Assembly (NCBI GenBank): GCA_041649715.1 | Contig: JBAZMP010000001.1 | Coordinates: 436,638-500,637 of the forward strand | Source of the DNA: Patescibacteria group bacterium | Lineage (GTDB): Bacteria > Patescibacteriota > Patescibacteriia > JAXHNJ01 | Length of the DNA stretch: 64,000 nt | Direction: 5' to 3' | Shown here: one piece after another, positions 1 through 64,000 of the stretch | Position numbering within the stretch: position 1 is the stretch's first letter | Layout: each line of letters starts with the position of its first letter | Notes under the pieces: generated by a model | Told to the model about the DNA's origin: nothing | The model's database searches: none | What the model saw: only the letters and a program-made list of their open reading frames with translations | Translations under genes and position numbers: made by a program

Positions 1-1605
1 ACTGCCGTAATGAGGATCAGGAGGATTAGCGTCGGGATCAACTGGATTACATTCGTTTGCCACATAGTCAAACCCGGCTGAACCGCAAATTTTTACATTA
101 TTTTGCACCGTAATCTTGCCGTAAGTAGAGGGGAAATTTATCGAATCAGCCATTAATAAACCGCTTGAGGGACCGTAAGCGCTGTCCAGCACTAATATAC
201 AGTTTTCCGGCAGGGTAATGTTGCCGGTTACCCAAAGCGTCCCGGTTAAAGTGACAGTTATATTGTTGCTCGGCGTAAAATCACAGTCTAATATTCCCGG
301 ACCTAGACTAATATCCGCGTTGGGCGCACAGTGGGCGGCATCCGAATAAGTGGTGCCGGCGGTCGCGTCTTGGCGCCAGTCAAGAATATTACCGTCGGAC
401 ACAGGCAGGGCTTCGAAAGGCGGATCTTCGCTATCCGGGTAAGCGGTGCCGTTCGTTAGGGGGTCGCAGGGAGGATTTAATGGGTTATTTAGGAAATTAA
501 GGGAGGCGTTGTCTATGCTTTGATAATAAGCATCGCCACAGATTTGAGTGTTAGTAATCGTGTTGGCGTGAGCGTGATTCTTGACTATTACATCACTTAG
601 GGTAGTAGGCAGACCGCCCATCCAGATTTTAAAATTAAAATCACCGTCCGCTTCATTCCAAATCGGATTTGTTTCATTGCAGTCGGTGGTATACAGAGAA
701 ACGCCGTTTCCATTGCCCTCCTCGGTATCATTGCCAATAGAAAAGTATTTGCTTGGGCTGTCCGTGGAGTCGATAATCGCCCAATACCAGGTGTTGGCCG
801 TAAGATCCGCCGGTGAAGGAAAAGAATAATTGACCCAAGCGTAATTCTCGCCGATCCTGTCGGCGTAAAGGGTGGTGGAGGCTAATTCCGTTTTTGTGGG
901 AGTGCCCGAGCCATTATCGGTGACAATTTTAATGGTTTGATTTGAGGGATTACCGATCTTTTTGATATAAAAGGATATTTGGGAAAGTTTGCCCGTTTTA
1001 GTTGGCCTGAAACTTTGGGCGACATCAATTATATCGGTGCCGCTTTTAGCAAAAATTCGATCACTTTTATAAACCGACCAGGTATGGTCGAGTGTCATCC
1101 CGGTGGCAACATAGGCGTCGCCAGTTATTTTAGCGCCGGAACTGCCGACAATGCTGCCGTCGGAATATATGCTTCCATTGACCATTGAATTATTATTCAT
1201 AAGCATGCCGCCTACTCCCACTTGGACACCATAACGGAAAGAGATGCTATCGGTATTTAATTCCACTTGCGTCCTCACTATTTTGGTCGTTGTTGGATTG
1301 GTCGCGTTAGGGTAATAGCCGATTGACTCCACTTGCTTAAGATTGTTACTGCCGGAAATTGTGGTCACAAAATCGCCTTTTTCCAAAGTTACCGTTTCCG
1401 TACCATTAGCTGGATTGATGTTCAATCTCTGCAGGGCGGAGTCCAGGCCCGCTTCCGCAAGATCAAAAGCTATTTTCTGCTGGTACCTTTTTTGGATGGC
1501 GTAATTGTTGCCCAGGATTAAGCTGACGAGTACCGCCACCAGTAAAACGATGACACTTAAAAAAAGGGCGGCGATGACTAAGATTTGTCCTCTTGGCTTT
1601 TTCAC
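1..1605 (-). CDS. Large PilX-N-like minor pilin / pilus-associated surface protein, partial (C-terminus runs off the window start). The start is probably the GTG whose reverse-complement is at 1603-1605.
   Basis: My manual translation of the minus strand gives an uninterrupted frame of more than 530 aa from the GTG at 1603-1605 to position 1. The N-terminus, VKKPRGQILVIAALFLSVIVLLVAVLVSLIL, resembles the PilX_N hydrophobic anchor. The rest is Thr/Asn/Gly-rich and reads like a beta-rich surface protein. It lies directly downstream of the prepilin genes. It is absent from the ORF track because no stop codon falls inside the window. Confidence 0.5.
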   Translation of the reverse strand, partial: MKKPRGQILVIAALFLSVIVLLVAVLVSLILGNNYAIQKRYQQKIAFDLAEAGLDSALQRLNINPANGTETVTLEKGDFVTTISGSNNLKQVESIGYYPNATNPTTTKIVRTQVELNTDSISFRYGVQVGVGGMLMNNNSMVNGSIYSDGSIVGSSGAKITGDAYVATGMTLDHTWSVYKSDRIFAKSGTDIIDVAQSFRPTKTGKLSQISFYIKKIGNPSNQTIKIVTDNGSGTPTKTELASTTLYADRIGENYAWVNYSFPSPADLTANTWYWAIIDSTDSPSKYFSIGNDTEEGNGNGVSLYTTDCNETNPIWNEADGDFNFKIWMGGLPTTLSDVIVKNHAHANTITNTQICGDAYYQSIDNASLNFLNNPLNPPCDPLTNGTAYPDSEDPPFEALPVSDGNILDWRQDATAGTTYSDAAHCAPNADISLGPGILDCDFTPSNNITVTLTGTLWVTGNITLPENCILVLDSAYGPSSGLLMADSINFPSTYGKITVQNNVKICGSAGFDYVANECNPVDPDANPPDPHYGS

Positions 1606-1606
1606 G

Positions 1607-2179
1607 TCATTTATTCCTTAAATAGGCGCTGGATTGGGAAATGATCTCTTTTTCCAGGCCTTTATATTTCTTTGTCATAATTTCCGTCACGTAAACTACG
1701 CTGGCTTGCGTGGGATTGACTTTATTATAGCGAAAAATTATTTTTTTCACAAAATTAGCGACGACTCTTGTTCCATCCGCCCGGCCCGTGCTGGCCGGGT
1801 CGGCATCGATAAGCAATTTTAGCGTTGTTCCATCCAGGTAAAAGATAAAATAATCGTACTTATCCGCCACTGTATTATTATTGACATCAACGGAGTTTAC
1901 TTTTAAAACCAGCTTTGACGGCCCGGATGACTGGGTCGGTGTAACCTCCGGATAATTTGTGACATTTAGGGCCAGATTGGTTTGTTTTGTTATTTCACGC
2001 ATCGCCGTGGCGCCCTCCTGTTGCAAATCTAGATACACTTGTTGTTCACCGACCACGTTGTAAGCGGTAATAATGATGGCATAGGTTGCCGTAGATAAAA
2101 TAGCAAGAATACCAATCGTAATGAGGGTTTCCGTCAGCGTCACTCCCGTTGTTGTTTTTTTACTTGAGATGAAGGCCAT
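1607..2179 (-). CDS. Type IV pilin-like protein (prepilin-type N-terminal cleavage/methylation domain).
   Basis: N-terminus KKTTTGVTLTETLITIGILAIL, i.e. G|VTLTE with Glu at +5, followed by a hydrophobic helix. It sits in the pilus operon. Confidence 0.7.
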   Translation of the reverse strand: MAFISSKKTTTGVTLTETLITIGILAILSTATYAIIITAYNVVGEQQVYLDLQQEGATAMREITKQTNLALNVTNYPEVTPTQSSGPSKLVLKVNSVDVNNNTVADKYDYFIFYLDGTTLKLLIDADPASTGRADGTRVVANFVKKIIFRYNKVNPTQASVVYVTEIMTKKYKGLEKEIISQSSAYLRNK

Positions 2180-3128
2180 ATTTGCTGATCAAGGTTTGTA
2201 AGCTAACTTCGCGATTACGGTTACCTTCTCGCCATAGGACTTTGGCGGTTATTTTTTTGATATCCGCTGAGCTGTTGTGATCCTGGATAGTAAGCGTTGT
2301 CTGGCCGGCGGGCAGATCATTGATACCTAATCTTTCCCAGCCGTCAGCCACCTGGTCATGCGGACCCGAAACGAAATCACCGTTGGTCACGAGAGTTCCG
2401 TCGATTTTTATGTCGTCAAAATAAGCATGCACCGAATTTAAGCCGAGCAGGGCCGCTTTGCCGGAACTCAGACTGGCGTCGGTAATAGAGGCAAGCTCGA
2501 CTGAATTGCGGTAAATTTTTATGTTGCCGGCGCTTATTTGTGCTTTATAGGTATACCAAATATCAAAGGCCGTGGCTGGCGCGGCGCTATAGAGGGTTAA
2601 TTCTACACCCGCCACTTTTTTGATAAGACTTAAATTATTCGGAGAAAAACTCAGCTGGTAATAATTATTCTTATCCTGATAATAGAAATAAAGACCAGCT
2701 CGCCAGCCAGTCGGTGAACCAGATGATAATATTTTGATATCGCCTTCCAGAATAATATTTTGCAGATCTCCCAGGGGTAAAAGCTGCAAGCCGGTAACTC
2801 CGGAGAGACTACCCGGTGATTTCAGTTCATAAACATGTCTGGTGTCATCGAGAACGACTTGCCAGTCGCCAACGTTATAGGCGACATTCATAAAGTTGTT
2901 GTCCGCCGGTTGGACCAGCTTATCAAAAGTCAAGCTTCTTAGAGCTTCGATCTCTTCCTGGGCCAGTTCGTATGCGTGTATCAAATTTTTATTGGAAGAA
3001 GAAAGGTCTATATAACGGGAAATACTGGCAAATACATAAATCAGAAGAGAAACGACAAAGATACTCATGATCGCTTCTATTAAGCTTACCCCCGAAGTTT
3101 TTTTAGGGAATTTAGAGAATAGGTTCAT
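2160..3128 (-). CDS. Prepilin-type pilin/pseudopilin, 322 aa, with a large C-terminal domain.
   Basis: N-terminus KKTSGVSLIEAIMSIFVVSLLIYVF, the canonical G|VSLIE class III signal plus a TM helix. Confidence 0.7.
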   Translation of the reverse strand: MNLFSKFPKKTSGVSLIEAIMSIFVVSLLIYVFASISRYIDLSSSNKNLIHAYELAQEEIEALRSLTFDKLVQPADNNFMNVAYNVGDWQVVLDDTRHVYELKSPGSLSGVTGLQLLPLGDLQNIILEGDIKILSSGSPTGWRAGLYFYYQDKNNYYQLSFSPNNLSLIKKVAGVELTLYSAAPATAFDIWYTYKAQISAGNIKIYRNSVELASITDASLSSGKAALLGLNSVHAYFDDIKIDGTLVTNGDFVSGPHDQVADGWERLGINDLPAGQTTLTIQDHNSSADIKKITAKVLWREGNRNREVSLQTLISKYGLHLK

Positions 3129-3133
3129 TGATT

Positions 3134-4351
3134 TTATATCGCTTCCGAAAGGGAGTAAATGGGTAAAATAATGGCGGCGACGAGTAAGGCGGTGGCGGCG
3201 CCCAAAACAAGCATGATAACCGGCTCGATAATGGTCGAAAGATTGCTCATCGTCTGATCCACTTCTTCTTCGTAAAAACTGGCTAGTTCTTCTGAGATGG
3301 TATCCAAAGTGCCGCTTTCTTCACCCACGGCGATCATTTGTATGATGACCGGGGTAAAAAGGGTGGGGTAAACTTCAAGGCATTTTTGGACCGTGGCTCC
3401 GGTTTTCAATTTTTCCCCCGCTTCCTTCATGGCGTTTTGGTAATGGACATTGCCTAAGGTTTTACCGATAATTTCGAATGTTTTCACGATGGGAATATCC
3501 GTGGCTAAAAGGGAGTTCAGACTGCGGCTGAAACGGGCAAGATTGACTTTTTTAACGATTGGGCCGAAGATCGGTAATTTCAAAATTATTTTATGGTATG
3601 TGTATCTTCCTTTTTTTGTTCTTAAAAGACGACGTATCCCAAAAAACAAGAGGATCAAGCCCATGAAAGCCCAAAGGCCCTGATTGATCATAAAATCGCT
3701 GAGAGACATCAATACGCGGGTTATCAAAGGAAGTTGGGCGCCGGCCTCGGAAAAGACGCTGGCCAGTTGTGGGATGACGTAAACCATCATGGCAATGCCG
3801 ATGCCAACCATCGCGATTACTATGATAATAGGATAGGTCATCGCGCCTTTTATTTTCGCGATCAGCGCGTGATCTTTGCGCATTTGGACGGCCAGCCTTT
3901 TTAAGACCTCATCTAATTTTCCCGAGGCTTCTCCGGCCGCGATCATATTGATGAACAATTCAGAAAAATATTTTTTATGCTTTTCCAGGGCTCGGGAAAG
4001 AGTGACGCCGCTTTCCACTTCATTTTTTAAATCCAGAATGATTGATTTAAGTTTTTTTGAGCTTGTCTGTTCCGCGAGCACGCCTAAAGCTCGGCCGATA
4101 GAAAAACCAGTCCGCATCATGACTTCGAGATTGTTAACAAAAAATATTTTTTGGGTCGAGGGTATGGACCGTAAACGTTCAAGCAGCGAAGTTATATTAA
4201 ACGAAGATTTTTTCTTCACGATTTCAAAGCTAGTAAGGATTAGATTTTGTTCTCTGAGTTTTTGGGTCAGCTCCTCTTCGTTACGAGCCGACATATTGCC
4301 TTTGGTAACGCCTCCTTTTTGATTGCGAGTGGTGTAATAATAATTGGCCAT
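3134..4351 (-). CDS. pilC: Type IV pilus assembly platform protein PilC (GspF family).
   Basis: 405 aa polytopic membrane protein with the duplicated GspF-type domain architecture, immediately downstream of the PilB ATPase. Confidence 0.85.
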   Translation of the reverse strand: MANYYYTTRNQKGGVTKGNMSARNEEELTQKLREQNLILTSFEIVKKKSSFNITSLLERLRSIPSTQKIFFVNNLEVMMRTGFSIGRALGVLAEQTSSKKLKSIILDLKNEVESGVTLSRALEKHKKYFSELFINMIAAGEASGKLDEVLKRLAVQMRKDHALIAKIKGAMTYPIIIVIAMVGIGIAMMVYVIPQLASVFSEAGAQLPLITRVLMSLSDFMINQGLWAFMGLILLFFGIRRLLRTKKGRYTYHKIILKLPIFGPIVKKVNLARFSRSLNSLLATDIPIVKTFEIIGKTLGNVHYQNAMKEAGEKLKTGATVQKCLEVYPTLFTPVIIQMIAVGEESGTLDTISEELASFYEEEVDQTMSNLSTIIEPVIMLVLGAATALLVAAIILPIYSLSEAI

Positions 4352-4354
4352 AAA

Positions 4355-6082
4355 TTATTCTTGAGTTACTCTTAAAATTTCTTCGATGGTTGTGATGCCC
4401 ATTTTGGCTTTGACAAAGCCATCCTGGGTAATCGTGATCATCCCATCCTTTTCCGCGGCTTTTTGGATTTCTCCGGATGAGGAACCCTCCAAAATTAATT
4501 TGGTTACGTTTTCCGTATTTTCAAGAATTTCATAAATGCCGATTCGGCCCTTATATCCCTCCCCGTTGCATTTTTTGCAGCCTTTACCCCGGTAAAATAA
4601 AAGGGTGTCAAGGGGTTGATTGGCGGAAATAATTGCCCCCTCTCTTTCTAGGGCGTTTAGGATCTCCTTGAAATTCACTTGTTTTTCCAACTGCTCAATA
4701 TTTTTTTTCGTTAAAGCATAACTTTCAATGCAGCCGAGGCAAATTTTCCGGACTAATCTTTGGGCGATAATAATGTTAGTCGTGGATGCGATCAAAAAGG
4801 AGGGGACGCCCATCTCTTCCAAGCGGGGGAGGGCGGTGGCGGCATCATTGGTATGCAAGGTAGATAAAACCAGATGGCCGGTCATGGCGGAGTGAATGGC
4901 TATTTCCGCTGTTTCTTTATCGCGGATTTCACCCACCATTATGATATTTGGATCCTGACGGAGGAGGGATCTTAAGCCGGTGGCAAAAGTAAAGCCGATA
5001 CGCGGATTGACCTGGCTTTGATTGATGCGCGGCATACGGTATTCGATCGGATCTTCAATCGTGGAAATATTAATCTTGGGAGAATTAAGGATGTGCATGA
5101 TGCTGTAAAGAGTCGTCGTTTTTCCGGAACCGGTGGGGCCGGTGACCAAGACGACGCCATGAGGTTTCTTCATGTTTTTTTTGACGATTTCAAGCTGTTT
5201 TTTCAAAAAACCAAGCTGTTCCAGAGTGGAAACCTGGGCGGATTCGCGGAGTAAGCGCAAAACGACCTTCTCTCCGTCGAAAACGGGGATAATCGAGACG
5301 CGGAATGAAACTTTTTGCGTTTCAATATTTATCTTAAAACGCCCATCCTGGGGAAGGCGATGCTCGTCTATTTTTAAATTTGAAAGGATTTTTATTCTCG
5401 CGACAACTCCGGTCTGGACGTTTTTGGGCAAAGTCATGACATCCTTTAAAATACCGTCAATTCGGTAGCGGATGACGGTGTCTGTCTCCGTCGGCTCAAT
5501 GTGAATGTCTGAAGCGGCTTCAAAGATGGCGTATTCTAAGACAGTATCCACGATTCTAACTACCGGTAGATCTTCCGCCAGCTTTTTCAGGTCTTTTTCC
5601 GCCGAAACCGTTTCTTCGTTAGCTTGGGAAATTTCTTTAAATTCCGCCTTGAGGCCCTTATGGTACTGTTTTAGGGCGGATTTTACGCTTTCGGGCGTGG
5701 TAACATAAATAATGGGCTTTAGATTGGTTTTCTTTTCGATGAACTCGAAAGTTTGCAAATCAAAAGGGTCAAGGCAGGCGACCTTCATTTCCTCTTTTGT
5801 TTTGTCAAAAGCAAAAATGCCATGAACCTGGACAATGGGTTCTGGTATGAGATCTAAGATATCCTTGCGGATAATCTGGTCTTTTAAATCAATAAAGGGG
5901 TATTTAAGATGACGCGCAATTATTTCGTAGAGTTGGGGTTCAGAGGCGAGATTCTTGTCAATCAGATAGTTTTGGAGATTTTTGCCTTCTTCGTGGGATT
6001 TTTTTATCACTTCCTCTATATTTGCATCGTCAATGATTTTTTCCTTTATCAGTAGACTTTTTAATTCCTCCTCCTTTATCAT
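4355..6082 (-). CDS. pilB: Type IV pilus assembly ATPase PilB (GspE family).
   Basis: Walker A VLVTGPTGSGKTTTLYS, a GEIRD Asp-box, a C-terminal tetracysteine zinc motif CLGC...CKKCNGEG, and an N-terminal GSPII_E_N-like domain. Confidence 0.9.
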   Translation of the reverse strand: MIKEEELKSLLIKEKIIDDANIEEVIKKSHEEGKNLQNYLIDKNLASEPQLYEIIARHLKYPFIDLKDQIIRKDILDLIPEPIVQVHGIFAFDKTKEEMKVACLDPFDLQTFEFIEKKTNLKPIIYVTTPESVKSALKQYHKGLKAEFKEISQANEETVSAEKDLKKLAEDLPVVRIVDTVLEYAIFEAASDIHIEPTETDTVIRYRIDGILKDVMTLPKNVQTGVVARIKILSNLKIDEHRLPQDGRFKINIETQKVSFRVSIIPVFDGEKVVLRLLRESAQVSTLEQLGFLKKQLEIVKKNMKKPHGVVLVTGPTGSGKTTTLYSIMHILNSPKINISTIEDPIEYRMPRINQSQVNPRIGFTFATGLRSLLRQDPNIIMVGEIRDKETAEIAIHSAMTGHLVLSTLHTNDAATALPRLEEMGVPSFLIASTTNIIIAQRLVRKICLGCIESYALTKKNIEQLEKQVNFKEILNALEREGAIISANQPLDTLLFYRGKGCKKCNGEGYKGRIGIYEILENTENVTKLILEGSSSGEIQKAAEKDGMITITQDGFVKAKMGITTIEEILRVTQE

Positions 6083-6152
6083 TTTTGTTTTTGATTATAT
6101 GCCAATATTATTTCTATATTATATCATATATCGCGTCTTTAGTCAATTTGAC

Positions 6153-7922
6153 TTAGAACTTGTATATATAGATTGAATGGCCGATTATCTTGATTGGATG
6201 ATAATTTTGCATCCAGGTGTAATTCCTGGTCGGATCAAAAAGTACCGTGGCGCTGATTACATAATAACCTTTTTGAGGGGCGGACTTTTCTACTGCTTGG
6301 TTATCAGGCATAGTTATCTCGCCTTTAATGTAATAATTGGCTTCCAGACTGCCAAAAAGCAAAGAATGGAACTCCTTGATCTTATTTTCTTCAAGATAGA
6401 TTTTTAGGCGTTTAATATCCTGCCCCCAGTCCAAATTAGAATCAGAAAGATATTTGTAACCCTGATTGCTGCCGCCGATTAAGCCATTGAAGTAAGCAAG
6501 ATAAGAAGGGAAACTCAGGATATTGCCAATTAAATAAAAGAGCAGCAGGGCATAAAGGGTGTAACGGCCTAGATATTTAAGCCGTGGAGACCAGGCGGTT
6601 AACTTAATAAACGAGGCGGCCACAATGAATACAAGGGGATAAATCGGGAAAATATGACGAACGCCAAGATTTAAATGACTGGTCAGGCTCCAGGCAAAAT
6701 AGATGAAAGGGGGTAAGGCGATTAAATAGTAATCAAAAGGAATGGACTTAAGGCGGGTCCCCAGGGATTGGAAGGTTTTTATATTTTTAATTATCCGATA
6801 AATGACATAAATAATGCTTGAAAAAAATAGGATAATGGTCACCGTCGGCGTTTTTACCAAAAAGGCAATGATAAAATAATACCACCAGCCGAAATTCCGA
6901 GCCTCGCCCAAAAGATAGGCTCCATGCCCATTGGCATTATGGCTTAAAACGCTGAATAAACCCTGCCAGTAGGTATAGGCGGGTACCGGGACGACGTTAG
7001 CAAAGCGGTAGAGGAATTTTCCAATCGGTTTTTCAGGATCACCAATACCTAGCAGAAAATGGTTAAGAGGCAACTGATTATTTTCTTGATCGTTTGCGAT
7101 TATTTCAGTTCTTTGCTGATAAAGTTTTTGGACCCGAGGGTCATCAATCGGTTTCTTAAACTCAAAACGATAAAACACAAATATAAGAACAGAGGTTACG
7201 CCGAAAAATACAAGAAATACTTTGATGAACTTTTTAAAGCCTTGTCTTGAATTTTGGCGGCCGATAAGCCAGTTGACGAAATAAAGAGATACCAAAATAG
7301 GGATTAAAATGAATGCCGAATATTTTGTAAGCATGGCGAAAGAGAACATGACGGCCGCCGTGATCAACCTCAGACGAGAAGGGTTTTTTAAATATTGTCC
7401 GAAATAGTATATACTTAATAAGAAAAATAGTGTTAAAGGGACATCGGTGGTGACCAAATGGCTGTGGCCCAAGAAGTTGGGGCTTAGGGCATACAAAAAA
7501 AGAGCCAATAACCCCCCTTTTGTCCCCCAAAGCTCTTTCGCCCATTTATAGATAAAATAGCCCAAGATCAGGCCAAGGATAATCGGAAAAATACGCGCCG
7601 TGAATATGATTATGTCGGCGTTAATATTATTATGGTAGATGAAGGCACGCCCGAAAGACCATTCGTTGTTTTCCGCAAGGGAGGGATAGTCGATTGAAAG
7701 CTGGGGCCGAAAAAAAAGAAGAGGGAGGGCGGCAAAAAGCTTGACCAGGGGGGGGTGCTCTGGGTTTAGTAGATAATTTCCGGTCAGCCAGTAGCTGTAA
7801 CCGGCCGAGATATGAGGCCCTTCATCAATGGTTTGCGAATCGGTGGCCGCTAAATATAGATTCAGGCCGGCGAATATGGCCAGAAGCAAGAAAAGAATAA
7901 TTTTTTCAAAATTTTTCGGCAT
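6153..7922 (-). CDS. GT39/ArnT-like polyprenyl-phosphate-dependent glycosyltransferase (PMT_2 family), 589 aa membrane protein.
   Basis: N-terminal DEGPHISAGYSY...EHPPLVKLF loop motif characteristic of ArnT/PMT family transferases, followed by more than 10 hydrophobic helices. Confidence 0.75.
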   Translation of the reverse strand: MPKNFEKIILFLLLAIFAGLNLYLAATDSQTIDEGPHISAGYSYWLTGNYLLNPEHPPLVKLFAALPLLFFRPQLSIDYPSLAENNEWSFGRAFIYHNNINADIIIFTARIFPIILGLILGYFIYKWAKELWGTKGGLLALFLYALSPNFLGHSHLVTTDVPLTLFFLLSIYYFGQYLKNPSRLRLITAAVMFSFAMLTKYSAFILIPILVSLYFVNWLIGRQNSRQGFKKFIKVFLVFFGVTSVLIFVFYRFEFKKPIDDPRVQKLYQQRTEIIANDQENNQLPLNHFLLGIGDPEKPIGKFLYRFANVVPVPAYTYWQGLFSVLSHNANGHGAYLLGEARNFGWWYYFIIAFLVKTPTVTIILFFSSIIYVIYRIIKNIKTFQSLGTRLKSIPFDYYLIALPPFIYFAWSLTSHLNLGVRHIFPIYPLVFIVAASFIKLTAWSPRLKYLGRYTLYALLLFYLIGNILSFPSYLAYFNGLIGGSNQGYKYLSDSNLDWGQDIKRLKIYLEENKIKEFHSLLFGSLEANYYIKGEITMPDNQAVEKSAPQKGYYVISATVLFDPTRNYTWMQNYHPIKIIGHSIYIYKF

Positions 7923-8295
7923 GACGACTCACGAAAATATTAAAAAAATAAATTTAAAGGTATTTTACCAGAATAAGCTTTTTTTGATCAATTTATTGTT
8001 CAGTGTTTTGATAAATCTTGCAACCTGGCTTTTGCTTTCTTTAGAATTTAAAGCGCAAAGTGATCCCGTTATTCTTCATTATAACATTTATTTCGGCATC
8101 GACCTAATCGGTCCCTGGTATAGAGTTTATCTCATGCCACTTTTTGGTTTTATTTGCTTCTTTATTAATTTTTTTCTTTCGGTTATAATTTATGCGAAAG
8201 AGAAGCTCTTAAGCTATTTCCTGGTCTTTATCTCTAGCTTAATGCAAATAATCCTGATTATCGCCACCATTTTCATAATTTTTCAAAATTTATAA
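7828..8295 (+). CDS. Hypothetical small hydrophobic protein. Possibly a spurious ORF in an AT-rich divergent intergenic region.
   Basis: Its start overlaps the 5' end of the minus-strand GT39 gene. Composition is very AT-rich and I recognise no motif. Confidence 0.25.
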   Translation: MVCESVAAKYRFRPANMARSKKRIIFSKFFGMTTHENIKKINLKVFYQNKLFLINLLFSVLINLATWLLLSLEFKAQSDPVILHYNIYFGIDLIGPWYRVYLMPLFGFICFFINFFLSVIIYAKEKLLSYFLVFISSLMQIILIIATIFIIFQNL

Positions 8296-8297
8296 TA

Positions 8298-9341
8298 ATG
8301 CTTGACTCAAATTTTAACATCATAAAGATTTTTATCTTGACCACTGTTTCTTTCGGCGTCTCCATTATTTTGACCCCGGCGTTGACCCATTATCTTTATA
8401 AATACAAGCTCGGTAAAAAAATTCGGAGCGATGAAGGAACGCCAATTTATTCAAAGATGCATGCCGATAAATCCGGCACGCCAACCATGGGCGGTTTGTT
8501 AATCTGGCTGACCACGCTAATATTAGTCTTCTTGGTTTATTTTTTGGGTAAAATAACCCCCGTCGTATTTATTCAAAAGCTAAATTTTCTTTCCCGGCCA
8601 CAGACCTATTTGCCCCTGGCGTCGCTGGTGGCCGCCGCCTTGATAGGATTATTTGATGATATAATAGATATAAGGCGGGAAAAAGGCGGCGGTTTGCGCG
8701 TTAGACAAAGATTAGTCATTTTCACAATTATTGCCGTGGTCGGCGCTCTTTGGTTTTATTTTAAATTAGATTGGACGACTATTCATGTTCCCTTTATCGG
8801 TAATTTCGACATCGGGGCCTGGTATATCCCTATTTTTATCTTTATTATCGTCGCCACCTCTTTTTCCGTGAACGAAGCGGACGGTCTGGACGGTCTGGCG
8901 GGCGGAATATTGCTCGCCTCTTTTGTCGCTTTTGGCGCGATTGCTTTAGCCCAAGGCCGGGCGGAGCTCGCGACTTTTTGCGGCGTCATTGCCGGGGCAC
9001 TTTTCGCTTTTTTGTGGTTTAATATCCCGCCCGCCCGTTTTTTCATGGGCGATACCGGCTCAATGGCTCTGGGCGTGACCCTGGGGATAGTCGCCATGCT
9101 TACTAATGCCGCCTTACTTTTGCCGGTTATTTCTTTATTGTTGGTAATTGAATCGGGTTCTGTTATTATTCAGGTCCTTTCCAAAAAAATCCGTAAAAAG
9201 AAGATTTTCATTTCCGCCCCCATCCATCATCATTTGGAAGCGATCGGTTGGCCGGAATCTAAAATAGTCATGCGTTTCTGGATTATTTCCTCGGTAACCG
9301 CGGTGGTCGGCGTCGTAATATACTTAATGGACAGATTTTAA
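8298..9341 (+). CDS. mraY: Phospho-N-acetylmuramoyl-pentapeptide transferase MraY.
   Basis: Polytopic protein with the MraY motifs (DGLDGLAGG, PARFFMGDTGS, HHHLE). Confidence 0.9.
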   Translation: MLDSNFNIIKIFILTTVSFGVSIILTPALTHYLYKYKLGKKIRSDEGTPIYSKMHADKSGTPTMGGLLIWLTTLILVFLVYFLGKITPVVFIQKLNFLSRPQTYLPLASLVAAALIGLFDDIIDIRREKGGGLRVRQRLVIFTIIAVVGALWFYFKLDWTTIHVPFIGNFDIGAWYIPIFIFIIVATSFSVNEADGLDGLAGGILLASFVAFGAIALAQGRAELATFCGVIAGALFAFLWFNIPPARFFMGDTGSMALGVTLGIVAMLTNAALLLPVISLLLVIESGSVIIQVLSKKIRKKKIFISAPIHHHLEAIGWPESKIVMRFWIISSVTAVVGVVIYLMDRF

Positions 9342-9361
9342 TAATATACGTAAGAAAACAT

Positions 9362-9613
9362 ATGAAAAAATTGATTATTTCTCAATTTATTCTACTGTTG
9401 GCCGGCATGATCTTTGCCTGGACGAATTTTAGCATCGAGCTGGTTGATTGGTTGAATAAAAAATCCTGTACGACGGGCTGCAGCGTGGGTTTGAAAAATC
9501 CCTTTTTAACCCCGTGTTTTTACGGGGCGATTTGTTTCGCCATCGCTTTCGCCTTGAGCGCGGTGATTTTGAGAAAGTTTCTGAAAGAAAGAAAAGAATA
9601 TCAAAAGCCATAA
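9362..9613 (+). CDS. Small two-TM membrane protein with a CxxxC pair. Possibly a thiol-disulfide or VKOR-like fragment.
   Basis: 83 aa with two hydrophobic segments flanking CTTGC...C...C. No secure family assignment. Confidence 0.4.
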   Translation: MKKLIISQFILLLAGMIFAWTNFSIELVDWLNKKSCTTGCSVGLKNPFLTPCFYGAICFAIAFALSAVILRKFLKERKEYQKP

Positions 9614-9752
9614 CGGCCGGATTATTATTTTTTAAAGAGCCGTTCAAAAAAGAACGGCTTTTTTATCTTGACAAAAAGATGGTTTGGATCTAAATTACTA
9701 GTAATAAATTAGGCGGAAATATATACTCGTTCCTTTAGACGGAGGTGGAATA

Positions 9753-10190
9753 ATGCGGAAGCTATTTGCCTTTATTTTGAGCGTTCTTTTTATTCTTACA
9801 ATGGCCATTCCTGTTTTTGCTCAGCAAGAAAAGCCCATACATGTTCGTCAGGTGATCGAAAAACGTCTGTCCGAGGACGGTTTCTATCTGGGAAATCCGG
9901 GGTTTATCGATGGCTTGAGGTATGTAGAAAAATTGCCGGATAATCAGATAGTGATTTGGGGCTTGGGCGATTTTCGATTCAATGATTACGGACAACTGAT
10001 TCTTCCGCTGGACAACCTTACCCGACAATATGTCGATTTATCGGATCCTGCTTTGAGAGTGATCGTCGGCGACCACAATAAACTCATCGGCCAGCTAGCG
10101 GATTCATGTCTTGCCACGGGTTATCCGGAAAAGTATATGAAAGATGATGCCATTTTCTGGCTGCTTCAAGGCAAGAAGAAACAGCCGTAA
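9753..10190 (+). CDS. Secreted hypothetical protein with a signal peptide.
   Basis: N-terminus MRKLFAFILSVLFILTMAIPVFAQQ is a classic Sec signal with an AXA-like cleavage site. A terminator follows. Confidence 0.5.
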   Translation: MRKLFAFILSVLFILTMAIPVFAQQEKPIHVRQVIEKRLSEDGFYLGNPGFIDGLRYVEKLPDNQIVIWGLGDFRFNDYGQLILPLDNLTRQYVDLSDPALRVIVGDHNKLIGQLADSCLATGYPEKYMKDDAIFWLLQGKKKQP

Positions 10191-10215
10191 TCACGGCATG
10201 TAAGGATATATCGCA

Positions 10216-10243
10216 AGCCCTGTCGCAAGACGGGGCTTTTTTC
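10216..10243 (+). terminator. Rho-independent terminator.
   Basis: Stem AGCCCTGTC/GACGGGGCT followed by TTTTTT. Confidence 0.6.
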
Positions 10244-10282
10244 TTGAAAATAACCGCATTTTTTGTTATAATAAATTCAATT

Positions 10283-11674
10283 ATGCTAGATATTAATAAT
10301 CTGAAAAATAAAAAAGTTTTGGTCATGGGCCTTGGTTTGCACGGCGGCGGAGTTTCCGTAGTCAAGTGGCTAGTAAAACAAGGCGCTCAAGTTACGGCCA
10401 CGGATTTAAAAATAAAGAAAGATCTATTACCGTCTTTAGCCAAACTTAAGGCTTTTAAGGTTAAATATGTTCTAGGCAGGCATAACCTGGAAGATTTTCG
10501 AAAAGCAGACCTAATTGTTCAAAATCCAGGCGTGCCGGCGAATTCCCAGTATTTAATCGCCGCGAAAAAGGCAGGTGTGCCAATTGAGAACGAGGCAACT
10601 CTTTTTTTCCGTCGTTGCCCGGCCCCTATCTTGGCGGTTACCGGCACCAAGGGCAAAAGTTCCCTGGTTTCTTTGCTTTTTCATGTTTTGAAAAGTAAGT
10701 TTAAAGATACGGTCATGGCCGGCAACATCCGCGATGTTTTGATGCTCGATGTTTTGCCAAAAATCAAAAAAAACACTAAAGTCATTTTGGAACTTTCTTC
10801 TTTTCAGCTTGAAGGTTTGGCCGGTTTAAAAAGAAGTCCGCATATCGCTTTTTTTACTAATATCATGCGTGATCATCTGAACCGTTATGGCACCATGCCC
10901 GTTTATATCAACGCAAAGTTAAATATGATCAAATTTCAAAATTCGAATGACTTTGCCGTTTTGAACGCCGATAATGCCTATACCCGCCGTTTTGCTAAAG
11001 AAACAAAAGCCAAGGTCTTCTGGTTTTCCCTCAATAAAAAAGTAAGCCCCGGCGCTTACCGGGAAAAAAACTGGCTGATTTTTACCGACGGTCACAAAAA
11101 AGAAAAAGTTTTACCTCTCGATAAATTGGACGTTTTGGCTGATTATCAGCGGGAACAGTTTTTAGCCGGCCTGATTGCCGGCAAGTTATTTGGCCTAAGT
11201 AACGGGATAATTTTTGAGGGTTTAAAAAGCTATAAAGGCTTGCACGACCGGCTGGAATTCATCAAAGAGATAAATGGTATAAAATATTATAATGATACGG
11301 CGGCCACCATGCCGGAGGCGGCCATCTCCGCCCTAAAGGCGTTGGGGAATTCAAAAAGGAAGAACATCGTCCTGCTGGCCGGTGGCGCCAATAAAAATTT
11401 GGTGTTCCAGGGTTTTTGTCGGCATATCGTAAGATATTGTAAAGCGGTAATTTTATTTAAAGGTCAAGCCAGTCTAATAATCGCTAAGCAGCTGGGAAAA
11501 AAAATAAAGCATGAAGTTGTTAAGAGCATGGAAGAGGCGGTCGGCCGGGCGGTAAAATTGTCACAAAAGGGTGATATAGTTTTGCTTTCGCCCGGCGCGG
11601 CCAGTTTTGGCCTCTTTAAACATGAGTTTGACCGTGGCGAACAATTTAAAAAATGCGTTAAACAACAAAAATAA
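10283..11674 (+). CDS. murD: UDP-N-acetylmuramoylalanine--D-glutamate ligase MurD. The ORF track starts at 10244; MLDINNL at 10283 is the more plausible start.
   Basis: VMGLGLHGGG Rossmann N-terminus, GTKGKSS P-loop, Mur ligase middle and C domains. Gene order mraY-murD-ftsW-murG-murC. Confidence 0.9.
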   Translation: MLDINNLKNKKVLVMGLGLHGGGVSVVKWLVKQGAQVTATDLKIKKDLLPSLAKLKAFKVKYVLGRHNLEDFRKADLIVQNPGVPANSQYLIAAKKAGVPIENEATLFFRRCPAPILAVTGTKGKSSLVSLLFHVLKSKFKDTVMAGNIRDVLMLDVLPKIKKNTKVILELSSFQLEGLAGLKRSPHIAFFTNIMRDHLNRYGTMPVYINAKLNMIKFQNSNDFAVLNADNAYTRRFAKETKAKVFWFSLNKKVSPGAYREKNWLIFTDGHKKEKVLPLDKLDVLADYQREQFLAGLIAGKLFGLSNGIIFEGLKSYKGLHDRLEFIKEINGIKYYNDTAATMPEAAISALKALGNSKRKNIVLLAGGANKNLVFQGFCRHIVRYCKAVILFKGQASLIIAKQLGKKIKHEVVKSMEEAVGRAVKLSQKGDIVLLSPGAASFGLFKHEFDRGEQFKKCVKQQK

Positions 11675-12792
11675 TGCGACATAGCGGACATCAACCCGAT
11701 TATTTTCTGATCACTATTATCGCCCTGATCATTATTTTTGGTCTGGTCATGCTTTCTTCGGCCAGCTCCGTCGTTGCTTTTCAGAAGTTCGGAGATGCCA
11801 ATTATTATTTAAAAAAACAGCTGATCAGTTTTGTTTTGGGCATATTTGCTTTCTTTTTCATGTCTAAGATCGATTACCGCTATTGGAAAAGATTTGCCTT
11901 TCCCATGATGATTATCACTATTATCTTGTTGATTTCTGTTTTTATCCCGGGGATAGGCACGGGTTTGCTGGGGGCTAAGCGCTGGGTTACTTTGGGCCCC
12001 ATTTTTTTTCAGCCGTCGGAAATTGTGAAAGTGACCTTTCTGATTTATCTGGCGACCTGGCTGGAGAAAAGGGGGGAAGGGATCAAGGATATTTCCGCCG
12101 GTTTTTTGCCCTTTGTCATTATTTTGGTGATCATTGCCATCCTCGTGATGTCCCAGCCGGATTTAGGCACCATGATCGTGATTGCCATTATCGCCATGAG
12201 CTCTTATTTGGTGGCGGGTGCCCCCGTCGCCCATATATTTTGGCTGGGACTAGGGGCGGCCGGTTCTATTTTTGCCTTGATCAAGATTGCCCCTTACCGG
12301 ATGGAACGATTTACCGTATTTTTAAATCCTGAACTGGACCCCCAGGGGATAGGGTATCATATTAATCAGGCTTTATTGGCGATCGGGTCCGGCGGACTGC
12401 TTGGCTTGGGTCTCGGGCACTCGCGGCAAAAATTCAATTACTTGCCGCAGGCCTCTTCCGATTCGATTTTTGCTATTATTGCCGAAGAGCTGGGTTTTAT
12501 TTTTGTCGTTCTCCTGATCTTTTTATTTTTATTATTTATGTTCCGGGGTTTTAAAATCGCCCGGGCGGCCCCGGATAAATATGGCAAGATCATGGCAGCC
12601 GGCATCACCGCCTGGTTTACTTTTCAGGCCCTGATTAATATAGGTTCGATGACCAGTGTTTTACCGTTAACCGGCATTCCTTTGCCATTTATCAGCGCCG
12701 GCGGAACCGCCCTCGTAGTTTCGATGGCGGCCATCGGGATATTAATGAACATATCCCGTCAGACCAAAGAAGAAAGAAGTTTTTGGCGATAA
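11674..12792 (+). CDS. ftsW: SEDS-family peptidoglycan glycosyltransferase FtsW/RodA.
   Basis: 372 aa with about 10 TM helices, SEDS motifs, and a position between murD and murG. Confidence 0.85.
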   Translation: MRHSGHQPDYFLITIIALIIIFGLVMLSSASSVVAFQKFGDANYYLKKQLISFVLGIFAFFFMSKIDYRYWKRFAFPMMIITIILLISVFIPGIGTGLLGAKRWVTLGPIFFQPSEIVKVTFLIYLATWLEKRGEGIKDISAGFLPFVIILVIIAILVMSQPDLGTMIVIAIIAMSSYLVAGAPVAHIFWLGLGAAGSIFALIKIAPYRMERFTVFLNPELDPQGIGYHINQALLAIGSGGLLGLGLGHSRQKFNYLPQASSDSIFAIIAEELGFIFVVLLIFLFLLFMFRGFKIARAAPDKYGKIMAAGITAWFTFQALINIGSMTSVLPLTGIPLPFISAGGTALVVSMAAIGILMNISRQTKEERSFWR

Positions 12793-12804
12793 CGGCTTAA
12801 TAAT

Positions 12805-13881
12805 ATGAATGACAAAAATATAAAAATAGCATTGACGGGTGGCGGTACGGCTGGTTCGGTCATGCCGTTAATCGCCATTTGCGAGGGTTTTAAAAAGAAA
12901 AATATTCCGGCTGAAATTTTATTCATCGGAACAGAAAATGGAATAGAACAAAAATTAGTTCAGCCGTATAATTTGAATTTTAAAAGTATCCCCTGCGGTA
13001 AGTTGAGGCGATATTTATCTTTTAGGAATATAACAGATATTTTCCAACTGGCAAAAGGCTTCTTTGCCGCCAGAAAAATTTTAAAAGAATATGGACCGCA
13101 GGTCGTTGTGTCCGCCGGCGGATTTGTCGCCGTACCGGTGATCTGGGCGGCCCGCTCTTTAAAAATTCCTTGTCTTGTCCATCAGCAAGATATTATTAAG
13201 GGACTGGCGAATAAATTGACCGAAAAATTTGCCGCCAGGATAACGGTTACTTTTGAAAAATCTTTGCTGGATTTCCCCCGGAAGAAAGTGATATTAACCG
13301 GTAATCCTGTCCGGCCGGAAATCTTTGAAGGCGACAAAGACAAGGCTATTGAATTTTTTCGTTTAAAAAGAGATTTACCGACACTCTTGGTCTTGGGCGG
13401 GGGAACCGGCGCCCTAAAGATCAATCAAGCAATTGATAAAATATTAAAGGATCTAGCTAAGTTTTGTCAGATAATACATTTAACTGGCGAAGGTAAAAAA
13501 ACCAGTGATTTTGAGAATGAAAACTATCATTCTTATCAATTGCTGACGGCTGACATGAAGAACGCCTTGGCCGCGGCCGACCTGGTTATTTCCCGGGCGG
13601 GCATGAATGCTTTAACGGAGTTTTCCGCCCTGGGCTTGCCTTCTATTATCATCCCCATGTTCAAGACTCATCAGGAAAAAAACGCCGGCTATTATGAAAA
13701 GCAGGGGGCGGTCTTGGTCATCCGTGAAAATATTCTGCATCACGAACTATTATTGTCAACTGTCCGGGGTCTATTATCAAACCCGAGCCGATTAAAAGAG
13801 CTGAGTGAAGATATCCATAAAATGTATCGGCCGGAGGCTTTGGATAAAATTATTGAGATAATATTAGATTTAAAAAAATAA
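12805..13881 (+). CDS. murG: UDP-GlcNAc:undecaprenyl-PP-MurNAc-pentapeptide GlcNAc transferase MurG.
   Basis: N-terminal GGGTAGSVMP glycine-rich motif, GT28 architecture, dcw context. Confidence 0.9.
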   Translation: MNDKNIKIALTGGGTAGSVMPLIAICEGFKKKNIPAEILFIGTENGIEQKLVQPYNLNFKSIPCGKLRRYLSFRNITDIFQLAKGFFAARKILKEYGPQVVVSAGGFVAVPVIWAARSLKIPCLVHQQDIIKGLANKLTEKFAARITVTFEKSLLDFPRKKVILTGNPVRPEIFEGDKDKAIEFFRLKRDLPTLLVLGGGTGALKINQAIDKILKDLAKFCQIIHLTGEGKKTSDFENENYHSYQLLTADMKNALAAADLVISRAGMNALTEFSALGLPSIIIPMFKTHQEKNAGYYEKQGAVLVIRENILHHELLLSTVRGLLSNPSRLKELSEDIHKMYRPEALDKIIEIILDLKK

Positions 13882-13882
13882 T

Positions 13883-15274
13883 ATGGATATTGGACAGGCA
13901 AAAAAAATCCACTTCGTCGGCATTTCCGGGATTGGCATTTCCGGACTGGCTAAAATATGCTTGGAAATGGGCAAACAAGTGACTGGTTCGGATTTAACCG
14001 AGTCCATCGTCTCAAAGGGCTTAATGAAGTCTGGCGCAAGAATAATCATCGGAAAACAGGAGGAAAAAAATGTGCCCGAGGATACCGATTTATTAATCTA
14101 CTCCAATGCCGTACCGGAAACCAATCCGGAAAGAAAAAAAGCGGCCGAAAACAGAATCGCCCAATTAAATTACCCGCAGGCTTTAGGCGGTCTGACGCGC
14201 GACAAGAAACTGATTTGTGTCTCCGGCACGCACGGCAAAACAACCACGACGGCCATGATTGTTTCTGTTTTGCGGGCGGCGGGCAAAGATCCTTCATTCA
14301 TTGTCGGCTCTTATTTGCCTGAAATAGGGGGCAACGCCAAGCTTGGCCAGAGCGAATTGTTCGTGATCGAGGCCGACGAGTACGCCAGAGCGATGCTGAA
14401 TTATTATCCCGATTATTTGATTTTTACCAACATTGAGGCCGATCACCTGGACACCTATAAAGATATTGACGATATTAAGGAAACGTTTAAGAAATATGTC
14501 GCTCATCTCAGCGTTTCCGGGACCCTGATCGCTAATATTGAAGATAAGAATGTGAAGGAGATCGCGGCTGTTTGCCCGGCCAAAATAGTTTATTATGGCT
14601 TGAAACACGGACAAATAAAACCGACCCTTCTCCTTTCGGCCAAAAAAGGTTTTTCTTTCAGTTTCGCTAATATACAGATAAGCTTGTCGGTTCCGGGCTT
14701 GCATAATGTTTATAATGCCTTAGCCGTGTTGGGGGTGGCCAGGGAGCTGGGAATTGAAGAAAAAGCGATCAAAAAGGGACTGGAGGATTTTAAAGGCACT
14801 TGGCGCCGCTTCGAACACCTCGGTGATTATAACGGCCTGCCTGTCATTTCCGATTACGCTCATCATCCGACCGAGATTAGGGCCTTGCTTTCGGCGGCTA
14901 AACAGGCCTACCCGAAAAAAAGAATCGTCGTCGTTTTTCAGCCCCACCAGCATAACCGGACCAAGAATTTATTCAAAGATTTTGTCAGGGCTTTTGATGC
15001 CGCTCATCTGGTTATTCTTAATGAAATCTTCGAGGTGGCGGGCCGAGAAAACGAAAGAGATCAAGATGTAACCTCACAAGATTTAGTGAGGGAGTTAAAA
15101 AAAAGAAACCGGTGGCGTCTGTTATTCCAGAATTATAAAAAAGAGATTTATTATGCCGGGGATTTGAAAGAAAGCGAGGAGATGGTCAGGAAAATGGCGA
15201 AAAAAAATGATGTCCTGCTGATTGCCGGCGCCGGGGAGATTTATAAGGTGAGTGAGAATTTGATTAACCGCTAG
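13883..15274 (+). CDS. murC: UDP-N-acetylmuramate--L-alanine ligase MurC.
   Basis: IHFVGISGIGISGLA N-terminus, GTHGKTTTTAMI P-loop, Mur ligase domains. Confidence 0.9.
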   Translation: MDIGQAKKIHFVGISGIGISGLAKICLEMGKQVTGSDLTESIVSKGLMKSGARIIIGKQEEKNVPEDTDLLIYSNAVPETNPERKKAAENRIAQLNYPQALGGLTRDKKLICVSGTHGKTTTTAMIVSVLRAAGKDPSFIVGSYLPEIGGNAKLGQSELFVIEADEYARAMLNYYPDYLIFTNIEADHLDTYKDIDDIKETFKKYVAHLSVSGTLIANIEDKNVKEIAAVCPAKIVYYGLKHGQIKPTLLLSAKKGFSFSFANIQISLSVPGLHNVYNALAVLGVARELGIEEKAIKKGLEDFKGTWRRFEHLGDYNGLPVISDYAHHPTEIRALLSAAKQAYPKKRIVVVFQPHQHNRTKNLFKDFVRAFDAAHLVILNEIFEVAGRENERDQDVTSQDLVRELKKRNRWRLLFQNYKKEIYYAGDLKESEEMVRKMAKKNDVLLIAGAGEIYKVSENLINR

Positions 15275-15474
15275 CCGTCATTCCGAACTTGTTTCGGAAT
15301 CTCTACATATGAATGTGTTTTAGGTTGTAGGCGGTAGGGTATAGCCGCCTGTATGGTCATAGGGCATGATCATAAATAGACTTATCACTAAAACTACACC
15401 AGCTGCCATGCCTTATTACTTATAACCAAACCAATAATGAAAATGAGATCCTGAAGCGAGTTCAGGTTGACGCT

Positions 15475-16209
15475 ATGAATAAAACAGCTAAAACATACAT
15501 CGGGACATCCGGCTGGGTCTACCGTCACTGGTTCGAGGTTTTTTATCCGGAAGATACCAGGTCTGATGAGTTGTTGCAGTATTATGCCCAGTATTTCAAT
15601 AGCGTGGAACTAAACGCCTCTTTTTATCGTTTGCCTAAAGCGGAAGTTTTTGCCGGCTGGCATAAAAAAACGCCTAAAGATTTTTTATTCAGCGTGAAGG
15701 CCAGCCGATATATCACTCACCTAAAGAAATTGCGGGATTTTGAAGAGGGCTGGCGGCGTTTCATTGATTCAGCCAGGGAATTAAAGGAAAAACTTGGACC
15801 GATACTATTCCAGCTGCCCCCGTTTTTAAAAGCCGACAACGAAGTTCTAAAGAAGGCGCTGGAAGTTTTGCCGAAAAAATATAAATATGCCTTTGAATTC
15901 CGCCATGAAAGCTGGTTTAGCCCCAAAATATATGATATTCTAAAAAAGCACAATGTCGCGCTAGTGGTGGCAGATTCACCGGAGTTTCCTTCAAAAAAAG
16001 AAATCACGGCCGATTTCGCCTATTTACGCTTTCATGGCTTAAAAAGTCTTTATGGCTCAAAATATTCGGACGAAGAATTAAACGCATGGGCCAAGGATAT
16101 ACAGACCTGGTCAAAGAAGGGGATTGATGTCTATGCCTATTTCAACAATGACGCGGAGGGGTACGCGGTGGAGAATGCCAAAGAATTGAATAACCTGCTT
16201 AAATCATGA
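15475..16209 (+). CDS. DUF72 (YecE-like) family protein.
   Basis: YIGTSGWVYRHW...FYRLP...FEFRHESW motif pattern typical of DUF72. Confidence 0.75.
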   Translation: MNKTAKTYIGTSGWVYRHWFEVFYPEDTRSDELLQYYAQYFNSVELNASFYRLPKAEVFAGWHKKTPKDFLFSVKASRYITHLKKLRDFEEGWRRFIDSARELKEKLGPILFQLPPFLKADNEVLKKALEVLPKKYKYAFEFRHESWFSPKIYDILKKHNVALVVADSPEFPSKKEITADFAYLRFHGLKSLYGSKYSDEELNAWAKDIQTWSKKGIDVYAYFNNDAEGYAVENAKELNNLLKS

Positions 16210-17072
16210 ACAAATTAATGAATGTCAAAAATAATATAATTTTGGCCTCCTACACCACCTTTAAGATCGGCGGGCCGGCCAAGTATTTCGCCGTGGTTAA
16301 AAAAGAGGAGGAAATGATGGCGGGCTTGAAGTGGGCGAAAGAAAATAAACAGCCTTATTTTATTCTTGGCCATGGAGCTAATATATTAGTCAGCGATAAA
16401 GGATTTGACGGATTGGTGATCAAAAATGAGATGAAAGACACGGAAACTAACGCGGCTGTTTTTGTCGAGTCCGGCGTTGTTCTGGCGGATTTGATCGGCC
16501 AATGCGCCGGCAAGGGCATAAGCGGTCTGGAATTTTTGGCCGGCGTGCCATCCACCTTGGGCGGCGCGATTTACGGCAATGCCGGCAGCGCTCAAAAAGC
16601 GATAGGAGATTTTGTGGTTAGCGTTAGGGCTCTGGACAGGGACTTAAGGGTTAGGGTGTTCAATAAAGCTGATTGCGGTTTTGCCTACCGCCAAAGCATA
16701 TTTAAGAATAATGAATATGTTATTTTGTCGGCGACCCTTAAATTGGAAAAAGGCGATGCATATAATATCATAGAAGGCATAAAAAACTTGATGCTCAAGA
16801 AAAAAGAAACTCAAGATTTGGAGCATCCGTCCGCCGGCTGCGTGTTTAAAAACGCCGATGGGTATATCGCCGGCCGGCTGATAGACGAGTTGGGCTTAAA
16901 AGGGAAAAAGATCGGCCAGGCGCAGATTTCAGAAAAACACGCCAATTACATTATCAATTTAGGCGGCGCGACCGCCGATCAAGTCGCGCAGCTGATAAGT
17001 TATATCAAACAGCAAGTAAGGGACAAAAAGAAAATCCAGTTACAAGAGGAAATAAATTACGTGGGGTTTTAG
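16206..17072 (+). CDS. murB: UDP-N-acetylenolpyruvoylglucosamine reductase MurB.
   Basis: FAD-binding N-terminal domain (TTFKIGGPAKYF), MurB C-terminal domain with a catalytic Ser/Glu region, near the other mur genes. Confidence 0.9.
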   Translation: MNKLMNVKNNIILASYTTFKIGGPAKYFAVVKKEEEMMAGLKWAKENKQPYFILGHGANILVSDKGFDGLVIKNEMKDTETNAAVFVESGVVLADLIGQCAGKGISGLEFLAGVPSTLGGAIYGNAGSAQKAIGDFVVSVRALDRDLRVRVFNKADCGFAYRQSIFKNNEYVILSATLKLEKGDAYNIIEGIKNLMLKKKETQDLEHPSAGCVFKNADGYIAGRLIDELGLKGKKIGQAQISEKHANYIINLGGATADQVAQLISYIKQQVRDKKKIQLQEEINYVGF

Positions 17073-17096
17073 TAATAACCATAAATTCAAAAATCA

Positions 17097-17567
17097 ATGA
17101 TCGACCTAAAACAATTGTGTAAATTTCTGGTAAAAGCGAAAAAATCGACCTATGCGGCTGGTTATCTGGCCAAAAAATCTATCGAGGATAACAAATCGAC
17201 CACCTTGGTTTTTGAAGATGGCGACTGGAAATATCATGATAATTATTTTGGCGGCGAGCCGTACGGCGGCCGGGAGGTAGTATTTTATAAAAATTTCCCG
17301 GTTTATATCATGGTCTATTACGGACGGGTTGAAGAGTCGGTCTCTGACTTTGAGACCGTATACAAAGTTTTGCGAAAAGCATTGGTGCTTATACCGGAAA
17401 ATAAACCCTTTCGCGGTCCCAAACAATATAAACAAGATGATTTGTTATATACTAATAATTTTCAAGGTGATGTTGTTAATTTTTCCGGCGAAGAAACGAT
17501 CAGCAAAAACGGCAAGATATTATACAGCGCAAAATATATGGGAGGATTGGTAGATAAAAGAAGATAA
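17097..17567 (+). CDS. Hypothetical protein, 156 aa.
   Basis: ORF with plausible coding composition. No motif recognised. Confidence 0.45.
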   Translation: MIDLKQLCKFLVKAKKSTYAAGYLAKKSIEDNKSTTLVFEDGDWKYHDNYFGGEPYGGREVVFYKNFPVYIMVYYGRVEESVSDFETVYKVLRKALVLIPENKPFRGPKQYKQDDLLYTNNFQGDVVNFSGEETISKNGKILYSAKYMGGLVDKRR

Positions 17568-17580
17568 AGTGTAAAACTAT

Positions 17581-18126
17581 ATGTTAAAAAAAATTAAAAT
17601 TCATGTAAAAAGTATGGCCGAAGAAGATGATTGGAAGTATCATATTCTTCCCGTTGTAAACTATTCTAAGAGATTGTCCGTGATATATAAAGCTGATAAA
17701 AAAGTTGTTGGGCTGGCAGCCCTGCTTCATGATATTGGTAGAATAAGATTTGGCGAAAAAAATCACGAGATTACGGGAGCCAAGGAAGCGGAAAAAATTC
17801 TGAAAAAATATGGATATTCTCGAAATACTATTGATAAAATTAAACATTGCATAGTCTCTCATAGAGGGAGCAGCAAAACCAAGCCAAAGACGATAGCGGC
17901 TAAAATTATTGCCAATGCCGATGCCATGGCCCACTTTGATTCTTTGCCCATCTTTTTTTATTGGCGACTAGGCGGTAGGAAGTTTGAAGAGGTATTTAAA
18001 TGGATAGATGAGAAGTACAAAAAAGATTGGAATAAAAAATTAACATTGCCGGGATCAAAAAAGATATTAAAAGAAAAATATAAAGCGATTCAAATAGTAC
18101 TAAATTCGAATAAAAAATATATTTGA
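17581..18126 (+). CDS. HD-domain phosphohydrolase.
   Basis: LLHDIGR...H...D metal-binding HD signature. Confidence 0.75.
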   Translation: MLKKIKIHVKSMAEEDDWKYHILPVVNYSKRLSVIYKADKKVVGLAALLHDIGRIRFGEKNHEITGAKEAEKILKKYGYSRNTIDKIKHCIVSHRGSSKTKPKTIAAKIIANADAMAHFDSLPIFFYWRLGGRKFEEVFKWIDEKYKKDWNKKLTLPGSKKILKEKYKAIQIVLNSNKKYI

Positions 18127-18162
18127 CTTTTTAATTTTAACATTGAAATATTTTCAGGCGTT

Positions 18163-18711
18163 ATGAACATAAAAATCACTTACTTTGTTCATGGCACGAC
18201 GACTGATAATGAGAAAGACATTTCTTCGGGCTGGTCTGATGTAGGACTTTCGGAATTAGGCATTGAGCAGTCGATCAAATTAAAAGATCAATTAAAGGAT
18301 AGCAATTTTGATGTGGTATTTTGTTCTGATCTGAAAAGAGCGGTTGAATCTGCGAAGCTAACCTTTGAAGGCGAGGTTAAGATAATTGAAGATAGCAGGT
18401 TGCGGGAATGCAATTACGGGAAATATAATGCCCAGCCTTCTGAAATTGTTGAGCCGTTGCAGGAACGACATATTACAAAAAAATTTCCGGAGGGCGAAAG
18501 CTACGAAGACGTTAAAAAGCGAATCAAGGATTTTCTTATTTTTCTGAAAAAAAATTATCATGGAAGGCGCGTGGGCATTGTTGCTCACAAAGCACCGCAA
18601 TTAGCCCTTGATGTATTGTTAAAAGGCAAAACCTGGCAGGAGGCTTTTACCCAAGATTGGCGGAAAAGAAAAGCCTGGCAGCCAGGCTGGGAATATGATA
18701 TTAGTAAATAA
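18163..18711 (+). CDS. Histidine phosphatase (phosphoglycerate-mutase-like) family protein.
   Basis: N-terminal FVHGTT (RHG-like catalytic His motif) and overall PGAM-like size and composition. Confidence 0.7.
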   Translation: MNIKITYFVHGTTTDNEKDISSGWSDVGLSELGIEQSIKLKDQLKDSNFDVVFCSDLKRAVESAKLTFEGEVKIIEDSRLRECNYGKYNAQPSEIVEPLQERHITKKFPEGESYEDVKKRIKDFLIFLKKNYHGRRVGIVAHKAPQLALDVLLKGKTWQEAFTQDWRKRKAWQPGWEYDISK

Positions 18712-18973
18712 TAATAGTAATAAGATGCAGTATATTTGCCTCTTGACATTTTTTATTAATTGATTTTATTCCTAAAATAAGCTAAAATTATTGAGTTCCT
18801 TTCACGACAAAAAAATAATAAAAGAAAGATAATTTTCACACGAAGTTTAGATTCACATATTTTTGGCTCTAATTATTGAAAAATAAAAATACAAATTTAT
18901 CTTATAAAATTTCGAAAGTATTTTGAAAAATAATACTCAACAAAAAACAATTTATTTTATTTAATAATATAGT

Positions 18974-18982
18974 TATCCACAG
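18974..18982 (+). promoter_or_regulatory. Perfect DnaA-box consensus TTATCCACA. It is part of a 14-mer, TATAGTTATCCACA, that recurs at 44176-44189.
   Basis: Exact 9-mer match to the E. coli-type DnaA box in the AT-rich intergenic region upstream of the SpeA-like gene. Confidence 0.4.
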
Positions 18983-19004
18983 GATATATAATACCAAGCA
19001 ATAT

Positions 19005-20609
19005 ATGCCAGTACTCGGGGTACGTTACGGACAAAAAGTTCTAATTGGCGGACAAGAGATTAAAGCGGTTGTTGGCCAATCTTCTAAAAATAGTGACAAG
19101 AAGGATTCTTTGGTTAGGGTTGATGATAAAAAAAGTGAAGTTAAGGTCAGGGAGATGCCGGTCATAAAAAAGAACGGCGAATTAAAAAGGGAAGTAAAAG
19201 AGGTTGACGGCCGCAATCTCCCTAGCGAAAAAAATTATTCGTCTCTGCGGAAATTCAAGAAGTTCTGGAAATTAGGCGTTCAAGAACTGAATACCGAGTA
19301 TTTCGATATCAATCAGCAGGGGGTGCTGACCGTCAAGGAAGGGAATAATCAGTATAATATCCAGCAGCTGGTGGAAAAGTACGGTTCGCCGGTGGAAATA
19401 TATTTCCCCTTTATCCTGGAAGAAAGGCTGACCAGCATCATTGATTTGTTCAATTTTTACATAAAATATTTTAAATACCGGGGCAAATTCTATTATCATT
19501 ACCCGATGAAGGTAAATCAGAACAAGGAGATCATCCTGCCGATCGTCAGCGAAGGCGCCAATCTTGAGGCCAGTTCTTATAATGAACTGTATTTGGTGAA
19601 AAAACTTTGGGAGCAGGGCAGTTTTCACGAGAAGATCAAAGTCATCTGCAACGGCCCGAAAACGGAAAAATATCTGGCCTTGATCGAGGAACTGAGAAAT
19701 AATAATCTGTCGATTATTCCCATCATCGAGGACAATAAGGAGTTGGAATTTTTACAAAAGTACAAAGGCGATGTCGGTATCCGCGTGGATTTGAGAACTA
19801 AGGTCCGTTCGCACTGGGATAAAAAGATAAATCGCTACGGTTTTACCGAAGAAGAAATAAAAAAGATCGGCAAAGTCAGGAATTTAAAAATACTCCATTA
19901 CCATTTGGGTTCACAGGTCGAATATCTGGATGATATTTTCAATTCGGTCAAAAAGGGGATGGAAGTGTACGTGCAGCTTAAGAAGAAAAATCCGAGTCTG
20001 GACACGCTGGATATCGGCGGCGGACTGCCTATTCCTTACGACCGCAAAAAACACTACAGCATTGACAGCCTGGTAAGGAAAATAATCCGTCATCTTAATT
20101 CCGTGGCGGATCAGAAAAAAATAGCGCCGCCGGACATCATCTGCGAATGGGGGCGATTTGTCGCCGCGCCGTCGCAGATGACCGTGTTTAAAATACTTTC
20201 ATCCAAAACGATACCCAAGGGTAACGCCAAGGCCTGGTATGTCATTGACGGCAGTTTTATGAATGATCTAATGGATACCTGGGCGATTCATCAGTGCTGG
20301 CATGTTTTGCCGGTGAACCATTTGATGGCAAGCAAGCTCAACCGATGCTGGTTGGCTGGACTAAGCTGCGATACCGACGATAAATATATCGCGCACGGCC
20401 ATTATATCTTACTGCCCAAAATAACAAATTTAAAAGAAGGGGAAAGCCTCTACGTCGCTTTCTTGGACACCGGCGCCTATCAAAACGCTTTGGCTTCCCA
20501 TCATTGCCTTCTTTCCTGGCCGGCCAGGCTTTTGGCGGAGAACGGCGTTGTGAGACAGATTAGAAGGCATGAAACGCCTGATGACGTCGGCAAAATCTAT
20601 GGCTGGTAG
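19005..20609 (+). CDS. PLP-dependent fold-III decarboxylase, biosynthetic arginine decarboxylase (SpeA)-like. The true start may be downstream of 19005.
   Basis: PMKVNQNK (PLP-lysine region), HLGSQ, GGGLPIPYD glycine-rich loop, and a C-terminal beta-barrel domain. The K-rich N-terminal 100 aa may not be translated. Confidence 0.55.
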   Translation: MPVLGVRYGQKVLIGGQEIKAVVGQSSKNSDKKDSLVRVDDKKSEVKVREMPVIKKNGELKREVKEVDGRNLPSEKNYSSLRKFKKFWKLGVQELNTEYFDINQQGVLTVKEGNNQYNIQQLVEKYGSPVEIYFPFILEERLTSIIDLFNFYIKYFKYRGKFYYHYPMKVNQNKEIILPIVSEGANLEASSYNELYLVKKLWEQGSFHEKIKVICNGPKTEKYLALIEELRNNNLSIIPIIEDNKELEFLQKYKGDVGIRVDLRTKVRSHWDKKINRYGFTEEEIKKIGKVRNLKILHYHLGSQVEYLDDIFNSVKKGMEVYVQLKKKNPSLDTLDIGGGLPIPYDRKKHYSIDSLVRKIIRHLNSVADQKKIAPPDIICEWGRFVAAPSQMTVFKILSSKTIPKGNAKAWYVIDGSFMNDLMDTWAIHQCWHVLPVNHLMASKLNRCWLAGLSCDTDDKYIAHGHYILLPKITNLKEGESLYVAFLDTGAYQNALASHHCLLSWPARLLAENGVVRQIRRHETPDDVGKIYGW

Positions 20610-20669
20610 ATTGCTCGTTGTTATTTTAAAAGAGACTTATAAATATGTTCGCTTAATTATCATATTATT

Positions 20670-21956
20670 ATGAAAGCAAAAAATTTCTTATTTGTTTCTT
20701 GGGAAAGCTTGAGCGGGGATGTCGCTTGGCGGGTACAGAAAGAGGGCCATCATGTCAGGGCCTATATCGACCGGAAGGATGATTCAGATGTTTATGACGG
20801 GCTTTTAGAAAAGGTAAAAAAATGGAAGGATCAGATTGACTGGGCAGATATCGTTGTTTTTGATGACGTCGGTTTCGGCCAGGAGGCGGACCAACTGCGC
20901 CGGGCCGGAAAAAAGGTGGTAGGCGGCAGCGAATATACCGATCGCTTGGAGGATGATCGGGAGTTCGGCCAATCGGAAATGAAAGATACCGGCCTCCAAG
21001 TTCTGCCCCACTGGGATTTTGAAAATTTCCATGCCGGCATAAAATTTATCCGGGAGAATCCGGGCCGTTATGTTTTCAAACCAAGCGGCAAGGCGCAAAG
21101 CAACAAGGATCTGCTTTTTATCGGCGAAGAAGACGAAGGAAATGACATCCTGGAGTTGCTGGAAAGCAATAAAAATCAATGGCGAGAAAAGATAAAGACT
21201 TTCCAGCTGCAGAAATTCGCCGCCGGAGTGGAAATCGCGGTCGGTGCCTTTTTTAACGGTCAAGAGTTTATTACCCCGGTCAACATAAATTTCGAGCATA
21301 AACGGATGTTTCCCGGTGATCTCGGTCCGCTGACCGGCGATATGGGCGCGTTGATGTTTTGGGCCCAGCCCAACGGTTTCTTTAATAATACTCTGGCAAA
21401 AATGGCGCCCAAAATTGCGGCCTCCGGTTACGTGGGCTATCTGGATCTTAATTGTATCGTTAATGGCCGGGGAATTTATCCGCTGGAATTTACTTCCCGA
21501 TTTGGTTACCCGACGATTGACGTGCAGCTATCCAGCCTAGAAATGCCGATTGGCGAGTTTTTATACCGTCTGGCTTCAAAGGAAAAATTCGAAATATTGG
21601 TCAAAAAGGGTTTTCGGATCGGTATTTGCTGCGTGACCTCGCCTTATCTCTCCGAGGATCCAGCCGATATCGCCACTTACCGCGATCTTTCTATTTTATT
21701 CCGCCGGCCTAATCCTGATTGGGAGGGCATTCATCTTGGTGATGTAAAAATGGTTGACGGTCAATTACGGGTGGCCGGGACTTCCGGCTACAGCCTGGTC
21801 GTCTCCGGCGGGGGCAATACGGTTGATGAGGCGCGCAGGCAGGCTTATAACCGGGTAAAAAATATCCGTCTGCAAAATATGTTTTATCGGGTCGATATTG
21901 GCGAGCGCTGGCTGACAGACAGCGATTTGCTGCAAACCTGGGGTTATCTCAAATAA
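20670..21956 (+). CDS. PurD-family (phosphoribosylamine--glycine ligase-like) ATP-grasp enzyme.
   Basis: Collinear similarity to PurD: GDLGPLTGDMGA vs GDKDTGPNTGGMGA, EFTSRFGYP vs EFNCRFGDP, SGGGNTVDEARRQAY vs ALGHTVAEAQKRAY, and a terminal DIGERW vs DIGWRA. Confidence 0.6.
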   Translation: MKAKNFLFVSWESLSGDVAWRVQKEGHHVRAYIDRKDDSDVYDGLLEKVKKWKDQIDWADIVVFDDVGFGQEADQLRRAGKKVVGGSEYTDRLEDDREFGQSEMKDTGLQVLPHWDFENFHAGIKFIRENPGRYVFKPSGKAQSNKDLLFIGEEDEGNDILELLESNKNQWREKIKTFQLQKFAAGVEIAVGAFFNGQEFITPVNINFEHKRMFPGDLGPLTGDMGALMFWAQPNGFFNNTLAKMAPKIAASGYVGYLDLNCIVNGRGIYPLEFTSRFGYPTIDVQLSSLEMPIGEFLYRLASKEKFEILVKKGFRIGICCVTSPYLSEDPADIATYRDLSILFRRPNPDWEGIHLGDVKMVDGQLRVAGTSGYSLVVSGGGNTVDEARRQAYNRVKNIRLQNMFYRVDIGERWLTDSDLLQTWGYLK

Positions 21957-22013
21957 TTGTAATAGAGAAAACATGGGTCAGGTCTTATCGCGCAATTAAA
22001 AAATATCTATAAC

Positions 22014-24683
22014 ATGTCTTTTATCGGAAAAATTTTTGGCGATGGCAATAAGCGGGTTTTGGATAAACTGACGCCAGTTTTGGCCGAGGTCAATAAATTT
22101 GAAGAAATGATGAAAAAATTGCCTGATGCGGATTTTATTCATAAAACACATGAATTCAAAGGGATGTTGGCTAAGGATCCGTCAAAGATCGACCAAATTT
22201 TACCGGAAGCCTTTGCCATGGCGAGGGAGGCGGCTAAAAGGACTTTGGGCCAAAGGCATTTTGACATGCAGATTCTGGGCGGACTGGTCCTTCATCAGGG
22301 CAAGATCGCGGAAATGAAAACCGGTGAGGGCAAAACATTGGTCGCGACCTTGCCTTTGTATTTAAACGCCTTGACCGGCCGTGGCTGCCACCTGGTTACC
22401 GTGAACGATTATCTTGCCAAACGTGACTGCGGCTGGATGGGGCCGGTATATTACGCGTTGGGGGTGAGTGTGGCCGCCATCGTCCATGAAGAGGCTTTCA
22501 TCTTTGACCCGGATTTTGAAAACAAGGAGGCGATTGACCCTAAGGTAAGACACTTAAAACCCGTCAACCGGCGGCAGGCTTATGAGGCGGATATCACCTA
22601 CGGGACCAATAATGAATTTGGCTTTGACTACTTGCGCGATAATATGGTTCCCGACTTGCCGTATATGGTTCAGCGGGAATTGAATTACGCGATTGTCGAT
22701 GAAGTAGACAGTATCCTGATAGATGAGGCGCGTACCCCACTGATTATTTCCGCTCCGGCGGAGGAATCCACGGAAATGTATTATAAATTTGCCCAGCTTA
22801 TTCCGCAGCTTGAGGAGGGGACAGATTACAATATCGACGAAAAAATGCGGGCCGCCACCTTGACCGAGGAGGGGATGAATAAAATGGAAAAAAAGCTCGG
22901 CCTTTCCAATATCTATGAAGCCGGCGGGATTGAGCTGGTCCATCATCTCGAACAGGCGTTGAAAGCGCACGCCCTTTTTAAAAGAGACAAGGATTATGTG
23001 GTCAAAGAGGGAGAAATTATCATCGTGGATGAATTCACTGGTCGTTTGATGTTTGGACGGCGTTATTCGGAGGGTTTGCACCAGGCCATTGAGGCGAAAG
23101 AAGGTGTGGAGATAAAAAAGGAAAGTCAGACGTTGGCCACCATTTCATTTCAGAATTACTTTCGCATATATAAAAAACTGTCTGGAATGACCGGGACAGC
23201 GGCGACGGAAGCGGAGGAATTCCACAAAATCTATAATCTTGAGGTGATTGTCGTGCCAACCAACAAGCCGATGATCAGAAAAGACTCAAATGACAGTATC
23301 TACAAGTCAGAAAAAGGTAAATTCATGGCTATCGTCCACGAGATCAAGCGCCGGCACGAAATCGGCCAGCCGGTGCTGGTGGGCACGATTTCCATTGAAA
23401 AAAATGAATTATTGGCGGAATTGCTTGAGCGGGAGGGGGTGCCGCATAATGTGTTAAACGCCAAGCAGCACGAGAGAGAGGCGCAGATTATCGCCCAGGC
23501 CGGAAAATTCGGGGCGGTCACCGTGGCCACCAATATGGCCGGTCGCGGCGTGGATATTGTCTTGGGCGGTAACCCGCCGGACGAAAAAGAAGCGCAAAAA
23601 GTAAAAGAAATCGGCGGTCTGCACGTTTTAGGGACCGAGCGTCACGAATCAAGGCGGATTGACAATCAGCTCCGCGGCCGCACCGGCCGCCAAGGCGATC
23701 CGGGCTCATCCCAGTTTTTTATTTCCCTGGAGGATGATTTAATGAGAATCTTCGGTTCAGGCCGGATGAAATCCTTCATGGACCGTCTGGGGGTGCCTGA
23801 GGATATGCCCATTGAAAATAAAATGATTTCCCGGTCGATTGAATCGGCTCAGAAAAAAGTGGAAGGTAATAATTTTGACATCAGAAAACACCTCGTGGAA
23901 TATGATGACGTGATGAATAAGCACCGCGAAGTGATTTACAAGAAACGTCAGCAGATTTTGAATATCAAGCCCGAAGATTTGAGAAAATCATTGATGGAAA
24001 TGATCGACGGAGAAATCGAACAAGTGGTTTTGTTTCACACCACCGCCGAAGATGAAAGGACCTGGAATTTGGATGAGATATACGAGGTGGTTGATACGAT
24101 TTTTCCGGTGCCTCTTTCGACCCGTGTCAAGCTGGAAGATCTGCGAAAAGAGGCCGGTGACAAAGCGGACGATGCCCGTTCACGTTCCCACATCATTGAC
24201 TACCTAATGTCTTTGGCAAATAAGGCCTATGATCAGATGGTCGAACAAATAAATGATACGAACTTCATGCACCAGATCGAAAGGGGAATAATTTTGCGCA
24301 CTATTGATACCCTATGGATCGAACATTTGGACCAGATGAATTATATGCGGACAGGTATCGGCCTGCGCGGTTACGGCCAGCAGGATCCTTTAGTGGAATA
24401 CAAAAAAGAAGCCTTCCAGATGTTTACCCAGCTGATGAACAATATCAACGCTCAGATTGTCTACAGCATCTATAAAATTCCTTTGGCGCAAAAACAAATG
24501 GTTTCTCCGATGCAAACGCAGAAACAGATAGAAACCGCGCCGGCCAAGGTTAGCGTTGAACAGAATGCTCCAGCTGACGGCATTAAGGATAAACCAAAGA
24601 ATGATTCAGGGAAAAAAATCGGACGCAACGATCCCTGCCCTTGCGGGAGCGGGAAAAAATACAAGAAGTGCTGTGGGAAATAG
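22014..24683 (+). CDS. secA: Preprotein translocase ATPase SecA.
   Basis: 889 aa with DEAD-like motor motifs, a preprotein cross-linking domain, and a C-terminal zinc finger [14 protein letters not shown]. Confidence 0.95.
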
Positions 24684-25102
24684 CAAAAAAATCTATGAGT
24701 AAGGTTTATATTTTTGGGCCAATTCATCTGTTTGGCGAGGATTATCTTCCAGTATATAAACATTTAGGGAATTTGTGCAAGAAGCATTTCGATGAGGTTA
24801 TTTGCACGTATCCCGATTTCTGGGATTCTAAAGAAAGTCCGCCAGAGTTTTATGCAAGAACATATAAGACAATTACGAAATGTGATCTATTTATCGGAGA
24901 AGTAAGCGCTCCGTCAATAGGCGTTGGCATGGAATTCCAAATGGCTCAAGAGAAAGATATCCCCTGTATTGCTTTATGCAAAAAGGGAGTAAAGCCGTCA
25001 AGCATGGTTCTAGGCATACCTTGTGTAAAAAAAGTCATTTATTACGAATCTTTAGAAGATATGTCGAAACAACTTGAAGGTGCCATGGAAGTTAGTTATT
25101 GA
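24641..25102 (+). CDS. Nucleoside 2-deoxyribosyltransferase-fold (Nuc_deoxyrib_tr-like) protein. The likely start is MSKVYIFGP at about 24698.
   Basis: VYIFGPI...E...[22 protein letters not shown] matches the NDT-fold pattern (Rossmann-like, conserved Glu). Confidence 0.55.
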
Positions 25103-25114
25103 AAGAATAATCAT

Positions 25115-25609
25115 ATGGAAAATAATAACCAATATCTTCACGAAGTTGCCATTACGGCCATTATTGTGAAAAACGGGAAGTATTTGATTACCAGGCGGTC
25201 GCCTGCCAAGAAGAGATTTCCCGGTTTGTGGACGGTGCCAGGCGGAAAAATGGAAACGAACGATTATCTGAAATTGCCGAAAGACACGGAATTTTATTGG
25301 TATAATGTCCTTGAAAGGACTTTGCGCCGGGAAATAAAAGAAGAAGTAGGCATAGATATTGAAAATATCGAATATGTGACTAGTCTGGCCACGGTTCACG
25401 CGGATGGCAGCCCGTCACTGGTGATTTCTTGCGTGGCCGATTATGTCTCCGGTGAAGTCAAGCTTCAGGTTGAAGAAAATGACCAATTCGCCTGGGTTAG
25501 CTTGAATGAAGCAAAAAACTACAAGCTTCTTGACGGTATTTATGATGAATTAGTCATGGTTGAAAATAAGAGAAATGGCAAGAGAACCGAATGGCAAAGA
25601 TTCAAATAA
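25115..25609 (+). CDS. NUDIX hydrolase.
   Basis: NUDIX box GGKMETNDY...ERTLRREIKEEVGI. Confidence 0.8.
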   Translation: MENNNQYLHEVAITAIIVKNGKYLITRRSPAKKRFPGLWTVPGGKMETNDYLKLPKDTEFYWYNVLERTLRREIKEEVGIDIENIEYVTSLATVHADGSPSLVISCVADYVSGEVKLQVEENDQFAWVSLNEAKNYKLLDGIYDELVMVENKRNGKRTEWQRFK

Positions 25610-25652
25610 TTCTTGCGGACACCTAAATAAAAGCAAGTAAAGTTGTGGGAAA

Positions 25653-25690
25653 TAAAAAGGCCAGCTTCGCGATGAGCTGGCCAGACTAGG
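25653..25690. terminator. Bidirectional hairpin terminator between convergent genes.
   Basis: Stem GGCCAGCT/AGCTGGCC flanked by an A-run on the plus side and a T-run on the minus side. Confidence 0.5.
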
Positions 25691-25702
25691 CTAAGATTGC
25701 CT

Positions 25703-26056
25703 CTAATTCCCGTTCCGTACAGGATGAATCCACCCGACTTCTATGCCGTCAAGAGTGTAGATGTGAAAACCGTGCTGACCGGAGATGTATTGTGGTCTTT
25801 GTTCTCCCGGCTGAAATACATCAATCCAATCAGTGGTTTCTCCTTTGAATATCCAGACTTCCTTGATTCGCACGGGGTAGGAGTTCGTGTTCTTGATCCA
25901 GCCAGACGTGCAATAGCCATGGACGACGATACCGGCCGCGGCTGATTCTGAATTCAGGAATTCCGGATCTTTGCTGGCGGGCTTAACTTGGCAGCTGTTT
26001 GTCAGCAATAACAGGGCGACTAAGGACAACATGGCAATGAAATGAACGGTTCTCAT
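25703..26056 (-). CDS. Secreted or lipoprotein-like hypothetical protein.
   Basis: N-terminal signal peptide MRTVHFIAMLSLVALLLLTNSC, with a Cys close to a lipobox-like position. Confidence 0.5.
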   Translation of the reverse strand: MRTVHFIAMLSLVALLLLTNSCQVKPASKDPEFLNSESAAAGIVVHGYCTSGWIKNTNSYPVRIKEVWIFKGETTDWIDVFQPGEQRPQYISGQHGFHIYTLDGIEVGWIHPVRNGN

Positions 26057-26219
26057 CCTTTTCTCCCTTCTCCTCTCGGGTAAAAAGTTGAAGGTTCAGC
26101 TAATCAACGATTACGAACAGCAAATATTAGCACGTATTGATAGTTTTGTCAAGACAGAAAATGGGCTGCCCAGTAATTATCAAGCAAAATTATAATAAAT
26201 TAAACATAGTACCAAGCTC

Positions 26220-26834
26220 ATGAAAAAGGGCAAAATAATCGCGGTAACGGGCGGACCAAGAAGCGGCAAGAGTACGCTGGTTAAGTTGTTGTCCGAATAT
26301 TATGGCGGGATTGCCTATCTGGAGGGCGAAGAAAGGGATTTCCCCGCAAGAATAATTAATGATATTAAGAGGGGAGAGAACATATTAGAACTAATACTGT
26401 ATTTCCGCAATCTGACTATTGAGCAACATATTCATGCCTTGCGAGAAAAAGCTAAGGGCAAATATTGCTTTATGGACTGTTTTTGGCTGACTAATCAGGC
26501 CTATACAGACGCTTGGGTTAAAGATCAATTTGAGAAGGATATGTTGAATAGATTAATTAAGTATGATGAACAGTTGTTGGGCTGGCCGGATAAAATCATT
26601 GTTTTGGAGAATAGTGTAAAAGGGGTAAAAAAGTTTTTACAAATGGGCGGAAGGGAATTTGAACAATCAGATGAATATCTAGAAAAACAGCAACAGATTC
26701 ATCGTCTTCATAATATTCTATTCGAAGATTTGAAGAAGAAAAGAAAGGACATTATTATTCTTCATAGAGAGGGATTTGATTTTATTAAAAATAAGGATGA
26801 TATTCAAAAAGTAACACAGCTGCTGGATAATTGA
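26220..26834 (+). CDS. P-loop nucleoside/nucleotide kinase-like protein (deoxynucleoside-kinase-like fold).
   Basis: Walker A IIAVTGGPRSGKSTLVK at the N-terminus. About 200 aa, the typical size for dNK or NMP kinases. Confidence 0.55.
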   Translation: MKKGKIIAVTGGPRSGKSTLVKLLSEYYGGIAYLEGEERDFPARIINDIKRGENILELILYFRNLTIEQHIHALREKAKGKYCFMDCFWLTNQAYTDAWVKDQFEKDMLNRLIKYDEQLLGWPDKIIVLENSVKGVKKFLQMGGREFEQSDEYLEKQQQIHRLHNILFEDLKKKRKDIIILHREGFDFIKNKDDIQKVTQLLDN

Positions 26835-26873
26835 GATAATTTATATTATAAATATAAGGCGGGTAAAAATAAT

Positions 26874-27314
26874 ATGGTTGTGGAAAAAAAAGTTGGAGTA
26901 GGATTTGGCGTGATGCTCTTTAATAATGGAAAAATCCTTTTGGGAAGAAGAAATGCTGATCCGAACAAAGCCGATTCCGAGCTGCATTTAGAAGGAACTT
27001 GGACCATGCCCGGCGGTAAGCTTGAATACGGCGAGTCTTTTGAAGATGGGGCAAAAAGAGAAGTATATGAAGAGACGGGACTTAAGCTTAATGAAATGAA
27101 AGTTATCTGCGTGAATAGCGACAGAAATGAATATGCTCATTTTGTTACGATTGGATTATTTTCGGATAAATTCAGCGGAAAGCCGAAAGTTAAGGAACCC
27201 GATGAAATTGTTGAATGGCAATGGTTCGACCTTGATAATTTGCCGAGTCCGTTATATTTTCCGAGTGCCAAGGTCTTAGAGAATTACAAGAGGGGACTTT
27301 TTTATATTCCATAA
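26874..27314 (+). CDS. NUDIX hydrolase.
   Basis: NUDIX box GGKLEYGESFEDGAKREVYEETGL. Confidence 0.8.
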   Translation: MVVEKKVGVGFGVMLFNNGKILLGRRNADPNKADSELHLEGTWTMPGGKLEYGESFEDGAKREVYEETGLKLNEMKVICVNSDRNEYAHFVTIGLFSDKFSGKPKVKEPDEIVEWQWFDLDNLPSPLYFPSAKVLENYKRGLFYIP

Positions 27315-27323
27315 TTTACTATT

Positions 27324-27701
27324 ATGAAGATCGTCTTTATTTCCGGACCGTTAACGACTGGCGGTCGGCCGGAAGACAAGAATTACGTTAGGAACAACGT
27401 TAAAGAAGCCGAGAAGTATCAGATCGCTCTGGTCAACGCCGGCATCGGCTGTTTTTGCGCCCACACTCATACCGCCGATCATCACGCCAAAGGTAGTCTG
27501 GCGCCGGAAACTTTTTACTATGAAATGGATTTTGAATTTTTAAAAAGATTAGCGGATGCCTTACTTGCCATGCCTGGCTGGGAAAAATCAAAGGGGGCCA
27601 CAAAAGAAGTCGAATGGGCGAAGGAAAACAAGCTCCCGATCTTTTATCCGAAATCGCCTGATGATATTAATGATATTATTGATTGGTCGCGTAAAAAATA
27701 A
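27324..27701 (+). CDS. DUF4406-like protein with an NDT-fold (nucleoside 2-deoxyribosyltransferase-like).
   Basis: MKIVFISGPLTTG N-terminus and overall pattern typical of DUF4406. Confidence 0.55.
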   Translation: MKIVFISGPLTTGGRPEDKNYVRNNVKEAEKYQIALVNAGIGCFCAHTHTADHHAKGSLAPETFYYEMDFEFLKRLADALLAMPGWEKSKGATKEVEWAKENKLPIFYPKSPDDINDIIDWSRKK

Positions 27702-27751
27702 TAATCAATTTTAATACAACATATATCATTTTTTGTTATTGATTTCCTCTT

Positions 27752-27780
27752 GACAAACCCCGAAAAATGTGCTAATATTA
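27752..27780 (+). promoter_or_regulatory. Sigma70-type promoter (TTGACA, 17 nt spacer, TAATAT) upstream of the FG-GAP/LDT gene.
   Basis: TTGACAaaccccgaaaaatgtgcTAATAT, followed by a GGCCGGAGGCC hairpin in the leader. Confidence 0.55.
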
Positions 27781-27904
27781 AGGTATTGTTCCTTATAAAC
27801 AAGGAAAACAAAAACAAAAACACAAGAAGGCCGGAGGCCCTTTATTTGCCTCTGATATACAAAATATCAACAGCAATACGGGCCTCTGGCCATCACCTCT
27901 TTTC

Positions 27905-29365
27905 TTGTTTTTTAAGGAATGGGACAAAAATAAAAACAAAAAGAAAATGAGAACACACATCCGCTTTTGTTTAGTGGCTTTAATCCTTTTCTTAGGGATT
28001 ATTTTTTTATACCCCAAAAACGTTTCAGCCGCCGGCCAAATTGTGCCGGAGGTAAAAATTTTTGAGAACGGCGTTCAGACGAAGAGTTTCTATGGTTTTG
28101 ACCTGGGTTTTCGCGGCGGTGTGAGAGTTGCGACGGGAGATGTTGACGGGAATGGGGCTGATGAGATAATCGTCGCCGCGGGCGTAAACGGCGGACCGAA
28201 TATTCAGATTTTTAAGAATAACGGCGAAAAGATGATAAGTTTTATGGCTTACGATATAAAGTTTAGAAACGGAGTAAAAGTGACCTCCTGTGACGTTAAC
28301 AACGACGGTAGGGATGAAATTATAACCTCGCCGGGTTTAAGGGGCGGACCAAATGTCAAGATATTTAACGTTGGGGGCGAACAACTTAGAAGTTTCATGG
28401 CCTATGACATTAATTTTCGCGGCGGCGTCAATATCGGTTGCGGAGACGTTAACGCTGACGGCCTGGCGGAAATAATTACGGGAGCCGGTCCGGGTGGCGG
28501 CCCCCATGTTAGAGTTTTCAATCAAAAAGGCGAAAGTTTGAATATGGATTTTTTCCCGTTCAGTTTTAATAATAAAGGAGGGGTGAATATCGCTGTCGGG
28601 AATGTAACCGGCGATGAAAGACCAGAGATCATTGTTTCGGTTGCCCAATTTGGCGTACCGGTTATTGAGGTGTACGACGATCAATGGCATAAGCTTTCGG
28701 GTTTTTATGCTTATGACGTTGAATTTCAGGGCGGAGTAAATATAGCGACCGGCAATATTGATAATGACAATTATGATGAAATAATCGCGGCGGCCAATAC
28801 AGGCGCCGGACCTCATGTCCGCACCCTTGATTACTTAGGCAACAATCAGGAATTGAACTTTTTTCCCTATCCGGTTGATTTCCGCGGAGGAGTCTTTGTC
28901 GCCTCCGGCGACGTGATTGGCGACGGGAAGGATGAGATTATTACCGGACCGGGATTTTTAGCGGATACTCGTTATTCCCAGTACCCGAAATACATTGATA
29001 TCGATATTAGTGAACAAAAACTGAAGGTAATTGAGAACGGGCAGGAGATAGGTGATTATCAGATATCTTCCGGTAAACCGGGAATGGATACGCCCGGCGG
29101 AATTTTTACCGTTCTTAGCAAAAGCCCCACCGCCTATTCAAAAAAGTATGCCTTGTATATGCCATATTGGATGCAGTTCTCCGGCCAGGGCCACGGGTTG
29201 CACGGTCTACCGTATTGGCGCTTACGCGGTGGCGGCGTGATCAAGGAGGGAGAAAATCATTTAGGAATTCGTGTCTCGCATGGTTGCGTGCGTTTATCTT
29301 GGGAAGATGCAGAAATAGTTTATAATTGGGTCTCGATCGGCACACCAATAATTATTCATAACTAA
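27905..29365 (+). CDS. FG-GAP/VCBS-repeat beta-propeller fused to a C-terminal L,D-transpeptidase (YkuD) domain.
   Basis: Signal peptide plus TM, then about 7 repeats of GDV(D/N)GDGxDEIIxGxGxGGGPxV(K/R)(I/V)F. The C-terminus carries the SHGCVRL catalytic motif of L,D-transpeptidases. Confidence 0.8.
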   Translation: MFFKEWDKNKNKKKMRTHIRFCLVALILFLGIIFLYPKNVSAAGQIVPEVKIFENGVQTKSFYGFDLGFRGGVRVATGDVDGNGADEIIVAAGVNGGPNIQIFKNNGEKMISFMAYDIKFRNGVKVTSCDVNNDGRDEIITSPGLRGGPNVKIFNVGGEQLRSFMAYDINFRGGVNIGCGDVNADGLAEIITGAGPGGGPHVRVFNQKGESLNMDFFPFSFNNKGGVNIAVGNVTGDERPEIIVSVAQFGVPVIEVYDDQWHKLSGFYAYDVEFQGGVNIATGNIDNDNYDEIIAAANTGAGPHVRTLDYLGNNQELNFFPYPVDFRGGVFVASGDVIGDGKDEIITGPGFLADTRYSQYPKYIDIDISEQKLKVIENGQEIGDYQISSGKPGMDTPGGIFTVLSKSPTAYSKKYALYMPYWMQFSGQGHGLHGLPYWRLRGGGVIKEGENHLGIRVSHGCVRLSWEDAEIVYNWVSIGTPIIIHN

Positions 29366-29518
29366 ATATAATATTTATAATAAGATAGCTTGATGTAGTT
29401 ATCTTTTTTATATAACAATTTTTATCTTTGACAAAAACTATATCTAGCGCTAATTTTAAGGTCTTAAGTCGTTCATTCGCCACATTGTCAAATTTTCCGC
29501 CTAAAAGGAGGATTAATC

Positions 29519-29929
29519 ATGGAAGAGACAAGGGCCTATTACGAGATTAAGGTTACCGCCGGACTGGTGGTGATTACGGTTTACCGGGGCAAATATGACC
29601 GAGAAACTATTGGCTTGGCCGTGGCCAAATTGCTGGCTGATCGAAGATTAAGCCTTGCGAATCTTAAGGCCTATAAAGCGATTGTGCTCGATGTATCTAT
29701 GGTTGACATGAACAGTGCCGGTATCGGGGGCATAATTGCCCTGACTAAGAAGTATTCGCTTGCCTGCCCGGGCAAGAAGATCTACATCATTATCGGCAGG
29801 AACGAAAGGGTAAGGAATCTTATCAGGGTCACGCGATTGGATATTATCGTAACAGAGGTTCCGGCCGGATATAACGCTGGCAATATCGATGATTTTATCA
29901 AGCAAAAGGAGGCGGAAATAAGCCAATAA
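29519..29929 (+). CDS. STAS-domain protein (anti-sigma-factor antagonist-like).
   Basis: VLDVSMVDMNSAGIGGIIALTKK resembles the SpoIIAA/STAS core. It has a strong RBS (AAAGGAGG), its own promoter and its own terminator. Confidence 0.6.
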   Translation: MEETRAYYEIKVTAGLVVITVYRGKYDRETIGLAVAKLLADRRLSLANLKAYKAIVLDVSMVDMNSAGIGGIIALTKKYSLACPGKKIYIIIGRNERVRNLIRVTRLDIIVTEVPAGYNAGNIDDFIKQKEAEISQ

Positions 29930-29948
29930 TTCAAATGTTCTCTCCATA

Positions 29949-29983
29949 AATCCGCCCGATGTGAATGTCGCGCGGATTTTTTT
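29949..29983 (+). terminator. Rho-independent terminator.
   Basis: Stem AATCCGC/GCGGATT followed by TTTTTTT. Confidence 0.65.
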
Positions 29984-30043
29984 ATATTAAATATTGCATA
30001 TCATAATATAAATGTTATAATATTAATTGAAAGGGACAAATAT

Positions 30044-30829
30044 ATGGAAACATCATCTATTATAAACGAAGAAGTTAGATTCAAAAAATTAAGGATTTAT
30101 AATGTCGTCATGGCTATTTTTCACGCGATTCAGGGCGTATTGATGCTGGTTTTAAGTACTAGTTTTTCCTTGCCCGTGACTACGTCTTTTGTCCAATATA
30201 GCTCCACGGCCGGTAAGCTGGAACCGGTAATAAAGCAAGCTTTTGAAATAAGGCTCGGACTATTAGTCGCAATTTTTCTCTTTCTTTCCGCCCTGGCTCA
30301 TTTTTTGGTTTCCACGTTCTTTTATCGATGGTATGTGAATAATCTAAAGAGGGGGTTGAATTTGGCCCGTTGGATCGAATATTCTTTTAGCTCTTCGTTG
30401 ATGATCGTGGTTATCTCAATGTTGGTCGGGATTTATGATGGCGTAAGCCTAATGCTGATTTTCTTTCTTAATATGATGATGATACTTTTCGGCTGGCTGA
30501 TGGAAGTACATAATCAAACCACGCCAAAGATTAATTGGACTGCATTTATTTTCGGCTGTTTAGCGGGAGCCATTCCCTGGGTGGCAGTCGCCCTGTATTT
30601 GTTTGGTTCGGGAACGCCCGGAGCGAAACCGCCGACTTTTGTCTATTGGATCTTCTTTTCTATTTTTCTTTTCTTTAATATATTTGCCGTCAATATGGTA
30701 TTGCAATATAAAAAAACGGGTAAATGGCGAGATTATCTTTACGGCGAAAAGGTCTATATAATATTAAGTCTGGTGGCTAAATCATTGCTCGCCTGGCAGG
30801 TCTGGGCGGGAACGTTAAGGCCGGTCTAG
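30044..30829 (+). CDS. Heliorhodopsin (inverted-topology microbial rhodopsin).
   Basis: 261 aa, 7 TM. Close collinear match to heliorhodopsin 48C12: RWIEYSFSSSLMIVVIS vs RWVEYSLSSSVMIVLIA, ILFGWLMEV vs ILFGWLQEK, FGCLAGAIPW vs FGCIAGIVPW, and YGEKVYIILSLVAKSLLAWQVWAGTLRP vs RGERAYIVLSLVAKSALAWQIFSGTLIP. The retinal Schiff-base Lys in TM7 is conserved. Confidence 0.85.
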   Translation: METSSIINEEVRFKKLRIYNVVMAIFHAIQGVLMLVLSTSFSLPVTTSFVQYSSTAGKLEPVIKQAFEIRLGLLVAIFLFLSALAHFLVSTFFYRWYVNNLKRGLNLARWIEYSFSSSLMIVVISMLVGIYDGVSLMLIFFLNMMMILFGWLMEVHNQTTPKINWTAFIFGCLAGAIPWVAVALYLFGSGTPGAKPPTFVYWIFFSIFLFFNIFAVNMVLQYKKTGKWRDYLYGEKVYIILSLVAKSLLAWQVWAGTLRPV

Positions 30830-30917
30830 GAAAAACAATAAATAATGGAGCAAATCCCTTAGGCTCGCCGTTTTTCTGTTGCCAAAAGATCGAGTTTGAC
30901 ATATAATATATATTAAT

Positions 30918-32600
30918 ATGTCAATAAGACGTAAGGTTTGGTTAACTTTTTCCGGTATTATTCTACTCGCTGTATTAGCGGGTTTGCTTGATTACCCCAA
31001 AGGCCCGAATATTAAAATTGGCTCATATTTTAAGGAAATCAAAGTTCATCTGGGCCTGGACCTTTCTGGCGGTACCCGCTTGGTCTATCAAGCCGACACC
31101 GCCAACATAGCCGAAGCGGATAAGGCTTCCGCCTTGGATGGGGTTCGTGACGTCATTGAAAGACGGATTAACGCTTTCGGCGTTTCCGAACCGGTTATTC
31201 AGACCAACAAATCTGGAGAAAATTGGCGGGTAACCGTTGAATTACCTGGCATCACCGATATCAGCCAGGCAATAAAGCTTATCGGGGAAACGCCGCTTTT
31301 GGAATTTAAAGAAGAAGCCCCGGCGGCCGTTCTGTCGGATGAACAAAAAAAAGAAATCGAAGATTATAATAAGCAGGCGAAAGAGAAGGCCCTGGGGATG
31401 TTAGCGGAAGCACTAAAAAGCGGCGCGGATTTTGCCGCTTTGGCTAGCGAGTATAGCGAAGATCCGGGCAGTAAAGATCAGGGCGGTGATTTGGGCTTTT
31501 TTGGTGAAGGGGAGATGGTAGCTGAGTTTAACGAGGTGGCATTTAGCAAAGCGGTAAAAGGTGTGGTCTATCCGGAGCTCGTCGAGACGGTCTATGGTTA
31601 TCATATTATCTTAAAAACCGATGAAAAAGTGACCGATGGCAAAAAAGAGGTAAGGGCTTCTCACATTCTGATCCTTAAAAAAAGCGAAGCCGATTACCAA
31701 ACCGGCGAAGCGTACGTTGAGACCGGTCTTTCCGGCCAACAATTGCAAAGAGCCTTTGTGGAGTTTGACCAGAACACTGGAGCGCCGAGCGTCGGTTTGG
31801 AATTCAACGACGAGGGAAAGAAATTATTTTCCGACATTACTGAGAGAAATATTAATAAGATTGTCGCTATTTATCTGGATGGTTCTCCGATTTCATTGCC
31901 TACGGTAAATTCCAAAATTACGGAAGGAACGGCCGTCATTACCGGTAATTTTACTCTGACCGAGGCCAAGACCTTGGCTCAACGTCTAAACTCCGGGGCT
32001 TTACCCGTGCCCATCACTTTAATAAGTCAGCAGAATATCGGGGCCACTTTAGGTAAAATATCGGTTCAAAAAAGCTTGTTCGCCGGACTTTTAGGACTGT
32101 TTTCTGTCGCCTTCTTTATGATCATTTTTTACCGTTTACCCGGTCTTCTTTCCGTTCTCGCCCTCATTATTTATTCTTTAGTCGCGTTGGCCATTTTTAA
32201 GCTTTGGCCAGTGACCATGACCTTGGCCGGTGTCGCCGGTTTTATCCTTTCCATCGGTATGGCGGTGGATGCCAATGTATTGATTTTTGAACGGATGAAG
32301 GAAGAACTAGAGGCGGGAAAACCTTTGGATTTGGCAATTGAAGACGGATTTAAACGGGCCTGGCTTTCCATCCGTGATTCAAACGTTTCTTCCATTATCA
32401 CTTGTATTATATTGGCTTGGTTTGGAACAAGCTTAATAAAGGGATTTGCCATTACTTTAGCCATCGGCATCTTCGTTTCTATGTTCTCGGCGATCACGGT
32501 CACCCGAACTTTTTTAAGACTGATGGTCGGTCCCCGCTTATCCAGCCATTTGGCCTGGTTCGGCGTTAAACAAAATCATACACCAGAAAAAAATGTATAA
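30918..32600 (+). CDS. secD: Protein translocase subunit SecD with a parvulin-type (PpiC) peptidyl-prolyl isomerase domain inserted in the first periplasmic domain.
   Basis: SecD TM1, P1 domain and the C-terminal 5-TM core are present. Residues around 140-235 (GADFAALASEYSEDPGSKDQGGDLGFFGEGEMVAEFNEVAFS...VYGYHIIL) match the PpiC rotamase domain. Confidence 0.85.
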   Translation: MSIRRKVWLTFSGIILLAVLAGLLDYPKGPNIKIGSYFKEIKVHLGLDLSGGTRLVYQADTANIAEADKASALDGVRDVIERRINAFGVSEPVIQTNKSGENWRVTVELPGITDISQAIKLIGETPLLEFKEEAPAAVLSDEQKKEIEDYNKQAKEKALGMLAEALKSGADFAALASEYSEDPGSKDQGGDLGFFGEGEMVAEFNEVAFSKAVKGVVYPELVETVYGYHIILKTDEKVTDGKKEVRASHILILKKSEADYQTGEAYVETGLSGQQLQRAFVEFDQNTGAPSVGLEFNDEGKKLFSDITERNINKIVAIYLDGSPISLPTVNSKITEGTAVITGNFTLTEAKTLAQRLNSGALPVPITLISQQNIGATLGKISVQKSLFAGLLGLFSVAFFMIIFYRLPGLLSVLALIIYSLVALAIFKLWPVTMTLAGVAGFILSIGMAVDANVLIFERMKEELEAGKPLDLAIEDGFKRAWLSIRDSNVSSIITCIILAWFGTSLIKGFAITLAIGIFVSMFSAITVTRTFLRLMVGPRLSSHLAWFGVKQNHTPEKNV

Positions 32601-33483
32601 CATCATCCAAAAAAGAAATTTTTTCTTTTCCGTTTCAGGTGTTTTTATTATCATTAGCCTGGTATTCATATTCTTGGGCGGTCTTAAGTTCAGTATTGAT
32701 TTTACCGGCGGGGCGCTGATGCAAGTTGAGTTTAAAGGGGAAAGACCATCCGCGCCGGAAGTCGAAGCCTCTTTGGCGGAGTTAAACCTGGGAACTATTA
32801 ATATTCAGAACGTCGGAGAGAAGGACATGATTCTAAAAATGAGAAATATTAATAACGACGAAAGAGTATCCATAACGGAAAATCTCCAAAACCTCAGACC
32901 GATGGAGGAAAAAACCTTTGACACGGTCGGTCCGATTATTGGCCAGGAGTTGAAAAGAAAAGCGATCTACGCCAATATTTTAGTATTAATCTGTATTATT
33001 ATTTATCTCGCCTGGGCTTTCCGTAAAATATCCTCTTATAGAGTTTCCAGCTGGCTGTTCGGCATAAACGCAGTCATTGCCCTGATCCATGATATATTAA
33101 TCACGATCGGACTTTTCTCCGTTTTAGGTTATTTTTTTAATATAGAAGTGGACAGCCTTTTCGTTACGGCTCTTCTTACTATCTTGGGTTTTTCCGTTCA
33201 TGACACAATCGTCGTATTCGACCGGATCCGTGAAGGAATAAAAAAAGATTTTTCTTCGCCGTTCGAAACGATAATAAACCGAAGTATTAATGAAACCATG
33301 ATCCGTTCTCTGAATACTACCATCACCACTTTTTTGGTTTTGATCGCTTTATTTCTTTTTGGCGGTGAATCTGTGAAGTACTTTGTTCTCGCCCTGATGT
33401 TCGGCATCGTTATCGGGACCTATTCTTCAATATTTATCGCTTCGCCACTTCTTTTGCTTTGGAACCGTTTCCGAACAAAATAA
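32593..33483 (+). CDS. secF: Protein translocase subunit SecF.
   Basis: 296 aa, 6 TM, SecF motifs, adjacent to secD. Confidence 0.9.
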   Translation: MYNIIQKRNFFFSVSGVFIIISLVFIFLGGLKFSIDFTGGALMQVEFKGERPSAPEVEASLAELNLGTINIQNVGEKDMILKMRNINNDERVSITENLQNLRPMEEKTFDTVGPIIGQELKRKAIYANILVLICIIIYLAWAFRKISSYRVSSWLFGINAVIALIHDILITIGLFSVLGYFFNIEVDSLFVTALLTILGFSVHDTIVVFDRIREGIKKDFSSPFETIINRSINETMIRSLNTTITTFLVLIALFLFGGESVKYFVLALMFGIVIGTYSSIFIASPLLLLWNRFRTK

Positions 33484-33646
33484 TATATTAAACAATAAAA
33501 GATAAAATTTGCCAAATGATATCTTTTATTTTGTATTAATTTGCTTGACATTTTGATAAAAGTATGCTATACTATTATCAGAGTTTAGTTATTGTTTGTG
33601 CGTAATCCTCTGAAAATTACGCTAATATTAAAGAAATTTTAAATAT

Positions 33647-34765
33647 ATGAACGATCAAAATTCAATATTAGACAAAATAATAACCTCCAAGCAAACTGAA
33701 GACGTATCACAATTCAATCCCCAGGATAAAGTTTCCAGCTTCTTGAAATTAGTCAGTGACAAGGAGGGGGATATACTTCGCCGTCGCTACGGACTTAACG
33801 GGAAAAGAGAAGAAACTTTGGAAGAGATCGGCGGCATTTATGGCGTCACGCGGGAAAGAATCCGGCAGGTTGAAAATTTGACTTTGCAGAAGATAAAACA
33901 GGCTAAGGAATTTAACGGGCTTATCCAGACGGTTGAAGGGATAATCAGCAGTTTTCTCCATCAGCACGGGGGAATTATGGAAGAAGAGTATCTTTTTTGG
34001 AAAATACTTTCATTTTGTGGCGATTCAGAAATAAACCGGAAATCGCTTTCTTTTATTCTTACCCGGCTCTTGTCTGACAAATTCAAGAAAATCAAAAGTG
34101 ACACCATTAAACCTTCCTGGCTGCTCAAAAGCCAGAATCTTGATCTTTTAAATAAAACACATGAAGCTTTGCAGAAGATATTTGAGAATGAGAATAAACC
34201 CCTGGGTCAAGATGAAATTTTGGCAAAATTTAAGCTTACAGAAATTTATAAAGCCGAAAGCCAGTGGTTAAAGGATGAGGTGGTAATCTCCTATTTAAAA
34301 ACTTTTGCGAAAGTTTCTTCTAATCCGTTTGATGAGTACGGCCTGATTTCCTGGGGTTCCATCACCCCTAAGCGTATCAACGACAAGATTTATCTTATTC
34401 TGAAAAAAAATGGTCAACCCATGCATTTTACAAAAATCGCCGAGATGGTTAATAAGGCGAGTTTTGATGACAAAAAAGCTTATCCGCCCACCGTGCATAA
34501 CGAATTAATATTGAATGACCGTTACGTCCTGGTCGGACGCGGCATTTACGCCCTTAAAGAATGGGGCTATAAGCCGGGAGTAGTTATTGACGTACTGACG
34601 GAAATTTTAAAAAGCGAGAGCAGGCCATTAACTCGTGATGAAGTGATCAAAAAAGTGATGGAAAAAAGAATGGTCAAAAAAAATACTATCCTTCTTGCCC
34701 TGACCAATAAAGAAAGATTTAAAAAGCTGACGGATGGCACCTATACTTTGAATAATCCTCAATAA
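33647..34765 (+). CDS. Sigma-70 region-4-like HTH domain protein.
   Basis: TLEEIGGIYGVTRERIRQVENLTLQKI matches the sigma region 4 HTH. The remainder is uncharacterised. Confidence 0.5.
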   Translation: MNDQNSILDKIITSKQTEDVSQFNPQDKVSSFLKLVSDKEGDILRRRYGLNGKREETLEEIGGIYGVTRERIRQVENLTLQKIKQAKEFNGLIQTVEGIISSFLHQHGGIMEEEYLFWKILSFCGDSEINRKSLSFILTRLLSDKFKKIKSDTIKPSWLLKSQNLDLLNKTHEALQKIFENENKPLGQDEILAKFKLTEIYKAESQWLKDEVVISYLKTFAKVSSNPFDEYGLISWGSITPKRINDKIYLILKKNGQPMHFTKIAEMVNKASFDDKKAYPPTVHNELILNDRYVLVGRGIYALKEWGYKPGVVIDVLTEILKSESRPLTRDEVIKKVMEKRMVKKNTILLALTNKERFKKLTDGTYTLNNPQ

Positions 34766-34772
34766 TATTTTT

Positions 34773-36182
34773 ATGGATATTACGTTAGATTTTTCCACTG
34801 GCGGTTATGCGGACTCCTATTTAGGTCCGTTCTATACTTTGTGGATAATTATTGCTCATGGCGGTTGGGTCGCCCTCGTCATTGCTTTCATTATCGGTTT
34901 TTTCTTGCTTTGGTTGGAATGGCGGCGCAATCTGTTTGACGCCAAGGTAAAATTTATCTTGTTGGCCATTGATATTCCTAAGGAAAATGAGCAGACGCCC
35001 AAAGCCGTGGAAAACATATTTTCACACTTGCACGGCATTCAAAAAAGAGGCAATTTTATTGAAAAGTATATTGGTGGTTACACGCAGCAGTGTTTTTCTT
35101 TGGAGATTATCAGTATCGGCGGATATATCCAATTTCTTATCCGGACACCGGAGGACTGGCGAGATTTAGCCGAAGCCGCCATCTACGCCCAATACCCCAA
35201 TGCGGAAATTACTGAAGTGGAAGATTACACGAAAGATATCAAGATCAAGTTTCCTAATGATGATTATGACATTTGGGGGACGCACATGACCCTAGAGAAA
35301 AAAGACGTATATCCCATTAAAACTTACGTATCTTTCGAAGATCCTTCCACAAAAGAAACGTTTAAAGATCCCATGGCTTCTTTGCTGGAAATAATGAGCC
35401 GTTTAAAAGAGGGGGAGCAGATTTGGATCCAGATGGTAATTTCTCCTGAAGGGAGCAAGGAATGGCGTGATTCCGGTATTAGGGTTATTAAAAAGCTGAT
35501 CGGCGCCAAAACAGAGAGTAAAGGAAAGGATTTATTTTGGCTGCCTAAAAATGTCATCCACGGGGTTAGCGAATCGTTATATGCTTCTATTATCTCCCCA
35601 TCTGATTTATACGGAAGTACCGCCCAAAAGGAGATTCTAAGATGGCCGACCATGATTCAACATTTATCTCCCTCGGAAAGATCGGTCGTGGAGGCGGTCG
35701 GCATAAAAATTTCCAAAATCGCCTTCAAAACAAAAATGAGGGTCATCTACTTGGGCAAAAAAGAAGTTTTCAGCAAAAATCGTTTTGTGCCGGCCATTAT
35801 GGGAGCCCTTAAACAATATAATACTCTGGATATCAACGGTTTAAAGGCCGATGCCAAAACCAAGACCAAGGTGGATTATCCGCCGATAAAGTCGATTATA
35901 GAATGGCGCCAGAACCGGAGAAAATGGCGGGTCATGTGGGGCTATAAATACCGGAGCAGCACGCGCGGGCGTTGCAAGTTTGTTTTAAATATCGAGGAAC
36001 TGGCTACTCTTTTTCATTTTCCGATCATGACGGTGAAAGCTCCGATGGTTAAGAAAACGGAGGCGCGCAAAGCAGAACCGCCGGTCTCTCTGCCCTTGGA
36101 GCAGGCTTACCCCCTTCATAAAAAAAGCGAGGAAGAAATAAGCGAAGAGGAAAAAATTCCCCAGAATATTCCCTTTATTTAA
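34773..36182 (+). CDS. Membrane-anchored hypothetical protein, the partner of the downstream ATPase.
   Basis: N-terminal TM helix or helices (WIIIAHGGWVALVIAFIIGFFLLWL), then a 400 aa soluble domain with no recognised motif. It ends 6 nt before the ATPase gene. Confidence 0.5.
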   Translation: MDITLDFSTGGYADSYLGPFYTLWIIIAHGGWVALVIAFIIGFFLLWLEWRRNLFDAKVKFILLAIDIPKENEQTPKAVENIFSHLHGIQKRGNFIEKYIGGYTQQCFSLEIISIGGYIQFLIRTPEDWRDLAEAAIYAQYPNAEITEVEDYTKDIKIKFPNDDYDIWGTHMTLEKKDVYPIKTYVSFEDPSTKETFKDPMASLLEIMSRLKEGEQIWIQMVISPEGSKEWRDSGIRVIKKLIGAKTESKGKDLFWLPKNVIHGVSESLYASIISPSDLYGSTAQKEILRWPTMIQHLSPSERSVVEAVGIKISKIAFKTKMRVIYLGKKEVFSKNRFVPAIMGALKQYNTLDINGLKADAKTKTKVDYPPIKSIIEWRQNRRKWRVMWGYKYRSSTRGRCKFVLNIEELATLFHFPIMTVKAPMVKKTEARKAEPPVSLPLEQAYPLHKKSEEEISEEEKIPQNIPFI

Positions 36183-36187
36183 CACCT

Positions 36188-37897
36188 ATGACCTATCAGT
36201 CAAATACAACCGCCGATGACGTTACCCCGTTCGGCCTGACCAACTTTAGGAATCTCAGGCGGAAATTCGGCATTAAAACCGACGATCGACGCCGGCACAT
36301 GTATCTTATCGGAAAAACCGGTATGGGCAAATCGACGGTCATTGAAAACATGATTATTGATGATATCAAAAAGGGCAAAGGAGTGGCCCTGATCGATCCC
36401 TTGGGCGACCTAGTTGAAAAAGTGATAGATTTTATTCCGAGTTACCGGGTTAATGACGTCGTGTATTTCAACCCCTCGGATCTGGATTATCCCATTGCCT
36501 TTAACGTCCTTGAGTCAATTGATCCGACTCATCACCATTTAATAACTTCCGGTTTGATCGCCGTCTTTAAAAAAATCTGGGTCGATTCCTGGGGCCCACG
36601 TTTGGAGTATGTTTTGCGCAACACTATTTTGGCTCTTTTAGAATATCCGGGCAGCACATTACTGGGAGTGACGCGTCTGCTTGTGGACAAGGATTACCGC
36701 CGCAAAGTTGTCAGCCGTCTGACCGATCCGATCGTCAAAGCCTTCTGGCTGGACGAATATTCGGCCTATTCTAATCAGTTCCGCACCGAAGCGATCTCGC
36801 CTATTCAAAATAAAGTCGGACAGTTTTTGTCCAGCTCGGTAATAAGGAATATCGTGGGTCAGTCAAAAAGCACCATTGATATGCGAGAGATCATGGATAA
36901 CGGGAAAATCCTCCTTATGAATTTGGCCAAGGGTAGGATAGGCGAGGATAATTCTTCCTTGTTAGGCGCTATGATGGTGACAAAAATACAATTAGCGGCC
37001 ATGAGCCGGGTAGACACCCCAGAAGAACAAAGACGCGATTTTTATCTTTATGTCGATGAATTTCAGAATTTTGCTACGGAGAGTTTTGCCACGATTCTTT
37101 CCGAAGCGAGAAAATACCGGTTAAACCTGACCATTGCTCATCAATATATAGAACAACTGGATGAGAAAGTAGCGGCGGCTGTTTTCGGCAATGTGGGGAC
37201 CTTGGTGGTATTCCGTGTCGGGGCGGCCGACGCCGAATTCTTGCTCAAGGAATTTGAGCCGATCTTTACAGAAACGGACTTGGTCAATCTGACCAAGTTT
37301 GAGATATATTTAAAACTGATGATTGATGGTGTTTCCTCCGATCCCTTTTCCGCCCTTACCTTACCGCCTTTGCATGAGCAGGAAAATAATCATGAAAAAA
37401 TAATCTTGGTTTCACGGGAAAGATACACCAAGCCAAGGAAGGAAGTAGAGGAAAAAATTACTCGGTGGAGCGGCGTGGACGACATGTTCCGGGAAACGGC
37501 TCAGGAGGAAAATCGTGCGGAAGAAAGAAATCGTCCGGGCCGTAATTTTGAAGGCGGTAAAAGATTTAAACAGGGGGCGAGGTTTCCGGAAAAAGCTCGA
37601 CCCCAAGAAGAAGGCGGCCGGGAAGAAGAGCCGAAAATTGACCTAAGCAAGGCTAAACTGGAGCCGGTGGCCAGAGAAATAAATGAACCCCCCATTTCTT
37701 TAAGCGAGGCCTTAGCCCGCGGTTCAATTTCTTTCGGCGGAAAAAGTCAAAAGCCATTTCCCTCCCCGTCGCCTGATAGCCGTCCGGCAACCTATGCCCC
37801 GCCTGCCCGGTCAAATATTAACCCCAAAGATAACAGTTATGGATCACCTCAACCCTTAAGACGAGGTCAGGTGGTAAAATTTAACCCTAAATTTTGA
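36188..37897 (+). CDS. FtsK/HerA/VirD4-superfamily P-loop NTPase (DUF87/TraD-like) with a long disordered R/E/G/P-rich C-terminal tail.
   Basis: Walker A LIGKTGMGKST, then DPLGDL and YFNPSD...FNVL motifs reminiscent of VirD4/HerA. Walker B LYVDEFQNF. The C-terminal 140 aa are low-complexity. Confidence 0.6.
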   Translation: MTYQSNTTADDVTPFGLTNFRNLRRKFGIKTDDRRRHMYLIGKTGMGKSTVIENMIIDDIKKGKGVALIDPLGDLVEKVIDFIPSYRVNDVVYFNPSDLDYPIAFNVLESIDPTHHHLITSGLIAVFKKIWVDSWGPRLEYVLRNTILALLEYPGSTLLGVTRLLVDKDYRRKVVSRLTDPIVKAFWLDEYSAYSNQFRTEAISPIQNKVGQFLSSSVIRNIVGQSKSTIDMREIMDNGKILLMNLAKGRIGEDNSSLLGAMMVTKIQLAAMSRVDTPEEQRRDFYLYVDEFQNFATESFATILSEARKYRLNLTIAHQYIEQLDEKVAAAVFGNVGTLVVFRVGAADAEFLLKEFEPIFTETDLVNLTKFEIYLKLMIDGVSSDPFSALTLPPLHEQENNHEKIILVSRERYTKPRKEVEEKITRWSGVDDMFRETAQEENRAEERNRPGRNFEGGKRFKQGARFPEKARPQEEGGREEEPKIDLSKAKLEPVAREINEPPISLSEALARGSISFGGKSQKPFPSPSPDSRPATYAPPARSNINPKDNSYGSPQPLRRGQVVKFNPKF

Positions 37898-37901
37898 TAA
37901 T

Positions 37902-38975
37902 ATGGAAATCTCGCGTTTTAAGGAATGCAAAGAGCTTAATCTACATTTTTTTGAATGTCCAACCACTCTATTTTTATTGACCGGGTTCATCACCATAATA
38001 TTGATCTTATCCTCGTTTGTCATTGTTCGCCGTTATTATTCGGATGAAATAGTCTTTTTTATCTCGGTTTTTATTTCCGTGGTGATGATAATCATTTCGT
38101 ATTTTGTCCATGTCGGGACCAGCAAAGTAGCAAGCTCAAAAAAGAGACTGCAGGAAAGCAACAACAAGCTAAGTGAAACACTGATAAAATTAAAAGAGGC
38201 AGAAAAAAAACAAGATGAATTTACCCATTTAATGGTTCACGATCTGCGTTCACCCCTAAACGGAATCCGCATGGTTTCCGAGGTCATTCTCAATGATTTA
38301 AAAAAGCAGCACAAAAATGATCAGCTAGAACCCATTAATTTGATTAATGGTAACGCGGTTCATATGTTGACCCTAGTTAATGATATTTTGGATGTGGCCA
38401 AGATCGAAGCGGGAATGTTCAAACTGGAAAAAAAGAAAAGTGATTTTTCCCTGCTCGCCGCAGATATGGTCCGTTATTTTAAACCCCTCGCTTTAGGAAA
38501 AAACATCAAATTAGAATTGATTGTTGAAGAAAAATTGCCGCCGATAGAGTATGATGAAAGTGCCATGCGCCAGGTTTTTGAGAATTTAATCTCCAATTCT
38601 TTAAAATTTACCCCAGCCGGGGGCAGAATTCAGATTCAAATATTTAAGCATTCAAAGAAACACAATTTGAACGAAGAAGCGCAGAAGCTTCGGATCGAAT
38701 GGAATCTCAAGGGTGGCGATGAAAAATTGGATAACTACCCGGAATCTATCGTCGTCGGAATCACGGATAACGGCCAGGGCATCTCAATAATCGGCCTTTC
38801 TCGCCTTTTTAATAAATTCGAGCAGGCGGAGGGAAGAAGCAAAGGCACGGAAAGAGGAACGGGACTGGGTTTGATCATAGTCAAGGGTATTGTTGAGGCG
38901 CATGGCGGGATAGTGGGGGTGGCCTCTAAAGAATCGCAGGGAACAACCTTTTATTTTAATTTACCGATAAATTAG
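37902..38975 (+). CDS. Membrane sensor histidine kinase.
   Basis: Two TM helices, an HisKA H-box HDLRSPLNGI, and an HATPase_c G-box GTGLGLIIVKGIVEAHGG. Confidence 0.85.
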   Translation: MEISRFKECKELNLHFFECPTTLFLLTGFITIILILSSFVIVRRYYSDEIVFFISVFISVVMIIISYFVHVGTSKVASSKKRLQESNNKLSETLIKLKEAEKKQDEFTHLMVHDLRSPLNGIRMVSEVILNDLKKQHKNDQLEPINLINGNAVHMLTLVNDILDVAKIEAGMFKLEKKKSDFSLLAADMVRYFKPLALGKNIKLELIVEEKLPPIEYDESAMRQVFENLISNSLKFTPAGGRIQIQIFKHSKKHNLNEEAQKLRIEWNLKGGDEKLDNYPESIVVGITDNGQGISIIGLSRLFNKFEQAEGRSKGTERGTGLGLIIVKGIVEAHGGIVGVASKESQGTTFYFNLPIN

Positions 38976-38986
38976 GAAAATAATTT

Positions 38987-39364
38987 ATGGAACCAAAAAA
39001 AATATTAATCATCGAGGACGAAGCGGCTCTTCTTTATGCTTTCAAGGCTCGGCTTACGGTCGAGGGCCTGAATGTTTTGACCGCCAGTACCGCCGAAGAG
39101 GGTTTTGAAATAATAAAAAAGGAAAAGCCTAAATTGATACTTTTGGATTTGATCCTGCCCCAGATGGATGGTTTCAGTTTATTGAAAAAAATAAAAGCAG
39201 ACAGGAATTTTTCTCAAGTTCCCGTTATTATTATTTCCAATTTAAGCAAGAAGGAAAACATGGAAAAGAGTCTGAATTTAGGGGCCCAAGATTATATTGT
39301 CAAATCCGAGTTTAACTTGGACACCTTGATAGCCAAAGTTAAGGAGGTGGCGGACCATGTCTAA
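38987..39364 (+). CDS. Single-domain response regulator (receiver only).
   Basis: ILIIEDE...LDLILPQMDG...K receiver motifs, and no output domain. Confidence 0.8.
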   Translation: MEPKKILIIEDEAALLYAFKARLTVEGLNVLTASTAEEGFEIIKKEKPKLILLDLILPQMDGFSLLKKIKADRNFSQVPVIIISNLSKKENMEKSLNLGAQDYIVKSEFNLDTLIAKVKEVADHV

Positions 39365-39746
39365 TCCGACCAAAAGAATATTAATCATAGAAGATGATCC
39401 GGCTGAGCTTTTTGCTTTAAAAAAAACCGTTGGGGAAGCTGGTTATTCCGTTATTTCTGCCTCGGATGGCCAGACCGGCTTGGAAATGATAAAAAAAGAG
39501 CATCCCGATCTTGTTCTTCTGGATATAATATTGCCAAAAATAAATGGTTTCGACATATTGGAATTAACGAAAAAAGACAGCCAGACAGCTAATATCCCGA
39601 TCATCGTTTTGACCAATTTGAATGATGAAGAAACGTCCATTAAGTCAAGGACTCTCGGCGCAGCCGATCATTTGATAAAAAGTCAGGCTTACCCTCACGA
39701 TATTATCCGAAAAATAGATAATTTAGTCGGTCACGCGAACCCCTAA
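39357..39746 (+). CDS. Single-domain response regulator (receiver only).
   Basis: ILIIEDD...LDIILPKINGF receiver motifs. It overlaps the previous gene by 8 nt. Confidence 0.8.
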   Translation: MSNPTKRILIIEDDPAELFALKKTVGEAGYSVISASDGQTGLEMIKKEHPDLVLLDIILPKINGFDILELTKKDSQTANIPIIVLTNLNDEETSIKSRTLGAADHLIKSQAYPHDIIRKIDNLVGHANP

Positions 39747-39749
39747 AAT

Positions 39750-41156
39750 ATGCTTAAGCTCTATAATTCATTAGGAAATAAAATTCAGGCCTTTAAGCCC
39801 ATTAAAGGGGGACAAGTGACCATATACAGCTGCGGACCGACAGTTTACGGCCGGGCCCATATCGGTAATCTTTCGTCTTTCTTATTTTCCGATCTGCTTA
39901 AAAGATATCTTAGGTACCGTGGTTACAAAGTTGCCCATGCCATGAACCTGACCGACGTTGATGATAAAACCATTAAAGGCAGCCAGCAAGCGCATCTCCC
40001 TCTGGAAACCTATACCGCGCCGTTTATAGCCGGTTTTTTCAAAGATTTAAGGGATCTAAATATAGCCCCAGCCGATTATTATCCTCGGGCGACGCAGTAT
40101 GTTCCTAAAATGGTGGAATTAGTGAAATTGCTTTTAGTCAATGGCAGCGCTTATCGGGGTCAAGATAATTCCATTTATTTTAATATAAAAAGCTTTCCGA
40201 GATACGGACAGCTGATTAATCTAAAAAAACAACGCTTGAAAGATGGCGCTAGGATTTCTTCTGACGACTATGACAAGGAACAAGCCAGTGATTTTGTCTT
40301 ATGGAAAGCCTGGCAACCTTCTGACGGTGATATTTTTTGGGACACAGACATAGGTAAGGGACGGCCAGGCTGGCATTTGGAATGTTCCGTGATGTCCACC
40401 TCGTTGTTAGGTAAAACCATCGATATCCATACCGGCGGGATTGATTTAAAATTTCCCCATCATAGCAATGAGATCGCCCAAAGTGAGTCCGCTTACAAGC
40501 GATTATTCGTCCGTTACTGGCTTCACCGGGCTTTCCTGCAGATGGGGCGGGAGAGGATGGCTAAACGTTTAGGCAACGTCTTAAATCTGACGGATTTGGT
40601 GAAACAGGGTCATTCACCGCGGGCTTTTCGTTTCTTGATTTTAACCAATCATTATCGGACACCCCTGATTTTTGCCGAAAAAACCCTGGTCTATGCCGAA
40701 AATTCCCTAAAGACAATCGATGAATTTGTCGGACGGCTAGAAAAAATTATTTCTGCTGGGGGCCAATACCGCTCTTCAAAGGATATTTTGAAATTTAAAA
40801 AAGAATTCATTAAAAATCTAGATTCGGACTTGAATTCTCCCAAAGCAATTGCCTTGCTGTTTGATTATATTCGAAAAATCAACATTCAAATAAATAAAGA
40901 AAGACTGTCAGTTAAAGAAGCAAAGATAATTCTAAATTTTCTTAAAGATATTGACCGGGTCTGGGGTTTTATTTTCCCGCTAGAAAATAGACGGGAATTA
41001 GCAGATGAAGAAAAAATACTTTTAGAGGCAAGAAAGAACGCTCGTCAAAACAAGGATTTTGCAAAAAGTGATCAAATCCGCCAAGAATTGCTGAAAAAGG
41101 GGGTAGAAGTGCGAGATGGCAAAGATGGAGAACAGACGTGGGTGTTTTTAAAATAA
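39750..41156 (+). CDS. cysS: Cysteinyl-tRNA synthetase.
   Basis: Class I HIGN motif (GRAHIGN), zinc-binding Cys/His, and a KMSKS-like motif (MAKRLGN). Confidence 0.9.
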   Translation: MLKLYNSLGNKIQAFKPIKGGQVTIYSCGPTVYGRAHIGNLSSFLFSDLLKRYLRYRGYKVAHAMNLTDVDDKTIKGSQQAHLPLETYTAPFIAGFFKDLRDLNIAPADYYPRATQYVPKMVELVKLLLVNGSAYRGQDNSIYFNIKSFPRYGQLINLKKQRLKDGARISSDDYDKEQASDFVLWKAWQPSDGDIFWDTDIGKGRPGWHLECSVMSTSLLGKTIDIHTGGIDLKFPHHSNEIAQSESAYKRLFVRYWLHRAFLQMGRERMAKRLGNVLNLTDLVKQGHSPRAFRFLILTNHYRTPLIFAEKTLVYAENSLKTIDEFVGRLEKIISAGGQYRSSKDILKFKKEFIKNLDSDLNSPKAIALLFDYIRKINIQINKERLSVKEAKIILNFLKDIDRVWGFIFPLENRRELADEEKILLEARKNARQNKDFAKSDQIRQELLKKGVEVRDGKDGEQTWVFLK

Positions 41157-41710
41157 ATCATTATATGCCAGAAAATATCGAAAATGAACCGGTGGAATTG
41201 GATATGTTAGCTACTGACCCTCTTGAACTGGCCAAAAGCCGTATTGCCGCTGATTTTATCAAAAGGGAGCAGGAAAGATATATCGAAATCACGAAAAATA
41301 CGTCTCATGTGTCAGAGGGGCTGAAAAGTGTTTTTATCCGTAAGATACAGAGAATGCTCGAAACGCCGGTAAGTTTAAAGTATAATAAATAAGCAAATAA
41401 TCAAAAATACTTAAAGCTTAAACGCTTGTTTTTGATTACCCTTGACATTTTCAGCCGGCCTGCCAAAATAAAAGCAGGGGAGGATGTCCACACGCCCTTT
41501 ATCAGCCGATAAGGGGTTAAACCGACGTTAAATCGCCGAAAAGACGAAGAGAGAGTTGATTTCAAAGGAGTGAGCTAGGGCGAAAGAAAAAATATGAAAT
41601 GGTGACGTATCAGAACGTCACAAAAGCCACTCCCATGAGAGATATTCTCTCAAGTCCTGGGTATCCTAAACGCCCACCACATAATTGTACATTTTCGCAT
41701 ATTCTTCTAA

Positions 41711-41739
41711 AGACGAGCCTAAAAACTCGTCTTTTTTTT
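41711..41739 (+). terminator. Rho-independent terminator that closes the 41440-41740 hairpin-rich non-coding segment.
   Basis: Stem AGACGAG/CTCGTCT followed by TTTTTTTT. Confidence 0.6.
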
Positions 41740-41746
41740 ATCCACA
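41738..41746 (+). promoter_or_regulatory. Perfect DnaA-box consensus TTATCCACA, 10 nt upstream of a -35 element.
   Basis: Exact 9-mer. It overlaps the T-run of the preceding terminator and immediately precedes the TTGACA at 41756. Confidence 0.4.
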
Positions 41747-41755
41747 AGTTAGGTC

Positions 41756-41783
41756 TTGACAAAATTTTTATTTCGTGTATAAT
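41756..41783 (+). promoter_or_regulatory. Sigma70-type promoter (TTGACA, 16 nt spacer, TATAAT) driving the downstream non-coding transcript.
   Basis: TTGACAaaatttttatttcgtgTATAAT. No credible ORF follows for about 600 nt. Confidence 0.55.
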
Positions 41784-41789
41784 GATTGG

Positions 41790-42380
41790 TTGTTTTGACA
41801 ACTTGTGCTTTAGCACCTTAAACCCACCCTTTTATGCCAAGCTCAAGAGAGAGGGCTAATTAACTAAGATTTCTCTCTAGAAAGGAGAAAAGCTTGCGTC
41901 TGTATAGGGTTTGGCTGACCCTAGTCATGGTAAGGCAGAATCCTGATGCCTGAATAAGGATTGGGATAGCCTGAAACTGACGGCAAGACTGTCAGTAGAT
42001 CGGGAAGACCGGTTACATGGCATAAGGACGCTACTACCTTTCTTCTTCTCGGGCGTTCCGTCAGTATTACGCCCAAACGTAGATAAATAAGCCACTGGAT
42101 TGGTTAGAGACAATAGCTCTCTTCCCAAACAGTAAAATACTGGTACCGGTATCATACCCGAAGCCATCGGTCGGCTGCGTGTAAATAACCGGTTTGTCCG
42201 AGTGACAAGCCAAAACTTTAGGGGGTGGCACCGTCTTTGTTCCGTCGAGGCTAGGCCCCTCGTATAGCCAGTGGATTCGTCCGTTGGCGGAAAAAAGGAA
42301 CAAATATTAAATCAATATCATGCACGAGTTTTTCGACACAGTGATTCGGCGGACTTCATAGGAAGTCCGCCTCATTTTTT
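41790..42380 (+). ncRNA. Candidate structured non-coding RNA. Its core, about 41960-42200, carries RNase P RNA (rnpB)-like P4 motifs. The exact ends are uncertain.
   Basis: The segment has its own promoter and terminator (42348-42380), a higher GC content than neighbouring spacers, and many hairpins. GGGAAGACCGGUUACAUGGCAUAAGG (42002-42027) resembles the RNase P GGAAAGUCCGGGCUCCAUAGGGCA. AAUAACCGGUUUGUC (42184-42198) resembles the P4 3' strand AGAACCCGGCUUAUC. GGUCGGCUGCGUG resembles the P15 GGUAGGCUGCUUG. The six-frame ORFs here are short and lie in conflicting frames. Confidence 0.35.
42348..42380 (+). terminator. Rho-independent terminator.
   Basis: Stem GGCGGACTT/AAGTCCGCC followed by a T6 run. 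Confidence 0.65.
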
Positions 42381-42526
42381 ATCTTGACAAATATATATTG
42401 CTAGGTTTATGGCATATTATATAATATAAATGACTCAACATTAATGAAAAAAACATGTTTGAGCCGTGTCCAACCTGCGGCAATGATCCTTGCACTTGCT
42501 AGGCATTGTCAGCAGTAAAACAAAAA

Positions 42527-42554
42527 ACCTCTTAAATAAGCAAGAGGTTTTTTG
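42527..42554. terminator. Hairpin terminator with an A-run upstream and a T-run downstream (bidirectional).
   Basis: Stem ACCTCTT/AAGAGGT, then TTTTTT. Confidence 0.55.
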
Positions 42555-42618
42555 TCGTTTATCTTTTAAAAAAGGTCAAAGACTGCTATAATTAAACCAT
42601 TATTATTAATGGTAAGAA

Positions 42619-43242
42619 ATGAACAAGCTATTTTTGGACATTGAAACAATTCCGGCGGATAAAAAAGTCTGGGCAAAAGTCGAAAAAGACCTGCAGCTTA
42701 AGTATGAGTTAAAAAACAAGAAGCCTTTTAATAAAGAGGATTTATACGCCAGAACCGCCCTGGACGGGACTTATGGCCGGATCTTATGTCTGGGCTATCT
42801 TAAAGAACCGCCGTCAAAAAGCACGGCCAATATTCTTTATGGTCCGGAAAAAGACATCTTAAAAAACTTTTGGGATCTGGCCCGAGATGTGAATCTGTTT
42901 ATCGGCCACAACATCATGGATTTTGACCTTAATTTTATTTATAAGCGGTCTATTATCTGGGGAGTACCGCCAACAAAGGATCTAAGCTTTGCCCGTTATC
43001 GCCATGATCCGATATTTGACACGATGCGCGAATGGGATAAATGGCTTTCCAGTTCTCAGATAAGCTTGGACCGTTTGGCAAAAATATTGGGACTTAAATC
43101 TTCTAAGGGCGAATTAGACGGTTCAAGAGTTTACGAATACTATCAAAAAGGGAAGTTTAAGGAAGTATATCAGTATTGCATGGCGGATGTTGAAGTGACC
43201 AGACAAATCTACCAAAAAATGACCTTTAGCCGCGAGATATGA
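42619..43242 (+). CDS. Predicted 3'-5' exonuclease (DEDD/RNase H-like, PolB-exonuclease-like).
   Basis: N-terminal LFLDIETIP Exo I-like motif, and a size and pattern like the PolB-exo-like standalone exonucleases. Confidence 0.55.
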   Translation: MNKLFLDIETIPADKKVWAKVEKDLQLKYELKNKKPFNKEDLYARTALDGTYGRILCLGYLKEPPSKSTANILYGPEKDILKNFWDLARDVNLFIGHNIMDFDLNFIYKRSIIWGVPPTKDLSFARYRHDPIFDTMREWDKWLSSSQISLDRLAKILGLKSSKGELDGSRVYEYYQKGKFKEVYQYCMADVEVTRQIYQKMTFSREI

Positions 43243-44054
43243 TTTACGCGCCAAAATTTTCCGTAATTTTGCCGACCTATAATCGCGGCTATATCTTATG
43301 GCGGGCCATTCAATCGGTACTCGGCCAAACGTACCCTTTTTTTGAGTTGGTGATTATAGACGACGGTTCAAGCGACGATACGCAAAAAACAGTTAAGGTC
43401 TTCCGTGACCCCAGAATTATCTATTTTAAAAACAGAAAAAGACAGGGTGTGTCGGCAGCCAGAAATAAAGGACTAAAGAAGGCGAGGGGGGAATATATTG
43501 CCTATTTGGATTCGGACAACGAATGGCACAAGGATTTTTTGGAAAGCATGCTTTCCGCCATTGCAAAATATCCGAAAAAAGTTCTGTTTTTTTGTAAAAA
43601 GAATTATCGCTTGAAGTTATCGGAAAAAGACAAGATTGAGAGGATGATTCGCGATGAGTTTTATGGCCATAAGAAATATTTCGATTTAAAGAGGCTCTGG
43701 CAGCGTAAGATCATTATAGACACGAATACTTTTGTCCACAAAAAGAGCCTGCTGGACAAGATAGGTCGCTGGGATGAAAAAATCGATTTTTGGGAAGACT
43801 ATGAATTTACTTTGCGCGTTTCCCGCTATTTTCCCCAGGGAATAATGTATTTAAATCGGGCCCTGGTTGATTATGAACAGACTCTGGATTTTAAAAGTTT
43901 TTCTGATGAAGTGAGGCGTTGGGAAAAAGCGGAAGAATATATTTTCAAAAAACACGAAGATTATCCTTTAATAAAAGAGGCCAAGTGGTATCCGCCCAAA
44001 GCCTATAAATCAACTGAATCTGTCCTCAAATTTCTGCAGGCTAAAAAGCCCTGA
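43239..44054 (+). CDS. Family 2 glycosyltransferase.
   Basis: SVILPTYNRGYILWRAIQSVLGQTY...ELVIIDDGSSDDT and a DxD (YLDSDN) motif. Confidence 0.8.
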   Translation: MIYAPKFSVILPTYNRGYILWRAIQSVLGQTYPFFELVIIDDGSSDDTQKTVKVFRDPRIIYFKNRKRQGVSAARNKGLKKARGEYIAYLDSDNEWHKDFLESMLSAIAKYPKKVLFFCKKNYRLKLSEKDKIERMIRDEFYGHKKYFDLKRLWQRKIIIDTNTFVHKKSLLDKIGRWDEKIDFWEDYEFTLRVSRYFPQGIMYLNRALVDYEQTLDFKSFSDEVRRWEKAEEYIFKKHEDYPLIKEAKWYPPKAYKSTESVLKFLQAKKP

Positions 44055-44180
44055 CTGCAAATTGAGTTTATCCCCAGCCCCGTAATCGATATTAGAGATT
44101 AAGGGCTTATTCATAAAAGCGCAACGTTTTTTAGTCACTAACAATATTAGCCTTTAATATTAGCCTTTTTTTATCTATAG

Positions 44181-44189
44181 TTATCCACA
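44181..44189 (+). promoter_or_regulatory. Perfect DnaA-box consensus TTATCCACA. It shares the 14-mer TATAGTTATCCACA with the site at 18969-18982.
   Basis: Exact 9-mer, 20 nt upstream of a TTGACA at 44210. Confidence 0.4.
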
Positions 44190-44309
44190 AAAAAATAAAA
44201 GTCAGGGGCTTGACAAAGAACAATGGCTTGTTAAGCTTAAAGCAGAGGTAAACGCACATATCGTTCATTGAAAGCACACCGACAAAAGGTCTGATCTAAT
44301 CATATAATT

Positions 44310-44510
44310 ATGAAAGGAAAAGACCCTATGTTGTTACAACACATCATCGCAATTATCGCCGGCACCTTTCTCATACTTTTTTCCCTCAATCCCATTCAAC
44401 CCACTCCTCATCATCATTTCGACTTTGTCGACTCTTTTCTCCTCTTTGCCGGCCTTGCCTCTTTTCTCTACGGTGTGCTACACATCGCTCCAATTAACCT
44501 TTCCTTCTGA
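44310..44510 (+). CDS. Small hydrophobic protein, 66 aa, hypothetical.
   Basis: Two predicted TM segments and a HHH stretch, followed by a terminator hairpin. Confidence 0.35.
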   Translation: MKGKDPMLLQHIIAIIAGTFLILFSLNPIQPTPHHHFDFVDSFLLFAGLASFLYGVLHIAPINLSF

Positions 44511-44517
44511 ATCTCAA

Positions 44518-44546
44518 CCCCTAGCGTTCTACGTTAGGGGTTTTCT
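44518..44546 (+). terminator. Rho-independent terminator.
   Basis: Stem CCCCTAGCG/CGTTAGGGG followed by a TTTT run. Confidence 0.55.
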
Positions 44547-44586
44547 CTACATTGAATAATTTTGGCATATAATTTAAGATGTATCT

Positions 44587-45606
44587 ATGAAAGTTAAGTC
44601 TTGTAAAAAAGTTTTTGTCGCCATGTCAGGCGGCGTGGATTCCACGGTCGCCGCTTTATTACTAAAAAAACAGGGTTATCAGGTGATTGGCGTGCATTTT
44701 TTGCTCGCTAAAAGCCAGACTTTGGAAGTAAAAAGGATCTGTCAGAAATTGAAAATCAAACTGTATATTTGGGACTTTCGCCCCCAGTTCAGCAAATCAG
44801 TTATCAAGGATTTTATTACCCAATATAAAGACGGAGTTACGCCCAATCCCTGCGTAATATGCAACCGGATGATAAAATTTGGTTTATTCTACGAAAGGGC
44901 GAAAAAAGCCGGCGCTGATTATATCGCGACTGGTCATTATGTCCAGAAAGCTAAAGTCGGCTCTTGTTATCTTTTAAAAAAGGGGAAAGACTATGATAAA
45001 GACCAGTCATATTTTTTATGGGACCTCAAGCCTTTAGTAATCTCGCATTGCCTTTTTCCACTGGGAAAATTAACAAAAGATAAAGTTAAACGAATAGCCG
45101 CCAAGTATCGGTTACCGAGGGTAAAAAATGAATCCCAAGAAATCTGTTTTATCACTGATAAAATTTGTAATTATCTTTCAAATAATATAAAAAGTCGGCC
45201 GGGGATAATCAGGGATTTTACGAGCAAAAAAAAAGTTGGCCGCCATCAGGGTCTTTTTTTATACACCATTGGTCAGAGAAGCGGTTTGCGCCTGGCCGGC
45301 GGTCCCTGGTTTGTGCTAAAAAAAGATATTTCGAAGAATATCCTCTGGGTGACAAAAGATAGTAAGTCTCTGTTCAGCCTGAAGGCTGAACTTAAAAAGG
45401 TCAATTGGCTCATTACGCCCCCTGAATTTCCCGTTACTTCTGAGGTTAAGCCGCGCTATCGGCATCCTGGCGTTCAAGCAATAATCAAAAAAACCGGGAA
45501 CGGCTGTTGTGTCTCATTTAAAAAACCAGAAAGAGCTTTGACTCCAGGTCAATCAGCTGTTTTTTATAAAGGCGATGAATTATTGGGTGGGGGGATTATC
45601 AAATAA
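44587..45606 (+). CDS. mnmA: tRNA-specific 2-thiouridylase MnmA.
   Basis: PP-loop VAMSGGVDSTVAA, catalytic Cys residues, 339 aa. Confidence 0.9.
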   Translation: MKVKSCKKVFVAMSGGVDSTVAALLLKKQGYQVIGVHFLLAKSQTLEVKRICQKLKIKLYIWDFRPQFSKSVIKDFITQYKDGVTPNPCVICNRMIKFGLFYERAKKAGADYIATGHYVQKAKVGSCYLLKKGKDYDKDQSYFLWDLKPLVISHCLFPLGKLTKDKVKRIAAKYRLPRVKNESQEICFITDKICNYLSNNIKSRPGIIRDFTSKKKVGRHQGLFLYTIGQRSGLRLAGGPWFVLKKDISKNILWVTKDSKSLFSLKAELKKVNWLITPPEFPVTSEVKPRYRHPGVQAIIKKTGNGCCVSFKKPERALTPGQSAVFYKGDELLGGGIIK

Positions 45607-45811
45607 ATAAGGGTGATTATTTGCCATGATCAAAAGTCGTGGCCATGAGGTTGGGCCCCGGCCCGGAATTAAGGGATTTAAGCCGACAGAAGAGATTTAT
45701 CCTCGAATTACTGATGGCGTAATCTTTATTTTAGGCAGATACTAAGCTGAATAATAATAGCGCTAATTTGATATTTATAAAAAGCAAGAGCTTGAAACAA
45801 CATAGTTTATT

Positions 45812-47626
45812 TTGTATAATAACCTAATGAAATCTGATAAAATACGCGATAAATTTAAAAGATATTTCGCTAAAAAGCTCAAACATGCCTGGGTGGCCTC
45901 CTCTTCCTTAGTGCCGGAAAATGATCCTTCAGTTTTATTGACCACCGCCGGCATGCAGCAGTTTAAACCCTACTTTTTAGGTGAATTATCCGTAAAAAAA
46001 GATTACCATAACCGTAACTTAGCCTCCAGCCAGAAATGTTTTCGCACTTCGGATATTGACTCGGTCGGCGACGAATCGCATTTGACTTTTTTTGAAATGC
46101 TCGGTAATTTTTCACTCGGCGGCTACTTCAAGGATAAAGCGATTGAATACGCCTGGAACTTTTTAGTTAAAGAAATGAAGATTGATAAAAAAAGACTTTG
46201 GGTGACAATTTTCGAGGGAGATAACACGGTAGTCAAAGATTTTGAAGCGATAAAAATCTGGCAAAAATTAGTGCCTAAAGATAAAATTCAGGAATTCGGA
46301 AGGCACCATAACTGGTGGGGACCGCCGGGTAAAACCGGTCCCTGCGGCCCGTGTTCAGAAATCCATTATGATCTTACCGAAAAACCCTGTGAACAAAAGG
46401 AATCATGTCGGCCTAACTGTGAATGCGGTCGTTTCGTCGAAATCTGGAATTTGGTTTTTACGGAATATTATATGGATACAAAAGGAGATTTGAAAGACTT
46501 GCCGACAAAAAATATTGATACGGGGATGGGGCTGGAAAGGCTAGCCATGATTATGCAAAAATGCCCCTCAGTTTTTGAAACAGATTTATTCGCTCCGTTG
46601 ATGAAGATAGCGGCGGCTGATAAATCCCTAGACGGGTTTCAAAGCGAAAAAGAAAAAAATAAAAGATTACGAATCGTGGCGGATCATATCAAAGCCTCTG
46701 TTTTTCTGTTGGCGGACGGAGTGGAATTTTCCAACAAGGATCAGGGTTATATACTAAGGCGGATTTTTCGGCGGCTTATTGATCAGTATGAGCATATCGA
46801 CTTTAATTTAGGCGTTCTGGTCGAAGCCGTTATTTCTCTCTATGCCCCGCATTACGCCTCCTTACTCCTTGATAGATCCCGCCTCCTTACGGCCTTAAAC
46901 ATAGAAAAGGAGAATTATCAGAAGGTTTTAAAGCTAGAGGTGGAAAAAGCCTATGAGATTATGAGTATGTCGAAAAATAAAGATAAAAAATGCGTGCCTC
47001 ATCCTTCGGACAGGAAGATAACGGGCGAGGAGGCATTTAATCTTTATTCCACTTATGGCTTGACAGCGAATTTAATCCGAAAAAAAGGCTTTTCTTTTGA
47101 TGAAGAAGAATTCAAACAGGCCGTTGAGAAACATCAACAGATATCGCGGGCCGGAGCCCAAAAAAAATTCGGCGGCGTGGGAGACTTCGGTGATTTAGTC
47201 GCTCGACAGCACACGGCCACCCATCTTCTTCACGCGGCTCTAAGAAAGGTTCTTGGTGAGAATGTGGGACAAATGGGCTCTGATTTAAACCCCGAAAGAT
47301 TACGATTTGATTTTTCTTACTCCCAAAAACTGACAGAAAAAGAAAAGTTAATGGTGGAAACGATAGTCAATGAAAAGATAAAGGATAGTCTTCCGGTTTC
47401 CCTGGCCGAAATGACTTATGAGCAGGCGATTAGCTCAGGAGCGTTAGCCTTTTTCAAAGAAAAATACCCGGATAAAGTCAAAGTTTATACCATCGGGGAT
47501 TTTTCCAAAGAAATTTGCGCCGGTCCACATGTTAAAAATACGTCCGAACTGATCAGTTTTAAAATTGTGTCTGAAAAATCATCATCAGCCGGGGTCAGGA
47601 GAATAAAAGCGATATTGGGTAAATAA
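45812..47626 (+). CDS. alaS: Alanyl-tRNA synthetase, 604 aa: catalytic, tRNA-binding and editing domains present, C-Ala domain absent.
   Basis: Class II AlaS N-terminal motifs, an editing-domain HxxxH (HTATHLLH) and CxxxH (CAGPHV). The protein ends immediately after the editing domain. Confidence 0.85.
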   Translation: MYNNLMKSDKIRDKFKRYFAKKLKHAWVASSSLVPENDPSVLLTTAGMQQFKPYFLGELSVKKDYHNRNLASSQKCFRTSDIDSVGDESHLTFFEMLGNFSLGGYFKDKAIEYAWNFLVKEMKIDKKRLWVTIFEGDNTVVKDFEAIKIWQKLVPKDKIQEFGRHHNWWGPPGKTGPCGPCSEIHYDLTEKPCEQKESCRPNCECGRFVEIWNLVFTEYYMDTKGDLKDLPTKNIDTGMGLERLAMIMQKCPSVFETDLFAPLMKIAAADKSLDGFQSEKEKNKRLRIVADHIKASVFLLADGVEFSNKDQGYILRRIFRRLIDQYEHIDFNLGVLVEAVISLYAPHYASLLLDRSRLLTALNIEKENYQKVLKLEVEKAYEIMSMSKNKDKKCVPHPSDRKITGEEAFNLYSTYGLTANLIRKKGFSFDEEEFKQAVEKHQQISRAGAQKKFGGVGDFGDLVARQHTATHLLHAALRKVLGENVGQMGSDLNPERLRFDFSYSQKLTEKEKLMVETIVNEKIKDSLPVSLAEMTYEQAISSGALAFFKEKYPDKVKVYTIGDFSKEICAGPHVKNTSELISFKIVSEKSSSAGVRRIKAILGK

Positions 47627-47667
47627 AAAATACCCCTTTGTTCTCAAGTGTCCAAAGGATTATATAA

Positions 47668-48498
47668 TTAAATCCTTTGTATTTTACTGTAGACTTTTTC
47701 AATCAGCCAGTTCGGAGTCGAAGCTCCGGCTGTAAGTCCGATGGTTTTTTTATTTTTAAACCAGTTTTTTCGCAGTCCTTTTTCGTCTTCAATTTGATAA
47801 GTCTTTGCATATTGCGAGCAGACCTCTTTTAGTTTTTTTGTGTTGGAACTTTCGTTACCGCCCACGACGATAACCAGATCGGATTTTATAGCCAGGATTT
47901 TAGCGGCGGCTTGTCTTTCCCGCGTTGCTTGACAGACCGTATCATATATTTTTATACTTGAACCCCTTTTTTTCAAAATATTAATAATTTCAGCCGTGAC
48001 TTTGACGTTGGAAGTGGTTTGGCAAATAATGCCTAATTTATCTGATTTTTTTATTTTTGAGAGGTCCTTTTCATTTGAAATGATAATTGGCGCCTTAAGG
48101 TTGGCGGCGATAGCGACAATTTCGGGATGGTTTTTTTGGCCGATTATGATTACCTTAAGTCCCGATTTTTCCAAAGAAAGGGCCAGGAGCTGGGATTTCT
48201 TGACATAAGGACAGGTCAGGTCTATTATCTTTAAACCCCTTTTTCTCCCTTTATTAATTATGTTTTCCGCGACGCCGTGGGCGCGGATAAAAATTTTATC
48301 CCCCTTTTTAGTTTTGGCGAAATCACTAATTGGACAAATGCCTTTCCGTTTAAACGCGCTTACCACCGCAGGATTATGGATGATCGGTCCTAAGGTAAAA
48401 GCACGCCCCTTATTTTTTTCCAATGCATTTATCGCTCTTTTGACTCCGAAACAAAAACCATACTTTTTCGCCAAAATAATATTTTTCATATAAGTCAA
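47668..48498 (-). CDS. ispH: 4-hydroxy-3-methylbut-2-enyl diphosphate reductase IspH/LytB.
   Basis: YGFCFGVKRAI N-terminal motif and conserved Cys triad positions, 276 aa. Confidence 0.9.
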   Translation of the reverse strand: MTYMKNIILAKKYGFCFGVKRAINALEKNKGRAFTLGPIIHNPAVVSAFKRKGICPISDFAKTKKGDKIFIRAHGVAENIINKGRKRGLKIIDLTCPYVKKSQLLALSLEKSGLKVIIIGQKNHPEIVAIAANLKAPIIISNEKDLSKIKKSDKLGIICQTTSNVKVTAEIINILKKRGSSIKIYDTVCQATRERQAAAKILAIKSDLVIVVGGNESSNTKKLKEVCSQYAKTYQIEDEKGLRKNWFKNKKTIGLTAGASTPNWLIEKVYSKIQRI

Positions 48499-48711
48499 TA
48501 TTATATTAATGTCGTGTTAAAGTCAATATATTTGCTAAAATTAGCCAAAAAGTACCAAAGTTAAAATTATATTCTCGAGTGAAATTGACAAAGTAAATAT
48601 CACGTGATAATATAAAACATGTTGCTCAAGACTTAAGACAGCAGTGATATATTAATTGGGTGTTTGTCTGTGCCAAATTTTAAGTCTTGAAGGGCACAGA
48701 TTTTTTTAAAT

Positions 48712-48960
48712 ATGAACGATCAAGCGAAAAAAATAGACATCAAGACCAATAAAAAGGGTTTTTTGGAAATAAGGGCAAAGGTAATAGAACTTTTGCCTTC
48801 GACCACCTTTAAGGTTGAGGCAGAAAACGGTCATGAAATATTAGCCTATCTTTCCGGTAAAATGCGTTTGCACCATATCCATATTTTACCCGGAGACACC
48901 GTCTTGTTGGAAATTTCACCCTATGATTTAAAACGTGGTCGCATAACTTATCGTTTTTAA
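48712..48960 (+). CDS. infA: Translation initiation factor IF-1.
   Basis: S1-like fold sequence ...[13 protein letters not shown]...ILPGD.V..E.SPYDL.KGRI. Confidence 0.9.
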
Positions 48961-48963
48961 TTT

Positions 48964-49077
48964 ATGAAAGTTAGAGCCTCAGTAAAAATCAGATGTAAAA
49001 ACTGCAAAGCGGTCCGCCGTAAAAAAAGAATTTACATCATTTGTTCAAATCCCAAGCACAAACAAAGGCAAGGATAA
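48964..49077 (+). CDS. rpmJ: 50S ribosomal protein L36 (rpmJ) with an apparent -1 frameshift in an A6 run at 49021-49026.
   Basis: Frame 0 reads [21 protein letters not shown] and then drifts. The canonical C-terminus [16 protein letters not shown] stop is encoded in the -1 frame, beginning at 49026. One additional A would restore an intact 37 aa L36. Confidence 0.6.
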
Positions 49078-49083
49078 ATTATT

Positions 49084-49476
49084 ATGGCTGTAAGAATTGC
49101 CGGAATAACCCTTCCGCAAAATAAAAGAATAGAAATCGCTTTAACCTATATTTTTGGTATTGGTCCCTCTTTATCCAAAAAAACTTTAAAAGAACTGGGA
49201 ATTAATCCGGATACAAGAACACAGAATTTAAGCGAGGAAGAGATAAACAAAGTGAGGAATGTAATTGAAAAAAAATATCGAGTCGAAGGCGAACTTCGGC
49301 GCGAGATAGTTATGAATATAAAAAGATTAAGGGAAATCGGCACCTATCGAGGTAGCCGACACACTAAAAATTTGCCCGTCCGCGGCCAAAGAACAAAGAC
49401 TAATTCCCGCACCGTTCGGGGAAATGTGAGAAAAACCATGGGTTCGGGTCGTAAAGCGGCCGCGGAAAAAACGTAA
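49084..49476 (+). CDS. rpsM: 30S ribosomal protein S13.
   Basis: [28 protein letters not shown]-terminus. Confidence 0.95.
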
Positions 49477-49492
49477 TTTAAATTGGCTTATT

Positions 49493-49879
49493 ATGAGCAT
49501 TAAGGAAAGAAAGAAAAAGAAAACCAAAAAGTATGTGCCACAGGGAAGGGCTTATATCATGTCCACTTATAACAATACTATGGTTACGCTTACTGATTCG
49601 AAAGGGGATGTCCTGGCTTCTTCCTCGGCTGGCCAGGTCGGTTTTAAAGGGCCGAAAAAATCCACTCCCTTTGCGGCCGGAATAATCGTAAGAAACGTGA
49701 TTGAGAAGGTAAGTGATTACGGCCTCAAGAGCGTCGAAGTTTTTGTTAAAGGGGTTGGTTCGGGCCGCGAAGCAGCCGTACGGGCCCTCTATAGCAATGG
49801 TCTGAATATTCTTTCGATAAAAGACCTGACCCCTATTCCGCATAACGGCCCAAGGCCTAAAAAAGTAAGGAGAGTCTAA
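49493..49879 (+). CDS. rpsK: 30S ribosomal protein S11.
   Basis: Conserved S11 core ...NNTMVTLTD.KG..L...SAG..GFKG.KKSTPFAA.... Confidence 0.95.
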   Translation: MSIKERKKKKTKKYVPQGRAYIMSTYNNTMVTLTDSKGDVLASSSAGQVGFKGPKKSTPFAAGIIVRNVIEKVSDYGLKSVEVFVKGVGSGREAAVRALYSNGLNILSIKDLTPIPHNGPRPKKVRRV

Positions 49880-49891
49880 ATCATAACTCAT

Positions 49892-50518
49892 ATGTTGCGC
49901 GAACAAGTGTGTAAAAAATGTCGCCGGGCTGGAGAGAAGCTTTTTCTAAAAGGCGAAAGATGTAATTCGCCTAAATGCGCTATGGTGAAGAGAAATTACC
50001 CGCCGGGTATCCACGGGCAAAAGGGCTATTCCCGGATGTCCGGATTTGCCGTCCATCTCAAAGAAAAACAGAAAATAAGGTATATCTACGGCCTTACAGA
50101 AACACAGCTGGCGAACTACATGAGAAAAGCGCTTAAGAAAAAGGGTAATACCAGCGAACTTTTTTTGCAAAGTCTGGAAAGACGTTTTGACAATATCGTA
50201 TTTCGTTTAGGCTTCGCCCGATCAAGGGCGGAAGCAAGAAAAACGATAACTCATGGGCATTTCTTGATTAACGACAAAAAAGTCAATATTCCTTCCTATC
50301 TTTTGCGGCCTAAGGATAAGATCACCCTTGCGGCAAAAAGCGCTAAAAATAAATTGTTCAGCGAGATCTTAAAGTCCGCCGACAAGCAAAAAACTGCCGA
50401 TTGGCTAAGCTTCGACAAAACAAGCCATCAGGGCGAGGTTTTGCATCTGCCGACGCAAAAGGATCTTAATCTCGGTTTTCAAACCCAGTTGGTCGTTGAA
50501 TTTTATTCTAATGGTTAA
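49892..50518 (+). CDS. rpsD: 30S ribosomal protein S4 with an N-terminal zinc ribbon.
   Basis: CKKCRRAGEKLFLKGERCNSPKC plus the S4 domain. Confidence 0.9.
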   Translation: MLREQVCKKCRRAGEKLFLKGERCNSPKCAMVKRNYPPGIHGQKGYSRMSGFAVHLKEKQKIRYIYGLTETQLANYMRKALKKKGNTSELFLQSLERRFDNIVFRLGFARSRAEARKTITHGHFLINDKKVNIPSYLLRPKDKITLAAKSAKNKLFSEILKSADKQKTADWLSFDKTSHQGEVLHLPTQKDLNLGFQTQLVVEFYSNG

Positions 50519-50542
50519 TTTTTAATATCATATAAGAAAAAT

Positions 50543-51379
50543 ATGGAAAACATTTCCCTACCCAGTAAAATAGAAACGCAAAAAATAGACGCCAACACAA
50601 CGAAGTTTATTTTTGAGCCTCTTTATCCGGGTTACGGGATGACGGTAGGCAACGCGTTGCGCCGGGTATTGCTTTCATCTCTGCCGGGTGCCGCGGTACA
50701 AGCTGTAAAGATTAAAGGCGTTGATCACGAATTTTCTACCATCCCAAATGTTAAAGAGGATGTCGTGAGTATACTTTTAAATTTAAAGCAACTGCGTTTT
50801 AAGTTTCACGGCGATGAGCCAGTGGTTCTTAGCCTTAAAGCAAAAGGAGAAAAACAAGTGACCGCGGCTGATATAAAGCCAACAGCCGAGGTGGAAGTGG
50901 TTAATGGCAAGCAGCATATCGCAGTATTAACGGATAAAGCCGCCATACTGGAAATGGACATTACCGTGGGTCCCGGACGCGGTTATGTTCCCGTTGAAAT
51001 GCGCGAAAAGGAGGTTTTGGATATCGGTACAATCGCTATCGACGCCATCTATACTCCGATAAAAAACGTGAATTTTACCATTGAAAATGTGCGTGTTGAA
51101 CAAATGACGAATTATGACCGTTTAATTCTGGAGATAGCGACCGATGGAACGATCTCGGCCGAACAGGCTTTAAAGATGGCCGCCCAGACTTTATTGGAAC
51201 ATTTTGAATTTGTAAAAAACCTTAAGTCTTCCAAAGCAGACGAGAGTGCCGCGGAAAAATCAAAAACGAAAAAAGAGGAGAAGGAAATAGCCGCCGCTCC
51301 CACCGATAAGGAGGGGGAAAAAGAGAAGGTTGTTAAGAAAAAAAGAGGACGTCCTAAAAAAGCAGAAGACATCACTTAA
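50543..51379 (+). CDS. rpoA: DNA-directed RNA polymerase alpha subunit, 278 aa. The canonical alpha-CTD is missing and the protein ends in a K/E-rich tail with an AT-hook-like RGRP.
   Basis: The alpha-NTD dimerisation domain is conserved. The C-terminal roughly 50 aa (KSSKADESAAEKSKTKKEEKE...KKKRGRPKKAEDIT) are low-complexity and not the helix-hairpin-helix alpha-CTD fold. Confidence 0.85.
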   Translation: MENISLPSKIETQKIDANTTKFIFEPLYPGYGMTVGNALRRVLLSSLPGAAVQAVKIKGVDHEFSTIPNVKEDVVSILLNLKQLRFKFHGDEPVVLSLKAKGEKQVTAADIKPTAEVEVVNGKQHIAVLTDKAAILEMDITVGPGRGYVPVEMREKEVLDIGTIAIDAIYTPIKNVNFTIENVRVEQMTNYDRLILEIATDGTISAEQALKMAAQTLLEHFEFVKNLKSSKADESAAEKSKTKKEEKEIAAAPTDKEGEKEKVVKKKRGRPKKAEDIT

Positions 51380-51382
51380 AAA

Positions 51383-51730
51383 ATGAAACATCTTAAGAAA
51401 AATAAAGTCGTCAGCGGCAAGAGGAGTTATCAAAAGCAAGTCCAGTCTAGCTTGATCGCCAGTTTAATTATGCGGGATAAGATCGTCACTAATTTAAGCA
51501 GGGCAAAAGTTTTGCGCTCTGCCGCCGAAAAATTAATAACTCAGGCCAAAAAAAACAACTTAGCCTCCCGGCGCTTGATCTTAAAAGTCGTGCCGCCAAA
51601 AGAGGCGGATAAGTTAATTACGGTTATCGCCCCTCGTTATCGCGAAAAAAAAGGTGGCTATCTTCGTCTTTCCCGCTTGAAAAATCGGTTCGGTGATAAC
51701 GCGCCGCAAGCCGTAATCGAGTTTACCTAA
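51383..51730 (+). CDS. rplQ: 50S ribosomal protein L17.
   Basis: Follows rpoA, as in the conserved alpha operon. Basic 115 aa protein with an L17-like N-terminus. Confidence 0.85.
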   Translation: MKHLKKNKVVSGKRSYQKQVQSSLIASLIMRDKIVTNLSRAKVLRSAAEKLITQAKKNNLASRRLILKVVPPKEADKLITVIAPRYREKKGGYLRLSRLKNRFGDNAPQAVIEFT

Positions 51731-51733
51731 ACT

Positions 51734-52096
51734 ATGAAATCAAAAACTTTATCTTCTAAAATTACCATCGATGCGGCCGGACAGTCCCTTGGACGTGTGG
51801 CGAGCCAAATAGCGCAGGTTCTTTCCGGGAAAAATCGACCCAGCTATCAGCCAAATAAACTATCCGGTCAAATGGTCGAGGTAATTAACGCCTCGAAAAT
51901 AAAGCTGACTGCCGCTAAGCTTTACCAAAAAAAGTATTTTCATTTTTCAGGTTATCCCGGTGGGTTAAAAACCACCTATCTAAGTGAGTTATGGGCCAAA
52001 GATCCCGCCTCTGTATTGAGAAGAACTGTCTTAAGGATGGTTCCGCGTAATAGGTTGCGAAAAGAAAAAATGAAAACTTTAACGATTAATAATTAG
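51734..52096 (+). CDS. rplM: 50S ribosomal protein L13.
   Basis: ...DAAGQSLGRVASQIA..L.GK.. matches the L13 N-terminal motif. Order rplM-rpsI. Confidence 0.8.
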   Translation: MKSKTLSSKITIDAAGQSLGRVASQIAQVLSGKNRPSYQPNKLSGQMVEVINASKIKLTAAKLYQKKYFHFSGYPGGLKTTYLSELWAKDPASVLRRTVLRMVPRNRLRKEKMKTLTINN

Positions 52097-52100
52097 GAAA

Positions 52101-52568
52101 ATGCCAAAAAAAACCCGCAAAAAAGCAATTAAAGAGGTCAAAGAAAAAATAGACGACTCGGCCGTTAAAAATATTAAAAGGACCTATCTTATTGGTTTGG
52201 GTCGCCGTAAAGCATCCGTCGCCAGAGTGAGGTATTATAAAAAAGGGGAAAACGAAATTTTGATAAATAACAAACAATATCAGCAATATTTCCCTTATTT
52301 TGAGTTTCAAAATATCGTTAGACAGCCAATAGAAAAAATTGGCTTTAAGGAATTGGGCCAGTTTAATATAAGAGTGGCGGGCGGCGGAAAAAGAGGCCAG
52401 GCGGAGAGCATTCGCCTGGGCATTGCCCGCGTCTTGATCCAAATTGATAAAAGTTGGCGAAAAATTCTTAAAGCGGAAGGATATTTAAAGCGTGACCCTC
52501 GTGAAAAAGAAAGAAAGAAACCCGGCCTGAAAAGAGCGAGACGCGCCCCCCAGTGGCAAAAAAGATAA
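52101..52568 (+). CDS. rpsI: 30S ribosomal protein S9.
   Basis: GGGKRGQAESIRLGIARVL and a C-terminal ...RRAPQWQKR. Confidence 0.9.
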   Translation: MPKKTRKKAIKEVKEKIDDSAVKNIKRTYLIGLGRRKASVARVRYYKKGENEILINNKQYQQYFPYFEFQNIVRQPIEKIGFKELGQFNIRVAGGGKRGQAESIRLGIARVLIQIDKSWRKILKAEGYLKRDPREKERKKPGLKRARRAPQWQKR

Positions 52569-52584
52569 ATTTTTATTTAAAATT

Positions 52585-54042
52585 TTGGCTACGACTGTCA
52601 AAGAAAATAGACTCTCTTTTAACACTTTATTTTTGACCGTCGCCTACACGTTGCAAAAAGTAATCTCTTTTGGTTACTTTATTTATTATGCCCGTTTTAT
52701 CGGTTATGTCGGCACGGGGAAATTCACTTTCGCGGTTTCTTTCGCCACCGTATTTGGTATCTTAGTGGATCTGGGTTTAAGCCCGGTCCTTATTCGGGAA
52801 GTGGCGCGCGTCAAGGAAAAGGCCGAAGACTATCTTTCGGCGGTTTTTACGATTAAAATATTTTTTGCCTTTATTGCTCTATTGGCGATTTTTATCGGCA
52901 TAAACCTGCTTGATTATCCTTCTGAAACAAAAAACTTAGTCTATTTTGCCGCCTTGGTCATGATTTTTGAATCATTTACCTTAAGTTTGTACGGCGTCTT
53001 CCGCGGTCTGCAAAACCTGAAGTATGAGGCCATCGGCACGGTCATTTACCAATTTTTGGTTTTGCTTTCCGGTGTGATCGGTTTTCAAATAACCCACCAA
53101 ACCATTGTTTTGGGCCTCGCGATCGTGATCGGCGCGATGGGTAATTTTAGCTATGCACTTATTAATATATTAAGAAAAACTGACGCGCGGCCCCGATTTA
53201 AATTAAATTTTGAGGTGATGAGGAGTCTGCTAAAAATGGCCATGCCGTTTTTTTTAGCCGGCATTTTCACAAAAATTTACGCTTATATTGATATTCTTTT
53301 GCTCTCGTTTCTTAAAAAAGCGGATAACGGCGATCAATATGTCGGATGGTATTCCGTGGCCTATAAACTGACATATGCCATTCAATTTATTCCCATCGCC
53401 ATCAACAACAGCGTTTATCCCGCTCTTTCTTCCCTGTATGTAAAATCAAAGGAGTTAATGGCGATGACGATAGAGAACGCATTTCGATATTTGATAATTA
53501 TCAGTATCCCGATTTCTCTAGGAGCATTTGTTTATGCGGATAAAATCACAATTTTATTGACAAAGCAATATGCCAACGCCATACCCGCCTTCCGTATCTC
53601 TATCCTCGGCTTGATTTTTATTTTTCTTAATTTCATATTGGGATCGGTGTTGAACGCCTGTAATAAACAGATTCAGTATACTATCAATTTGGGTTTGACG
53701 GTCGTGGTTAACATAGTGGCTAATTTGATCTTGATTCCCAGGTTTAACCACGTTGGTGCCTCTATTGCCGCTTTTTTGAGCGCTTTTTTCTTGTTTATAA
53801 TCAGCTATTACCGGGCCAATCGTTTGGTAAAATTAAACAAAATTAAGATTCTCAAATGGTTTATTAAAGCTCTAGCGGCCTCGCTTATAATGATTTTTGT
53901 CACGTATTTTTTCAAATCCTATGTGAGGTTTTATTACCTTGCTCCTTTGGGAGCCATACTTTATGTCATTTTTTTATTTATTGTCGGGGGAATAAAACGG
54001 GCGGATATTATTGAATTCTCCCGATCTCTTAGGAAAAAGTGA
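52585..54042 (+). CDS. Polysaccharide/oligosaccharide flippase (MOP superfamily, Wzx-like).
   Basis: 485 aa, about 14 TM, polysaccharide-biosynthesis-protein-like composition, at the head of a glycosyltransferase cluster. Confidence 0.7.
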   Translation: MATTVKENRLSFNTLFLTVAYTLQKVISFGYFIYYARFIGYVGTGKFTFAVSFATVFGILVDLGLSPVLIREVARVKEKAEDYLSAVFTIKIFFAFIALLAIFIGINLLDYPSETKNLVYFAALVMIFESFTLSLYGVFRGLQNLKYEAIGTVIYQFLVLLSGVIGFQITHQTIVLGLAIVIGAMGNFSYALINILRKTDARPRFKLNFEVMRSLLKMAMPFFLAGIFTKIYAYIDILLLSFLKKADNGDQYVGWYSVAYKLTYAIQFIPIAINNSVYPALSSLYVKSKELMAMTIENAFRYLIIISIPISLGAFVYADKITILLTKQYANAIPAFRISILGLIFIFLNFILGSVLNACNKQIQYTINLGLTVVVNIVANLILIPRFNHVGASIAAFLSAFFLFIISYYRANRLVKLNKIKILKWFIKALAASLIMIFVTYFFKSYVRFYYLAPLGAILYVIFLFIVGGIKRADIIEFSRSLRKK

Positions 54043-55849
54043 TATGAAAAAATCACTTCTTATTACATATTTTTTCCCGCCGAAACTAGGAGGTATTGAA
54101 AACTATTTTAAAAACCTCTGTTTAAATCTGCCGCCCGATAAAATAGTTGTCTTAGCGGAACCGGCCGAAAATGCGGAGGATATAGATAAAGCTTTTCCGT
54201 TCAAGGTTATTAGAAATAAATTATTCCCTTGGCCGCAAATAAAGCCTTCTTGGCTGCCTTTGTTTTTTACTTTAAAAAAGATAATTAAAAAGGATCAAAT
54301 CGAGCTATTGCAATTCGGTCATTACTCGAATCTGGTTACTCTTGGCTGGTTATTAAAAAAAATATCCGGCTTACCCTATATCGTTTATACCCACGGTGTT
54401 GATACGTTGCTGCCCCAAAACAGCAATTTTCAAAAAAACTTGATGAGACGTAATTTGATAAATGCCGACTGGGTGATTGCCAACAGCCAGTACATGAAAA
54501 AAAGGCTGACTGATTTTGGGCTAAATAAAAGTAAAATAGTCGTCGTCTATCCTTCTTTGCCAAATGACTATTTTACGGAAGTTAGCGGACAAGAAGCTTT
54601 AGAGGATAAATATGGACTAAAAAATCATAAAGTAATTCTCACCGTAGGGCATCTAATTGAAAGAAAGGGACAAGATGACGTTATTAAATCTTTACCGTCA
54701 ATTATAAAGGTCTATCCGGAGCTTAAATATCTGATGGTTGGTGAGGGACCTTACCGTAAAAATTTGGAAGATTTAGCCTCGAAACTCGGAGTTCGGGAAA
54801 ATGTCATCTTTACCGGGCCGATTGAGGACCGGCTAGAACTAAAGTTGCCTTTTTATAAAGCCGCCGATCTATTCGTTATGCCAACGCGTGAATTGGAGGG
54901 CGGAAAAAATGTCGAGAGTTTCGGCATTGTTTATTTAGAGGCACAGGGGGCCGGATGTCCGGTCATCGCTTCAAATATCGGAGGAGCGCCCGAGACCATG
55001 GTGCCGGATGAAACAGGATTGCTGGTGGAGCCTGGGCGTATTAAAGATCTAAGCGATACGATTCTTAAATTACTGGCCGATGAATCAAGGCGGCATTCAA
55101 TGGGAGAAAAGGCGAAGAAATGGGTTAGACAAGCCTTTAGCTGGCCTCATCAAGCTCGGAAAGTCGCTTTTTTATTGGAATCAAACGCGATTTCTAAAAA
55201 ATTGCCAAATCAGTCGGGCGTAAGCCTTATTATTCCCGTGTACCAGGTAGAAGACACGCTAAAAAAATGCCTGGCCAGCATTTTTAACCAAACTTTTAAA
55301 GATTTTGAAATAATTGCCGTAAACGATGGGTCAACAGATAAAGGACCTCAAGTATTAGATAAATATAAAGATAGCTTAACCATCATTAACCAAGATAATA
55401 GGGGAGCGGCCGCGGCCAGGAACACCGGCGCGGCCAGGGCTAACGGCAAATATATTTTCTTTTGCGATGCCGATGTCGTATTAAAGCCCACGGCCTTAGA
55501 AAAAATGGTCAAGGTGTTAGAAATAAATCCTCAAATATCATTTTGTTATTGCGCTTTTCGTTTCGGCTGGCGGAGTTTTAAGGCTCTGCCATATTCTAAA
55601 GAGCGATTAAAAAAATATAATTATATTTCCACCATGACTCTTTTGCGAAGAGATGATTTCCCGGGCTTTGACGAAAAGCTAAAACGTTTCCAAGATTGGG
55701 ATTTATGGCTAACGTTGGCCAAAAAAAATAAGAATGGCATCTCTCTGGACGAAACTTTATTCACGGCCCCCATGAGGGCGGGCGGAATTAGCCGTCAAAT
55801 AGAGAAAGAAGAAGCAATGAAAGTCATAATAAACAAGCATCATTTATGA
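54011..55849 (+). CDS. Bifunctional glycosyltransferase: N-terminal GT4 (GT-B) fused to C-terminal GT2 (GT-A). The likely start is MKKSLL at about 54044.
   Basis: N-terminal half has the GT4 EX7E-like region (GIVYLEAQGAGCPVIAS). C-terminal half has VSLIIPVYQVEDTLKKCLASIFNQTF...AVNDGSTD and a DxD. Confidence 0.75.
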   Translation: MNSPDLLGKSDMKKSLLITYFFPPKLGGIENYFKNLCLNLPPDKIVVLAEPAENAEDIDKAFPFKVIRNKLFPWPQIKPSWLPLFFTLKKIIKKDQIELLQFGHYSNLVTLGWLLKKISGLPYIVYTHGVDTLLPQNSNFQKNLMRRNLINADWVIANSQYMKKRLTDFGLNKSKIVVVYPSLPNDYFTEVSGQEALEDKYGLKNHKVILTVGHLIERKGQDDVIKSLPSIIKVYPELKYLMVGEGPYRKNLEDLASKLGVRENVIFTGPIEDRLELKLPFYKAADLFVMPTRELEGGKNVESFGIVYLEAQGAGCPVIASNIGGAPETMVPDETGLLVEPGRIKDLSDTILKLLADESRRHSMGEKAKKWVRQAFSWPHQARKVAFLLESNAISKKLPNQSGVSLIIPVYQVEDTLKKCLASIFNQTFKDFEIIAVNDGSTDKGPQVLDKYKDSLTIINQDNRGAAAARNTGAARANGKYIFFCDADVVLKPTALEKMVKVLEINPQISFCYCAFRFGWRSFKALPYSKERLKKYNYISTMTLLRRDDFPGFDEKLKRFQDWDLWLTLAKKNKNGISLDETLFTAPMRAGGISRQIEKEEAMKVIINKHHL

Positions 55850-56733
55850 GGGATCAAAGTAAAATCGAATTATCGGTTATTATTGTCTCCTGGAATACCG
55901 GTCGTCTAATAGAAAATTGTCTCAAATCAATTTATAAGACGGTAAGCCACATAGATTTTGAAATTATCGTCATTGACAATAATTCCTCTGATAATACGGT
56001 TCAGATGATAGAAAAGAATTTTCCCAACATTATTTTGATCAAAAATAATTCAAATCTTGGCTTTGCCTCGGCTAATAATCAGGGAATTGCTCGGGCGAAA
56101 GGTGATTTTCTACTGCTCTTGAACCCGGATACTATACTGCTTTCAAATTCCATCCCGCCTTCTTTAGAAGAACTAAAAAAAGACCATAAAATCGCCGTTT
56201 TGGGCGCAAAAATCCTAAATCCTGATTTAAGCCTGCAGCCATCTTGTCGGCGATTTCCCGATCTAGCCTCACAGATACTGATACTTTTAAAAATTCATAA
56301 TTTGTTCCCTCATCTTAGACCTTTGAAAAAGTATTTAATGTCGGATTGGCCGCATAATGAAAAACGAGAAGTCGATCAAGTGATGGGCGCTTATTTTCTG
56401 ACAAAACGAGAAATTATTGAAGAAGCCGGGGTATTAGACGAAAAATACAAGCTATATTTTGAAGAAGTGGATTTTTGCTATCGGGTTAAACAAATGGGCT
56501 ATAAAGTGGTCTTTTTTCCAGAGGCTAAAATCATTCATTATCAGGGGGAAAGCTTTAAACAAGTGCGTGGCCTAAAATCTCAAATCTATTGGAACAACAG
56601 TTTAAGACGCTATTTTAAAAAATATGGTCGTCCCTTCCAATACTCTTTCTTAACTATTCTTTATCCGATCAGCATATTTTTGGCTTTGATCGTGCAAGTC
56701 TTAATAAAACTTAAAATTATCGCCAAAAAATAG
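55846..56733 (+). CDS. Family 2 glycosyltransferase.
   Basis: LSVIIVSWNTGRLIENCLKSI...VIDNNSSDNT. Confidence 0.8.
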   Translation: MRDQSKIELSVIIVSWNTGRLIENCLKSIYKTVSHIDFEIIVIDNNSSDNTVQMIEKNFPNIILIKNNSNLGFASANNQGIARAKGDFLLLLNPDTILLSNSIPPSLEELKKDHKIAVLGAKILNPDLSLQPSCRRFPDLASQILILLKIHNLFPHLRPLKKYLMSDWPHNEKREVDQVMGAYFLTKREIIEEAGVLDEKYKLYFEEVDFCYRVKQMGYKVVFFPEAKIIHYQGESFKQVRGLKSQIYWNNSLRRYFKKYGRPFQYSFLTILYPISIFLALIVQVLIKLKIIAKK

Positions 56734-56833
56734 GCGATATTCAAGGGGTTTACTGACGCCCATCCCTTTAGTTTTTTTGTTTGTCATAAGTCGCGGAAAA
56801 TGCTATAATTTCTTCTTACATTAAGTAAAAATA

Positions 56834-58441
56834 ATGAATCTATTTTTCTTTAAACCTAAAAAAACCCTTTTATATCTTCTGTATATCCTCGCATTTTTCC
56901 TTCTTTCTTTTCTTGGCTTTCTGTATCCGATCTTGAATTATTCGATATTTTGGCTGATTGTCATTGCGGTCATGATTTTGGCGATAAGAAACATATCAGA
57001 CGGACTTTTCATTGTTTTTTTGGAATTGATCGTCGGCAATAAAGGATATCTTTTTTCTTTTCCGGTCGCCGGATTTGTCATTTCTCTAAGACTGGCTTTA
57101 TTTATAGTGGTTATAATTTCTTATTTAATCAGTATTATATTCAGTAAAAAAGATAAAATATCTTTTTTGCAATCGAATTTGAGGTTCGCTTTTCTTATTT
57201 TAGTTTTGGTTTTAGGCATCGGCCTTGTCAACGGTTTGCTAAATAATTCCCCTAAAGTTGTTTTTTATGATATTAATGCCTATTTTTTTCTCGCTTTGAT
57301 CTTCCCAATTTTTCACGTGTTCAAAAACAGAGAAAATTTTTTCAAATTTATAAAGATATTTTCTTTAGGCGCACTAGCCTTAAGTTTCTTTACGCTCATT
57401 ATTTTTTTTGATTTTGGGATCTTCCACTATAATCCGGCCATGATTACGGCCACTCAAGTTGAAGCGAAACAGCTCGAACAATTGAATGAATTGTCAAATT
57501 TGCCGGAAAATGCCCGTTTAGCCCAAACCACTCAAATCGCCGAAAATAAGCTAAAGATAAATTGGTCTGAGGTGGCGAAAAATAAAACCCAAGTTTACCG
57601 CTGGTTAAAAGATACGGGAAATGCCGAGGTCACCTATCTTGGAAACCGTTTTTTTAGAGTATTCATGATTAGCCATTTTTATTTAATGCTATATTTGATT
57701 TTCATTGTTTCGTATTTTTTTTATAAACCAAAAACAGCCGGTAAGACTAATTTTCGTCAAATTTTGTTGAGTATTTTACTTATCATTGTTTCGTTCATAT
57801 CATTTTCCCGCAGTCTCTGGCTCGGATTTGTTCTGTCTGCTTGCACCCTGATTATTGGTTTGCCGCGAAAAAAGATTTTTAAATTTTTGATTTGCTTACT
57901 TATTATCATTTTGTTAATCTTTACTGTTTGCTATTTTGCCCTGCCCAGCCTATTACAATTAATTTATTCGCGGATAAGCAGTCTTGTTCATCCTACGACC
58001 GAGCTGGCGGCGACCAACCGTTTAAGTTTGTTAACGCCGATTTGGCAGTCAATCAAAAATCATCCTTTTTTCGGTTCAGGCTTTGGCACTCTTATTACTT
58101 TTAGATCGTTGATTCCCGGGACTGATTTGGTCGAATACATAAAAGTTTATGTTTACGAATGGGGTTATTTGGATATTATCGTAAAAATCGGCGTTTTGGG
58201 CCTATTGGCTCTGTGCTATTTCATATTTATGATATTTAAGAATAGCTTATTTTTTATAAAACAAAATAGCGATGATGATTATTTTTTAATCAGGGCCTTT
58301 ATCGCCGGTTTGTTTTATCTTGTTATTGTCCATTTTACGACTCCTTATATTAATCATCCTTTGGGGCTGGGCTTTATGTTGTTGACTGCCGCTTTTTTTG
58401 CCGATAATCAAAAAAAATTAAAAACATATGGGCCAGTCTAA
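56834..58441 (+). CDS. O-antigen ligase/polymerase (Wzy)-like polytopic membrane protein.
   Basis: 535 aa, more than 10 TM, with a periplasmic loop. Its position in the cluster is consistent with a Wzy/WaaL-like role. Confidence 0.5.
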   Translation: MNLFFFKPKKTLLYLLYILAFFLLSFLGFLYPILNYSIFWLIVIAVMILAIRNISDGLFIVFLELIVGNKGYLFSFPVAGFVISLRLALFIVVIISYLISIIFSKKDKISFLQSNLRFAFLILVLVLGIGLVNGLLNNSPKVVFYDINAYFFLALIFPIFHVFKNRENFFKFIKIFSLGALALSFFTLIIFFDFGIFHYNPAMITATQVEAKQLEQLNELSNLPENARLAQTTQIAENKLKINWSEVAKNKTQVYRWLKDTGNAEVTYLGNRFFRVFMISHFYLMLYLIFIVSYFFYKPKTAGKTNFRQILLSILLIIVSFISFSRSLWLGFVLSACTLIIGLPRKKIFKFLICLLIIILLIFTVCYFALPSLLQLIYSRISSLVHPTTELAATNRLSLLTPIWQSIKNHPFFGSGFGTLITFRSLIPGTDLVEYIKVYVYEWGYLDIIVKIGVLGLLALCYFIFMIFKNSLFFIKQNSDDDYFLIRAFIAGLFYLVIVHFTTPYINHPLGLGFMLLTAAFFADNQKKLKTYGPV

Positions 58442-59444
58442 AGTCACCATAAATATTGTTACCTGGAATAGTCTTACTTATCTGCCTTTTTGTTTGTCTT
58501 CTATTTATAAGCAAACCTTTACCGATTTTTCCGTTTTAATTATAGACAACGCTTCAGGCGATGGAACAATGGATTTTATCCGGAGTAATTATCCGCAGGT
58601 CAAAACCCTAAGAAATACCCAGAATCTCGGTTTTTCCAAGGCTCATAATCAGGGAATAAAACTGACCAAAAGCCCCTACATTTTAGTGATGAATCCTGAC
58701 ATTATCCTTTCTCATGATTTTTTGGAGAAAATAATAAAGGCGGCGGAATCACAAATCAATTATCAATCCTTTAGCGGAAAAACCCTAAAATTTCATTTTC
58801 AGCCGGATGATTTGAGGGAAATCATATTTACTGATAAAATTGACAGTATTGGTATTCAGCCCCACAAAAACCGATCTTTTACCAACTTAGGCGAAAACGA
58901 GACCGACCAAGGACAATATGAGCAAAAAAGAGAGATTTTCGGTTCGGCTGGCCATCTCGTATTGTTCAAAAGAGCGGCCTTGCAACTGTCCGAACTTAAG
59001 GGTGAATATTATGACGAAGATTTTTTTGTCTATAAAGAAGACGTCGATTTGGCCTGGCGTCTACAGCTTAACGGTCTGAGATCTTTGTATGTTCCTGAAG
59101 CCGTTGCCTACCATCATCGGAAGGCGGATAAACCAAGAGAAAAGAACCTGAAAACAATCCGCCAAAGTAGAAAAGCGAAATCAAGACTGGTAAACTTCTA
59201 CTCCTATCGCAACCATTTGTTTGTGGGCGTTAAAAATGAATTCGCCAGCCATTTTCTGCATTATCTCCCACTTATAGCCTGGTATGAAGTCAAAAAATTA
59301 TTTTACTTATTGTTTTTTGAAACATCCTCGCTGAAATCATATATTTCATTCTTTCAGCTTTTACCCAAGATGTATCAAAAAAGGAAATTTATTTTAAAAA
59401 ACAAAAAAAATATGAAAAAACTCATTAAACATTGGTTTGTATGA
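58428..59444 (+). CDS. Family 2 glycosyltransferase.
   Basis: VTINIVTWNSLTYLPFCLSSIYKQTFTDFSVLIIDNASGDGT. Confidence 0.8.
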   Translation: MGQSKVTINIVTWNSLTYLPFCLSSIYKQTFTDFSVLIIDNASGDGTMDFIRSNYPQVKTLRNTQNLGFSKAHNQGIKLTKSPYILVMNPDIILSHDFLEKIIKAAESQINYQSFSGKTLKFHFQPDDLREIIFTDKIDSIGIQPHKNRSFTNLGENETDQGQYEQKREIFGSAGHLVLFKRAALQLSELKGEYYDEDFFVYKEDVDLAWRLQLNGLRSLYVPEAVAYHHRKADKPREKNLKTIRQSRKAKSRLVNFYSYRNHLFVGVKNEFASHFLHYLPLIAWYEVKKLFYLLFFETSSLKSYISFFQLLPKMYQKRKFILKNKKNMKKLIKHWFV

Positions 59445-60259
59445 TGGATCTCTCAATAATAATTGTGAATTATAAAAGCAAGGGTTTGCTCAAGCAGTGC
59501 GTCAAGGGAGTAAAATTATTGCCTTTAAAATTGTCGTATGAAATAATTGTCGTTGACAATAACTCGCAAGACTCAAGCGTAAATATGATGAAAGAATTTT
59601 TCCCCGCGGTAAAGCTCATCGCCAGCCCGGTAAACGGGGGATTCGCCGCCGGAATAAATCTCGGCTTGCGGCAAGCGAAGGGGAAATATATCATGATCTT
59701 GAACCCGGATATAGCCGTTTTTGAAGGCTCAATTGAAAAAATGTATGAATATCTTGAGAAACATCTTGAGGTGGCCGTTTTGGGTCCCCGGCTGACTAGT
59801 CCTGATGGCACGCGCCAAGTTTCTTGCTACCGGTTTCCCAAATACTTGACTCCGATTTACCGGCGGACACCGCTGGGCAAGTTGCCCTGGGCCAAAAAAT
59901 CTCTCAGGCATTATTTAATGCTTGATACCGACACGGCCAAAATAATGTCCGTGGATTGGATTTTGGGCGCCTGCATGTTTGTTCGCGCCGAAGCGATCAA
60001 AAAGGTCGGTTTAATGGATGAAAGATTCTTCTTGTATTTTGAGGACGTCGACTGGTGTCGAAGATTTTGGCAGTCTGGCTACAGAGTGGTGTATTTTTAT
60101 GAGAGTGAAATGGTGCATTATCATCAGCGTCTATCCGCCGAGAATCCGGGGATAAAAGGTATTTTTAGCGCAGCGACGCGCATACATATAAGCAGTTGGA
60201 TAAAATACCTTGCCAAATATTTGGGAGTAAAAGATAATTTCAGTAATCAGCGTCAATAA
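59432..60259 (+). CDS. Family 2 glycosyltransferase.
   Basis: LSIIIVNYKSKGLLKQCVKGV...VVDNNSQDSS. Confidence 0.8.
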   Translation: MVCMMDLSIIIVNYKSKGLLKQCVKGVKLLPLKLSYEIIVVDNNSQDSSVNMMKEFFPAVKLIASPVNGGFAAGINLGLRQAKGKYIMILNPDIAVFEGSIEKMYEYLEKHLEVAVLGPRLTSPDGTRQVSCYRFPKYLTPIYRRTPLGKLPWAKKSLRHYLMLDTDTAKIMSVDWILGACMFVRAEAIKKVGLMDERFFLYFEDVDWCRRFWQSGYRVVYFYESEMVHYHQRLSAENPGIKGIFSAATRIHISSWIKYLAKYLGVKDNFSNQRQ

Positions 60260-60316
60260 GACAAAAGGGTGTTCATAATCTATCCCTTTATTTTGGGGTA
60301 AATATGGTCAGATAAA

Positions 60317-62260
60317 ATGTCTATTGGAAAAAAAAGTAAACAGATGAAAAACGCCACGAATTTTTTAAGGAGTATTAAAATTAAAAAGGTTAATAGAAAC
60401 AGAAGAAGAAATATATTTATTTTTTCCGCAATTATTGCCTTTATTATTGTTCTTTTGGCCATCCCGTTGTTAATTTACTGGCCAACGGCCAAAAATCTTT
60501 ATCGTGGATCACTGGCCATTAAAAGCAATTTAAAGGCAATTGAAAGTAATATCTACAAAGAAGATTTAAGCCAGGCTCTAGACTTAATTGAAGAAACGGA
60601 TAATCTAATCATTCAGGCTAAAGCCGATTTGAAAAAACTTGGATTCTTGAAATATATTCCGATCGCTTCATCACAATATTTAGCTATGGAAAAAGTTTTT
60701 TCTGCCGGTCAAAATTTAACTACGGCCGGCCAAGACATCCTGGCCTATATCGTAGAGATCGTCGAACCTTTTAAAAAGGGGTCAAAAATAAGCTTGGGAG
60801 CTTTAAGTTCTGACCAAAAAGGTCGTATTTTGGGAAAGGTTTACGATTCCCAGGATCTTTTATCTAGGGCTAAAGGAAAAGTATTGATTGCGGCAGACGA
60901 AATGTCCAAAGTTTCAGAGACCGGTCTGATTAGTCAATTATCGGAAGCGGTCTCGACCATAAAAAAATATCTTCCAATTTTGATAAATGGTTTGGAACAA
61001 GGGCAAAAACTGGCCGCTCTGGTTCCGCCCCTGGTCGGTTACCCCGAACAAATTAATTATCTTTTTCTTTTGGAAAATAACGCGGAATTAAGGCCGTCCG
61101 GCGGTTTTATCGGCACCTACGGGGTTTTAAGCGTGAAGAACGGCGAGATTATAAGTTTCACCACGGATAATGTTTATAACCTCGATGAAGATTTTGCGCA
61201 ATGTATTACTCCGCCCTTGCCTTTGACCACTTATAACAAGACTAATTGCTGGTACCTTCGGGACGCTAATTGGTCGCCTGATTTTCCCACCTCCGCCCGT
61301 CAATCACTCTGGTTTTATGAAAAAGAAGGGGGAACCGAAAGAAATCTCCACGGCGTCGTGGCGATCACTCCGACATTTATCGAATCACTCATCGGTTTAA
61401 CCGGCGCGATCACGGTTGACGGCATCTCTTTTACCCAAAGCAACTTTGTGGATAACTTGCAGTACCAGGTGGAAAAAGGTTTCTACCAGAAAGGATTGGA
61501 AATGAGCCAGAGAAAGGAGATTATCGGCGATTTATCAAAAATATTGCTCGATAGGGTGTTAGCCATCCCGCAGGAAAAATGGCCTGATTTATGGAAGATT
61601 ATCGACGAGAACACGAGAAATAAGCAAATATTGTTGTATTTAAACGATGAAAAACTAGAGAATATGGTCTTAGAAAAAAATTGGGCGGGCAGCGTCGTTT
61701 CTTCAGAAAGCGACTATTTTACTTTTATCGATGCTAACTTGGCCAGCTTAAAAACAGATTTGTCGGTAAAAAGAACCATTAACTATTACGTAAAAAACGA
61801 AAATAACAAACTAACGGTCAATTTACAGGTCGTCTATAAGCATGAGGGAAATTTTGATTGGAAGACGACCCGTTACCGGACATATTTCCGTCTCTACGTG
61901 CCCAAGGGTAGCCAGTTGGTTGATATCATCGGTACCAATGAAGAAAAAACGGCCGGAGAAGACTTGGGAAAAACATATTTTGGCTCTTTTTTAAGCGTGG
62001 AACCCCAAGAAACACAGAAATTAACTTTTATTTATACGTTGCCTGATAGTATTTATGATCAGCTAAAAAACAAGGAGTATGCCTTATTAGTCCAAAAACA
62101 AGCCGGTACGGCGAATTATGATTTTAACGCTTACTTTGATCTTGGTCGTAAGGTAAGGGAGTTTAAACCCATTGACAAAGTGAAGAAAGAAAGTAATAAT
62201 AACTTAAGTTTAAAAACCTCTTTAAGCGAGGATTTTAGCCTAAGAATCGTTTTTAAATAG
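60317..62260 (+). CDS. N-terminally membrane-anchored hypothetical protein (DUF4012-like), 647 aa.
   Basis: A basic N-terminus, one TM helix and a large extracytoplasmic domain. It sits inside the glycan cluster. The family assignment is tentative. Confidence 0.4.
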   Translation: MSIGKKSKQMKNATNFLRSIKIKKVNRNRRRNIFIFSAIIAFIIVLLAIPLLIYWPTAKNLYRGSLAIKSNLKAIESNIYKEDLSQALDLIEETDNLIIQAKADLKKLGFLKYIPIASSQYLAMEKVFSAGQNLTTAGQDILAYIVEIVEPFKKGSKISLGALSSDQKGRILGKVYDSQDLLSRAKGKVLIAADEMSKVSETGLISQLSEAVSTIKKYLPILINGLEQGQKLAALVPPLVGYPEQINYLFLLENNAELRPSGGFIGTYGVLSVKNGEIISFTTDNVYNLDEDFAQCITPPLPLTTYNKTNCWYLRDANWSPDFPTSARQSLWFYEKEGGTERNLHGVVAITPTFIESLIGLTGAITVDGISFTQSNFVDNLQYQVEKGFYQKGLEMSQRKEIIGDLSKILLDRVLAIPQEKWPDLWKIIDENTRNKQILLYLNDEKLENMVLEKNWAGSVVSSESDYFTFIDANLASLKTDLSVKRTINYYVKNENNKLTVNLQVVYKHEGNFDWKTTRYRTYFRLYVPKGSQLVDIIGTNEEKTAGEDLGKTYFGSFLSVEPQETQKLTFIYTLPDSIYDQLKNKEYALLVQKQAGTANYDFNAYFDLGRKVREFKPIDKVKKESNNNLSLKTSLSEDFSLRIVFK

Positions 62261-62270
62261 TCATTCCCAC

Positions 62271-63278
62271 ATGTTTATAAAAAGAGTCGGCATTGATCTT
62301 GGCACAACTTCCACCCTGGTTCATTTACCGGGGCGGGGGATTGTTATTAACGAACCATCGGTGGTGGCTATTTCTTTAGTCGATAAAAAGGTTTTAGCCG
62401 TCGGCTTAGAGGCCAAGGAGATGATCGGTCGGACGCCCGACACCATTGTTGCCTCTCGACCTTTGCGCGAGGGGGTGATTGCTGATTATCGTACGACCGA
62501 AGCGATGATCAGGTATTTTATTAATAAGGCCCTGGGCGGAGTAAGGATTTTTCGGCCCGAGGTGATGATTGCGGTGCCGGCCGGCATTACCTCCACGGAA
62601 AGAAGGGCAGTCATTGATGCGACTTTGTCGGCAGGGGCCAAAGCGGCCTATATAATCAAAGAGCCGGTCGCCGCGGCGATTGGCGCCAACATACCGATAG
62701 GTTCCGCTTCTGGTCATATGATCGTTGATATGGGCGGCGGCACCTCTGAGATCGCGGTAATCTCTTTGGGCGGTATAGTCGCGAATAATTCAGTCAGAGT
62801 GGGCGGAACAAAATTCGACCTGGCGATTACCGAATATATCCGGAGGAAATATGGTTTGGCGATCGGTGAACGAACAGCGGAAGACATAAAAATAAAAATA
62901 GGTTCCGCACTTCCCTTGGAAGAAAAATTAGTGATGGATATCAAGGGACGTGATATGGTCTTAGGTCTGCCCAGGACTATATCCATCGTTTCTGATGATA
63001 TTACTGAGGCAATTCAAGATGAATTGTCGAATATAATACAGGCGATTAAATTTGTCCTTCAGAACACGCCACCCGAGCTTTCCGCCGACGTAATTGATAA
63101 AGGAATGGTGCTTTCCGGCGGCTCGGCCCTCCTGCGGAATATCGATAAATTGATCGCCCAGGCGACGGGAGTGAACGCCTACGTAGCCGATGAACCCATT
63201 CTATGCGTCGCCAGAGGGACGGGCGTGGCTTTAGATAATCTTGAATCGTACAAGAGAAGTATTTTATCCGCAAGATAA
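62271..63278 (+). CDS. mreB: Rod-shape-determining actin homologue MreB.
   Basis: VGIDLGTTSTLV phosphate-1 motif, DMGGGTSE phosphate-2 motif, actin fold. 335 aa. Confidence 0.9.
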   Translation: MFIKRVGIDLGTTSTLVHLPGRGIVINEPSVVAISLVDKKVLAVGLEAKEMIGRTPDTIVASRPLREGVIADYRTTEAMIRYFINKALGGVRIFRPEVMIAVPAGITSTERRAVIDATLSAGAKAAYIIKEPVAAAIGANIPIGSASGHMIVDMGGGTSEIAVISLGGIVANNSVRVGGTKFDLAITEYIRRKYGLAIGERTAEDIKIKIGSALPLEEKLVMDIKGRDMVLGLPRTISIVSDDITEAIQDELSNIIQAIKFVLQNTPPELSADVIDKGMVLSGGSALLRNIDKLIAQATGVNAYVADEPILCVARGTGVALDNLESYKRSILSAR

Positions 63279-64000
63279 TGATTATTGGTATTGATGCCTC
63301 ACGCGCTAATCAGGATATAAAGACGGGCACGGAATGGTACTCGTATCATTTGATTATTCATTTATCACGTCTTGACCGAGCTAATCAATATGTTTTATAC
63401 AGCAAGGATACGCTTAAGGGTGATTTGAAAAATTTAGGACCCAATTTTAAAAGCCGAGTGCTGAACTGGCCGCCAAAATTCTTGTGGAGTCAATTAAGAC
63501 TTTCTGTGGAAATGTTATTCCATCCGCCGGAGGTGCTTTTCGTGCCGGCTCACACCATACCGTTGATCCATCCCCCAAAAACTATCACTACCTGTCATGA
63601 CGTCGGATTTGAGCGTTACCCCGAATTGTATGAAACCAAAAGTATCGGCGGGCGTAAATTTATTTCATTAATTTTGGGGATATTGACCAGAGTTGTCACT
63701 TTCGGCAAGTATGGGAACAACGAACTTGATTATCATCGTTTTAGCATCCGACAGGCTTTAAAACATACTTATCGGATTATCACTCCTTCGCATTTTACCC
63801 GCCAGGAAATAATAAATTTATATAAAACCGATAAAAATCGAATAACTGTCGTATACAACGGTTTTAATCAGAGCAATTTGGGGAAAGTGAGCGACGAATC
63901 TCTAATCGGACGGGCATTAGAGAAGTATAATATAAATAAGCCATACATTTTTTTTCTGGGCCGTCTAGAAAGGAAAAAAAATATAAAAGGCGCCTTTGCG
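63278..64000 (+). CDS. Glycosyltransferase family 4 (GT-B), partial; continues beyond the window end.
   Basis: An ATG at 63278 overlaps the mreB stop. MIIGIDASRANQDIKTGTEWY...LFVPAHTIP is typical of the GT4 N-terminal domain. No stop before 64000. Confidence 0.55.
   Translation, partial: MIIGIDASRANQDIKTGTEWYSYHLIIHLSRLDRANQYVLYSKDTLKGDLKNLGPNFKSRVLNWPPKFLWSQLRLSVEMLFHPPEVLFVPAHTIPLIHPPKTITTCHDVGFERYPELYETKSIGGRKFISLILGILTRVVTFGKYGNNELDYHRFSIRQALKHTYRIITPSHFTRQEIINLYKTDKNRITVVYNGFNQSNLGKVSDESLIGRALEKYNINKPYIFFLGRLERKKNIKGAFA

What the first reader, a model, noticed from the sequence alone, without database searches (positions are those of the whole stretch)
18969..18982. Perfect DnaA-box 9-mer TTATCCACA at three promoter-proximal sites; two share an identical 14-mer
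TTATCCACA occurs exactly at 18974-18982, 41738-41746 and 44181-44189. All are on the plus strand and all are in intergenic regions just upstream of promoter-like elements. The first and third are embedded in the identical 14-mer TATAGTTATCCACA. A given 9-mer is expected roughly 0.5 times in 64 kb on both strands, so three copies with an extended identical context is non-random. It suggests a transcription-factor regulon (DnaA or another factor using this site) covering the SpeA-like/ATP-grasp operon, the ncRNA promoter and the small-membrane-protein/mnmA region.
Basis: seen in the sequence. Interest (0 to 1): 0.5.

Follow-up and report, generated by a model that had tools for sequence, protein, structure and literature searches.

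The report
Promoter-linked DnaA boxes in a Patescibacterium
The three perfect DnaA-box 9-mers are real, and in related ultra-small (Patescibacteria) bacteria the same motif is specifically enriched next to promoters, above all before a polyamine-synthesis operon, so it most likely marks genes controlled by the replication initiator DnaA.

Summary
There are also two further minus-strand copies inside genes (34840, 61447).

In the window's non-coding DNA the count is 3 against about 0.04-0.09 expected. The window comes from a Patescibacteria MAG and contains no dnaA gene and no oriC.

I compared 70 non-redundant related loci plus the window:
- **Intergenic DNA:** exact TTATCCACA occurs 23 times against 0.97 expected.
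- **Coding DNA:** 11 against 8.6, which is background. One-mismatch variants are essentially at background too.
- **Ranking:** after tRNA and RNase P RNA words, it is the top intergenic 9-mer.

Intergenic copies extend to AGTTATCCACA. They are solitary and mostly point toward the downstream gene, just upstream of a -35 element.

Site 1 lies before the arginine-decarboxylase-like operon. It is conserved in 12 of 66 relatives, in the closest relative and in rearranged contexts, as an invariant island beside the -35 and -10 elements. Site 3 is absent from two relatives, and site 2 could not be tested.

Best reading: these are DnaA-dependent promoter elements. DnaA acting as a transcription factor is a known mechanism; this lineage and these targets are new. 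DnaA binding itself is inferred, not shown.

The parts
18971..18981 (+). Site 1: AGTTATCCACA (9-mer at 18973-18981). It lies 23 nt upstream of the ATG of the SpeA-like gene and 5 nt upstream of a TATAAT. A TATAGT -10-like hexamer (18968-18973) overlaps its 5' end.
   Evidence: Conserved in the closest relative L161 in the same orientation, 21 nt from the ATG, inside the best-conserved block of the intergenic alignment. An exact box lies within 500 nt upstream in 12 of 66 relatives.
41738..41746 (+). Site 2: TTATCCACA. It sits directly after a terminator T-tract and 9 nt upstream of the -35 of a perfect consensus promoter. The flank is TT, not AG.
   Evidence: Conservation could not be tested.
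41756..41783 (+). Promoter TTGACA-16-TATAAT (12 of 12 matches) that drives the non-coding unit.
41790..42380 (+). Putative ~590-nt structured ncRNA, the presumed target of site 2. It ends at the terminator 42348-42371 plus its T-tract.
   Evidence: Fold z-score -5.07, with 0 of 100 shuffles folding as well. No Rfam family matches.
44179..44189 (+). Site 3: AGTTATCCACA (9-mer at 44181-44189), 20 nt upstream of a -35 TTGACA. A TATAGT hexamer (44176-44181) overlaps its 5' end.
   Evidence: Absent in the syntenic relatives L157 and L158.
44210..44237 (+). Promoter TTGACA-16-TAAGCT upstream of the small membrane protein. Its position matches TTGACT-16-TAAATT in L157.
44068..44076 (+). Variant box TTATCCCCA, 105 nt upstream of site 3.
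   Evidence: This is the only one-mismatch variant clearly enriched in intergenic DNA (6 observed against 1.0 expected).
19005..20609 (+). SpeA-like PLP-dependent (Orn/Arg) decarboxylase, the first gene downstream of site 1.
   Evidence: Pfam PF02784. In relatives it is followed by DS-like and arginase-family genes, which makes a polyamine operon.
20670..21956 (+). GARS-like ATP-grasp gene, second gene of the operon; secA follows at 22014-24683.
   Evidence: In L156 the box precedes the ATP-grasp gene, which there sits upstream of speA.
44328..44510 (+). Small (about 60 aa) membrane protein downstream of site 3; mnmA follows at 44587-45606.
   Evidence: The ORF and its leader are conserved in L157 and L158.
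34840..34848 (-). Exact box inside ORF 34773-36182. The flank is AA; probably not part of the regulon.
   Evidence: Coding copies are at background frequency and lack the AG flank.
61447..61455 (-). Exact box (AGTTATCCACA) deep inside the DUF4012 gene 60317-62260. Its status is unclear and it may be chance.

Best explanation
The three intergenic copies are functional cis-regulatory sites of a lineage-wide, promoter-associated motif, AGTTATCCACA. Its core is the canonical high-affinity DnaA box.

The most likely mechanism is that a DnaA monomer binds each solitary box through its domain IV and modulates RNA polymerase at the adjacent sigma-70-type promoter.

- **Boxes upstream of the -35, pointing toward the gene.** Sites 2 and 3, and most boxes in relatives, lie 1-26 nt upstream of the -35. 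At these, DnaA probably acts by direct contact with RNA polymerase. I think activation is more likely, but the sign is unknown.
- **Boxes overlapping or downstream of the core promoter.** Site 1, and the MurB-speA relatives where the box sits 14-21 nt downstream of the -10, fit this class. There, DnaA probably occludes the promoter or blocks the polymerase, giving repression.

The biological outcome would be coupling of the replication-initiator status to several targets: polyamine synthesis (the speA-like operon), ribosome hibernation (hpf in relatives), an abundant ncRNA, and a handful of other genes.

Shown:
- The motif is real and its enrichment is exclusively intergenic.
- The exact 9-mer is required, with an added AG flank.
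- Boxes are co-oriented with the downstream gene and adjacent to promoters.
- The box at the speA-like operon is conserved at orthologous positions.

Inferred:
- DnaA is the binding protein.
- Binding changes transcription, and in which direction.
For: (1) **Intergenic-only enrichment.** In 70 non-redundant Patescibacteria loci plus the window there are 23 exact boxes in 103 kb of intergenic DNA against 0.97 expected. In 861 kb of coding DNA there are 11 against 8.6. One-mismatch variants are essentially at background.

(2) **Unbiased ranking.** Among intergenic 9-mers, GTGGATAAC and TGTGGATAA sit directly behind words from tRNA and RNase P RNA genes. They are still 11- to 22-fold enriched after masking everything upstream of speA.

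(3) **Control.** In 74 loci of other phyla, intergenic DNA has 0 boxes against 1.3 expected.

(4) **Flank.** Intergenic boxes carry A at -2 in 20 of 27 cases and G at -1 in 19 of 27; coding copies do not. From my own knowledge, the strong E. coli boxes R1 and R4 also read GTTATCCACA.

(5) **Orientation and position.** 20 of 27 intergenic boxes point to the start of the downstream gene, including all 9 non-speA boxes in relatives. The distance from box end to ATG is mostly 62-95 nt, which places the box just upstream of recognisable -35/-10 pairs.

(6) **Footprint at speA.**
- In five MurB-speA intergenic regions, the only invariant blocks in otherwise diverged AT-rich DNA are CTTGC (-35), TATAAAAT (-10) and TGTGGATAACT.
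- The box persists when the upstream neighbour is murB, hpf, a histidine phosphatase or a tRNA, and when the ATP-grasp gene precedes speA.
- The closest relative, L161, has it in the same orientation 21 nt from the ATG.
- 12 of 66 loci have an exact box within 500 nt upstream, against 0.3 expected.
- Orthologous sites in L162, L093 and L137 carry the one-mismatch forms TTTTCCACA or TTATCCACC, which DnaA-box degeneracy allows.

(7) **Window statistics.** Non-coding DNA has 3 boxes against 0.04-0.09 expected. The chance of two extra intergenic boxes besides site 1 is 0.0008-0.0035.

(8) **Motif shape.** The motif is asymmetric and solitary, which fits a monomeric binder such as DnaA domain IV rather than a dimeric regulator that reads palindromes.
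Against: - No dnaA gene or oriC was recovered for this lineage. I therefore could not check that its DnaA reads this box or that its origin uses it.
- In E. coli, ChIP-seq shows that DnaA binding in vivo almost always needs a pair of boxes 2-3 bp apart (PMC11317965). Here the boxes have no second box nearby.
- The spacing between box and promoter varies from 1 to 26 nt upstream of the -35. At speA the box is sometimes downstream of the -10 and in either orientation. No single stereospecific mechanism fits all sites.
- Site 3 is not conserved in two syntenic relatives, and site 2 is untestable.
- Seen post hoc, the window-only 9-mer statistic is unexceptional.
- The related loci were fetched through the speA-like gene, which inflates the raw intergenic count. 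I corrected for this.
Confidence: 0.68

Rival explanations
1. The boxes do bind DnaA, but they serve replication control rather than transcription. They would be isolated high-affinity titration sinks, as in the initiator-titration model or datA, that buffer free DnaA. Their position near promoters would then be incidental: non-coding DNA is simply where such sites are tolerated.
For: - Exact high-affinity boxes are solitary.
- Two further copies lie inside genes in this window.
- Titration by chromosomal boxes has experimental support in E. coli (PMC12371093).
- At speA, the flexible orientation and position suggest that mere presence may be what matters.
Against: - Coding copies are at background frequency, whereas titration sites need not avoid genes.
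- All 9 non-speA intergenic boxes in relatives, plus the 3 in the window, point toward the downstream gene. They cluster 62-95 nt before the ATG, next to -35 elements. A pure sink has no reason for that arrangement.
- The box tracks one operon through rearrangements.
- The density, roughly one intergenic box per 75 kb, is low for a buffer.
Confidence: 0.1
2. The 11-mer is the site of a different, Patescibacteria-specific DNA-binding protein. Candidates include a monomeric winged-helix or HTH regulator, or an accessory polymerase factor. The identity of the motif with the DnaA box would be coincidental.
For: - The requirement is very strict: the exact 9-mer plus the AG flank, with classic DnaA-tolerated variants (position 3 A/T, position 5 any base) not enriched overall.
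- The fixed orientation relative to promoters is unusual for DnaA regulons.
- There are no paired boxes, unlike E. coli in vivo sites.
- DnaA of this lineage was never examined.
Against: - A 9-of-9 match to the most conserved bacterial DnaA-box consensus, plus the same 5' G as the strong E. coli boxes, would be a striking coincidence.
- Orthologous speA and hpf sites use TTTTCCACA in L162 and L093, which is a classic DnaA-box variant.
- One relative (L107) has a same-strand array of four one-mismatch boxes in 76 bp, an arrangement typical of DnaA assembly sites.
- These reduced genomes encode few regulators (my own general knowledge).
Confidence: 0.12
3. Only site 1 is functional. Sites 2 and 3, and the shared 14-mer, are chance occurrences in AT-rich intergenic DNA.
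For: - Site 3 is missing from L157 and L158 although the promoter, leader and gene are conserved there.
- Site 2 lacks the AG flank, and half of it is formed by a terminator T-tract.
- Many arbitrary 9-mers reach 4-5 copies in the window.
- The extra 5 nt of the 14-mer are largely explained by the AG flank plus AT-rich context. TATAGTTATCCACA also occurs in L145.
Against: - The chance of two additional exact boxes in 4.3-6.6 kb of non-coding DNA is 0.0008-0.0035.
- Both sites are co-oriented with, and 9-20 nt upstream of, strong -35 elements. This is the modal arrangement of boxes in relatives.
Confidence: 0.1

Closest known systems
DnaA as a transcription factor acting through DnaA boxes at promoters. 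Examples: E. coli dnaA, nrdAB and others; B. subtilis dnaA, sda, ywlC, yydA; the P. aeruginosa gidAB-parAB promoter (PMC13438810); the E. coli ChIP-seq regulon (PMC11317965).
   Same: - The same 9-mer, TTATCCACA, placed in or next to sigma-70-type promoters.
- A small regulon, on the order of ten promoters per genome by extrapolation.
- Box positions that suggest both activation and repression.
   Different: - The boxes here are solitary, whereas E. coli in vivo sites are pairs spaced 2-3 bp.
- They are strongly co-oriented with the downstream gene and carry a conserved AG flank.
- The targets differ. Here they are a polyamine operon, hpf, an ncRNA, a TrmB-family regulator, glutamine synthetase and an MscS-like channel, not the nucleotide-synthesis and replication genes of model regulons.
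- The host is an uncultivated Patescibacterium. I found no paper in the searchable library that links DnaA boxes to this group.
Caulobacter crescentus DnaA regulon, with DnaA as a cell-cycle master regulator (PMC3193534).
   Same: DnaA couples initiation status to a wider growth programme through single boxes near promoters.
   Different: Caulobacter is cell-cycle specialised and its regulon is validated experimentally. Here there are no expression data, and the phylum and targets are unrelated.
DnaA titration sites and datA, the initiator-titration model (PMC12371093).
   Same: High-affinity exact boxes scattered outside oriC.
   Different: Here the enrichment is exclusively intergenic, next to promoters and oriented. 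There is no cluster like datA in the window.
oriC DnaA-box arrays.
   Same: The same consensus box.
   Different: The window has no cluster, no GC-skew switch and no dnaA or dnaN gene. The three sites are spread over 25 kb.
DnaA-box-dependent block of transcribing RNA polymerase at boxes inside transcription units (work of Schaefer and Messer around 1988-89 on asnC and other E. coli units). This is recalled from memory and was not checked here.
   Same: In the MurB-speA relatives the box lies 14-21 nt downstream of the -10, in the early transcribed region. In the window and in L161 it lies 21-23 nt before the ATG.
   Different: No evidence that termination occurs here. Box orientation differs among lineages.

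Membership tests
High-affinity DnaA box (cis element bound by DnaA domain IV) | 9-mer identical or near-identical to TTATCCACA | tested here: met
   There are five exact copies, three of them intergenic. Intergenic copies extend to AGTTATCCACA.
High-affinity DnaA box (cis element bound by DnaA domain IV) | Occurrence beyond compositional expectation, specific to the exact motif | tested here: met
   The window's non-coding DNA has 3 against 0.04-0.09 expected. Across the lineage, intergenic DNA has 23 against 0.97, coding DNA 11 against 8.6, and variants are at background. Control phyla have 0 against 1.3.
High-affinity DnaA box (cis element bound by DnaA domain IV) | The host encodes DnaA with a box-reading domain IV, and the host's oriC uses the same box | not tested
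   No dnaA was found in the window or in any fetched locus (tblastn). The L107 array of four near-boxes is only suggestive.
High-affinity DnaA box (cis element bound by DnaA domain IV) | Physical binding by DnaA | not testable with these tools
   Needs EMSA, DAP-seq or ChIP.
DnaA-regulated promoter (DnaA as transcription factor) | Box within or adjacent to a core promoter of the regulated gene | tested here: met
   Site 2 is 9 nt upstream of a 12-of-12 promoter. Site 3 is 20 nt upstream of TTGACA. Site 1 is 5 nt upstream of TATAAT. Relatives show the same arrangement.
DnaA-regulated promoter (DnaA as transcription factor) | Conservation of the box at orthologous promoters | tested here: inconclusive
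   Met for site 1. Not met for site 3 in L157 and L158. Site 2 has no orthologous locus.
DnaA-regulated promoter (DnaA as transcription factor) | Paired boxes 2-3 bp apart, as required for in vivo binding in E. coli (PMC11317965) | tested here: not met
   Boxes with two or fewer mismatches are not enriched within 100 nt of exact boxes, and no second-box signal appears in the flanks. The one exception is L105, with TTATTCACA-gct-TTATCCACA.
DnaA-regulated promoter (DnaA as transcription factor) | Expression responds to DnaA level or activity | not testable with these tools
   No expression data are available.
Replication origin or DnaA-box cluster (oriC, datA, DARS) | Several boxes within a few hundred bp | tested here: not met
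   The sites are 22.8 kb and 2.4 kb apart. No cluster of three or more boxes (one mismatch or fewer) occurs within 200 bp in the window.
Replication origin or DnaA-box cluster (oriC, datA, DARS) | GC-skew sign change and/or adjacency to dnaA or dnaN | tested here: not met
   GC skew is positive in all but one 4-kb interval across the window (that one -0.016), and the cumulative skew rises almost monotonically with no turning point. No DnaA homologue was found.

The most novel reading that the evidence does not exclude
In Patescibacteria of this clade, which the names of relatives suggest is ABY1-like, DnaA would be the principal global transcription factor. It would act as a monomer from solitary, promoter-co-oriented AGTTATCCACA sites.

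That would wire the replication-initiator state directly to polyamine synthesis, ribosome hibernation (hpf), a large uncharacterised ncRNA and a few envelope and nitrogen genes. It would be a minimal growth-control circuit for reduced genomes that have almost no other regulators.
Probability: 0.3. Interest if true: 0.65.

Novelty: new member of a known kind. Interest (0 to 1): 0.5.

Why it matters
Gene regulation in Patescibacteria (CPR bacteria) is almost unknown, and these organisms encode very few regulators.

This work gives several concrete handles:
- A cis-element that is the most enriched intergenic word after RNA genes.
- Conservation of that element in front of a polyamine operon, through gene-order changes.
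- Identity with the DnaA box, which yields a testable hypothesis for how these cells link replication to growth functions.
- Practical markers for promoters, including the promoter of an unclassified ~590-nt ncRNA.

If the solitary boxes do bind DnaA, that would also contrast with the paired-box rule found in E. coli.

Tried and rejected
- **Origin hypothesis.** Rejected. GC skew is positive in all but one interval along the window, no dnaA or dnaN was found, and the boxes are solitary.
- **Repeat or mobile-element hypothesis for the shared 14-mer.** Rejected. The contexts share nothing beyond the 14 nt. The extra bases are the AG flank plus AT-rich sequence or a TATAGT -10-like hexamer. The same 14-mer also occurs in the unrelated locus L145.
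- **Cooperative weak boxes near the perfect ones.** Not found.
- **RNA-level motif or sigma-28-like -10 (GTGGATAA resembling GCCGATAA) for the reversed boxes.** Considered and dropped. Most boxes lie upstream of the -35, in the other orientation, and are not transcribed.
- **Genome-contig scan with MnmA.** It returned only hits of 43% identity or less from other phyla. I reused them as a negative control.
- **nhmmer of the ncRNA and its upstream unit against all loci.** No homologues, so site 2 could not be footprinted.
- **Rfam.** Nothing for the non-coding units.
- **Literature searches for DnaA boxes in Patescibacteria, CPR or TM7.** Nothing found.

Full report
**Observation**

An exact search finds TTATCCACA five times in the window.
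- The + strand copies are at 18973-18981, 41738-41746 and 44181-44189.
- The - strand copies are at 34840-34848 and 61447-61455. Both lie inside ORFs.
- TATAGTTATCCACA is exact at 18968-18981 and 44176-44189.

Dinucleotide shuffles give 0.39 copies, and none of 100 shuffles reaches five. I checked how special this is. About a dozen arbitrary 9-mers are also at least 10-fold over-represented with four or more copies in this window, so the whole-window count is not remarkable post hoc.

Two other numbers are remarkable:
- Three copies fall in only 4.3-6.6 kb of non-coding DNA, where 0.04-0.09 are expected (P = 1e-5 to 1e-4).
- The exact word (5 copies) is nearly as frequent as all 27 one-mismatch variants together (13 copies).

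**Setting**

The window belongs to a Patescibacteria MAG. The NCBI name is 'Patescibacteria group bacterium' with locus tag WC528_02330, and the same sequence sits on a 382-kb ENA contig. GC content is 41.7%.

GC skew is positive in all but one 4-kb interval (that one -0.016), and the cumulative skew rises almost monotonically with no turning point. No DnaA homologue is present. This is therefore not an origin.

- **Site 1** lies in a 293-nt, very AT-rich spacer. Downstream are a PLP-dependent Orn/Arg-decarboxylase-like gene, a GARS-like ATP-grasp gene and secA. The box ends 5 nt before a TATAAT and 23 nt before the ATG.
- **Site 2** follows a terminator and ends 9 nt before a perfect TTGACA-16-TATAAT. 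That promoter heads a ~590-nt non-coding unit, which ends in a terminator, folds much better than shuffles (z = -5.07) and matches no Rfam family.
- **Site 3** ends 20 nt before TTGACA-16-TAAGCT, upstream of a ~60-aa membrane protein and mnmA.

**Comparative test**

A first scan of species-representative genomes with MnmA returned only distant phyla. I later used those loci as a control.

An alignment of SpeA-like homologues retrieved 80 Patescibacteria metagenome loci totalling 1.04 Mb, of which 70 are non-redundant. In these loci plus the window:

| DNA class | Length | Exact boxes observed | Expected |
|---|---|---|---|
| Intergenic | 103 kb | 23 | 0.97 |
| Coding | 861 kb | 11 | 8.6 |

Nearly every one-mismatch variant is at background. 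The main exception is TTATCCCCA, at 6 against 1.0.

An unbiased ranking of all intergenic 9-mers puts GTGGATAAC and TGTGGATAA directly behind words that derive from tRNA genes and from RNase P RNA.

Because the loci were fetched through speA, I masked 1.6 kb upstream of it and repeated the count. That leaves 9 boxes against 0.8 expected, in 8 loci. In 74 loci from other phyla, intergenic DNA has 0 against 1.3 and coding DNA 3 against 16.6.

**Anatomy of the motif**

- Intergenic copies have A at -2 (20 of 27) and G at -1 (19 of 27); coding copies do not. The element is therefore AGTTATCCACA, which explains part of the shared 14-mer.
- Weaker boxes are not enriched within 100 nt of the exact ones, so the sites are solitary.
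- Twenty of 27 intergenic boxes point toward the start of the downstream gene. This includes all nine boxes in relatives that are unrelated to speA.
- The distance from box end to ATG is mostly 62-95 nt.
- Reading the contexts, the box lies 1-26 nt upstream of recognisable -35 elements (TTGACA or TTGCxx) followed by TATAAT or TATAGT. A spacing of 30-31 nt from box end to the -10 recurs in several cases.
- Sites 2 and 3 of the window fit this class.

Genes downstream of boxes in relatives include hpf, a TrmB-family regulator, an MscS-like channel, glutamine synthetase, a DUF3644 protein, a peptidoglycan-binding protein and a giant S74-domain protein.

**Site 1 is a conserved footprint**

Twelve of 66 non-redundant loci have an exact box within 500 nt upstream of the SpeA-like ORF, against 0.3 expected. 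All twelve belong to the clade most similar to the window.

- **After murB.** In five loci where the gene follows murB, the intergenic alignment is diverged except for three invariant islands: CTTGC (-35), TATAAAAT (-10) and TGTGGATAACT. Here the box is reversed and sits 14-21 nt downstream of the -10.
- **After hpf.** Where hpf precedes the gene, the box sits either upstream of the hpf promoter (L095, L102, L110) or between hpf and speA (L081, L085, L091).
- **Swapped gene order.** In L156 the ATP-grasp gene comes first and the box precedes it. The orthologous site in L137 reads TTATCCACC.
- **Closest relative.** In L161 (72% protein identity) the box has the same orientation as in the window and lies 21 nt from the ATG. 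It sits inside the best-conserved block of an otherwise AT-rich spacer.
- **One-mismatch form.** L162 has TTTTCCACA 14 nt downstream of its -10, and L093 has AGTTTTCCACA at the hpf start.

In L161 and L162 the SpeA-like gene is followed by deoxyhypusine-synthase-like and arginase-family genes, so the target is a polyamine operon.

**Sites 2 and 3**

Two relatives (L157 and L158; MnmA identity 65% and 50%) keep the order exonuclease, GT2, small membrane protein, mnmA. They also keep the promoter position and the leader. Neither has a box anywhere in 12 kb and 21 kb respectively. Site 3 sits in a ~150-nt stretch that the closest of these, L157, lacks (there the promoter follows the GT2 stop codon directly), so it looks like a recent gain.

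The ncRNA of site 2 has no homologue in any locus, so its box cannot be footprinted. The functional status of both sites rests on two points. First, two extra intergenic boxes are improbable by chance (P = 0.0008-0.0035). Second, their geometry is typical of the class.

**Interpretation**

The element is an asymmetric, solitary, promoter-adjacent motif whose 9-nt core equals the canonical DnaA box. I infer that DnaA binds it and regulates the adjacent promoters.

- Boxes upstream of the -35 and co-oriented with the gene suggest a contact with RNA polymerase. I lean toward activation, but the sign is unknown.
- Boxes overlapping the -10 or start region, or lying downstream of it, suggest repression by occlusion or roadblock. 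The speA sites belong to this group.

Weak points:
- The lineage's DnaA and oriC were not seen.
- In E. coli, in vivo binding needs paired boxes (PMC11317965).
- The spacing between box and promoter is variable.

Rival readings are titration sinks (PMC12371093), a different lineage-specific binding protein, and chance for sites 2 and 3. I argue against each of these in the rival-explanations section of this report.

**Novelty**

DnaA acting as a transcription factor through DnaA boxes is well known. I found no paper in the searchable library that connects DnaA boxes with Patescibacteria, CPR or TM7.

I therefore classify this as a new member of a known kind. The lineage is new, the conserved targets are new (a polyamine operon and hpf), and the architecture of solitary, oriented sites is unusual. 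Interest is moderate.

Noticed in passing
window 41756-42380 (+): A ~590-nt non-coding unit with a perfect consensus promoter and an intrinsic terminator. Its fold z-score is -5.07, it matches no Rfam family, and it is absent from the syntenic position in the closest relative L157. It is a candidate novel large ncRNA.
   Followed up: partly
window 41442-41740 (+): A second non-coding unit bounded by a promoter (TTGACA-16-CAAAAT) and a terminator (41709-41734), directly upstream of site 2. It has no Rfam match, and the ORF that overlaps it runs through the terminator and looks spurious.
   Followed up: partly
window 42398-42555 (+); L157 ~3030-3130 and ~1640-1720: A 15-aa Cys-rich ORF, MFEPCPTCGNDPCTC (42455-42502), has its own promoter and terminator, and a leader hairpin that pairs across the start codon. 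Leader and ORF are almost identical at the nucleotide level in L157, where a diverged second copy also exists. The proteins of the two genomes are only 65-72% identical, so this is either an RNA element or a strongly constrained micropeptide.
   Followed up: partly
window 44285-44330 (+); L157 ~4725-4762; L158 ~9085-9125: A conserved 5'UTR hairpin lies before the small membrane protein. It reads GGTCT...AGACC in the window and L157 and GGCCT...AGGCC in L158, which is one compensatory pair. The Shine-Dalgarno sequence is in the loop and the 3' arm abuts the ATG.
   Followed up: partly
window 44143-44168 (+): A perfect tandem duplication of the 13-mer AATATTAGCCTTT lies just upstream of site 3, in a spacer that is absent from the closest relative L157.
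   Followed up: no
L107 10814-10889: Four one-mismatch DnaA boxes on the same strand (TTATCCCCA, ATATCCACA, TTATCCACG, TTGTCCACA) fall within 76 bp, next to an IS200-like transposase gene. The region is flanked by CTGTCAAGGTGnCACCTTGACAG hairpins on both sides. It could be a DnaA assembly site or an origin-like element.
   Followed up: partly
L084 6248-6270: A head-to-head pair, GGTGGATAA-aaaat-TTATCCACA, lies next to a tRNA gene and upstream of the SpeA-like gene.
   Followed up: no
window 19005-21956, compared with L161 1560-5230 and L162 10001-13533: In relatives the SpeA-like gene is followed by deoxyhypusine-synthase-like and arginase-family genes, the classic route to polyamines. In the window these are replaced by a GARS-like ATP-grasp gene. 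The window's SpeA-like protein also has an N-terminal extension of about 80 aa, which at full length is shared only with the closest relative.
   Followed up: partly
window 30044-30829 (+): A heliorhodopsin gene, according to the Pfam PF18761 annotation on the identical public contig.
   Followed up: no
window 33647-34765 (+) and L162 21326-21521: A protein with a sigma-70 region 4 domain plus a HARE-HTH domain is conserved in synteny. One of the coding-region boxes (34840) lies 67 nt into the next ORF, a 469-aa protein with no Pfam family.
   Followed up: no
window, whole: Other 9-mers are repeated 4-5 times at 10- to 20-fold over expectation, for example ACAGATTCA (5 copies) and the overlapping set CTTAAGTCC / CCTTAAGTC / ACCCTTAAG / GGGACTTAA. 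Their origin was not examined.
   Followed up: no

Follow-up and report, generated by a model that had tools for sequence, protein, structure and literature searches.

Nucleotide enzymes of probable salvage and sanitation function gathered loosely in a variable secA–secDF interval of a Patescibacteria genome

Five genes of nucleotide-handling families (A, B, D, E, and F) lie between secA and secDF in the MAG of an ultra-small member of the Patescibacteria, and they do not form a conserved unit. The region is probably (at roughly 60%) a lineage-specific, loose neighborhood of independently acquired salvage and pool-sanitation enzymes in a hypervariable secA–secDF interval, the ancestral content of which is the NUDIX gene B. 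The additions in the source genome would then be gene A upstream of B, and gene C, the D-E-F group, a transpeptidase, a 136-aa ORF, and a heliorhodopsin downstream of it. An earlier note had described the cluster of five such genes in the window, which is the whole stretch of 64,000 nucleotides that was analyzed. An ORF check of the window confirms all six ORFs (A to F) at the coordinates given there, and their family assignments hold. The interval and its anchors are composed as follows:

22014–24683, plus strand: secA, 889-aa ORF, left anchor of the variable interval
24695–25102, plus strand: gene A, putative DNPH1/MilB-like N-glycosidase, predicted NDT fold
25115–25609, plus strand: gene B, NUDIX hydrolase, most similar to NudG/NudI
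25659–25682, minus strand: GC-rich, T-tailed hairpin resembling a terminator, where genes B and C converge
25703–26056, minus strand: gene C, 117 aa, hydrophobic signal-like N-terminal segment
26220–26834, plus strand: gene D, P-loop kinase, predicted dNK/thymidylate-kinase fold
26874–27314, plus strand: gene E, NUDIX hydrolase with a canonical box, AtNUDX1/NUDT15/MTH1 type
27324–27701, plus strand: gene F, DUF4406, predicted NDT-fold protein
27905–29365, plus strand: FG-GAP and YkuD L,D-transpeptidase (Pfam), tenant unrelated to nucleotides
29519–29929, plus strand: 136-aa ORF with no assigned family, tenant unrelated to nucleotides
30044–30829, plus strand: heliorhodopsin (Pfam), tenant unrelated to nucleotides
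30918–32600, plus strand: secD, right anchor of the interval
32593–33483, plus strand: secF, right anchor of the interval

For gene A, the most likely start is ATG 24695, 11 nt past the secA stop; a start at TTG 24641 would overlap secA. As noted earlier, the set is interrupted by the opposite-strand gene C with its signal-like N terminus. This gene has its own promoter-like element (TTGACA-17-TAATAT at 26152–26124) and is separated from gene B by the strong hairpin, whose stem of 8 bp contains six GC pairs and is followed by a T-run. With zero matches in Pfam, NCBIfam, PHROG, and PADLOC, gene C has no family and stands outside the nucleotide set. The spacing between D and E (39 nt) and between E and F (9 nt) is tight, so that a joint transcript, and with it functional coupling at this site, is possible in the source genome.

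The gene content of about 130 related loci (L001–L133) speaks against an "island" inherited as one unit. No locus in this sample contains two of A, D, and F. Genes B and F occur together in L013/L065 and L011, and B and E in L066 only. Homologs of gene A (68–81% identity) lack neighbors of the NUDIX, kinase, or DUF4406 families, and those of gene D are found alone or beside other genes. The 39 F loci include none with A or D and only five with any NUDIX gene within 5 kb; these loci and L010 were retrieved for carrying F or D, which biases the F and D counts. Among the 80 loci that harbor gene B, 0/80 contain A or D, 1/80 contains F, and 6/80 contain an E-like NUDIX match, which is a close E ortholog in one of the six. 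Conserved synteny is thus largely missing, an outcome that the earlier note had named as speaking against its island.

Of all tenants of the secA–secD interval, only gene B is conserved. Its orthologs in the 80 loci are 73–92% identical, and the minimal form of the interval is secA-B-secD, with a gap of ~520 bp in L084; in L063, L070, and L077, too, a gene B match occupies this gap. At least 33 related loci have a SecA homolog upstream of B or F (in L010, the SecA protein carries SecA Pfam domains), and SecD/SecF homologs follow immediately downstream of B in 17.

The remaining content of the slot was compared with its surroundings, using 122 non-B tenants of the secA–secD interval in relatives and 141 control ORFs from flanking DNA. 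NUDIX genes make up 12/122 tenants versus 2/141 controls (Fisher p=0.004, computed on related, non-independent loci, with some of the extra NUDIX genes possibly being tandem duplicates of gene B). The other tenants include five dCMP/cytidine deaminases, three PF05014 members, three DUF4406 members, two HD proteins, and other small kinases, and one control ORF is PF05014-like. The retrieval bias for F and D does not affect the counts of NUDIX genes, deaminases, and PF05014 members. In the closest relatives, gene B is adjoined by different kinases, a HAD hydrolase, and dCMP deaminases. Since NUDIX and other nucleotide enzymes are more frequent in the interval of relatives than in flanking DNA, the clustering of nucleotide genes looks to be greater than chance. 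Alternatively, small housekeeping genes of common families, unrelated to each other, may have come to lie together by chance in a reduced, densely packed genome, and their adjacency would carry no functional meaning. This reading is consistent with the lack of conserved synteny and with the many slot tenants of other kinds (GNATs, glyoxalase, SET, CutA1, DUF1653, 23S-rRNA-IVP, transpeptidase, and heliorhodopsin). It is nevertheless unlikely, as different, non-orthologous nucleotide enzymes recur in the slot of many relatives, are several-fold enriched there, and comprise NUDIX tenants of at least seven sequence clusters.

The profile checks proposed earlier gave a divided result: B and E pass PF00293 and F passes PF14359, but A fails PF05014 and D fails PF01712. 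Both NUDIX proteins score well above the PF00293 cut-off of 21.1 bits (60.6 bits for B and 84.5 bits for E). The best PDB matches of gene B are a CTP pyrophosphohydrolase and NudI, and together with its NCBIfam matches they place it near the E. coli house-cleaning enzymes NudG (CTP/5-methyl-dCTP pyrophosphohydrolase), NudI, and MutT, with which it shares the NUDIX fold and the REx2EExGU helix. Unlike these enzymes, gene B has a fixed secA–secD position, scores far under all equivalog cut-offs, and carries an insertion of ~14 residues in the NUDIX box (GX5EX7REUXEEXGU). The REIKEEVGI part of the box is kept, the GX5E part is split by the insertion, and the insertion is nearly invariant among the orthologs. 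Gene E contains a canonical NUDIX box (GKLEYGESFEDGAKREVYEE) and matches AtNUDX1 at 3.5e-22, NUDT15 at ~3e-11, and MTH1 at ~5e-9.

Gene D is, by its structure model, a P-loop kinase of the dNK/TMPK fold, in keeping with the dNK-like kinase seen earlier. The AF2 model (pLDDT 90.6) matches Giardia dAK best in Foldseek (TM 0.81), followed by dCK, M. mycoides dAK, and TMPKs (TM 0.65–0.81 overall). The likeness to dAK/dGK/dCK and thymidylate kinases thus extends over the whole chain and includes the P-loop, which is invariant in the family (GGPRSGKST). The PHROG match is phrog_761 thymidylate kinase (7e-12), and an "FPxR" motif and a "GGREFE" lid, which resembles "GxERYE", recall TMPK. Unlike these kinases, gene D stays below the dNK and TMPK profile cut-offs (19.3 bits for PF01712, cut-off 27), although its 73% identical ortholog in L010 reaches 27.8 bits. 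It also belongs to a very small family (16 clusters) with an invariant D86-x-F88-W89. The Arg of the ERS/DRY motif, which follows strand 3 and is characteristic of dNK and TMPK, is absent from this family. The acceptor would be a deoxynucleoside or dNMP, judging from the relatives.

The sole Pfam family that gene D passes is AAA_28 (32 bits, cut-off 27), and this family includes the ribosylnicotinamide kinase domain of NadR. A role of the region in NAD/nicotinamide-riboside salvage can be drawn from this, in which D would act as a ribosylnicotinamide-kinase-like enzyme, a NUDIX protein would split NAD(H) into NMN(H) and AMP, and cleavage or exchange of the pyridine base would fall to the NDT-fold proteins. 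Weak NadR matches of D and sub-threshold matches of E and B to NAD+ diphosphatase models agree with such a role. All of these scores are, however, far under the curated cut-offs, NadR is absent from the top 50 Foldseek matches of D, which are led by dNK, dCK, and TMPK folds, and the nearest matches of E are NUDX1, NUDT15, and MTH1. No NMN adenylyltransferase was found among the interval and flanking genes scanned, and NAD salvage is highly improbable.

Both NDT-fold calls made earlier stand, by Pfam for F and by profile and AF2 model for A, which fails the Pfam cut-off. Gene A scores 15.4 bits against PF05014 (cut-off 28.8), and the call is rescued by three observations: the profile of its family (44 sequences) matches DNPH1/Rcl at ~1e-4; its AF2 model (pLDDT 89) has MilB, DNPH1, and BcmB as best PDB matches in Foldseek (TM 0.72–0.79, probability 1.00); and 68/83 aligned nearest relatives are PF05014 members (E<=1e-3). 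Gene A is thus a predicted NDT-fold protein on the strength of its model. In human DNPH1, S98 and S128' bind the phosphate, E104 acts as the nucleophile, and a Tyr at position 24 marks deoxyribose, as F17 in MilB marks ribose (PMC10603095); Ser87, Ser117', Glu93, and Met119' have the same roles in the rat enzyme (PMC3834327). Mapped onto DNPH1, gene A retains the nucleophile (E80=E104, in 44/44 family members, within a P-S-x-G-V-G-x-E motif), both phosphate-binding serines (S74=S98 and S102=S128', invariant), the Met of the helical extension (M104=M130), and Tyr5 at the Y24 position. The prokaryotic gene A family differs from DNPH1/Rcl in its low identity (17–20%), in the E55/H56 pair, which is not recognizably conserved, and in a Thr that replaces the general-acid Asp80 (T56=D80, in 43/44 members), so that its chemistry is possibly different or slow. 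At this position the next-nearest relatives carry Asp (45/79) or Ala (18/79). Gene A best fits a putative nucleotide N-glycosidase, with a substrate suggested by its closest characterized relatives, DNPH1 and MilB. The family is a tight clade (~6 clusters at 50% identity) that is common to CPR bacteria (Patescibacteria) and DPANN archaea, and, with its Thr at the catalytic Asp position of DNPH1, it is the most notable detail of the locus.

Gene F, whose family is likewise common to CPR bacteria and DPANN archaea, is an NDT-fold protein as predicted from its sequence. It passes PF14359 (DUF4406, 31.4 bits, cut-off 22) and DUF1937 (23.2 bits, cut-off 23) and matches phrog_355 "nucleoside 2-deoxyribosyltransferase" at 1e-14. 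Its Ser-x-Gly-x3-Glu motif (S89-x-G-x3-E95, with S89, G91, and E95 invariant across 36 sequences) aligns with that of MilB/BcmB and of the gene A family, and the conserved Phe5 sits where F17 permits ribose in MilB. BcmB is its best PDB profile match (0.011), followed by 1t1j (0.018). The sequence similarity of MilB/BcmB to genes A and F is marginal (E 0.002–0.011). In L132, a gene F homolog lies beside AbiEii and a serine recombinase.

MilB and BcmB, which are CMP (hydroxymethyl-CMP) N-glycosidases of nucleoside-antibiotic pathways and among the top structural matches of gene A, bring conflict or secondary metabolism into consideration. The earlier note had listed nucleotide-depletion immunity, nucleoside-antibiotic self-resistance, and modified-nucleotide biosynthesis. 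The corresponding readings are nucleotide-depletion anti-phage defense, self-resistance of the MilB/BcmB type, and hypermodified-base biosynthesis, to which the L132 neighbors, the existence of PHROG families for D, E, and F, and the match of both NUDIX proteins to the PADLOC candidate PDC-S07 would lend themselves. The PDC-S07 model consists of one NUDIX domain, so that matches to it reflect NUDIX homology only; the other PADLOC matches are at most of P-loop-level similarity (gene D), and no specific defense-system protein was matched among the genes scanned. The interval contains no hydroxymethylase, thymidylate-synthase-like partner, sensor, effector, integrase, or tRNA, and neither a CMP hydroxymethylase nor another antibiotic biosynthetic partner was found among the interval and flanking genes scanned. 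Pattern-seeded IMG/VR scans returned no close viral relatives of A, D, or F, and gene B is vertically conserved and tied to the sec operon. These three readings are not borne out, and together they are the least probable account of the region.

The same family assignments allow a chemically coherent order of reactions for a dedicated catabolic pathway. The NUDIX proteins B and E would convert scavenged (d)NTPs to (d)NMPs, from which A and F would release the base and (deoxy)ribose 5-phosphate; the sugar phosphate would enter central carbon metabolism as in the nucleotide-to-sugar routes of CPR and DPANN organisms, with kinase D gating entry. The close D-E-F spacing and the occurrence of the A and F families in both CPR and DPANN, which have similar scavenging lifestyles, argue for it. 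The genes are not co-inherited across the ~130 related loci, however, and the interval and the ten flanking window genes scanned contain no gene for deoxyribose-phosphate aldolase, phosphopentomutase, or the RuBisCO pathway, which makes such a pathway quite unlikely.

Salvage and pool sanitation in an auxotrophic CPR cell, as already suggested in the earlier note, appears to fit the characterized relatives of A, B, D, and E best, and the substrates of all five proteins are proposed here from such relatives. A cell without de novo synthesis would import foreign nucleosides and nucleotides, and kinase D would re-phosphorylate salvaged deoxynucleosides or dNMPs. The NUDIX proteins B (pyrimidine-(d)NTP type) and E (MTH1/NUDT15/NUDX1 type) would hydrolyze unwanted or damaged (d)NTPs to monophosphates. 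Gene A, given its retained Tyr5, Glu80 nucleophile, and both phosphate-binding serines, would subsequently cut the N-glycosidic bond of non-canonical dNMPs, yielding the base and deoxyribose 5-phosphate. Gene F, with Phe5 as at the equivalent position of MilB, may cleave ribonucleotides likewise. The enzymes would share one metabolite pool and would not constitute an obligatory, co-inherited pathway.

The mammalian DCK -> DCTD -> DNPH1 route uses the same enzyme families as the slot (PMC13184875). Mammalian genes of this network (including MTH1/NUDT15) are dispersed and have defined substrates, whereas the slot components vary by genome and have putative substrates. The interval harbors counterparts in a dNK-fold kinase, a DNPH1-like hydrolase, and an MTH1/NUDT15-like NUDIX protein, and a dCMP deaminase, as a counterpart of DCTD, is found in the same interval of the relatives L050 and L066.

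The 64-kb window is unremarkable chromosomal sequence from a Patescibacteria MAG, and the gene A product is identical to WC528_02345 (NCBI, Patescibacteria group bacterium). Nine ORFs are called in the interval between secA and secD/secF:

22014-24683, secA, left anchor
24695-25102, plus strand, gene A, N-glycosidase-like
25115-25609, plus strand, gene B, NUDIX
25703-26056, minus strand, gene C, signal-like protein
26220-26834, plus strand, gene D, kinase
26874-27314, plus strand, gene E, NUDIX
27324-27701, plus strand, gene F, DUF4406
27905-29365, plus strand, FG-GAP and YkuD L,D-transpeptidase (Pfam)
29519-29929, ORF without assignment
30044-30829, plus strand, heliorhodopsin (PF18761, 336.6 bits, E 9.5e-101)
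30918-33483, secD/secF, right anchor

The TTG at 24641 listed as the start of gene A overlaps secA, and the most likely start is the ATG at 24695, 11 nt past the secA stop. Spacing and signals suggest three candidate transcription units, secA-A-B, C, and D-E-F. The first has an A–B gap of 12 nt and would be closed by a strong hairpin at 25659-25682, gene C has a promoter-like site of its own, and D-E-F has gaps of 39 and 9 nt with a perfect TATAAT at 26191-26196, 23 nt ahead of the gene D ATG. D-E-F is also bracketed by the one notable inverted pair (26123-26154 and 27748-27779, 32 nt, 78% complementary). Each copy is a promoter-like TTGACA-17-TAATAT site extended by TG and pointing outward, one toward gene C and the other toward the YkuD gene. 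The pair probably represents the promoter consensus of the organism rather than mobile-element ends. No flanking direct repeats indicating an integrated element were found, the 64-kb window holds no tRNA, and Rfam detects no riboswitch or other RNA at 20-34 kb of the window. The FG-GAP/YkuD tenant has a 33%-identical homolog in the same interval of a related locus (L012, 3033-4370), and the heliorhodopsin shares this variable interval with the nucleotide genes.

Related loci keep the anchors and gene B and exchange the rest. Among 80 B loci (73–92% identity), at least 33 have secA 5′ of B and many have secD immediately 3′ of it; in four of them (L063, L070, L077, L084) the interval measures about 520 bp and B is the sole ORF called there. 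F is present in one of the 80 and an E-like NUDIX in six, with a close E ortholog only in L066 (2e-73). The closest relatives by B identity carry differing components at equivalent places: L050 reads secA, AAA_17/33 kinase, B, and further on dCMP deaminase, GNAT, and glyoxalase, and L066 reads secA, AAA_18 kinase, B, HAD hydrolase, dCMP deaminase, and further on E. F adjoins secA or secDF in L012, L013, L017, L018, L035, and L038, and among 39 F loci a NUDIX is found within 5 kb in five and adjacent in three. Family A homologs at 81%, 70%, and 68% identity (L001, L004, and the archaeal L003) have unrelated neighbors. D homologs are solitary or lie 3′ of a conserved protein of unknown function; a 73% ortholog is followed by DUF1653, HD, 23S-rRNA-IVP, and metallophosphatase genes between secA and secD (L010), and E and F are likewise absent around a 74% ortholog. 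The 167 slot tenants, the ORFs inside the interval, form 88 sequence clusters. The synteny of the A, B, D, and F loci thus identifies secA-B-secDF as a conserved frame in which all other content is variable. An earlier note had described 24641-27701 as one nucleotide-metabolism island, a unit that is not recovered in the related loci, as neither A nor D occurs in any of the 80 B loci or 39 F loci. As a cluster the set is confined to this genome, and it does not constitute a system. The lesson for annotation is that a thematic cluster in a single genome does not equal an operon without synteny support.

Pure chance co-location of these genes is nevertheless less likely, since the nucleotide theme recurs in the slots of relatives. 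A Pfam scan of the 122 non-B tenants from all related loci recovered 12 NUDIX proteins, five dCMP/cytidine deaminases (counted by Pfam alone, as the motif regex missed them), three PF05014 members, three DUF4406 members, and two HD proteins, next to others that include GNATs, DUF5674, CutA1, SET, and ASCH. In 141 control ORFs outside the slot of the same loci, none of these nucleotide families is among the 25 commonest Pfam families, and our own motif and profile counts give two NUDIX and one PF05014-like protein. The difference in NUDIX is significant by Fisher's test (p=0.004) for loci that are related and hence not independent observations. The NUDIX tenants form at least seven sequence clusters, some possibly being B duplicates, and the counts of F and D are skewed, part of the loci having been retrieved in searches for these two genes. 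The enrichment of the slot for nucleotide enzymes is a mildly new observation.

The two NUDIX hydrolases named in the earlier note are secure by Pfam (B, 60.6 bits; E, 84.5 bits). Gene E has a canonical NUDIX box and is nearest to Arabidopsis NUDX1 (3.5e-22), NUDT15, and MTH1. Gene B is nearest to the CTP pyrophosphohydrolase NudG and to NudI and scores far under every NCBIfam equivalog cut-off. An insertion of about 14 residues within its NUDIX box (TNDYLKLPKDTEFYWYNV region) is nearly invariant across 83 orthologs (73–92% identity; loci L050-L129). With its fixed place between secA and secD, B shows unusually strong conservation for a NUDIX without an assigned substrate; the conserved insertion and the fixed sec-locus position are mildly new.

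Gene A stays below the PF05014 cut-off (15.4 versus 28.8 bits, Pfam), so its previous assignment to the NDT fold needed testing. PDB searches with the individual A, D, and F sequences gave no useful matches, and family profiles were required. The 44-sequence profile of family A matches DNPH1/Rcl at ∼1e-4 and BcmB at 2e-3, the AlphaFold model (pLDDT 89) is closest in the PDB to MilB, DNPH1, and BcmB (TM 0.72–0.79), and 68 of 83 aligned sequences from the wider relatives are PF05014 members, which together bear out the fold. The human DNPH1 sequence aligned to this profile agrees with the published numbering at the 11 positions checked. By this alignment S74, G76, E80, S102, M104, and G107 of family A correspond to S98, G100, E104, S128, M130, and G133, and T56 takes the position of D80. 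Y5 was matched to Y24 by eye at the N terminus (VYIFGPI versus LYFCGSI). In DNPH1 structures E104 is the nucleophile, D80 the general acid, Y24 the deoxyribose-specific residue (F17 in MilB, for ribose), and S98 and S128′ bind the 5′-phosphate (PMC10603095; PMC3834327). Thr replaces D80 in 43 of the 44 members; among 79 sequences of the next relatives, 45 carry Asp at this position and 18 carry Ala. From the conserved DNPH1-equivalent residues, gene A looks like a 5′-phosphate-specific, deoxyribose-preferring N-glycosidase whose general-acid Asp is replaced by Thr. A literature search returned no comparison of Rcl and NDT residues.

An exhaustive profile search places only six representatives in the tight core of family A (E≤1e-30), surrounded by 1,620 weaker relatives. 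The family is 60–81% identical across Patescibacteria and DPANN archaea. The 65–75% identity between Patescibacteria and Woesearchaeota/Nanoarchaeota proteins (L003, P0022, P0082, P0084) implies a recent inter-domain transfer between these two ultra-small lineages; the L003 contig (Ga0104751_1000001) is clearly archaeal, with histone, Hjc, tRNA-intron endonuclease, and FEN1. This unannotated family with its Asp-to-Thr change, common to both groups, is mildly new.

Gene F clears the DUF4406 threshold (31.4 versus 22, Pfam) and matches phrog_355 “nucleoside 2-deoxyribosyltransferase” at 1e-14, as its earlier classification as an NDT-fold DUF4406 protein had it. DUF4406 occurs in the literature searched as an annotation label only. 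Invariant residues of the family are G8, H47, H49, Y65, W86, S89, G91, and E95. The Ser-to-Glu spacing equals that of gene A, and Phe5 at the Tyr24 position would permit ribonucleotides by analogy to F17 in MilB. Profile–profile comparison of A and F is weak (probability 7.9%, E 0.0044); the catalytic motifs align, but this does not prove a specific relationship. Family F also has DPANN members (L031, L045, P0223), and a 72%-identical homolog flanked by genes for an AbiEii toxin and a serine recombinase (L132, 2504-5972) is in a mobile or accessory context.

For gene D, the earlier reading as a dNK-like P-loop kinase is sustained by the P-loop and by the fold, as deoxyadenosine kinases, dCK, and thymidylate kinases give whole-chain matches to its model (pLDDT 90.6; TM up to 0.81), but the dNK family score stays below its cut-off (19.3 versus 27, Pfam). 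A TMPK-like FPxR is present, the Arg of the ERS/DRY motif is missing, and the profile of this family of only 16 clusters matches thymidylate kinases weakly. AAA_28 is the only Pfam family passed; this match and sub-threshold ones, and nothing further, point to NAD or nicotinamide-riboside salvage. A conserved 273–283-aa protein with an RHG motif lies directly 5′ of D homologs in two distant genomes (L005, 5183-6004; L006, 5141-5992; 4-nt overlap or 8-nt gap; copies 65% identical) and may be a partner of D-type kinases. It has no Pfam or NCBIfam match and no counterpart in the window, and it is unrelated to the window's His_Phos_1 gene.

All five nucleotide-handling proteins belong to known superfamilies, and all their substrates are inferred. 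Breakdown to (deoxy)ribose 5-phosphate through a dedicated pathway would be chemically coherent, but co-inheritance of the genes is missing. The defense, antibiotic, and hypermodification readings, raised in the earlier note as depletion immunity, self-resistance, and modified-nucleotide biosynthesis, have no specific support after the PADLOC, IMG/VR, tRNA, and repeat scans; PADLOC gave generic NUDIX and P-loop matches only. In pattern-seeded IMG/VR scans, which can miss distant relatives, the A profile found no locus and the D and F profiles one distant locus each (33–34% identity); a phage origin of A, D, and F was dropped for want of close relatives. Genes A, B, D, E, and F fit best as a flexible house-cleaning and salvage neighborhood anchored on B, plausibly in a nucleotide-importing cell. 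Of the salvage and sanitation pathway proposed earlier, the enzyme families stand, but the fixed pathway does not, given the lack of conserved synteny.

Mammals use DCK, DCTD, and DNPH1 to process and remove nucleotides that derive from 5-hydroxymethyl-deoxycytidine (PMC13184875), and the slot families parallel this route together with MTH1/NUDT15-type NUDIX sanitation. At roughly one chance in five for the whole, the interval on the near-invariant B with its unusual insertion would be a collecting site in one Patescibacteria clade that swaps enzymes quarantining foreign nucleotides (NUDIX, dCMP deaminases, DNPH1-like and DUF4406 glycosidases, small kinases); family A would be an unrecognized Asp-to-Thr DNPH1 variant, exchanged between CPR and DPANN and specialized in destroying modified dNMPs of host or phage origin ahead of their entry into symbiont DNA. 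Patescibacteria and DPANN archaea are unable to make nucleotides and depend on scavenging, and little is understood of how they keep from incorporating foreign nucleotides that are damaged or modified; a literature search returned nothing on nucleotide sanitation by these families in CPR bacteria. Around one conserved NUDIX beside sec genes, the region gathers testable candidates, namely a DNPH1-like hydrolase family common to both domains, a DUF4406 protein whose active site bears a ribose-type signature, two NUDIX proteins, and an atypical kinase of the dNK/TMPK fold.

Three consecutive small genes about 6 kb 5′ of secA (17097-18711, plus strand) encode DUF5680, HD-domain phosphohydrolase (58.8 bits), and histidine-phosphatase-superfamily (105.6 bits) proteins; they may represent additional enzymes acting on nucleotides or phosphoesters. 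Directly upstream of secA (20670-21956, plus strand) lies a PurD-like ATP-grasp gene (GARS_A 43.2 bits; GARS_C 35.9, cut-off 34.8), which is odd in a lineage where de novo purine synthesis is expected to be absent. Downstream, a TrwB/TraG-like type IV coupling protein (36188-37897) and cysS (39750-41156) are found, and in L006, a D-homolog locus, cysS lies beside a TraG-like ATPase and a T4SS pilin, which suggests a T4SS-like module conserved in both genomes.

What the first reader, a model, noticed from the sequence alone, without database searches (positions are those of the whole stretch)
29519..30829. Heliorhodopsin in a CPR-like genome, directly downstream of a stand-alone STAS gene
The 261 aa ORF matches the heliorhodopsin prototype 48C12 across all seven helices, including the TM7 Schiff-base lysine (SLVAKSLLAWQ). 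Heliorhodopsin function is still unresolved. Here it has its own promoter-like element and lies 115 nt downstream of a single-domain STAS (anti-sigma antagonist-like) gene that has its own promoter and terminator. If the host is a reduced-genome Patescibacterium, it probably cannot synthesise retinal, which raises the question of the chromophore source. The STAS adjacency suggests a candidate light-to-partner-switching link.
Basis: partly seen in the sequence, partly recalled or inferred. Interest (0 to 1): 0.6.

Follow-up and report, generated by a model that had tools for sequence, protein, structure and literature searches.

The report
Ordinary Patescibacterial heliorhodopsin, incidental STAS neighbour
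The gene is a genuine but already annotated heliorhodopsin of a kind common in Patescibacteria, and the small STAS-fold gene in front of it is a rare, separately transcribed, lineage-specific neighbour, so a light-signalling pair is not supported.

Summary

Neither point is new. NCBI already annotates this exact protein as "heliorhodopsin HeR [Patescibacteria group bacterium]". CPR heliorhodopsins and the exogenous-retinal question are both published.

- None of 80 related HeR loci has a homolog of the upstream gene.
- The two closest HeRs (86% and 82% identical) have YkuD directly followed by HeR.
- The pairing recurs in only one short contig.
- The other three members of this five-protein family sit in an unrelated conserved context next to a PCMT methyltransferase, one of them in the genome of the closest relative.
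- A conserved intrinsic terminator separates the STAS gene from HeR.
- The 64-kb window has no partner-switching kinase or phosphatase.

Interest is low.

The parts
29428..29456 (+). Weak promoter-like element upstream of the STAS-like gene (TTGACA, 17 nt, TAATTT)
   Evidence: Read directly from the sequence. The consensus scan did not report it because the -10 hexamer matches only 3 of 6 positions. Read-through from the YkuD gene cannot be excluded.
29504..29511 (+). Shine-Dalgarno sequence AAAGGAGG, 7 nt before the STAS-like ATG
   Evidence: Read directly from the sequence.
29519..29929 (+). 136-aa single-domain STAS-fold protein, identical to NCBI 'hypothetical protein WC528_02380'. It belongs to a five-protein, Patescibacteria-specific family. 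Ser66, in the motif DMNSAGIG, aligns with SpoIIAA Ser58.
29948..29984 (+). Intrinsic terminator of the STAS-like gene: a 12-bp interrupted stem followed by a T-run
   Evidence: RNA fold -15.8 kcal/mol, z -2.47. It is conserved in L083, with an A:U to G:C change at the base of the stem.
29994..30021 (+). HeR promoter-like element: TTGCAT, 16 nt, then an extended -10 TGTTATAAT
   Evidence: Read directly from the sequence. The -10 block GTTATAATATTA and the RBS are conserved in L083. The strict scan did not call it.
30044..30829 (+). Heliorhodopsin, 261 aa. Key residues are H27, H86, E112 (counterion), S242 and K246 (Schiff base).
   Evidence: PF18761 336.6 bits. NF038020 345 bits. PDB TaHeR E 1.2e-82, 48C12 E 4.5e-62. 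Residue mapping. NCBI already names the identical protein 'heliorhodopsin HeR'.
30879..30907 (+). Promoter-like site of the downstream secD gene (TTGCCA, 17 nt, TATAAT; 11 of 12 matches). It marks the 3' limit of the HeR unit.
   Evidence: Consensus scan. No convincing terminator lies between HeR and this site (z 0.05).

Best explanation
This is a standard member of the large Patescibacterial heliorhodopsin clade, expressed as a single-gene unit.

Shown:
- It is a full-length HeR with the Schiff-base Lys (K246), the Glu counterion (E112), the two conserved His residues (H27, H86) and the SxxxK motif.
- A conserved terminator lies upstream, and HeR has its own -10 element and RBS.

Inferred from published work on relatives:
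- It binds all-trans-retinal taken from the environment or a host cell, as shown for TaHeR, its nearest solved relative.
- Like other prokaryotic HeRs it does not pump ions. It acts as a slow-photocycle light sensor or regulator that modulates some cytoplasmic or membrane partner by direct contact.
- That partner cannot be read from this locus, because HeR neighbourhoods in this clade are essentially random.

The upstream gene is a real, purifying-selected, highly divergent single-domain STAS protein from a tiny clade-specific family. In the window lineage, and in one other known relative, a divergent copy lies between ykuD and HeR as an independent transcription unit. The most economical reading is a lineage-specific gene insertion or relocation into a variable spot, not a functional coupling with HeR.
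For: HeR identity.

Already annotated, with thousands of relatives that are mostly Patescibacteria and Kerfeldbacteria.

Published surveys:
- PMC9166423 found 98 HeRs in CPR genomes, with SLVAK the commonest motif.
- PMC8612252 covers HeR distribution and gene context.
- PMC9296517 reports that rhodopsin-encoding Saccharibacteria (CPR) lack blh and that retinal is likely sourced from hosts, and cites TaHeR as binding exogenous retinal.
- In PMC11109279, 61% of helR genes stand alone in their operon, and none of the ten recurrent neighbour groups is STAS.

Separate transcription units: terminator, conserved in L083 along with the HeR -10 element.

Adjacency is not conserved:
- No homolog of the STAS-like gene in 80 HeR loci by phmmer at E<=10 or by a family HMM.
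- L003 and L086 have YkuD directly followed by HeR, with otherwise conserved synteny.
- In a Pfam census, 149 immediate neighbours fall into 135 families with at most 3 members each. The next-but-one neighbours show no STAS either.

Family context: P0123, P0125 and P0126 lie in a conserved CAP - STAS-like - PCMT - NTP-transferase - YceG arrangement. P0125 comes from the same MAG as L003.

No partner-switching kinase or phosphatase in 64 kb.

The STAS-like gene is real: dN/dS 0.11, a strong RBS, and a confident fold.
Against: The STAS-HeR order recurs in L083. There the STAS protein is 77% identical, HeR is 76% identical, and synonymous sites are near saturation (dS 1.19). So the arrangement has persisted for some time in at least one sublineage.

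By N-terminal HeR identity, L083 is no closer to the window than the STAS-less L003 and L086 are. This would also fit an ancestral pair that some lineages lost.

The HeR-linked copies form a distinct subfamily, about 30% identical to the PCMT-linked ones. That pattern is what neofunctionalisation would also produce.

The complete genome could not be searched, so distant partner-switching genes and retinal-synthesis genes are not excluded.
Confidence: 0.8

Rival explanations
1. Functional pair: in this sublineage a duplicated STAS protein has been recruited as the cytoplasmic transducer of HeR. Light-induced changes in the HeR cytoplasmic face would bind or release the STAS protein, which would pass the signal on by partner switching, possibly through phosphorylation of Ser66.
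For: - The pair, with the same intergenic layout, occurs in two genomes about 23% apart at protein level.
- The HeR-linked copies form their own subfamily and are under purifying selection.
- Ser66 is invariant and aligns with the SpoIIAA phospho-serine.
- Characterised HeRs do regulate soluble partners encoded next to them (PMC9529153, PMC9769723, PMC11109279).
Against: - A conserved terminator separates the genes, whereas the known HeR partners are co-transcribed with HeR.
- 0 of 80 related HeR loci have the gene.
- The closest HeRs, at 82% and 86% identity, lack it although flanking synteny is conserved.
- No anti-sigma kinase, PP2C phosphatase or canonical sigma factor is nearby.
- Two genomes that share a gene order are also explained by common descent.
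Confidence: 0.1
2. The STAS-like protein works with something other than HeR. It could act as a generic small regulator, or as a nucleotide- or lipid-binding module, as MlaB and the SLC26 STAS domains do. Its position next to HeR would then be a relocation of the PCMT-linked family gene with no change of function.
For: - Three of the five family members lie in a conserved CAP - STAS-like - PCMT - NTP-transferase - YceG context.
- No partner-switching genes are in the window.
Against: - The HeR-linked copies are only about 30% identical to the PCMT-linked ones, which is more than relocation alone would predict.
- A terminator-like gap also separates the PCMT-linked copies from PCMT (136-186 nt), so that association is itself unproven.
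Confidence: 0.08
3. This HeR is a light-driven or light-gated ion transporter, like the viral V2HeR3, rather than a sensor or regulator.
For: One viral HeR transports protons (PMC9448325). This gene stands alone, as a transporter could.
Against: It belongs to the TaHeR/48C12-like prokaryotic group, at 54% and 47.5% identity with the same E/H/H/S/K residues. From established knowledge (Pushkarev 2018; Shihoya 2019), no transport was detected for that group.
Confidence: 0.02

Closest known systems
TaHeR, heliorhodopsin of Thermoplasmatales archaeon SG8-52-1 (PDB 6IS6, 7U55)
   Same: 54% identity over 250 aligned residues, with one 4-residue indel. The Schiff-base Lys, counterion Glu, both His residues and the SLVAK motif are the same. 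Both hosts are thought to lack retinal synthesis, and TaHeR takes up exogenous retinal (as cited in PMC9296517).
   Different: The host is bacterial (Patescibacteria), not archaeal. This protein has a 4-residue longer loop (GTPG, residues 189-192). No biochemical data exist for it.
48C12, the prototype heliorhodopsin (PDB 6SU3)
   Same: 47.5% identity over residues 13-260. H27, H86, E112, S242 and K246 correspond to H23, H80, E107, S237 and K241.
   Different: It is more distant than TaHeR, with several loop indels.
Published CPR/Patescibacteria heliorhodopsins (Chiriac et al. 2022, PMC9166423; Bulzu et al. 2021, PMC8612252)
   Same: The same clade and the same SLVAK motif. The host has the same type of reduced genome. 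NCBI names dozens of the top hits as Patescibacteria or Kerfeldbacteria HeR.
   Different: Nothing substantive. This is one more member, and it is already annotated.
HeR-partner operons (AbHeR-glutamine synthetase PMC9529153; TfHeR-photolyase PMC9769723; OcHeR-OmrDE PMC11109279)
   Same: A HeR gene lies next to a gene for a soluble or cytoplasm-facing protein that it could regulate by contact.
   Different: Those partners are co-transcribed with HeR and recur across taxa. Here a terminator intervenes, and the neighbour is found in only 2 known loci. STAS is not among the ten recurrent neighbour groups (PMC11109279).
SpoIIAA / RsbV single-domain anti-sigma-factor antagonists (STAS, PF01740)
   Different: Identity is 13-20%, below the Pfam and TIGRFAM cutoffs. 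There is an extra C-terminal helix (residues 123-135). No cognate kinase, phosphatase or sigma operon is nearby.

Membership tests
Heliorhodopsin (Pfam PF18761 / NCBIfam NF038020) | Full-length profile match above the curated cutoff | tested here: met
   PF18761 scores 336.6 bits against a cutoff of 26.7, covering profile positions 1-242 of 242. NF038020 scores 345.2 bits against a cutoff of 100.
Heliorhodopsin (Pfam PF18761 / NCBIfam NF038020) | Retinal Schiff-base lysine in TM7 within an SxxxK motif | tested here: met
   S242 and K246 in SLVAK align with 48C12 S237 and K241, and with the corresponding TaHeR lysine.
Heliorhodopsin (Pfam PF18761 / NCBIfam NF038020) | Single Glu counterion in TM3 and the two conserved His residues (48C12 E107, H23, H80) | tested here: met
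   E112, H27 and H86 align exactly with those residues. The residue roles come from established knowledge of 48C12 and TaHeR.
Heliorhodopsin (Pfam PF18761 / NCBIfam NF038020) | Seven transmembrane helices | tested here: met
   An alignment with a single 4-residue gap covers residues 10-259 of the solved 7-TM TaHeR chain. A crude hydropathy scan gives hydrophobic blocks along the whole length.
Heliorhodopsin (Pfam PF18761 / NCBIfam NF038020) | Inverted topology (cytoplasmic N-terminus) | tested here: inconclusive
   The only support is the positive-inside heuristic (R12, K14, K15, R17 before TM1) and homology to TaHeR. No topology predictor or experiment was available.
Heliorhodopsin (Pfam PF18761 / NCBIfam NF038020) | Binds all-trans-retinal and shows a visible absorbance band and a slow photocycle | not testable with these tools
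   This needs heterologous expression and spectroscopy.
STAS / anti-sigma-factor antagonist (PF01740, TIGR00377) | Sequence-profile match above the curated cutoff | tested here: not met
   PF01740 scores 12.3 bits (E 0.15) against a cutoff of 22.6; the homolog P0002 scores 19.9 bits. TIGR00377 scores 20.8 bits against 53.45. A 3-sequence profile finds no STAS protein in the PDB.
STAS / anti-sigma-factor antagonist (PF01740, TIGR00377) | STAS (SpoIIAA-like) alpha/beta fold | tested here: met
STAS / anti-sigma-factor antagonist (PF01740, TIGR00377) | Phosphorylatable Ser at the N-terminus of helix 2 (SpoIIAA S58) | tested here: met
   S66 is invariant in all 5 family members. It starts helix 66-82 in the model. 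Phosphorylation itself was not tested.
STAS / anti-sigma-factor antagonist (PF01740, TIGR00377) | Cognate partner-switching genes (RsbW/SpoIIAB-type kinase, PP2C phosphatase, regulated sigma factor) in the same locus | tested here: not met
   The Pfam content of the whole 64-kb window shows none. The only kinase is a HisKA/HATPase_c histidine kinase 8 kb away. The only sigma-like gene has region 4 plus a HARE-HTH domain. The rest of the genome could not be searched.
HeR-partner regulatory operon (HeR with glutamine synthetase, photolyase or ABC transporter) | Partner gene co-transcribed with helR | tested here: not met
   An intrinsic terminator lies between the genes and is conserved in L083. 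HeR has its own -10 element and RBS.
HeR-partner regulatory operon (HeR with glutamine synthetase, photolyase or ABC transporter) | Adjacency recurs across related genomes | tested here: not met
   The gene is present in 0 of 80 GTDB loci and absent in L003 and L086. It is present only in L083. The rest of the family is not next to HeR.

The most novel reading that the evidence does not exclude
In one narrow Patescibacterial sublineage (the window genome and the L083 organism), a divergent paralog of a clade-specific STAS protein has been captured next to heliorhodopsin. It would serve as HeR's cytoplasmic signal transducer, which would be the first link between a heliorhodopsin and partner-switching-type signalling.
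Probability: 0.08. Interest if true: 0.6.

Novelty: already known. Interest (0 to 1): 0.15.

Why it matters
It matters little as it stands. Heliorhodopsins in CPR bacteria, their SLVAK motif, their lack of conserved neighbours and their dependence on external retinal are all published, and this exact protein is already labelled HeR in NCBI.

The useful outcome is negative. The tempting STAS-HeR 'light to partner-switching' idea does not survive a comparison with about 85 related loci, so it should not be propagated.

Two small by-products may be worth keeping. First, a five-member, Patescibacteria-specific family of very divergent STAS-fold proteins is now defined; it escapes Pfam and has two distinct genomic contexts. 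Second, methionine sulfoxide reductase is the most frequent gene near HeR in this clade, in line with the published oxidative-stress hypothesis.

Tried and rejected
- Pfam and NCBIfam on the STAS-like ORF gave only sub-threshold hits. A 3-sequence profile against PDB sequences returned only chance hits such as RpoB and arrestin, at E>0.1.
- Exhaustive phmmer over 1.84e9 cluster representatives found only 2 real relatives; the third hit, P0124, matched only a 27-residue stretch and was not followed up. A profile search added 2 more.
- A JGI metagenome scan with the family alignment recovered only the locus already known for P0123.
- The afdb50 fold library was unavailable.
- The consensus promoter/terminator scan did not report the terminator after STAS or either promoter-like site. 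They were assessed by folding and by alignment instead.
- No convincing terminator lies after HeR.
- Horizontal transfer of the STAS-like gene, tested by composition: GC 0.47 and GC3 0.56 are high but within the range of neighbouring housekeeping genes (secA is 0.475 and 0.57), so there is no signal.
- The idea that the STAS-like ORF is spurious is rejected: dN/dS is 0.11, it has a strong RBS and the fold is confident.
- Looking up window protein 10244-11674 by exact sequence failed because the start codon differs. A neighbouring gene was used instead.
- No tRNA or Rfam element is in the window.

Full report
**Observation**

The 261-aa protein is unambiguously a heliorhodopsin.
- Pfam PF18761 gives 336.6 bits across the whole profile.
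- The NCBIfam HeR equivalog model gives 345 bits against a cutoff of 100.
- Among solved structures the best match is TaHeR (6IS6, E 1.2e-82, 54% identity), ahead of the prototype 48C12 (6SU3, E 4.5e-62, 47.5%).
- H27, H86, E112, S242 and K246 align one-to-one with 48C12 H23, H80, E107, S237 and K241. These are the two conserved histidines, the counterion, and the SxxxK Schiff-base motif. The residue roles come from established knowledge of 48C12 and TaHeR.

**Host and context**

NCBI holds the identical protein as 'MAG: heliorhodopsin HeR [Patescibacteria group bacterium]', and the upstream protein as 'hypothetical protein WC528_02380' from the same organism.

The window encodes typical Patescibacterial housekeeping genes: mur/ftsW, type IV pilus ATPase and platform, secA, secDF, ribosomal proteins and many glycosyltransferases. 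It has no tRNA or Rfam hits. No carotenoid or retinal gene (crt, blh) appears in the 64 kb; the only isoprenoid-related gene is lytB/ispH.

**The upstream gene**

By sequence it is almost an orphan.
- It has no Pfam hit at E<=0.01. PF01740 STAS scores 12.3 bits (cutoff 22.6) and TIGR00377 scores 20.8 bits (cutoff 53.45).
- Exhaustive phmmer over 1.84 billion cluster representatives finds two real relatives.
- A profile search over 5.8 billion proteins brings the family to five members, all unannotated or named Patescibacteria.

It is nevertheless a real gene.
- It has an AAAGGAGG ribosome-binding site.
- Compared with its 77%-identical homolog in L083, dN/dS is 0.11 at dS 1.19.

Ser66 in DMNSAGIG is invariant in all five members. 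It begins the second long helix.

So 'stand-alone STAS' is right as a fold and as a resemblance, but the sequence-family thresholds are not met.

**Transcription signals**

The STAS-like gene is followed by a good intrinsic terminator: hairpin 29948-29979 plus a U-run, -15.8 kcal/mol, z -2.47.

HeR is preceded by TTGCAT, 16 nt, TGTTATAAT (29994-30021) and an AAGGG ribosome-binding site. In L083 the terminator, the -10 block and the RBS are all conserved, even though synonymous sites are near saturation. One stem base pair there changes from A:U to G:C.

The two genes are therefore separate transcription units. The STAS gene's own promoter is weak (TTGACA, 17 nt, TAATTT). The consensus scan reported none of these sites.

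**Is the pairing conserved?**

I fetched 80 HeR loci (49-82% identical) from GTDB species representatives, mostly Patescibacteria, Kerfeldbacteria and Saccharibacteria, with a few Actinomycetota.
- None contains a homolog of the upstream gene, whether by phmmer at E<=10, by a five-sequence family HMM, or by rough SpoIIAA/RsbV probes.
- A Pfam census of the 149 immediate neighbours gives 135 different families with at most three members each.
- The 133 next-but-one neighbours are equally scattered. The most frequent are methionine sulfoxide reductase (6), ABC ATPases (5) and GT2 glycosyltransferases (5). STAS is not listed.

The two closest HeRs are the most telling.
- L003 (82% identical) keeps the window's gene order: YkuD - HeR - SecD - SecF - sigma70_r4/HARE-HTH - DUF8128. 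There, ykuD is followed by HeR after 103 nt with no STAS gene.
- L086 (86% identical) shows the same arrangement.
- Both instead have a membrane-anchored Gmad2 Ig-like gene immediately after HeR, which the window lacks.

The flanks of HeR are therefore a site of gene turnover even among close relatives.

The pairing recurs in only one place. L083, a 1,020-nt Logan contig, has STAS-like (77%) - terminator - HeR (76% over the 146 residues present).

**Where the rest of the STAS-like family lives**

P0123, P0125 and P0126 are about 30% identical to the window protein. All three lie in a conserved CAP-domain gene - STAS-like - PCMT protein methyltransferase - NTP-transferase - YceG arrangement, with no HeR on the contig.

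P0125 comes from GCA_043812155.1, the same MAG as L003. So the closest relative carries a family member elsewhere in its genome and none at its HeR locus.

The HeR-adjacent copies (window and L083) form a distinct subfamily. The simplest history is a duplication or relocation into the ykuD-HeR spacer in one sublineage. Base composition gives no signal of foreign origin.

**Partner-switching machinery**

Nothing in the 64 kb resembles an RsbW/SpoIIAB kinase, a PP2C/SpoIIE phosphatase or a regulated alternative sigma factor.

The nearest signalling genes are a HisKA/HATPase_c kinase and two single-domain response regulators, 7-9 kb downstream (37902-39746). This is the loose 'within 10 kb' type of association that Bulzu et al. 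reported for HeRs (PMC8612252). I have no evidence that it is specific here.

**Comparison with the literature**

- CPR heliorhodopsins are documented. Chiriac et al. found 98 in CPR genomes, with SLVAK the commonest TM7 motif, and proposed a role in oxidative-stress mitigation (PMC9166423).
- Bulzu et al. analysed HeR gene contexts across phyla, including Patescibacteria. They mention STAS only in passing, as a domain associated with DICT (PMC8612252).
- Jaffe et al. showed that rhodopsin-bearing Saccharibacteria lack blh, argued that retinal comes from hosts, and noted that TaHeR likewise binds exogenous retinal rapidly (PMC9296517).
- The Nat Commun 2024 study (PMC11109279) classified helR neighbours into ten recurrent groups, none of which is STAS. 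It found about 61% of helR genes alone in their operon, which is the class this gene falls into.
- A full-text search for heliorhodopsin together with STAS finds only the Bulzu paper.

**Mechanism and verdict**

The most likely picture, at about 0.8 confidence, has three parts.
- The gene is a monocistronic, TaHeR-like heliorhodopsin. It loads scavenged all-trans-retinal on K246, with E112 as counterion.
- It acts as a slow light sensor or regulator on a partner that this locus does not reveal.
- The STAS-fold neighbour is an independently transcribed, lineage-specific gene whose adjacency is historical rather than functional.

Identity, residues, transcription signals and non-conservation of the pairing are shown here. 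Retinal uptake and the sensor role are inferred from published work on relatives.

The functional-pair reading keeps roughly 0.1 probability, because the arrangement is maintained in two diverged genomes and the HeR-linked copies form their own subfamily. I rate the finding as already known and of low interest.

Noticed in passing
window 30918-32600 (+); also L003 7567-9249: The SecD protein carries a parvulin-type PPIC rotamase domain (aa 146-236, PF13616 80 bits). It is inserted between the SecD N-terminal P1 segment and the P1 head. The same 560-aa architecture occurs in the closest relative (85% identity). A translocon subunit with a built-in foldase may be worth a separate look.
   Followed up: no
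80 HeR loci L003-L082, genes within two positions of HeR: Methionine sulfoxide reductase (PF01625) is the single most frequent family near HeR: 2 immediate and 6 next-but-one neighbours out of 282 genes. This fits the published oxidative-stress idea for HeRs.
   Followed up: partly
L003 6759-7430; L086 1406-2050: In the two closest relatives a membrane-anchored Gmad2 Ig-like protein (PF10648, 46 bits) is encoded immediately after HeR, with a 4-nt gap in L086. This could be a co-transcribed pair. The gene is absent from the window, where secD follows HeR after 88 nt.
   Followed up: partly
L084 142-543, L090 8001-8420, L091 2645-3046: The other three members of the STAS-like family lie in a conserved arrangement: CAP-domain gene (divergent strand) - STAS-like - PCMT protein-isoaspartate methyltransferase - NTP-transferase - YceG. 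The family (invariant S66, G68, PGK 84-86 and EVP 113-115) is invisible to Pfam.
   Followed up: partly
window 33647-37897 (+): A 372-aa protein has only sigma-70 region 4 plus a HARE-HTH domain. It is followed by a DUF8128 protein and a VirD4/TraG-like coupling ATPase. The first two genes are syntenic in L003 (the L003 locus ends within DUF8128), so this looks like a chromosomal module rather than a mobile element.
   Followed up: no
window 37902-39746 (+): A HisKA/HATPase_c histidine kinase and two single-domain response regulators lie 7-9 kb downstream of HeR. This is the kind of loose proximity cited in the literature as support for a sensory role of HeR. No specific link is shown here.
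   Followed up: no
record titles of L007, L008, L015, L023, L040, L041 and proteins P0029, P0053: Many close HeR relatives come from MAGs named after groundwater or deep-subsurface sites (NC_groundwater, Crystal Geyser CG_, Rifle RIFCSP, SURF). A light sensor in organisms from nominally dark habitats is odd.
   Followed up: no
L004, L011, L012, L029, L052: Several third-party MAG records titled 'uncultured Gammaproteobacteria bacterium' carry Patescibacteria-type HeRs (62-73% identical). HeRs are reported to be restricted to monoderms (PMC8612252), so these titles are probably placeholder or wrong taxonomy.
   Followed up: no
window 27905-29365 (+): The gene upstream of the STAS-like ORF encodes an L,D-transpeptidase (YkuD) fused to a long run of FG-GAP repeats behind a signal anchor. 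It is conserved next to HeR in L003 and L086.
   Followed up: no
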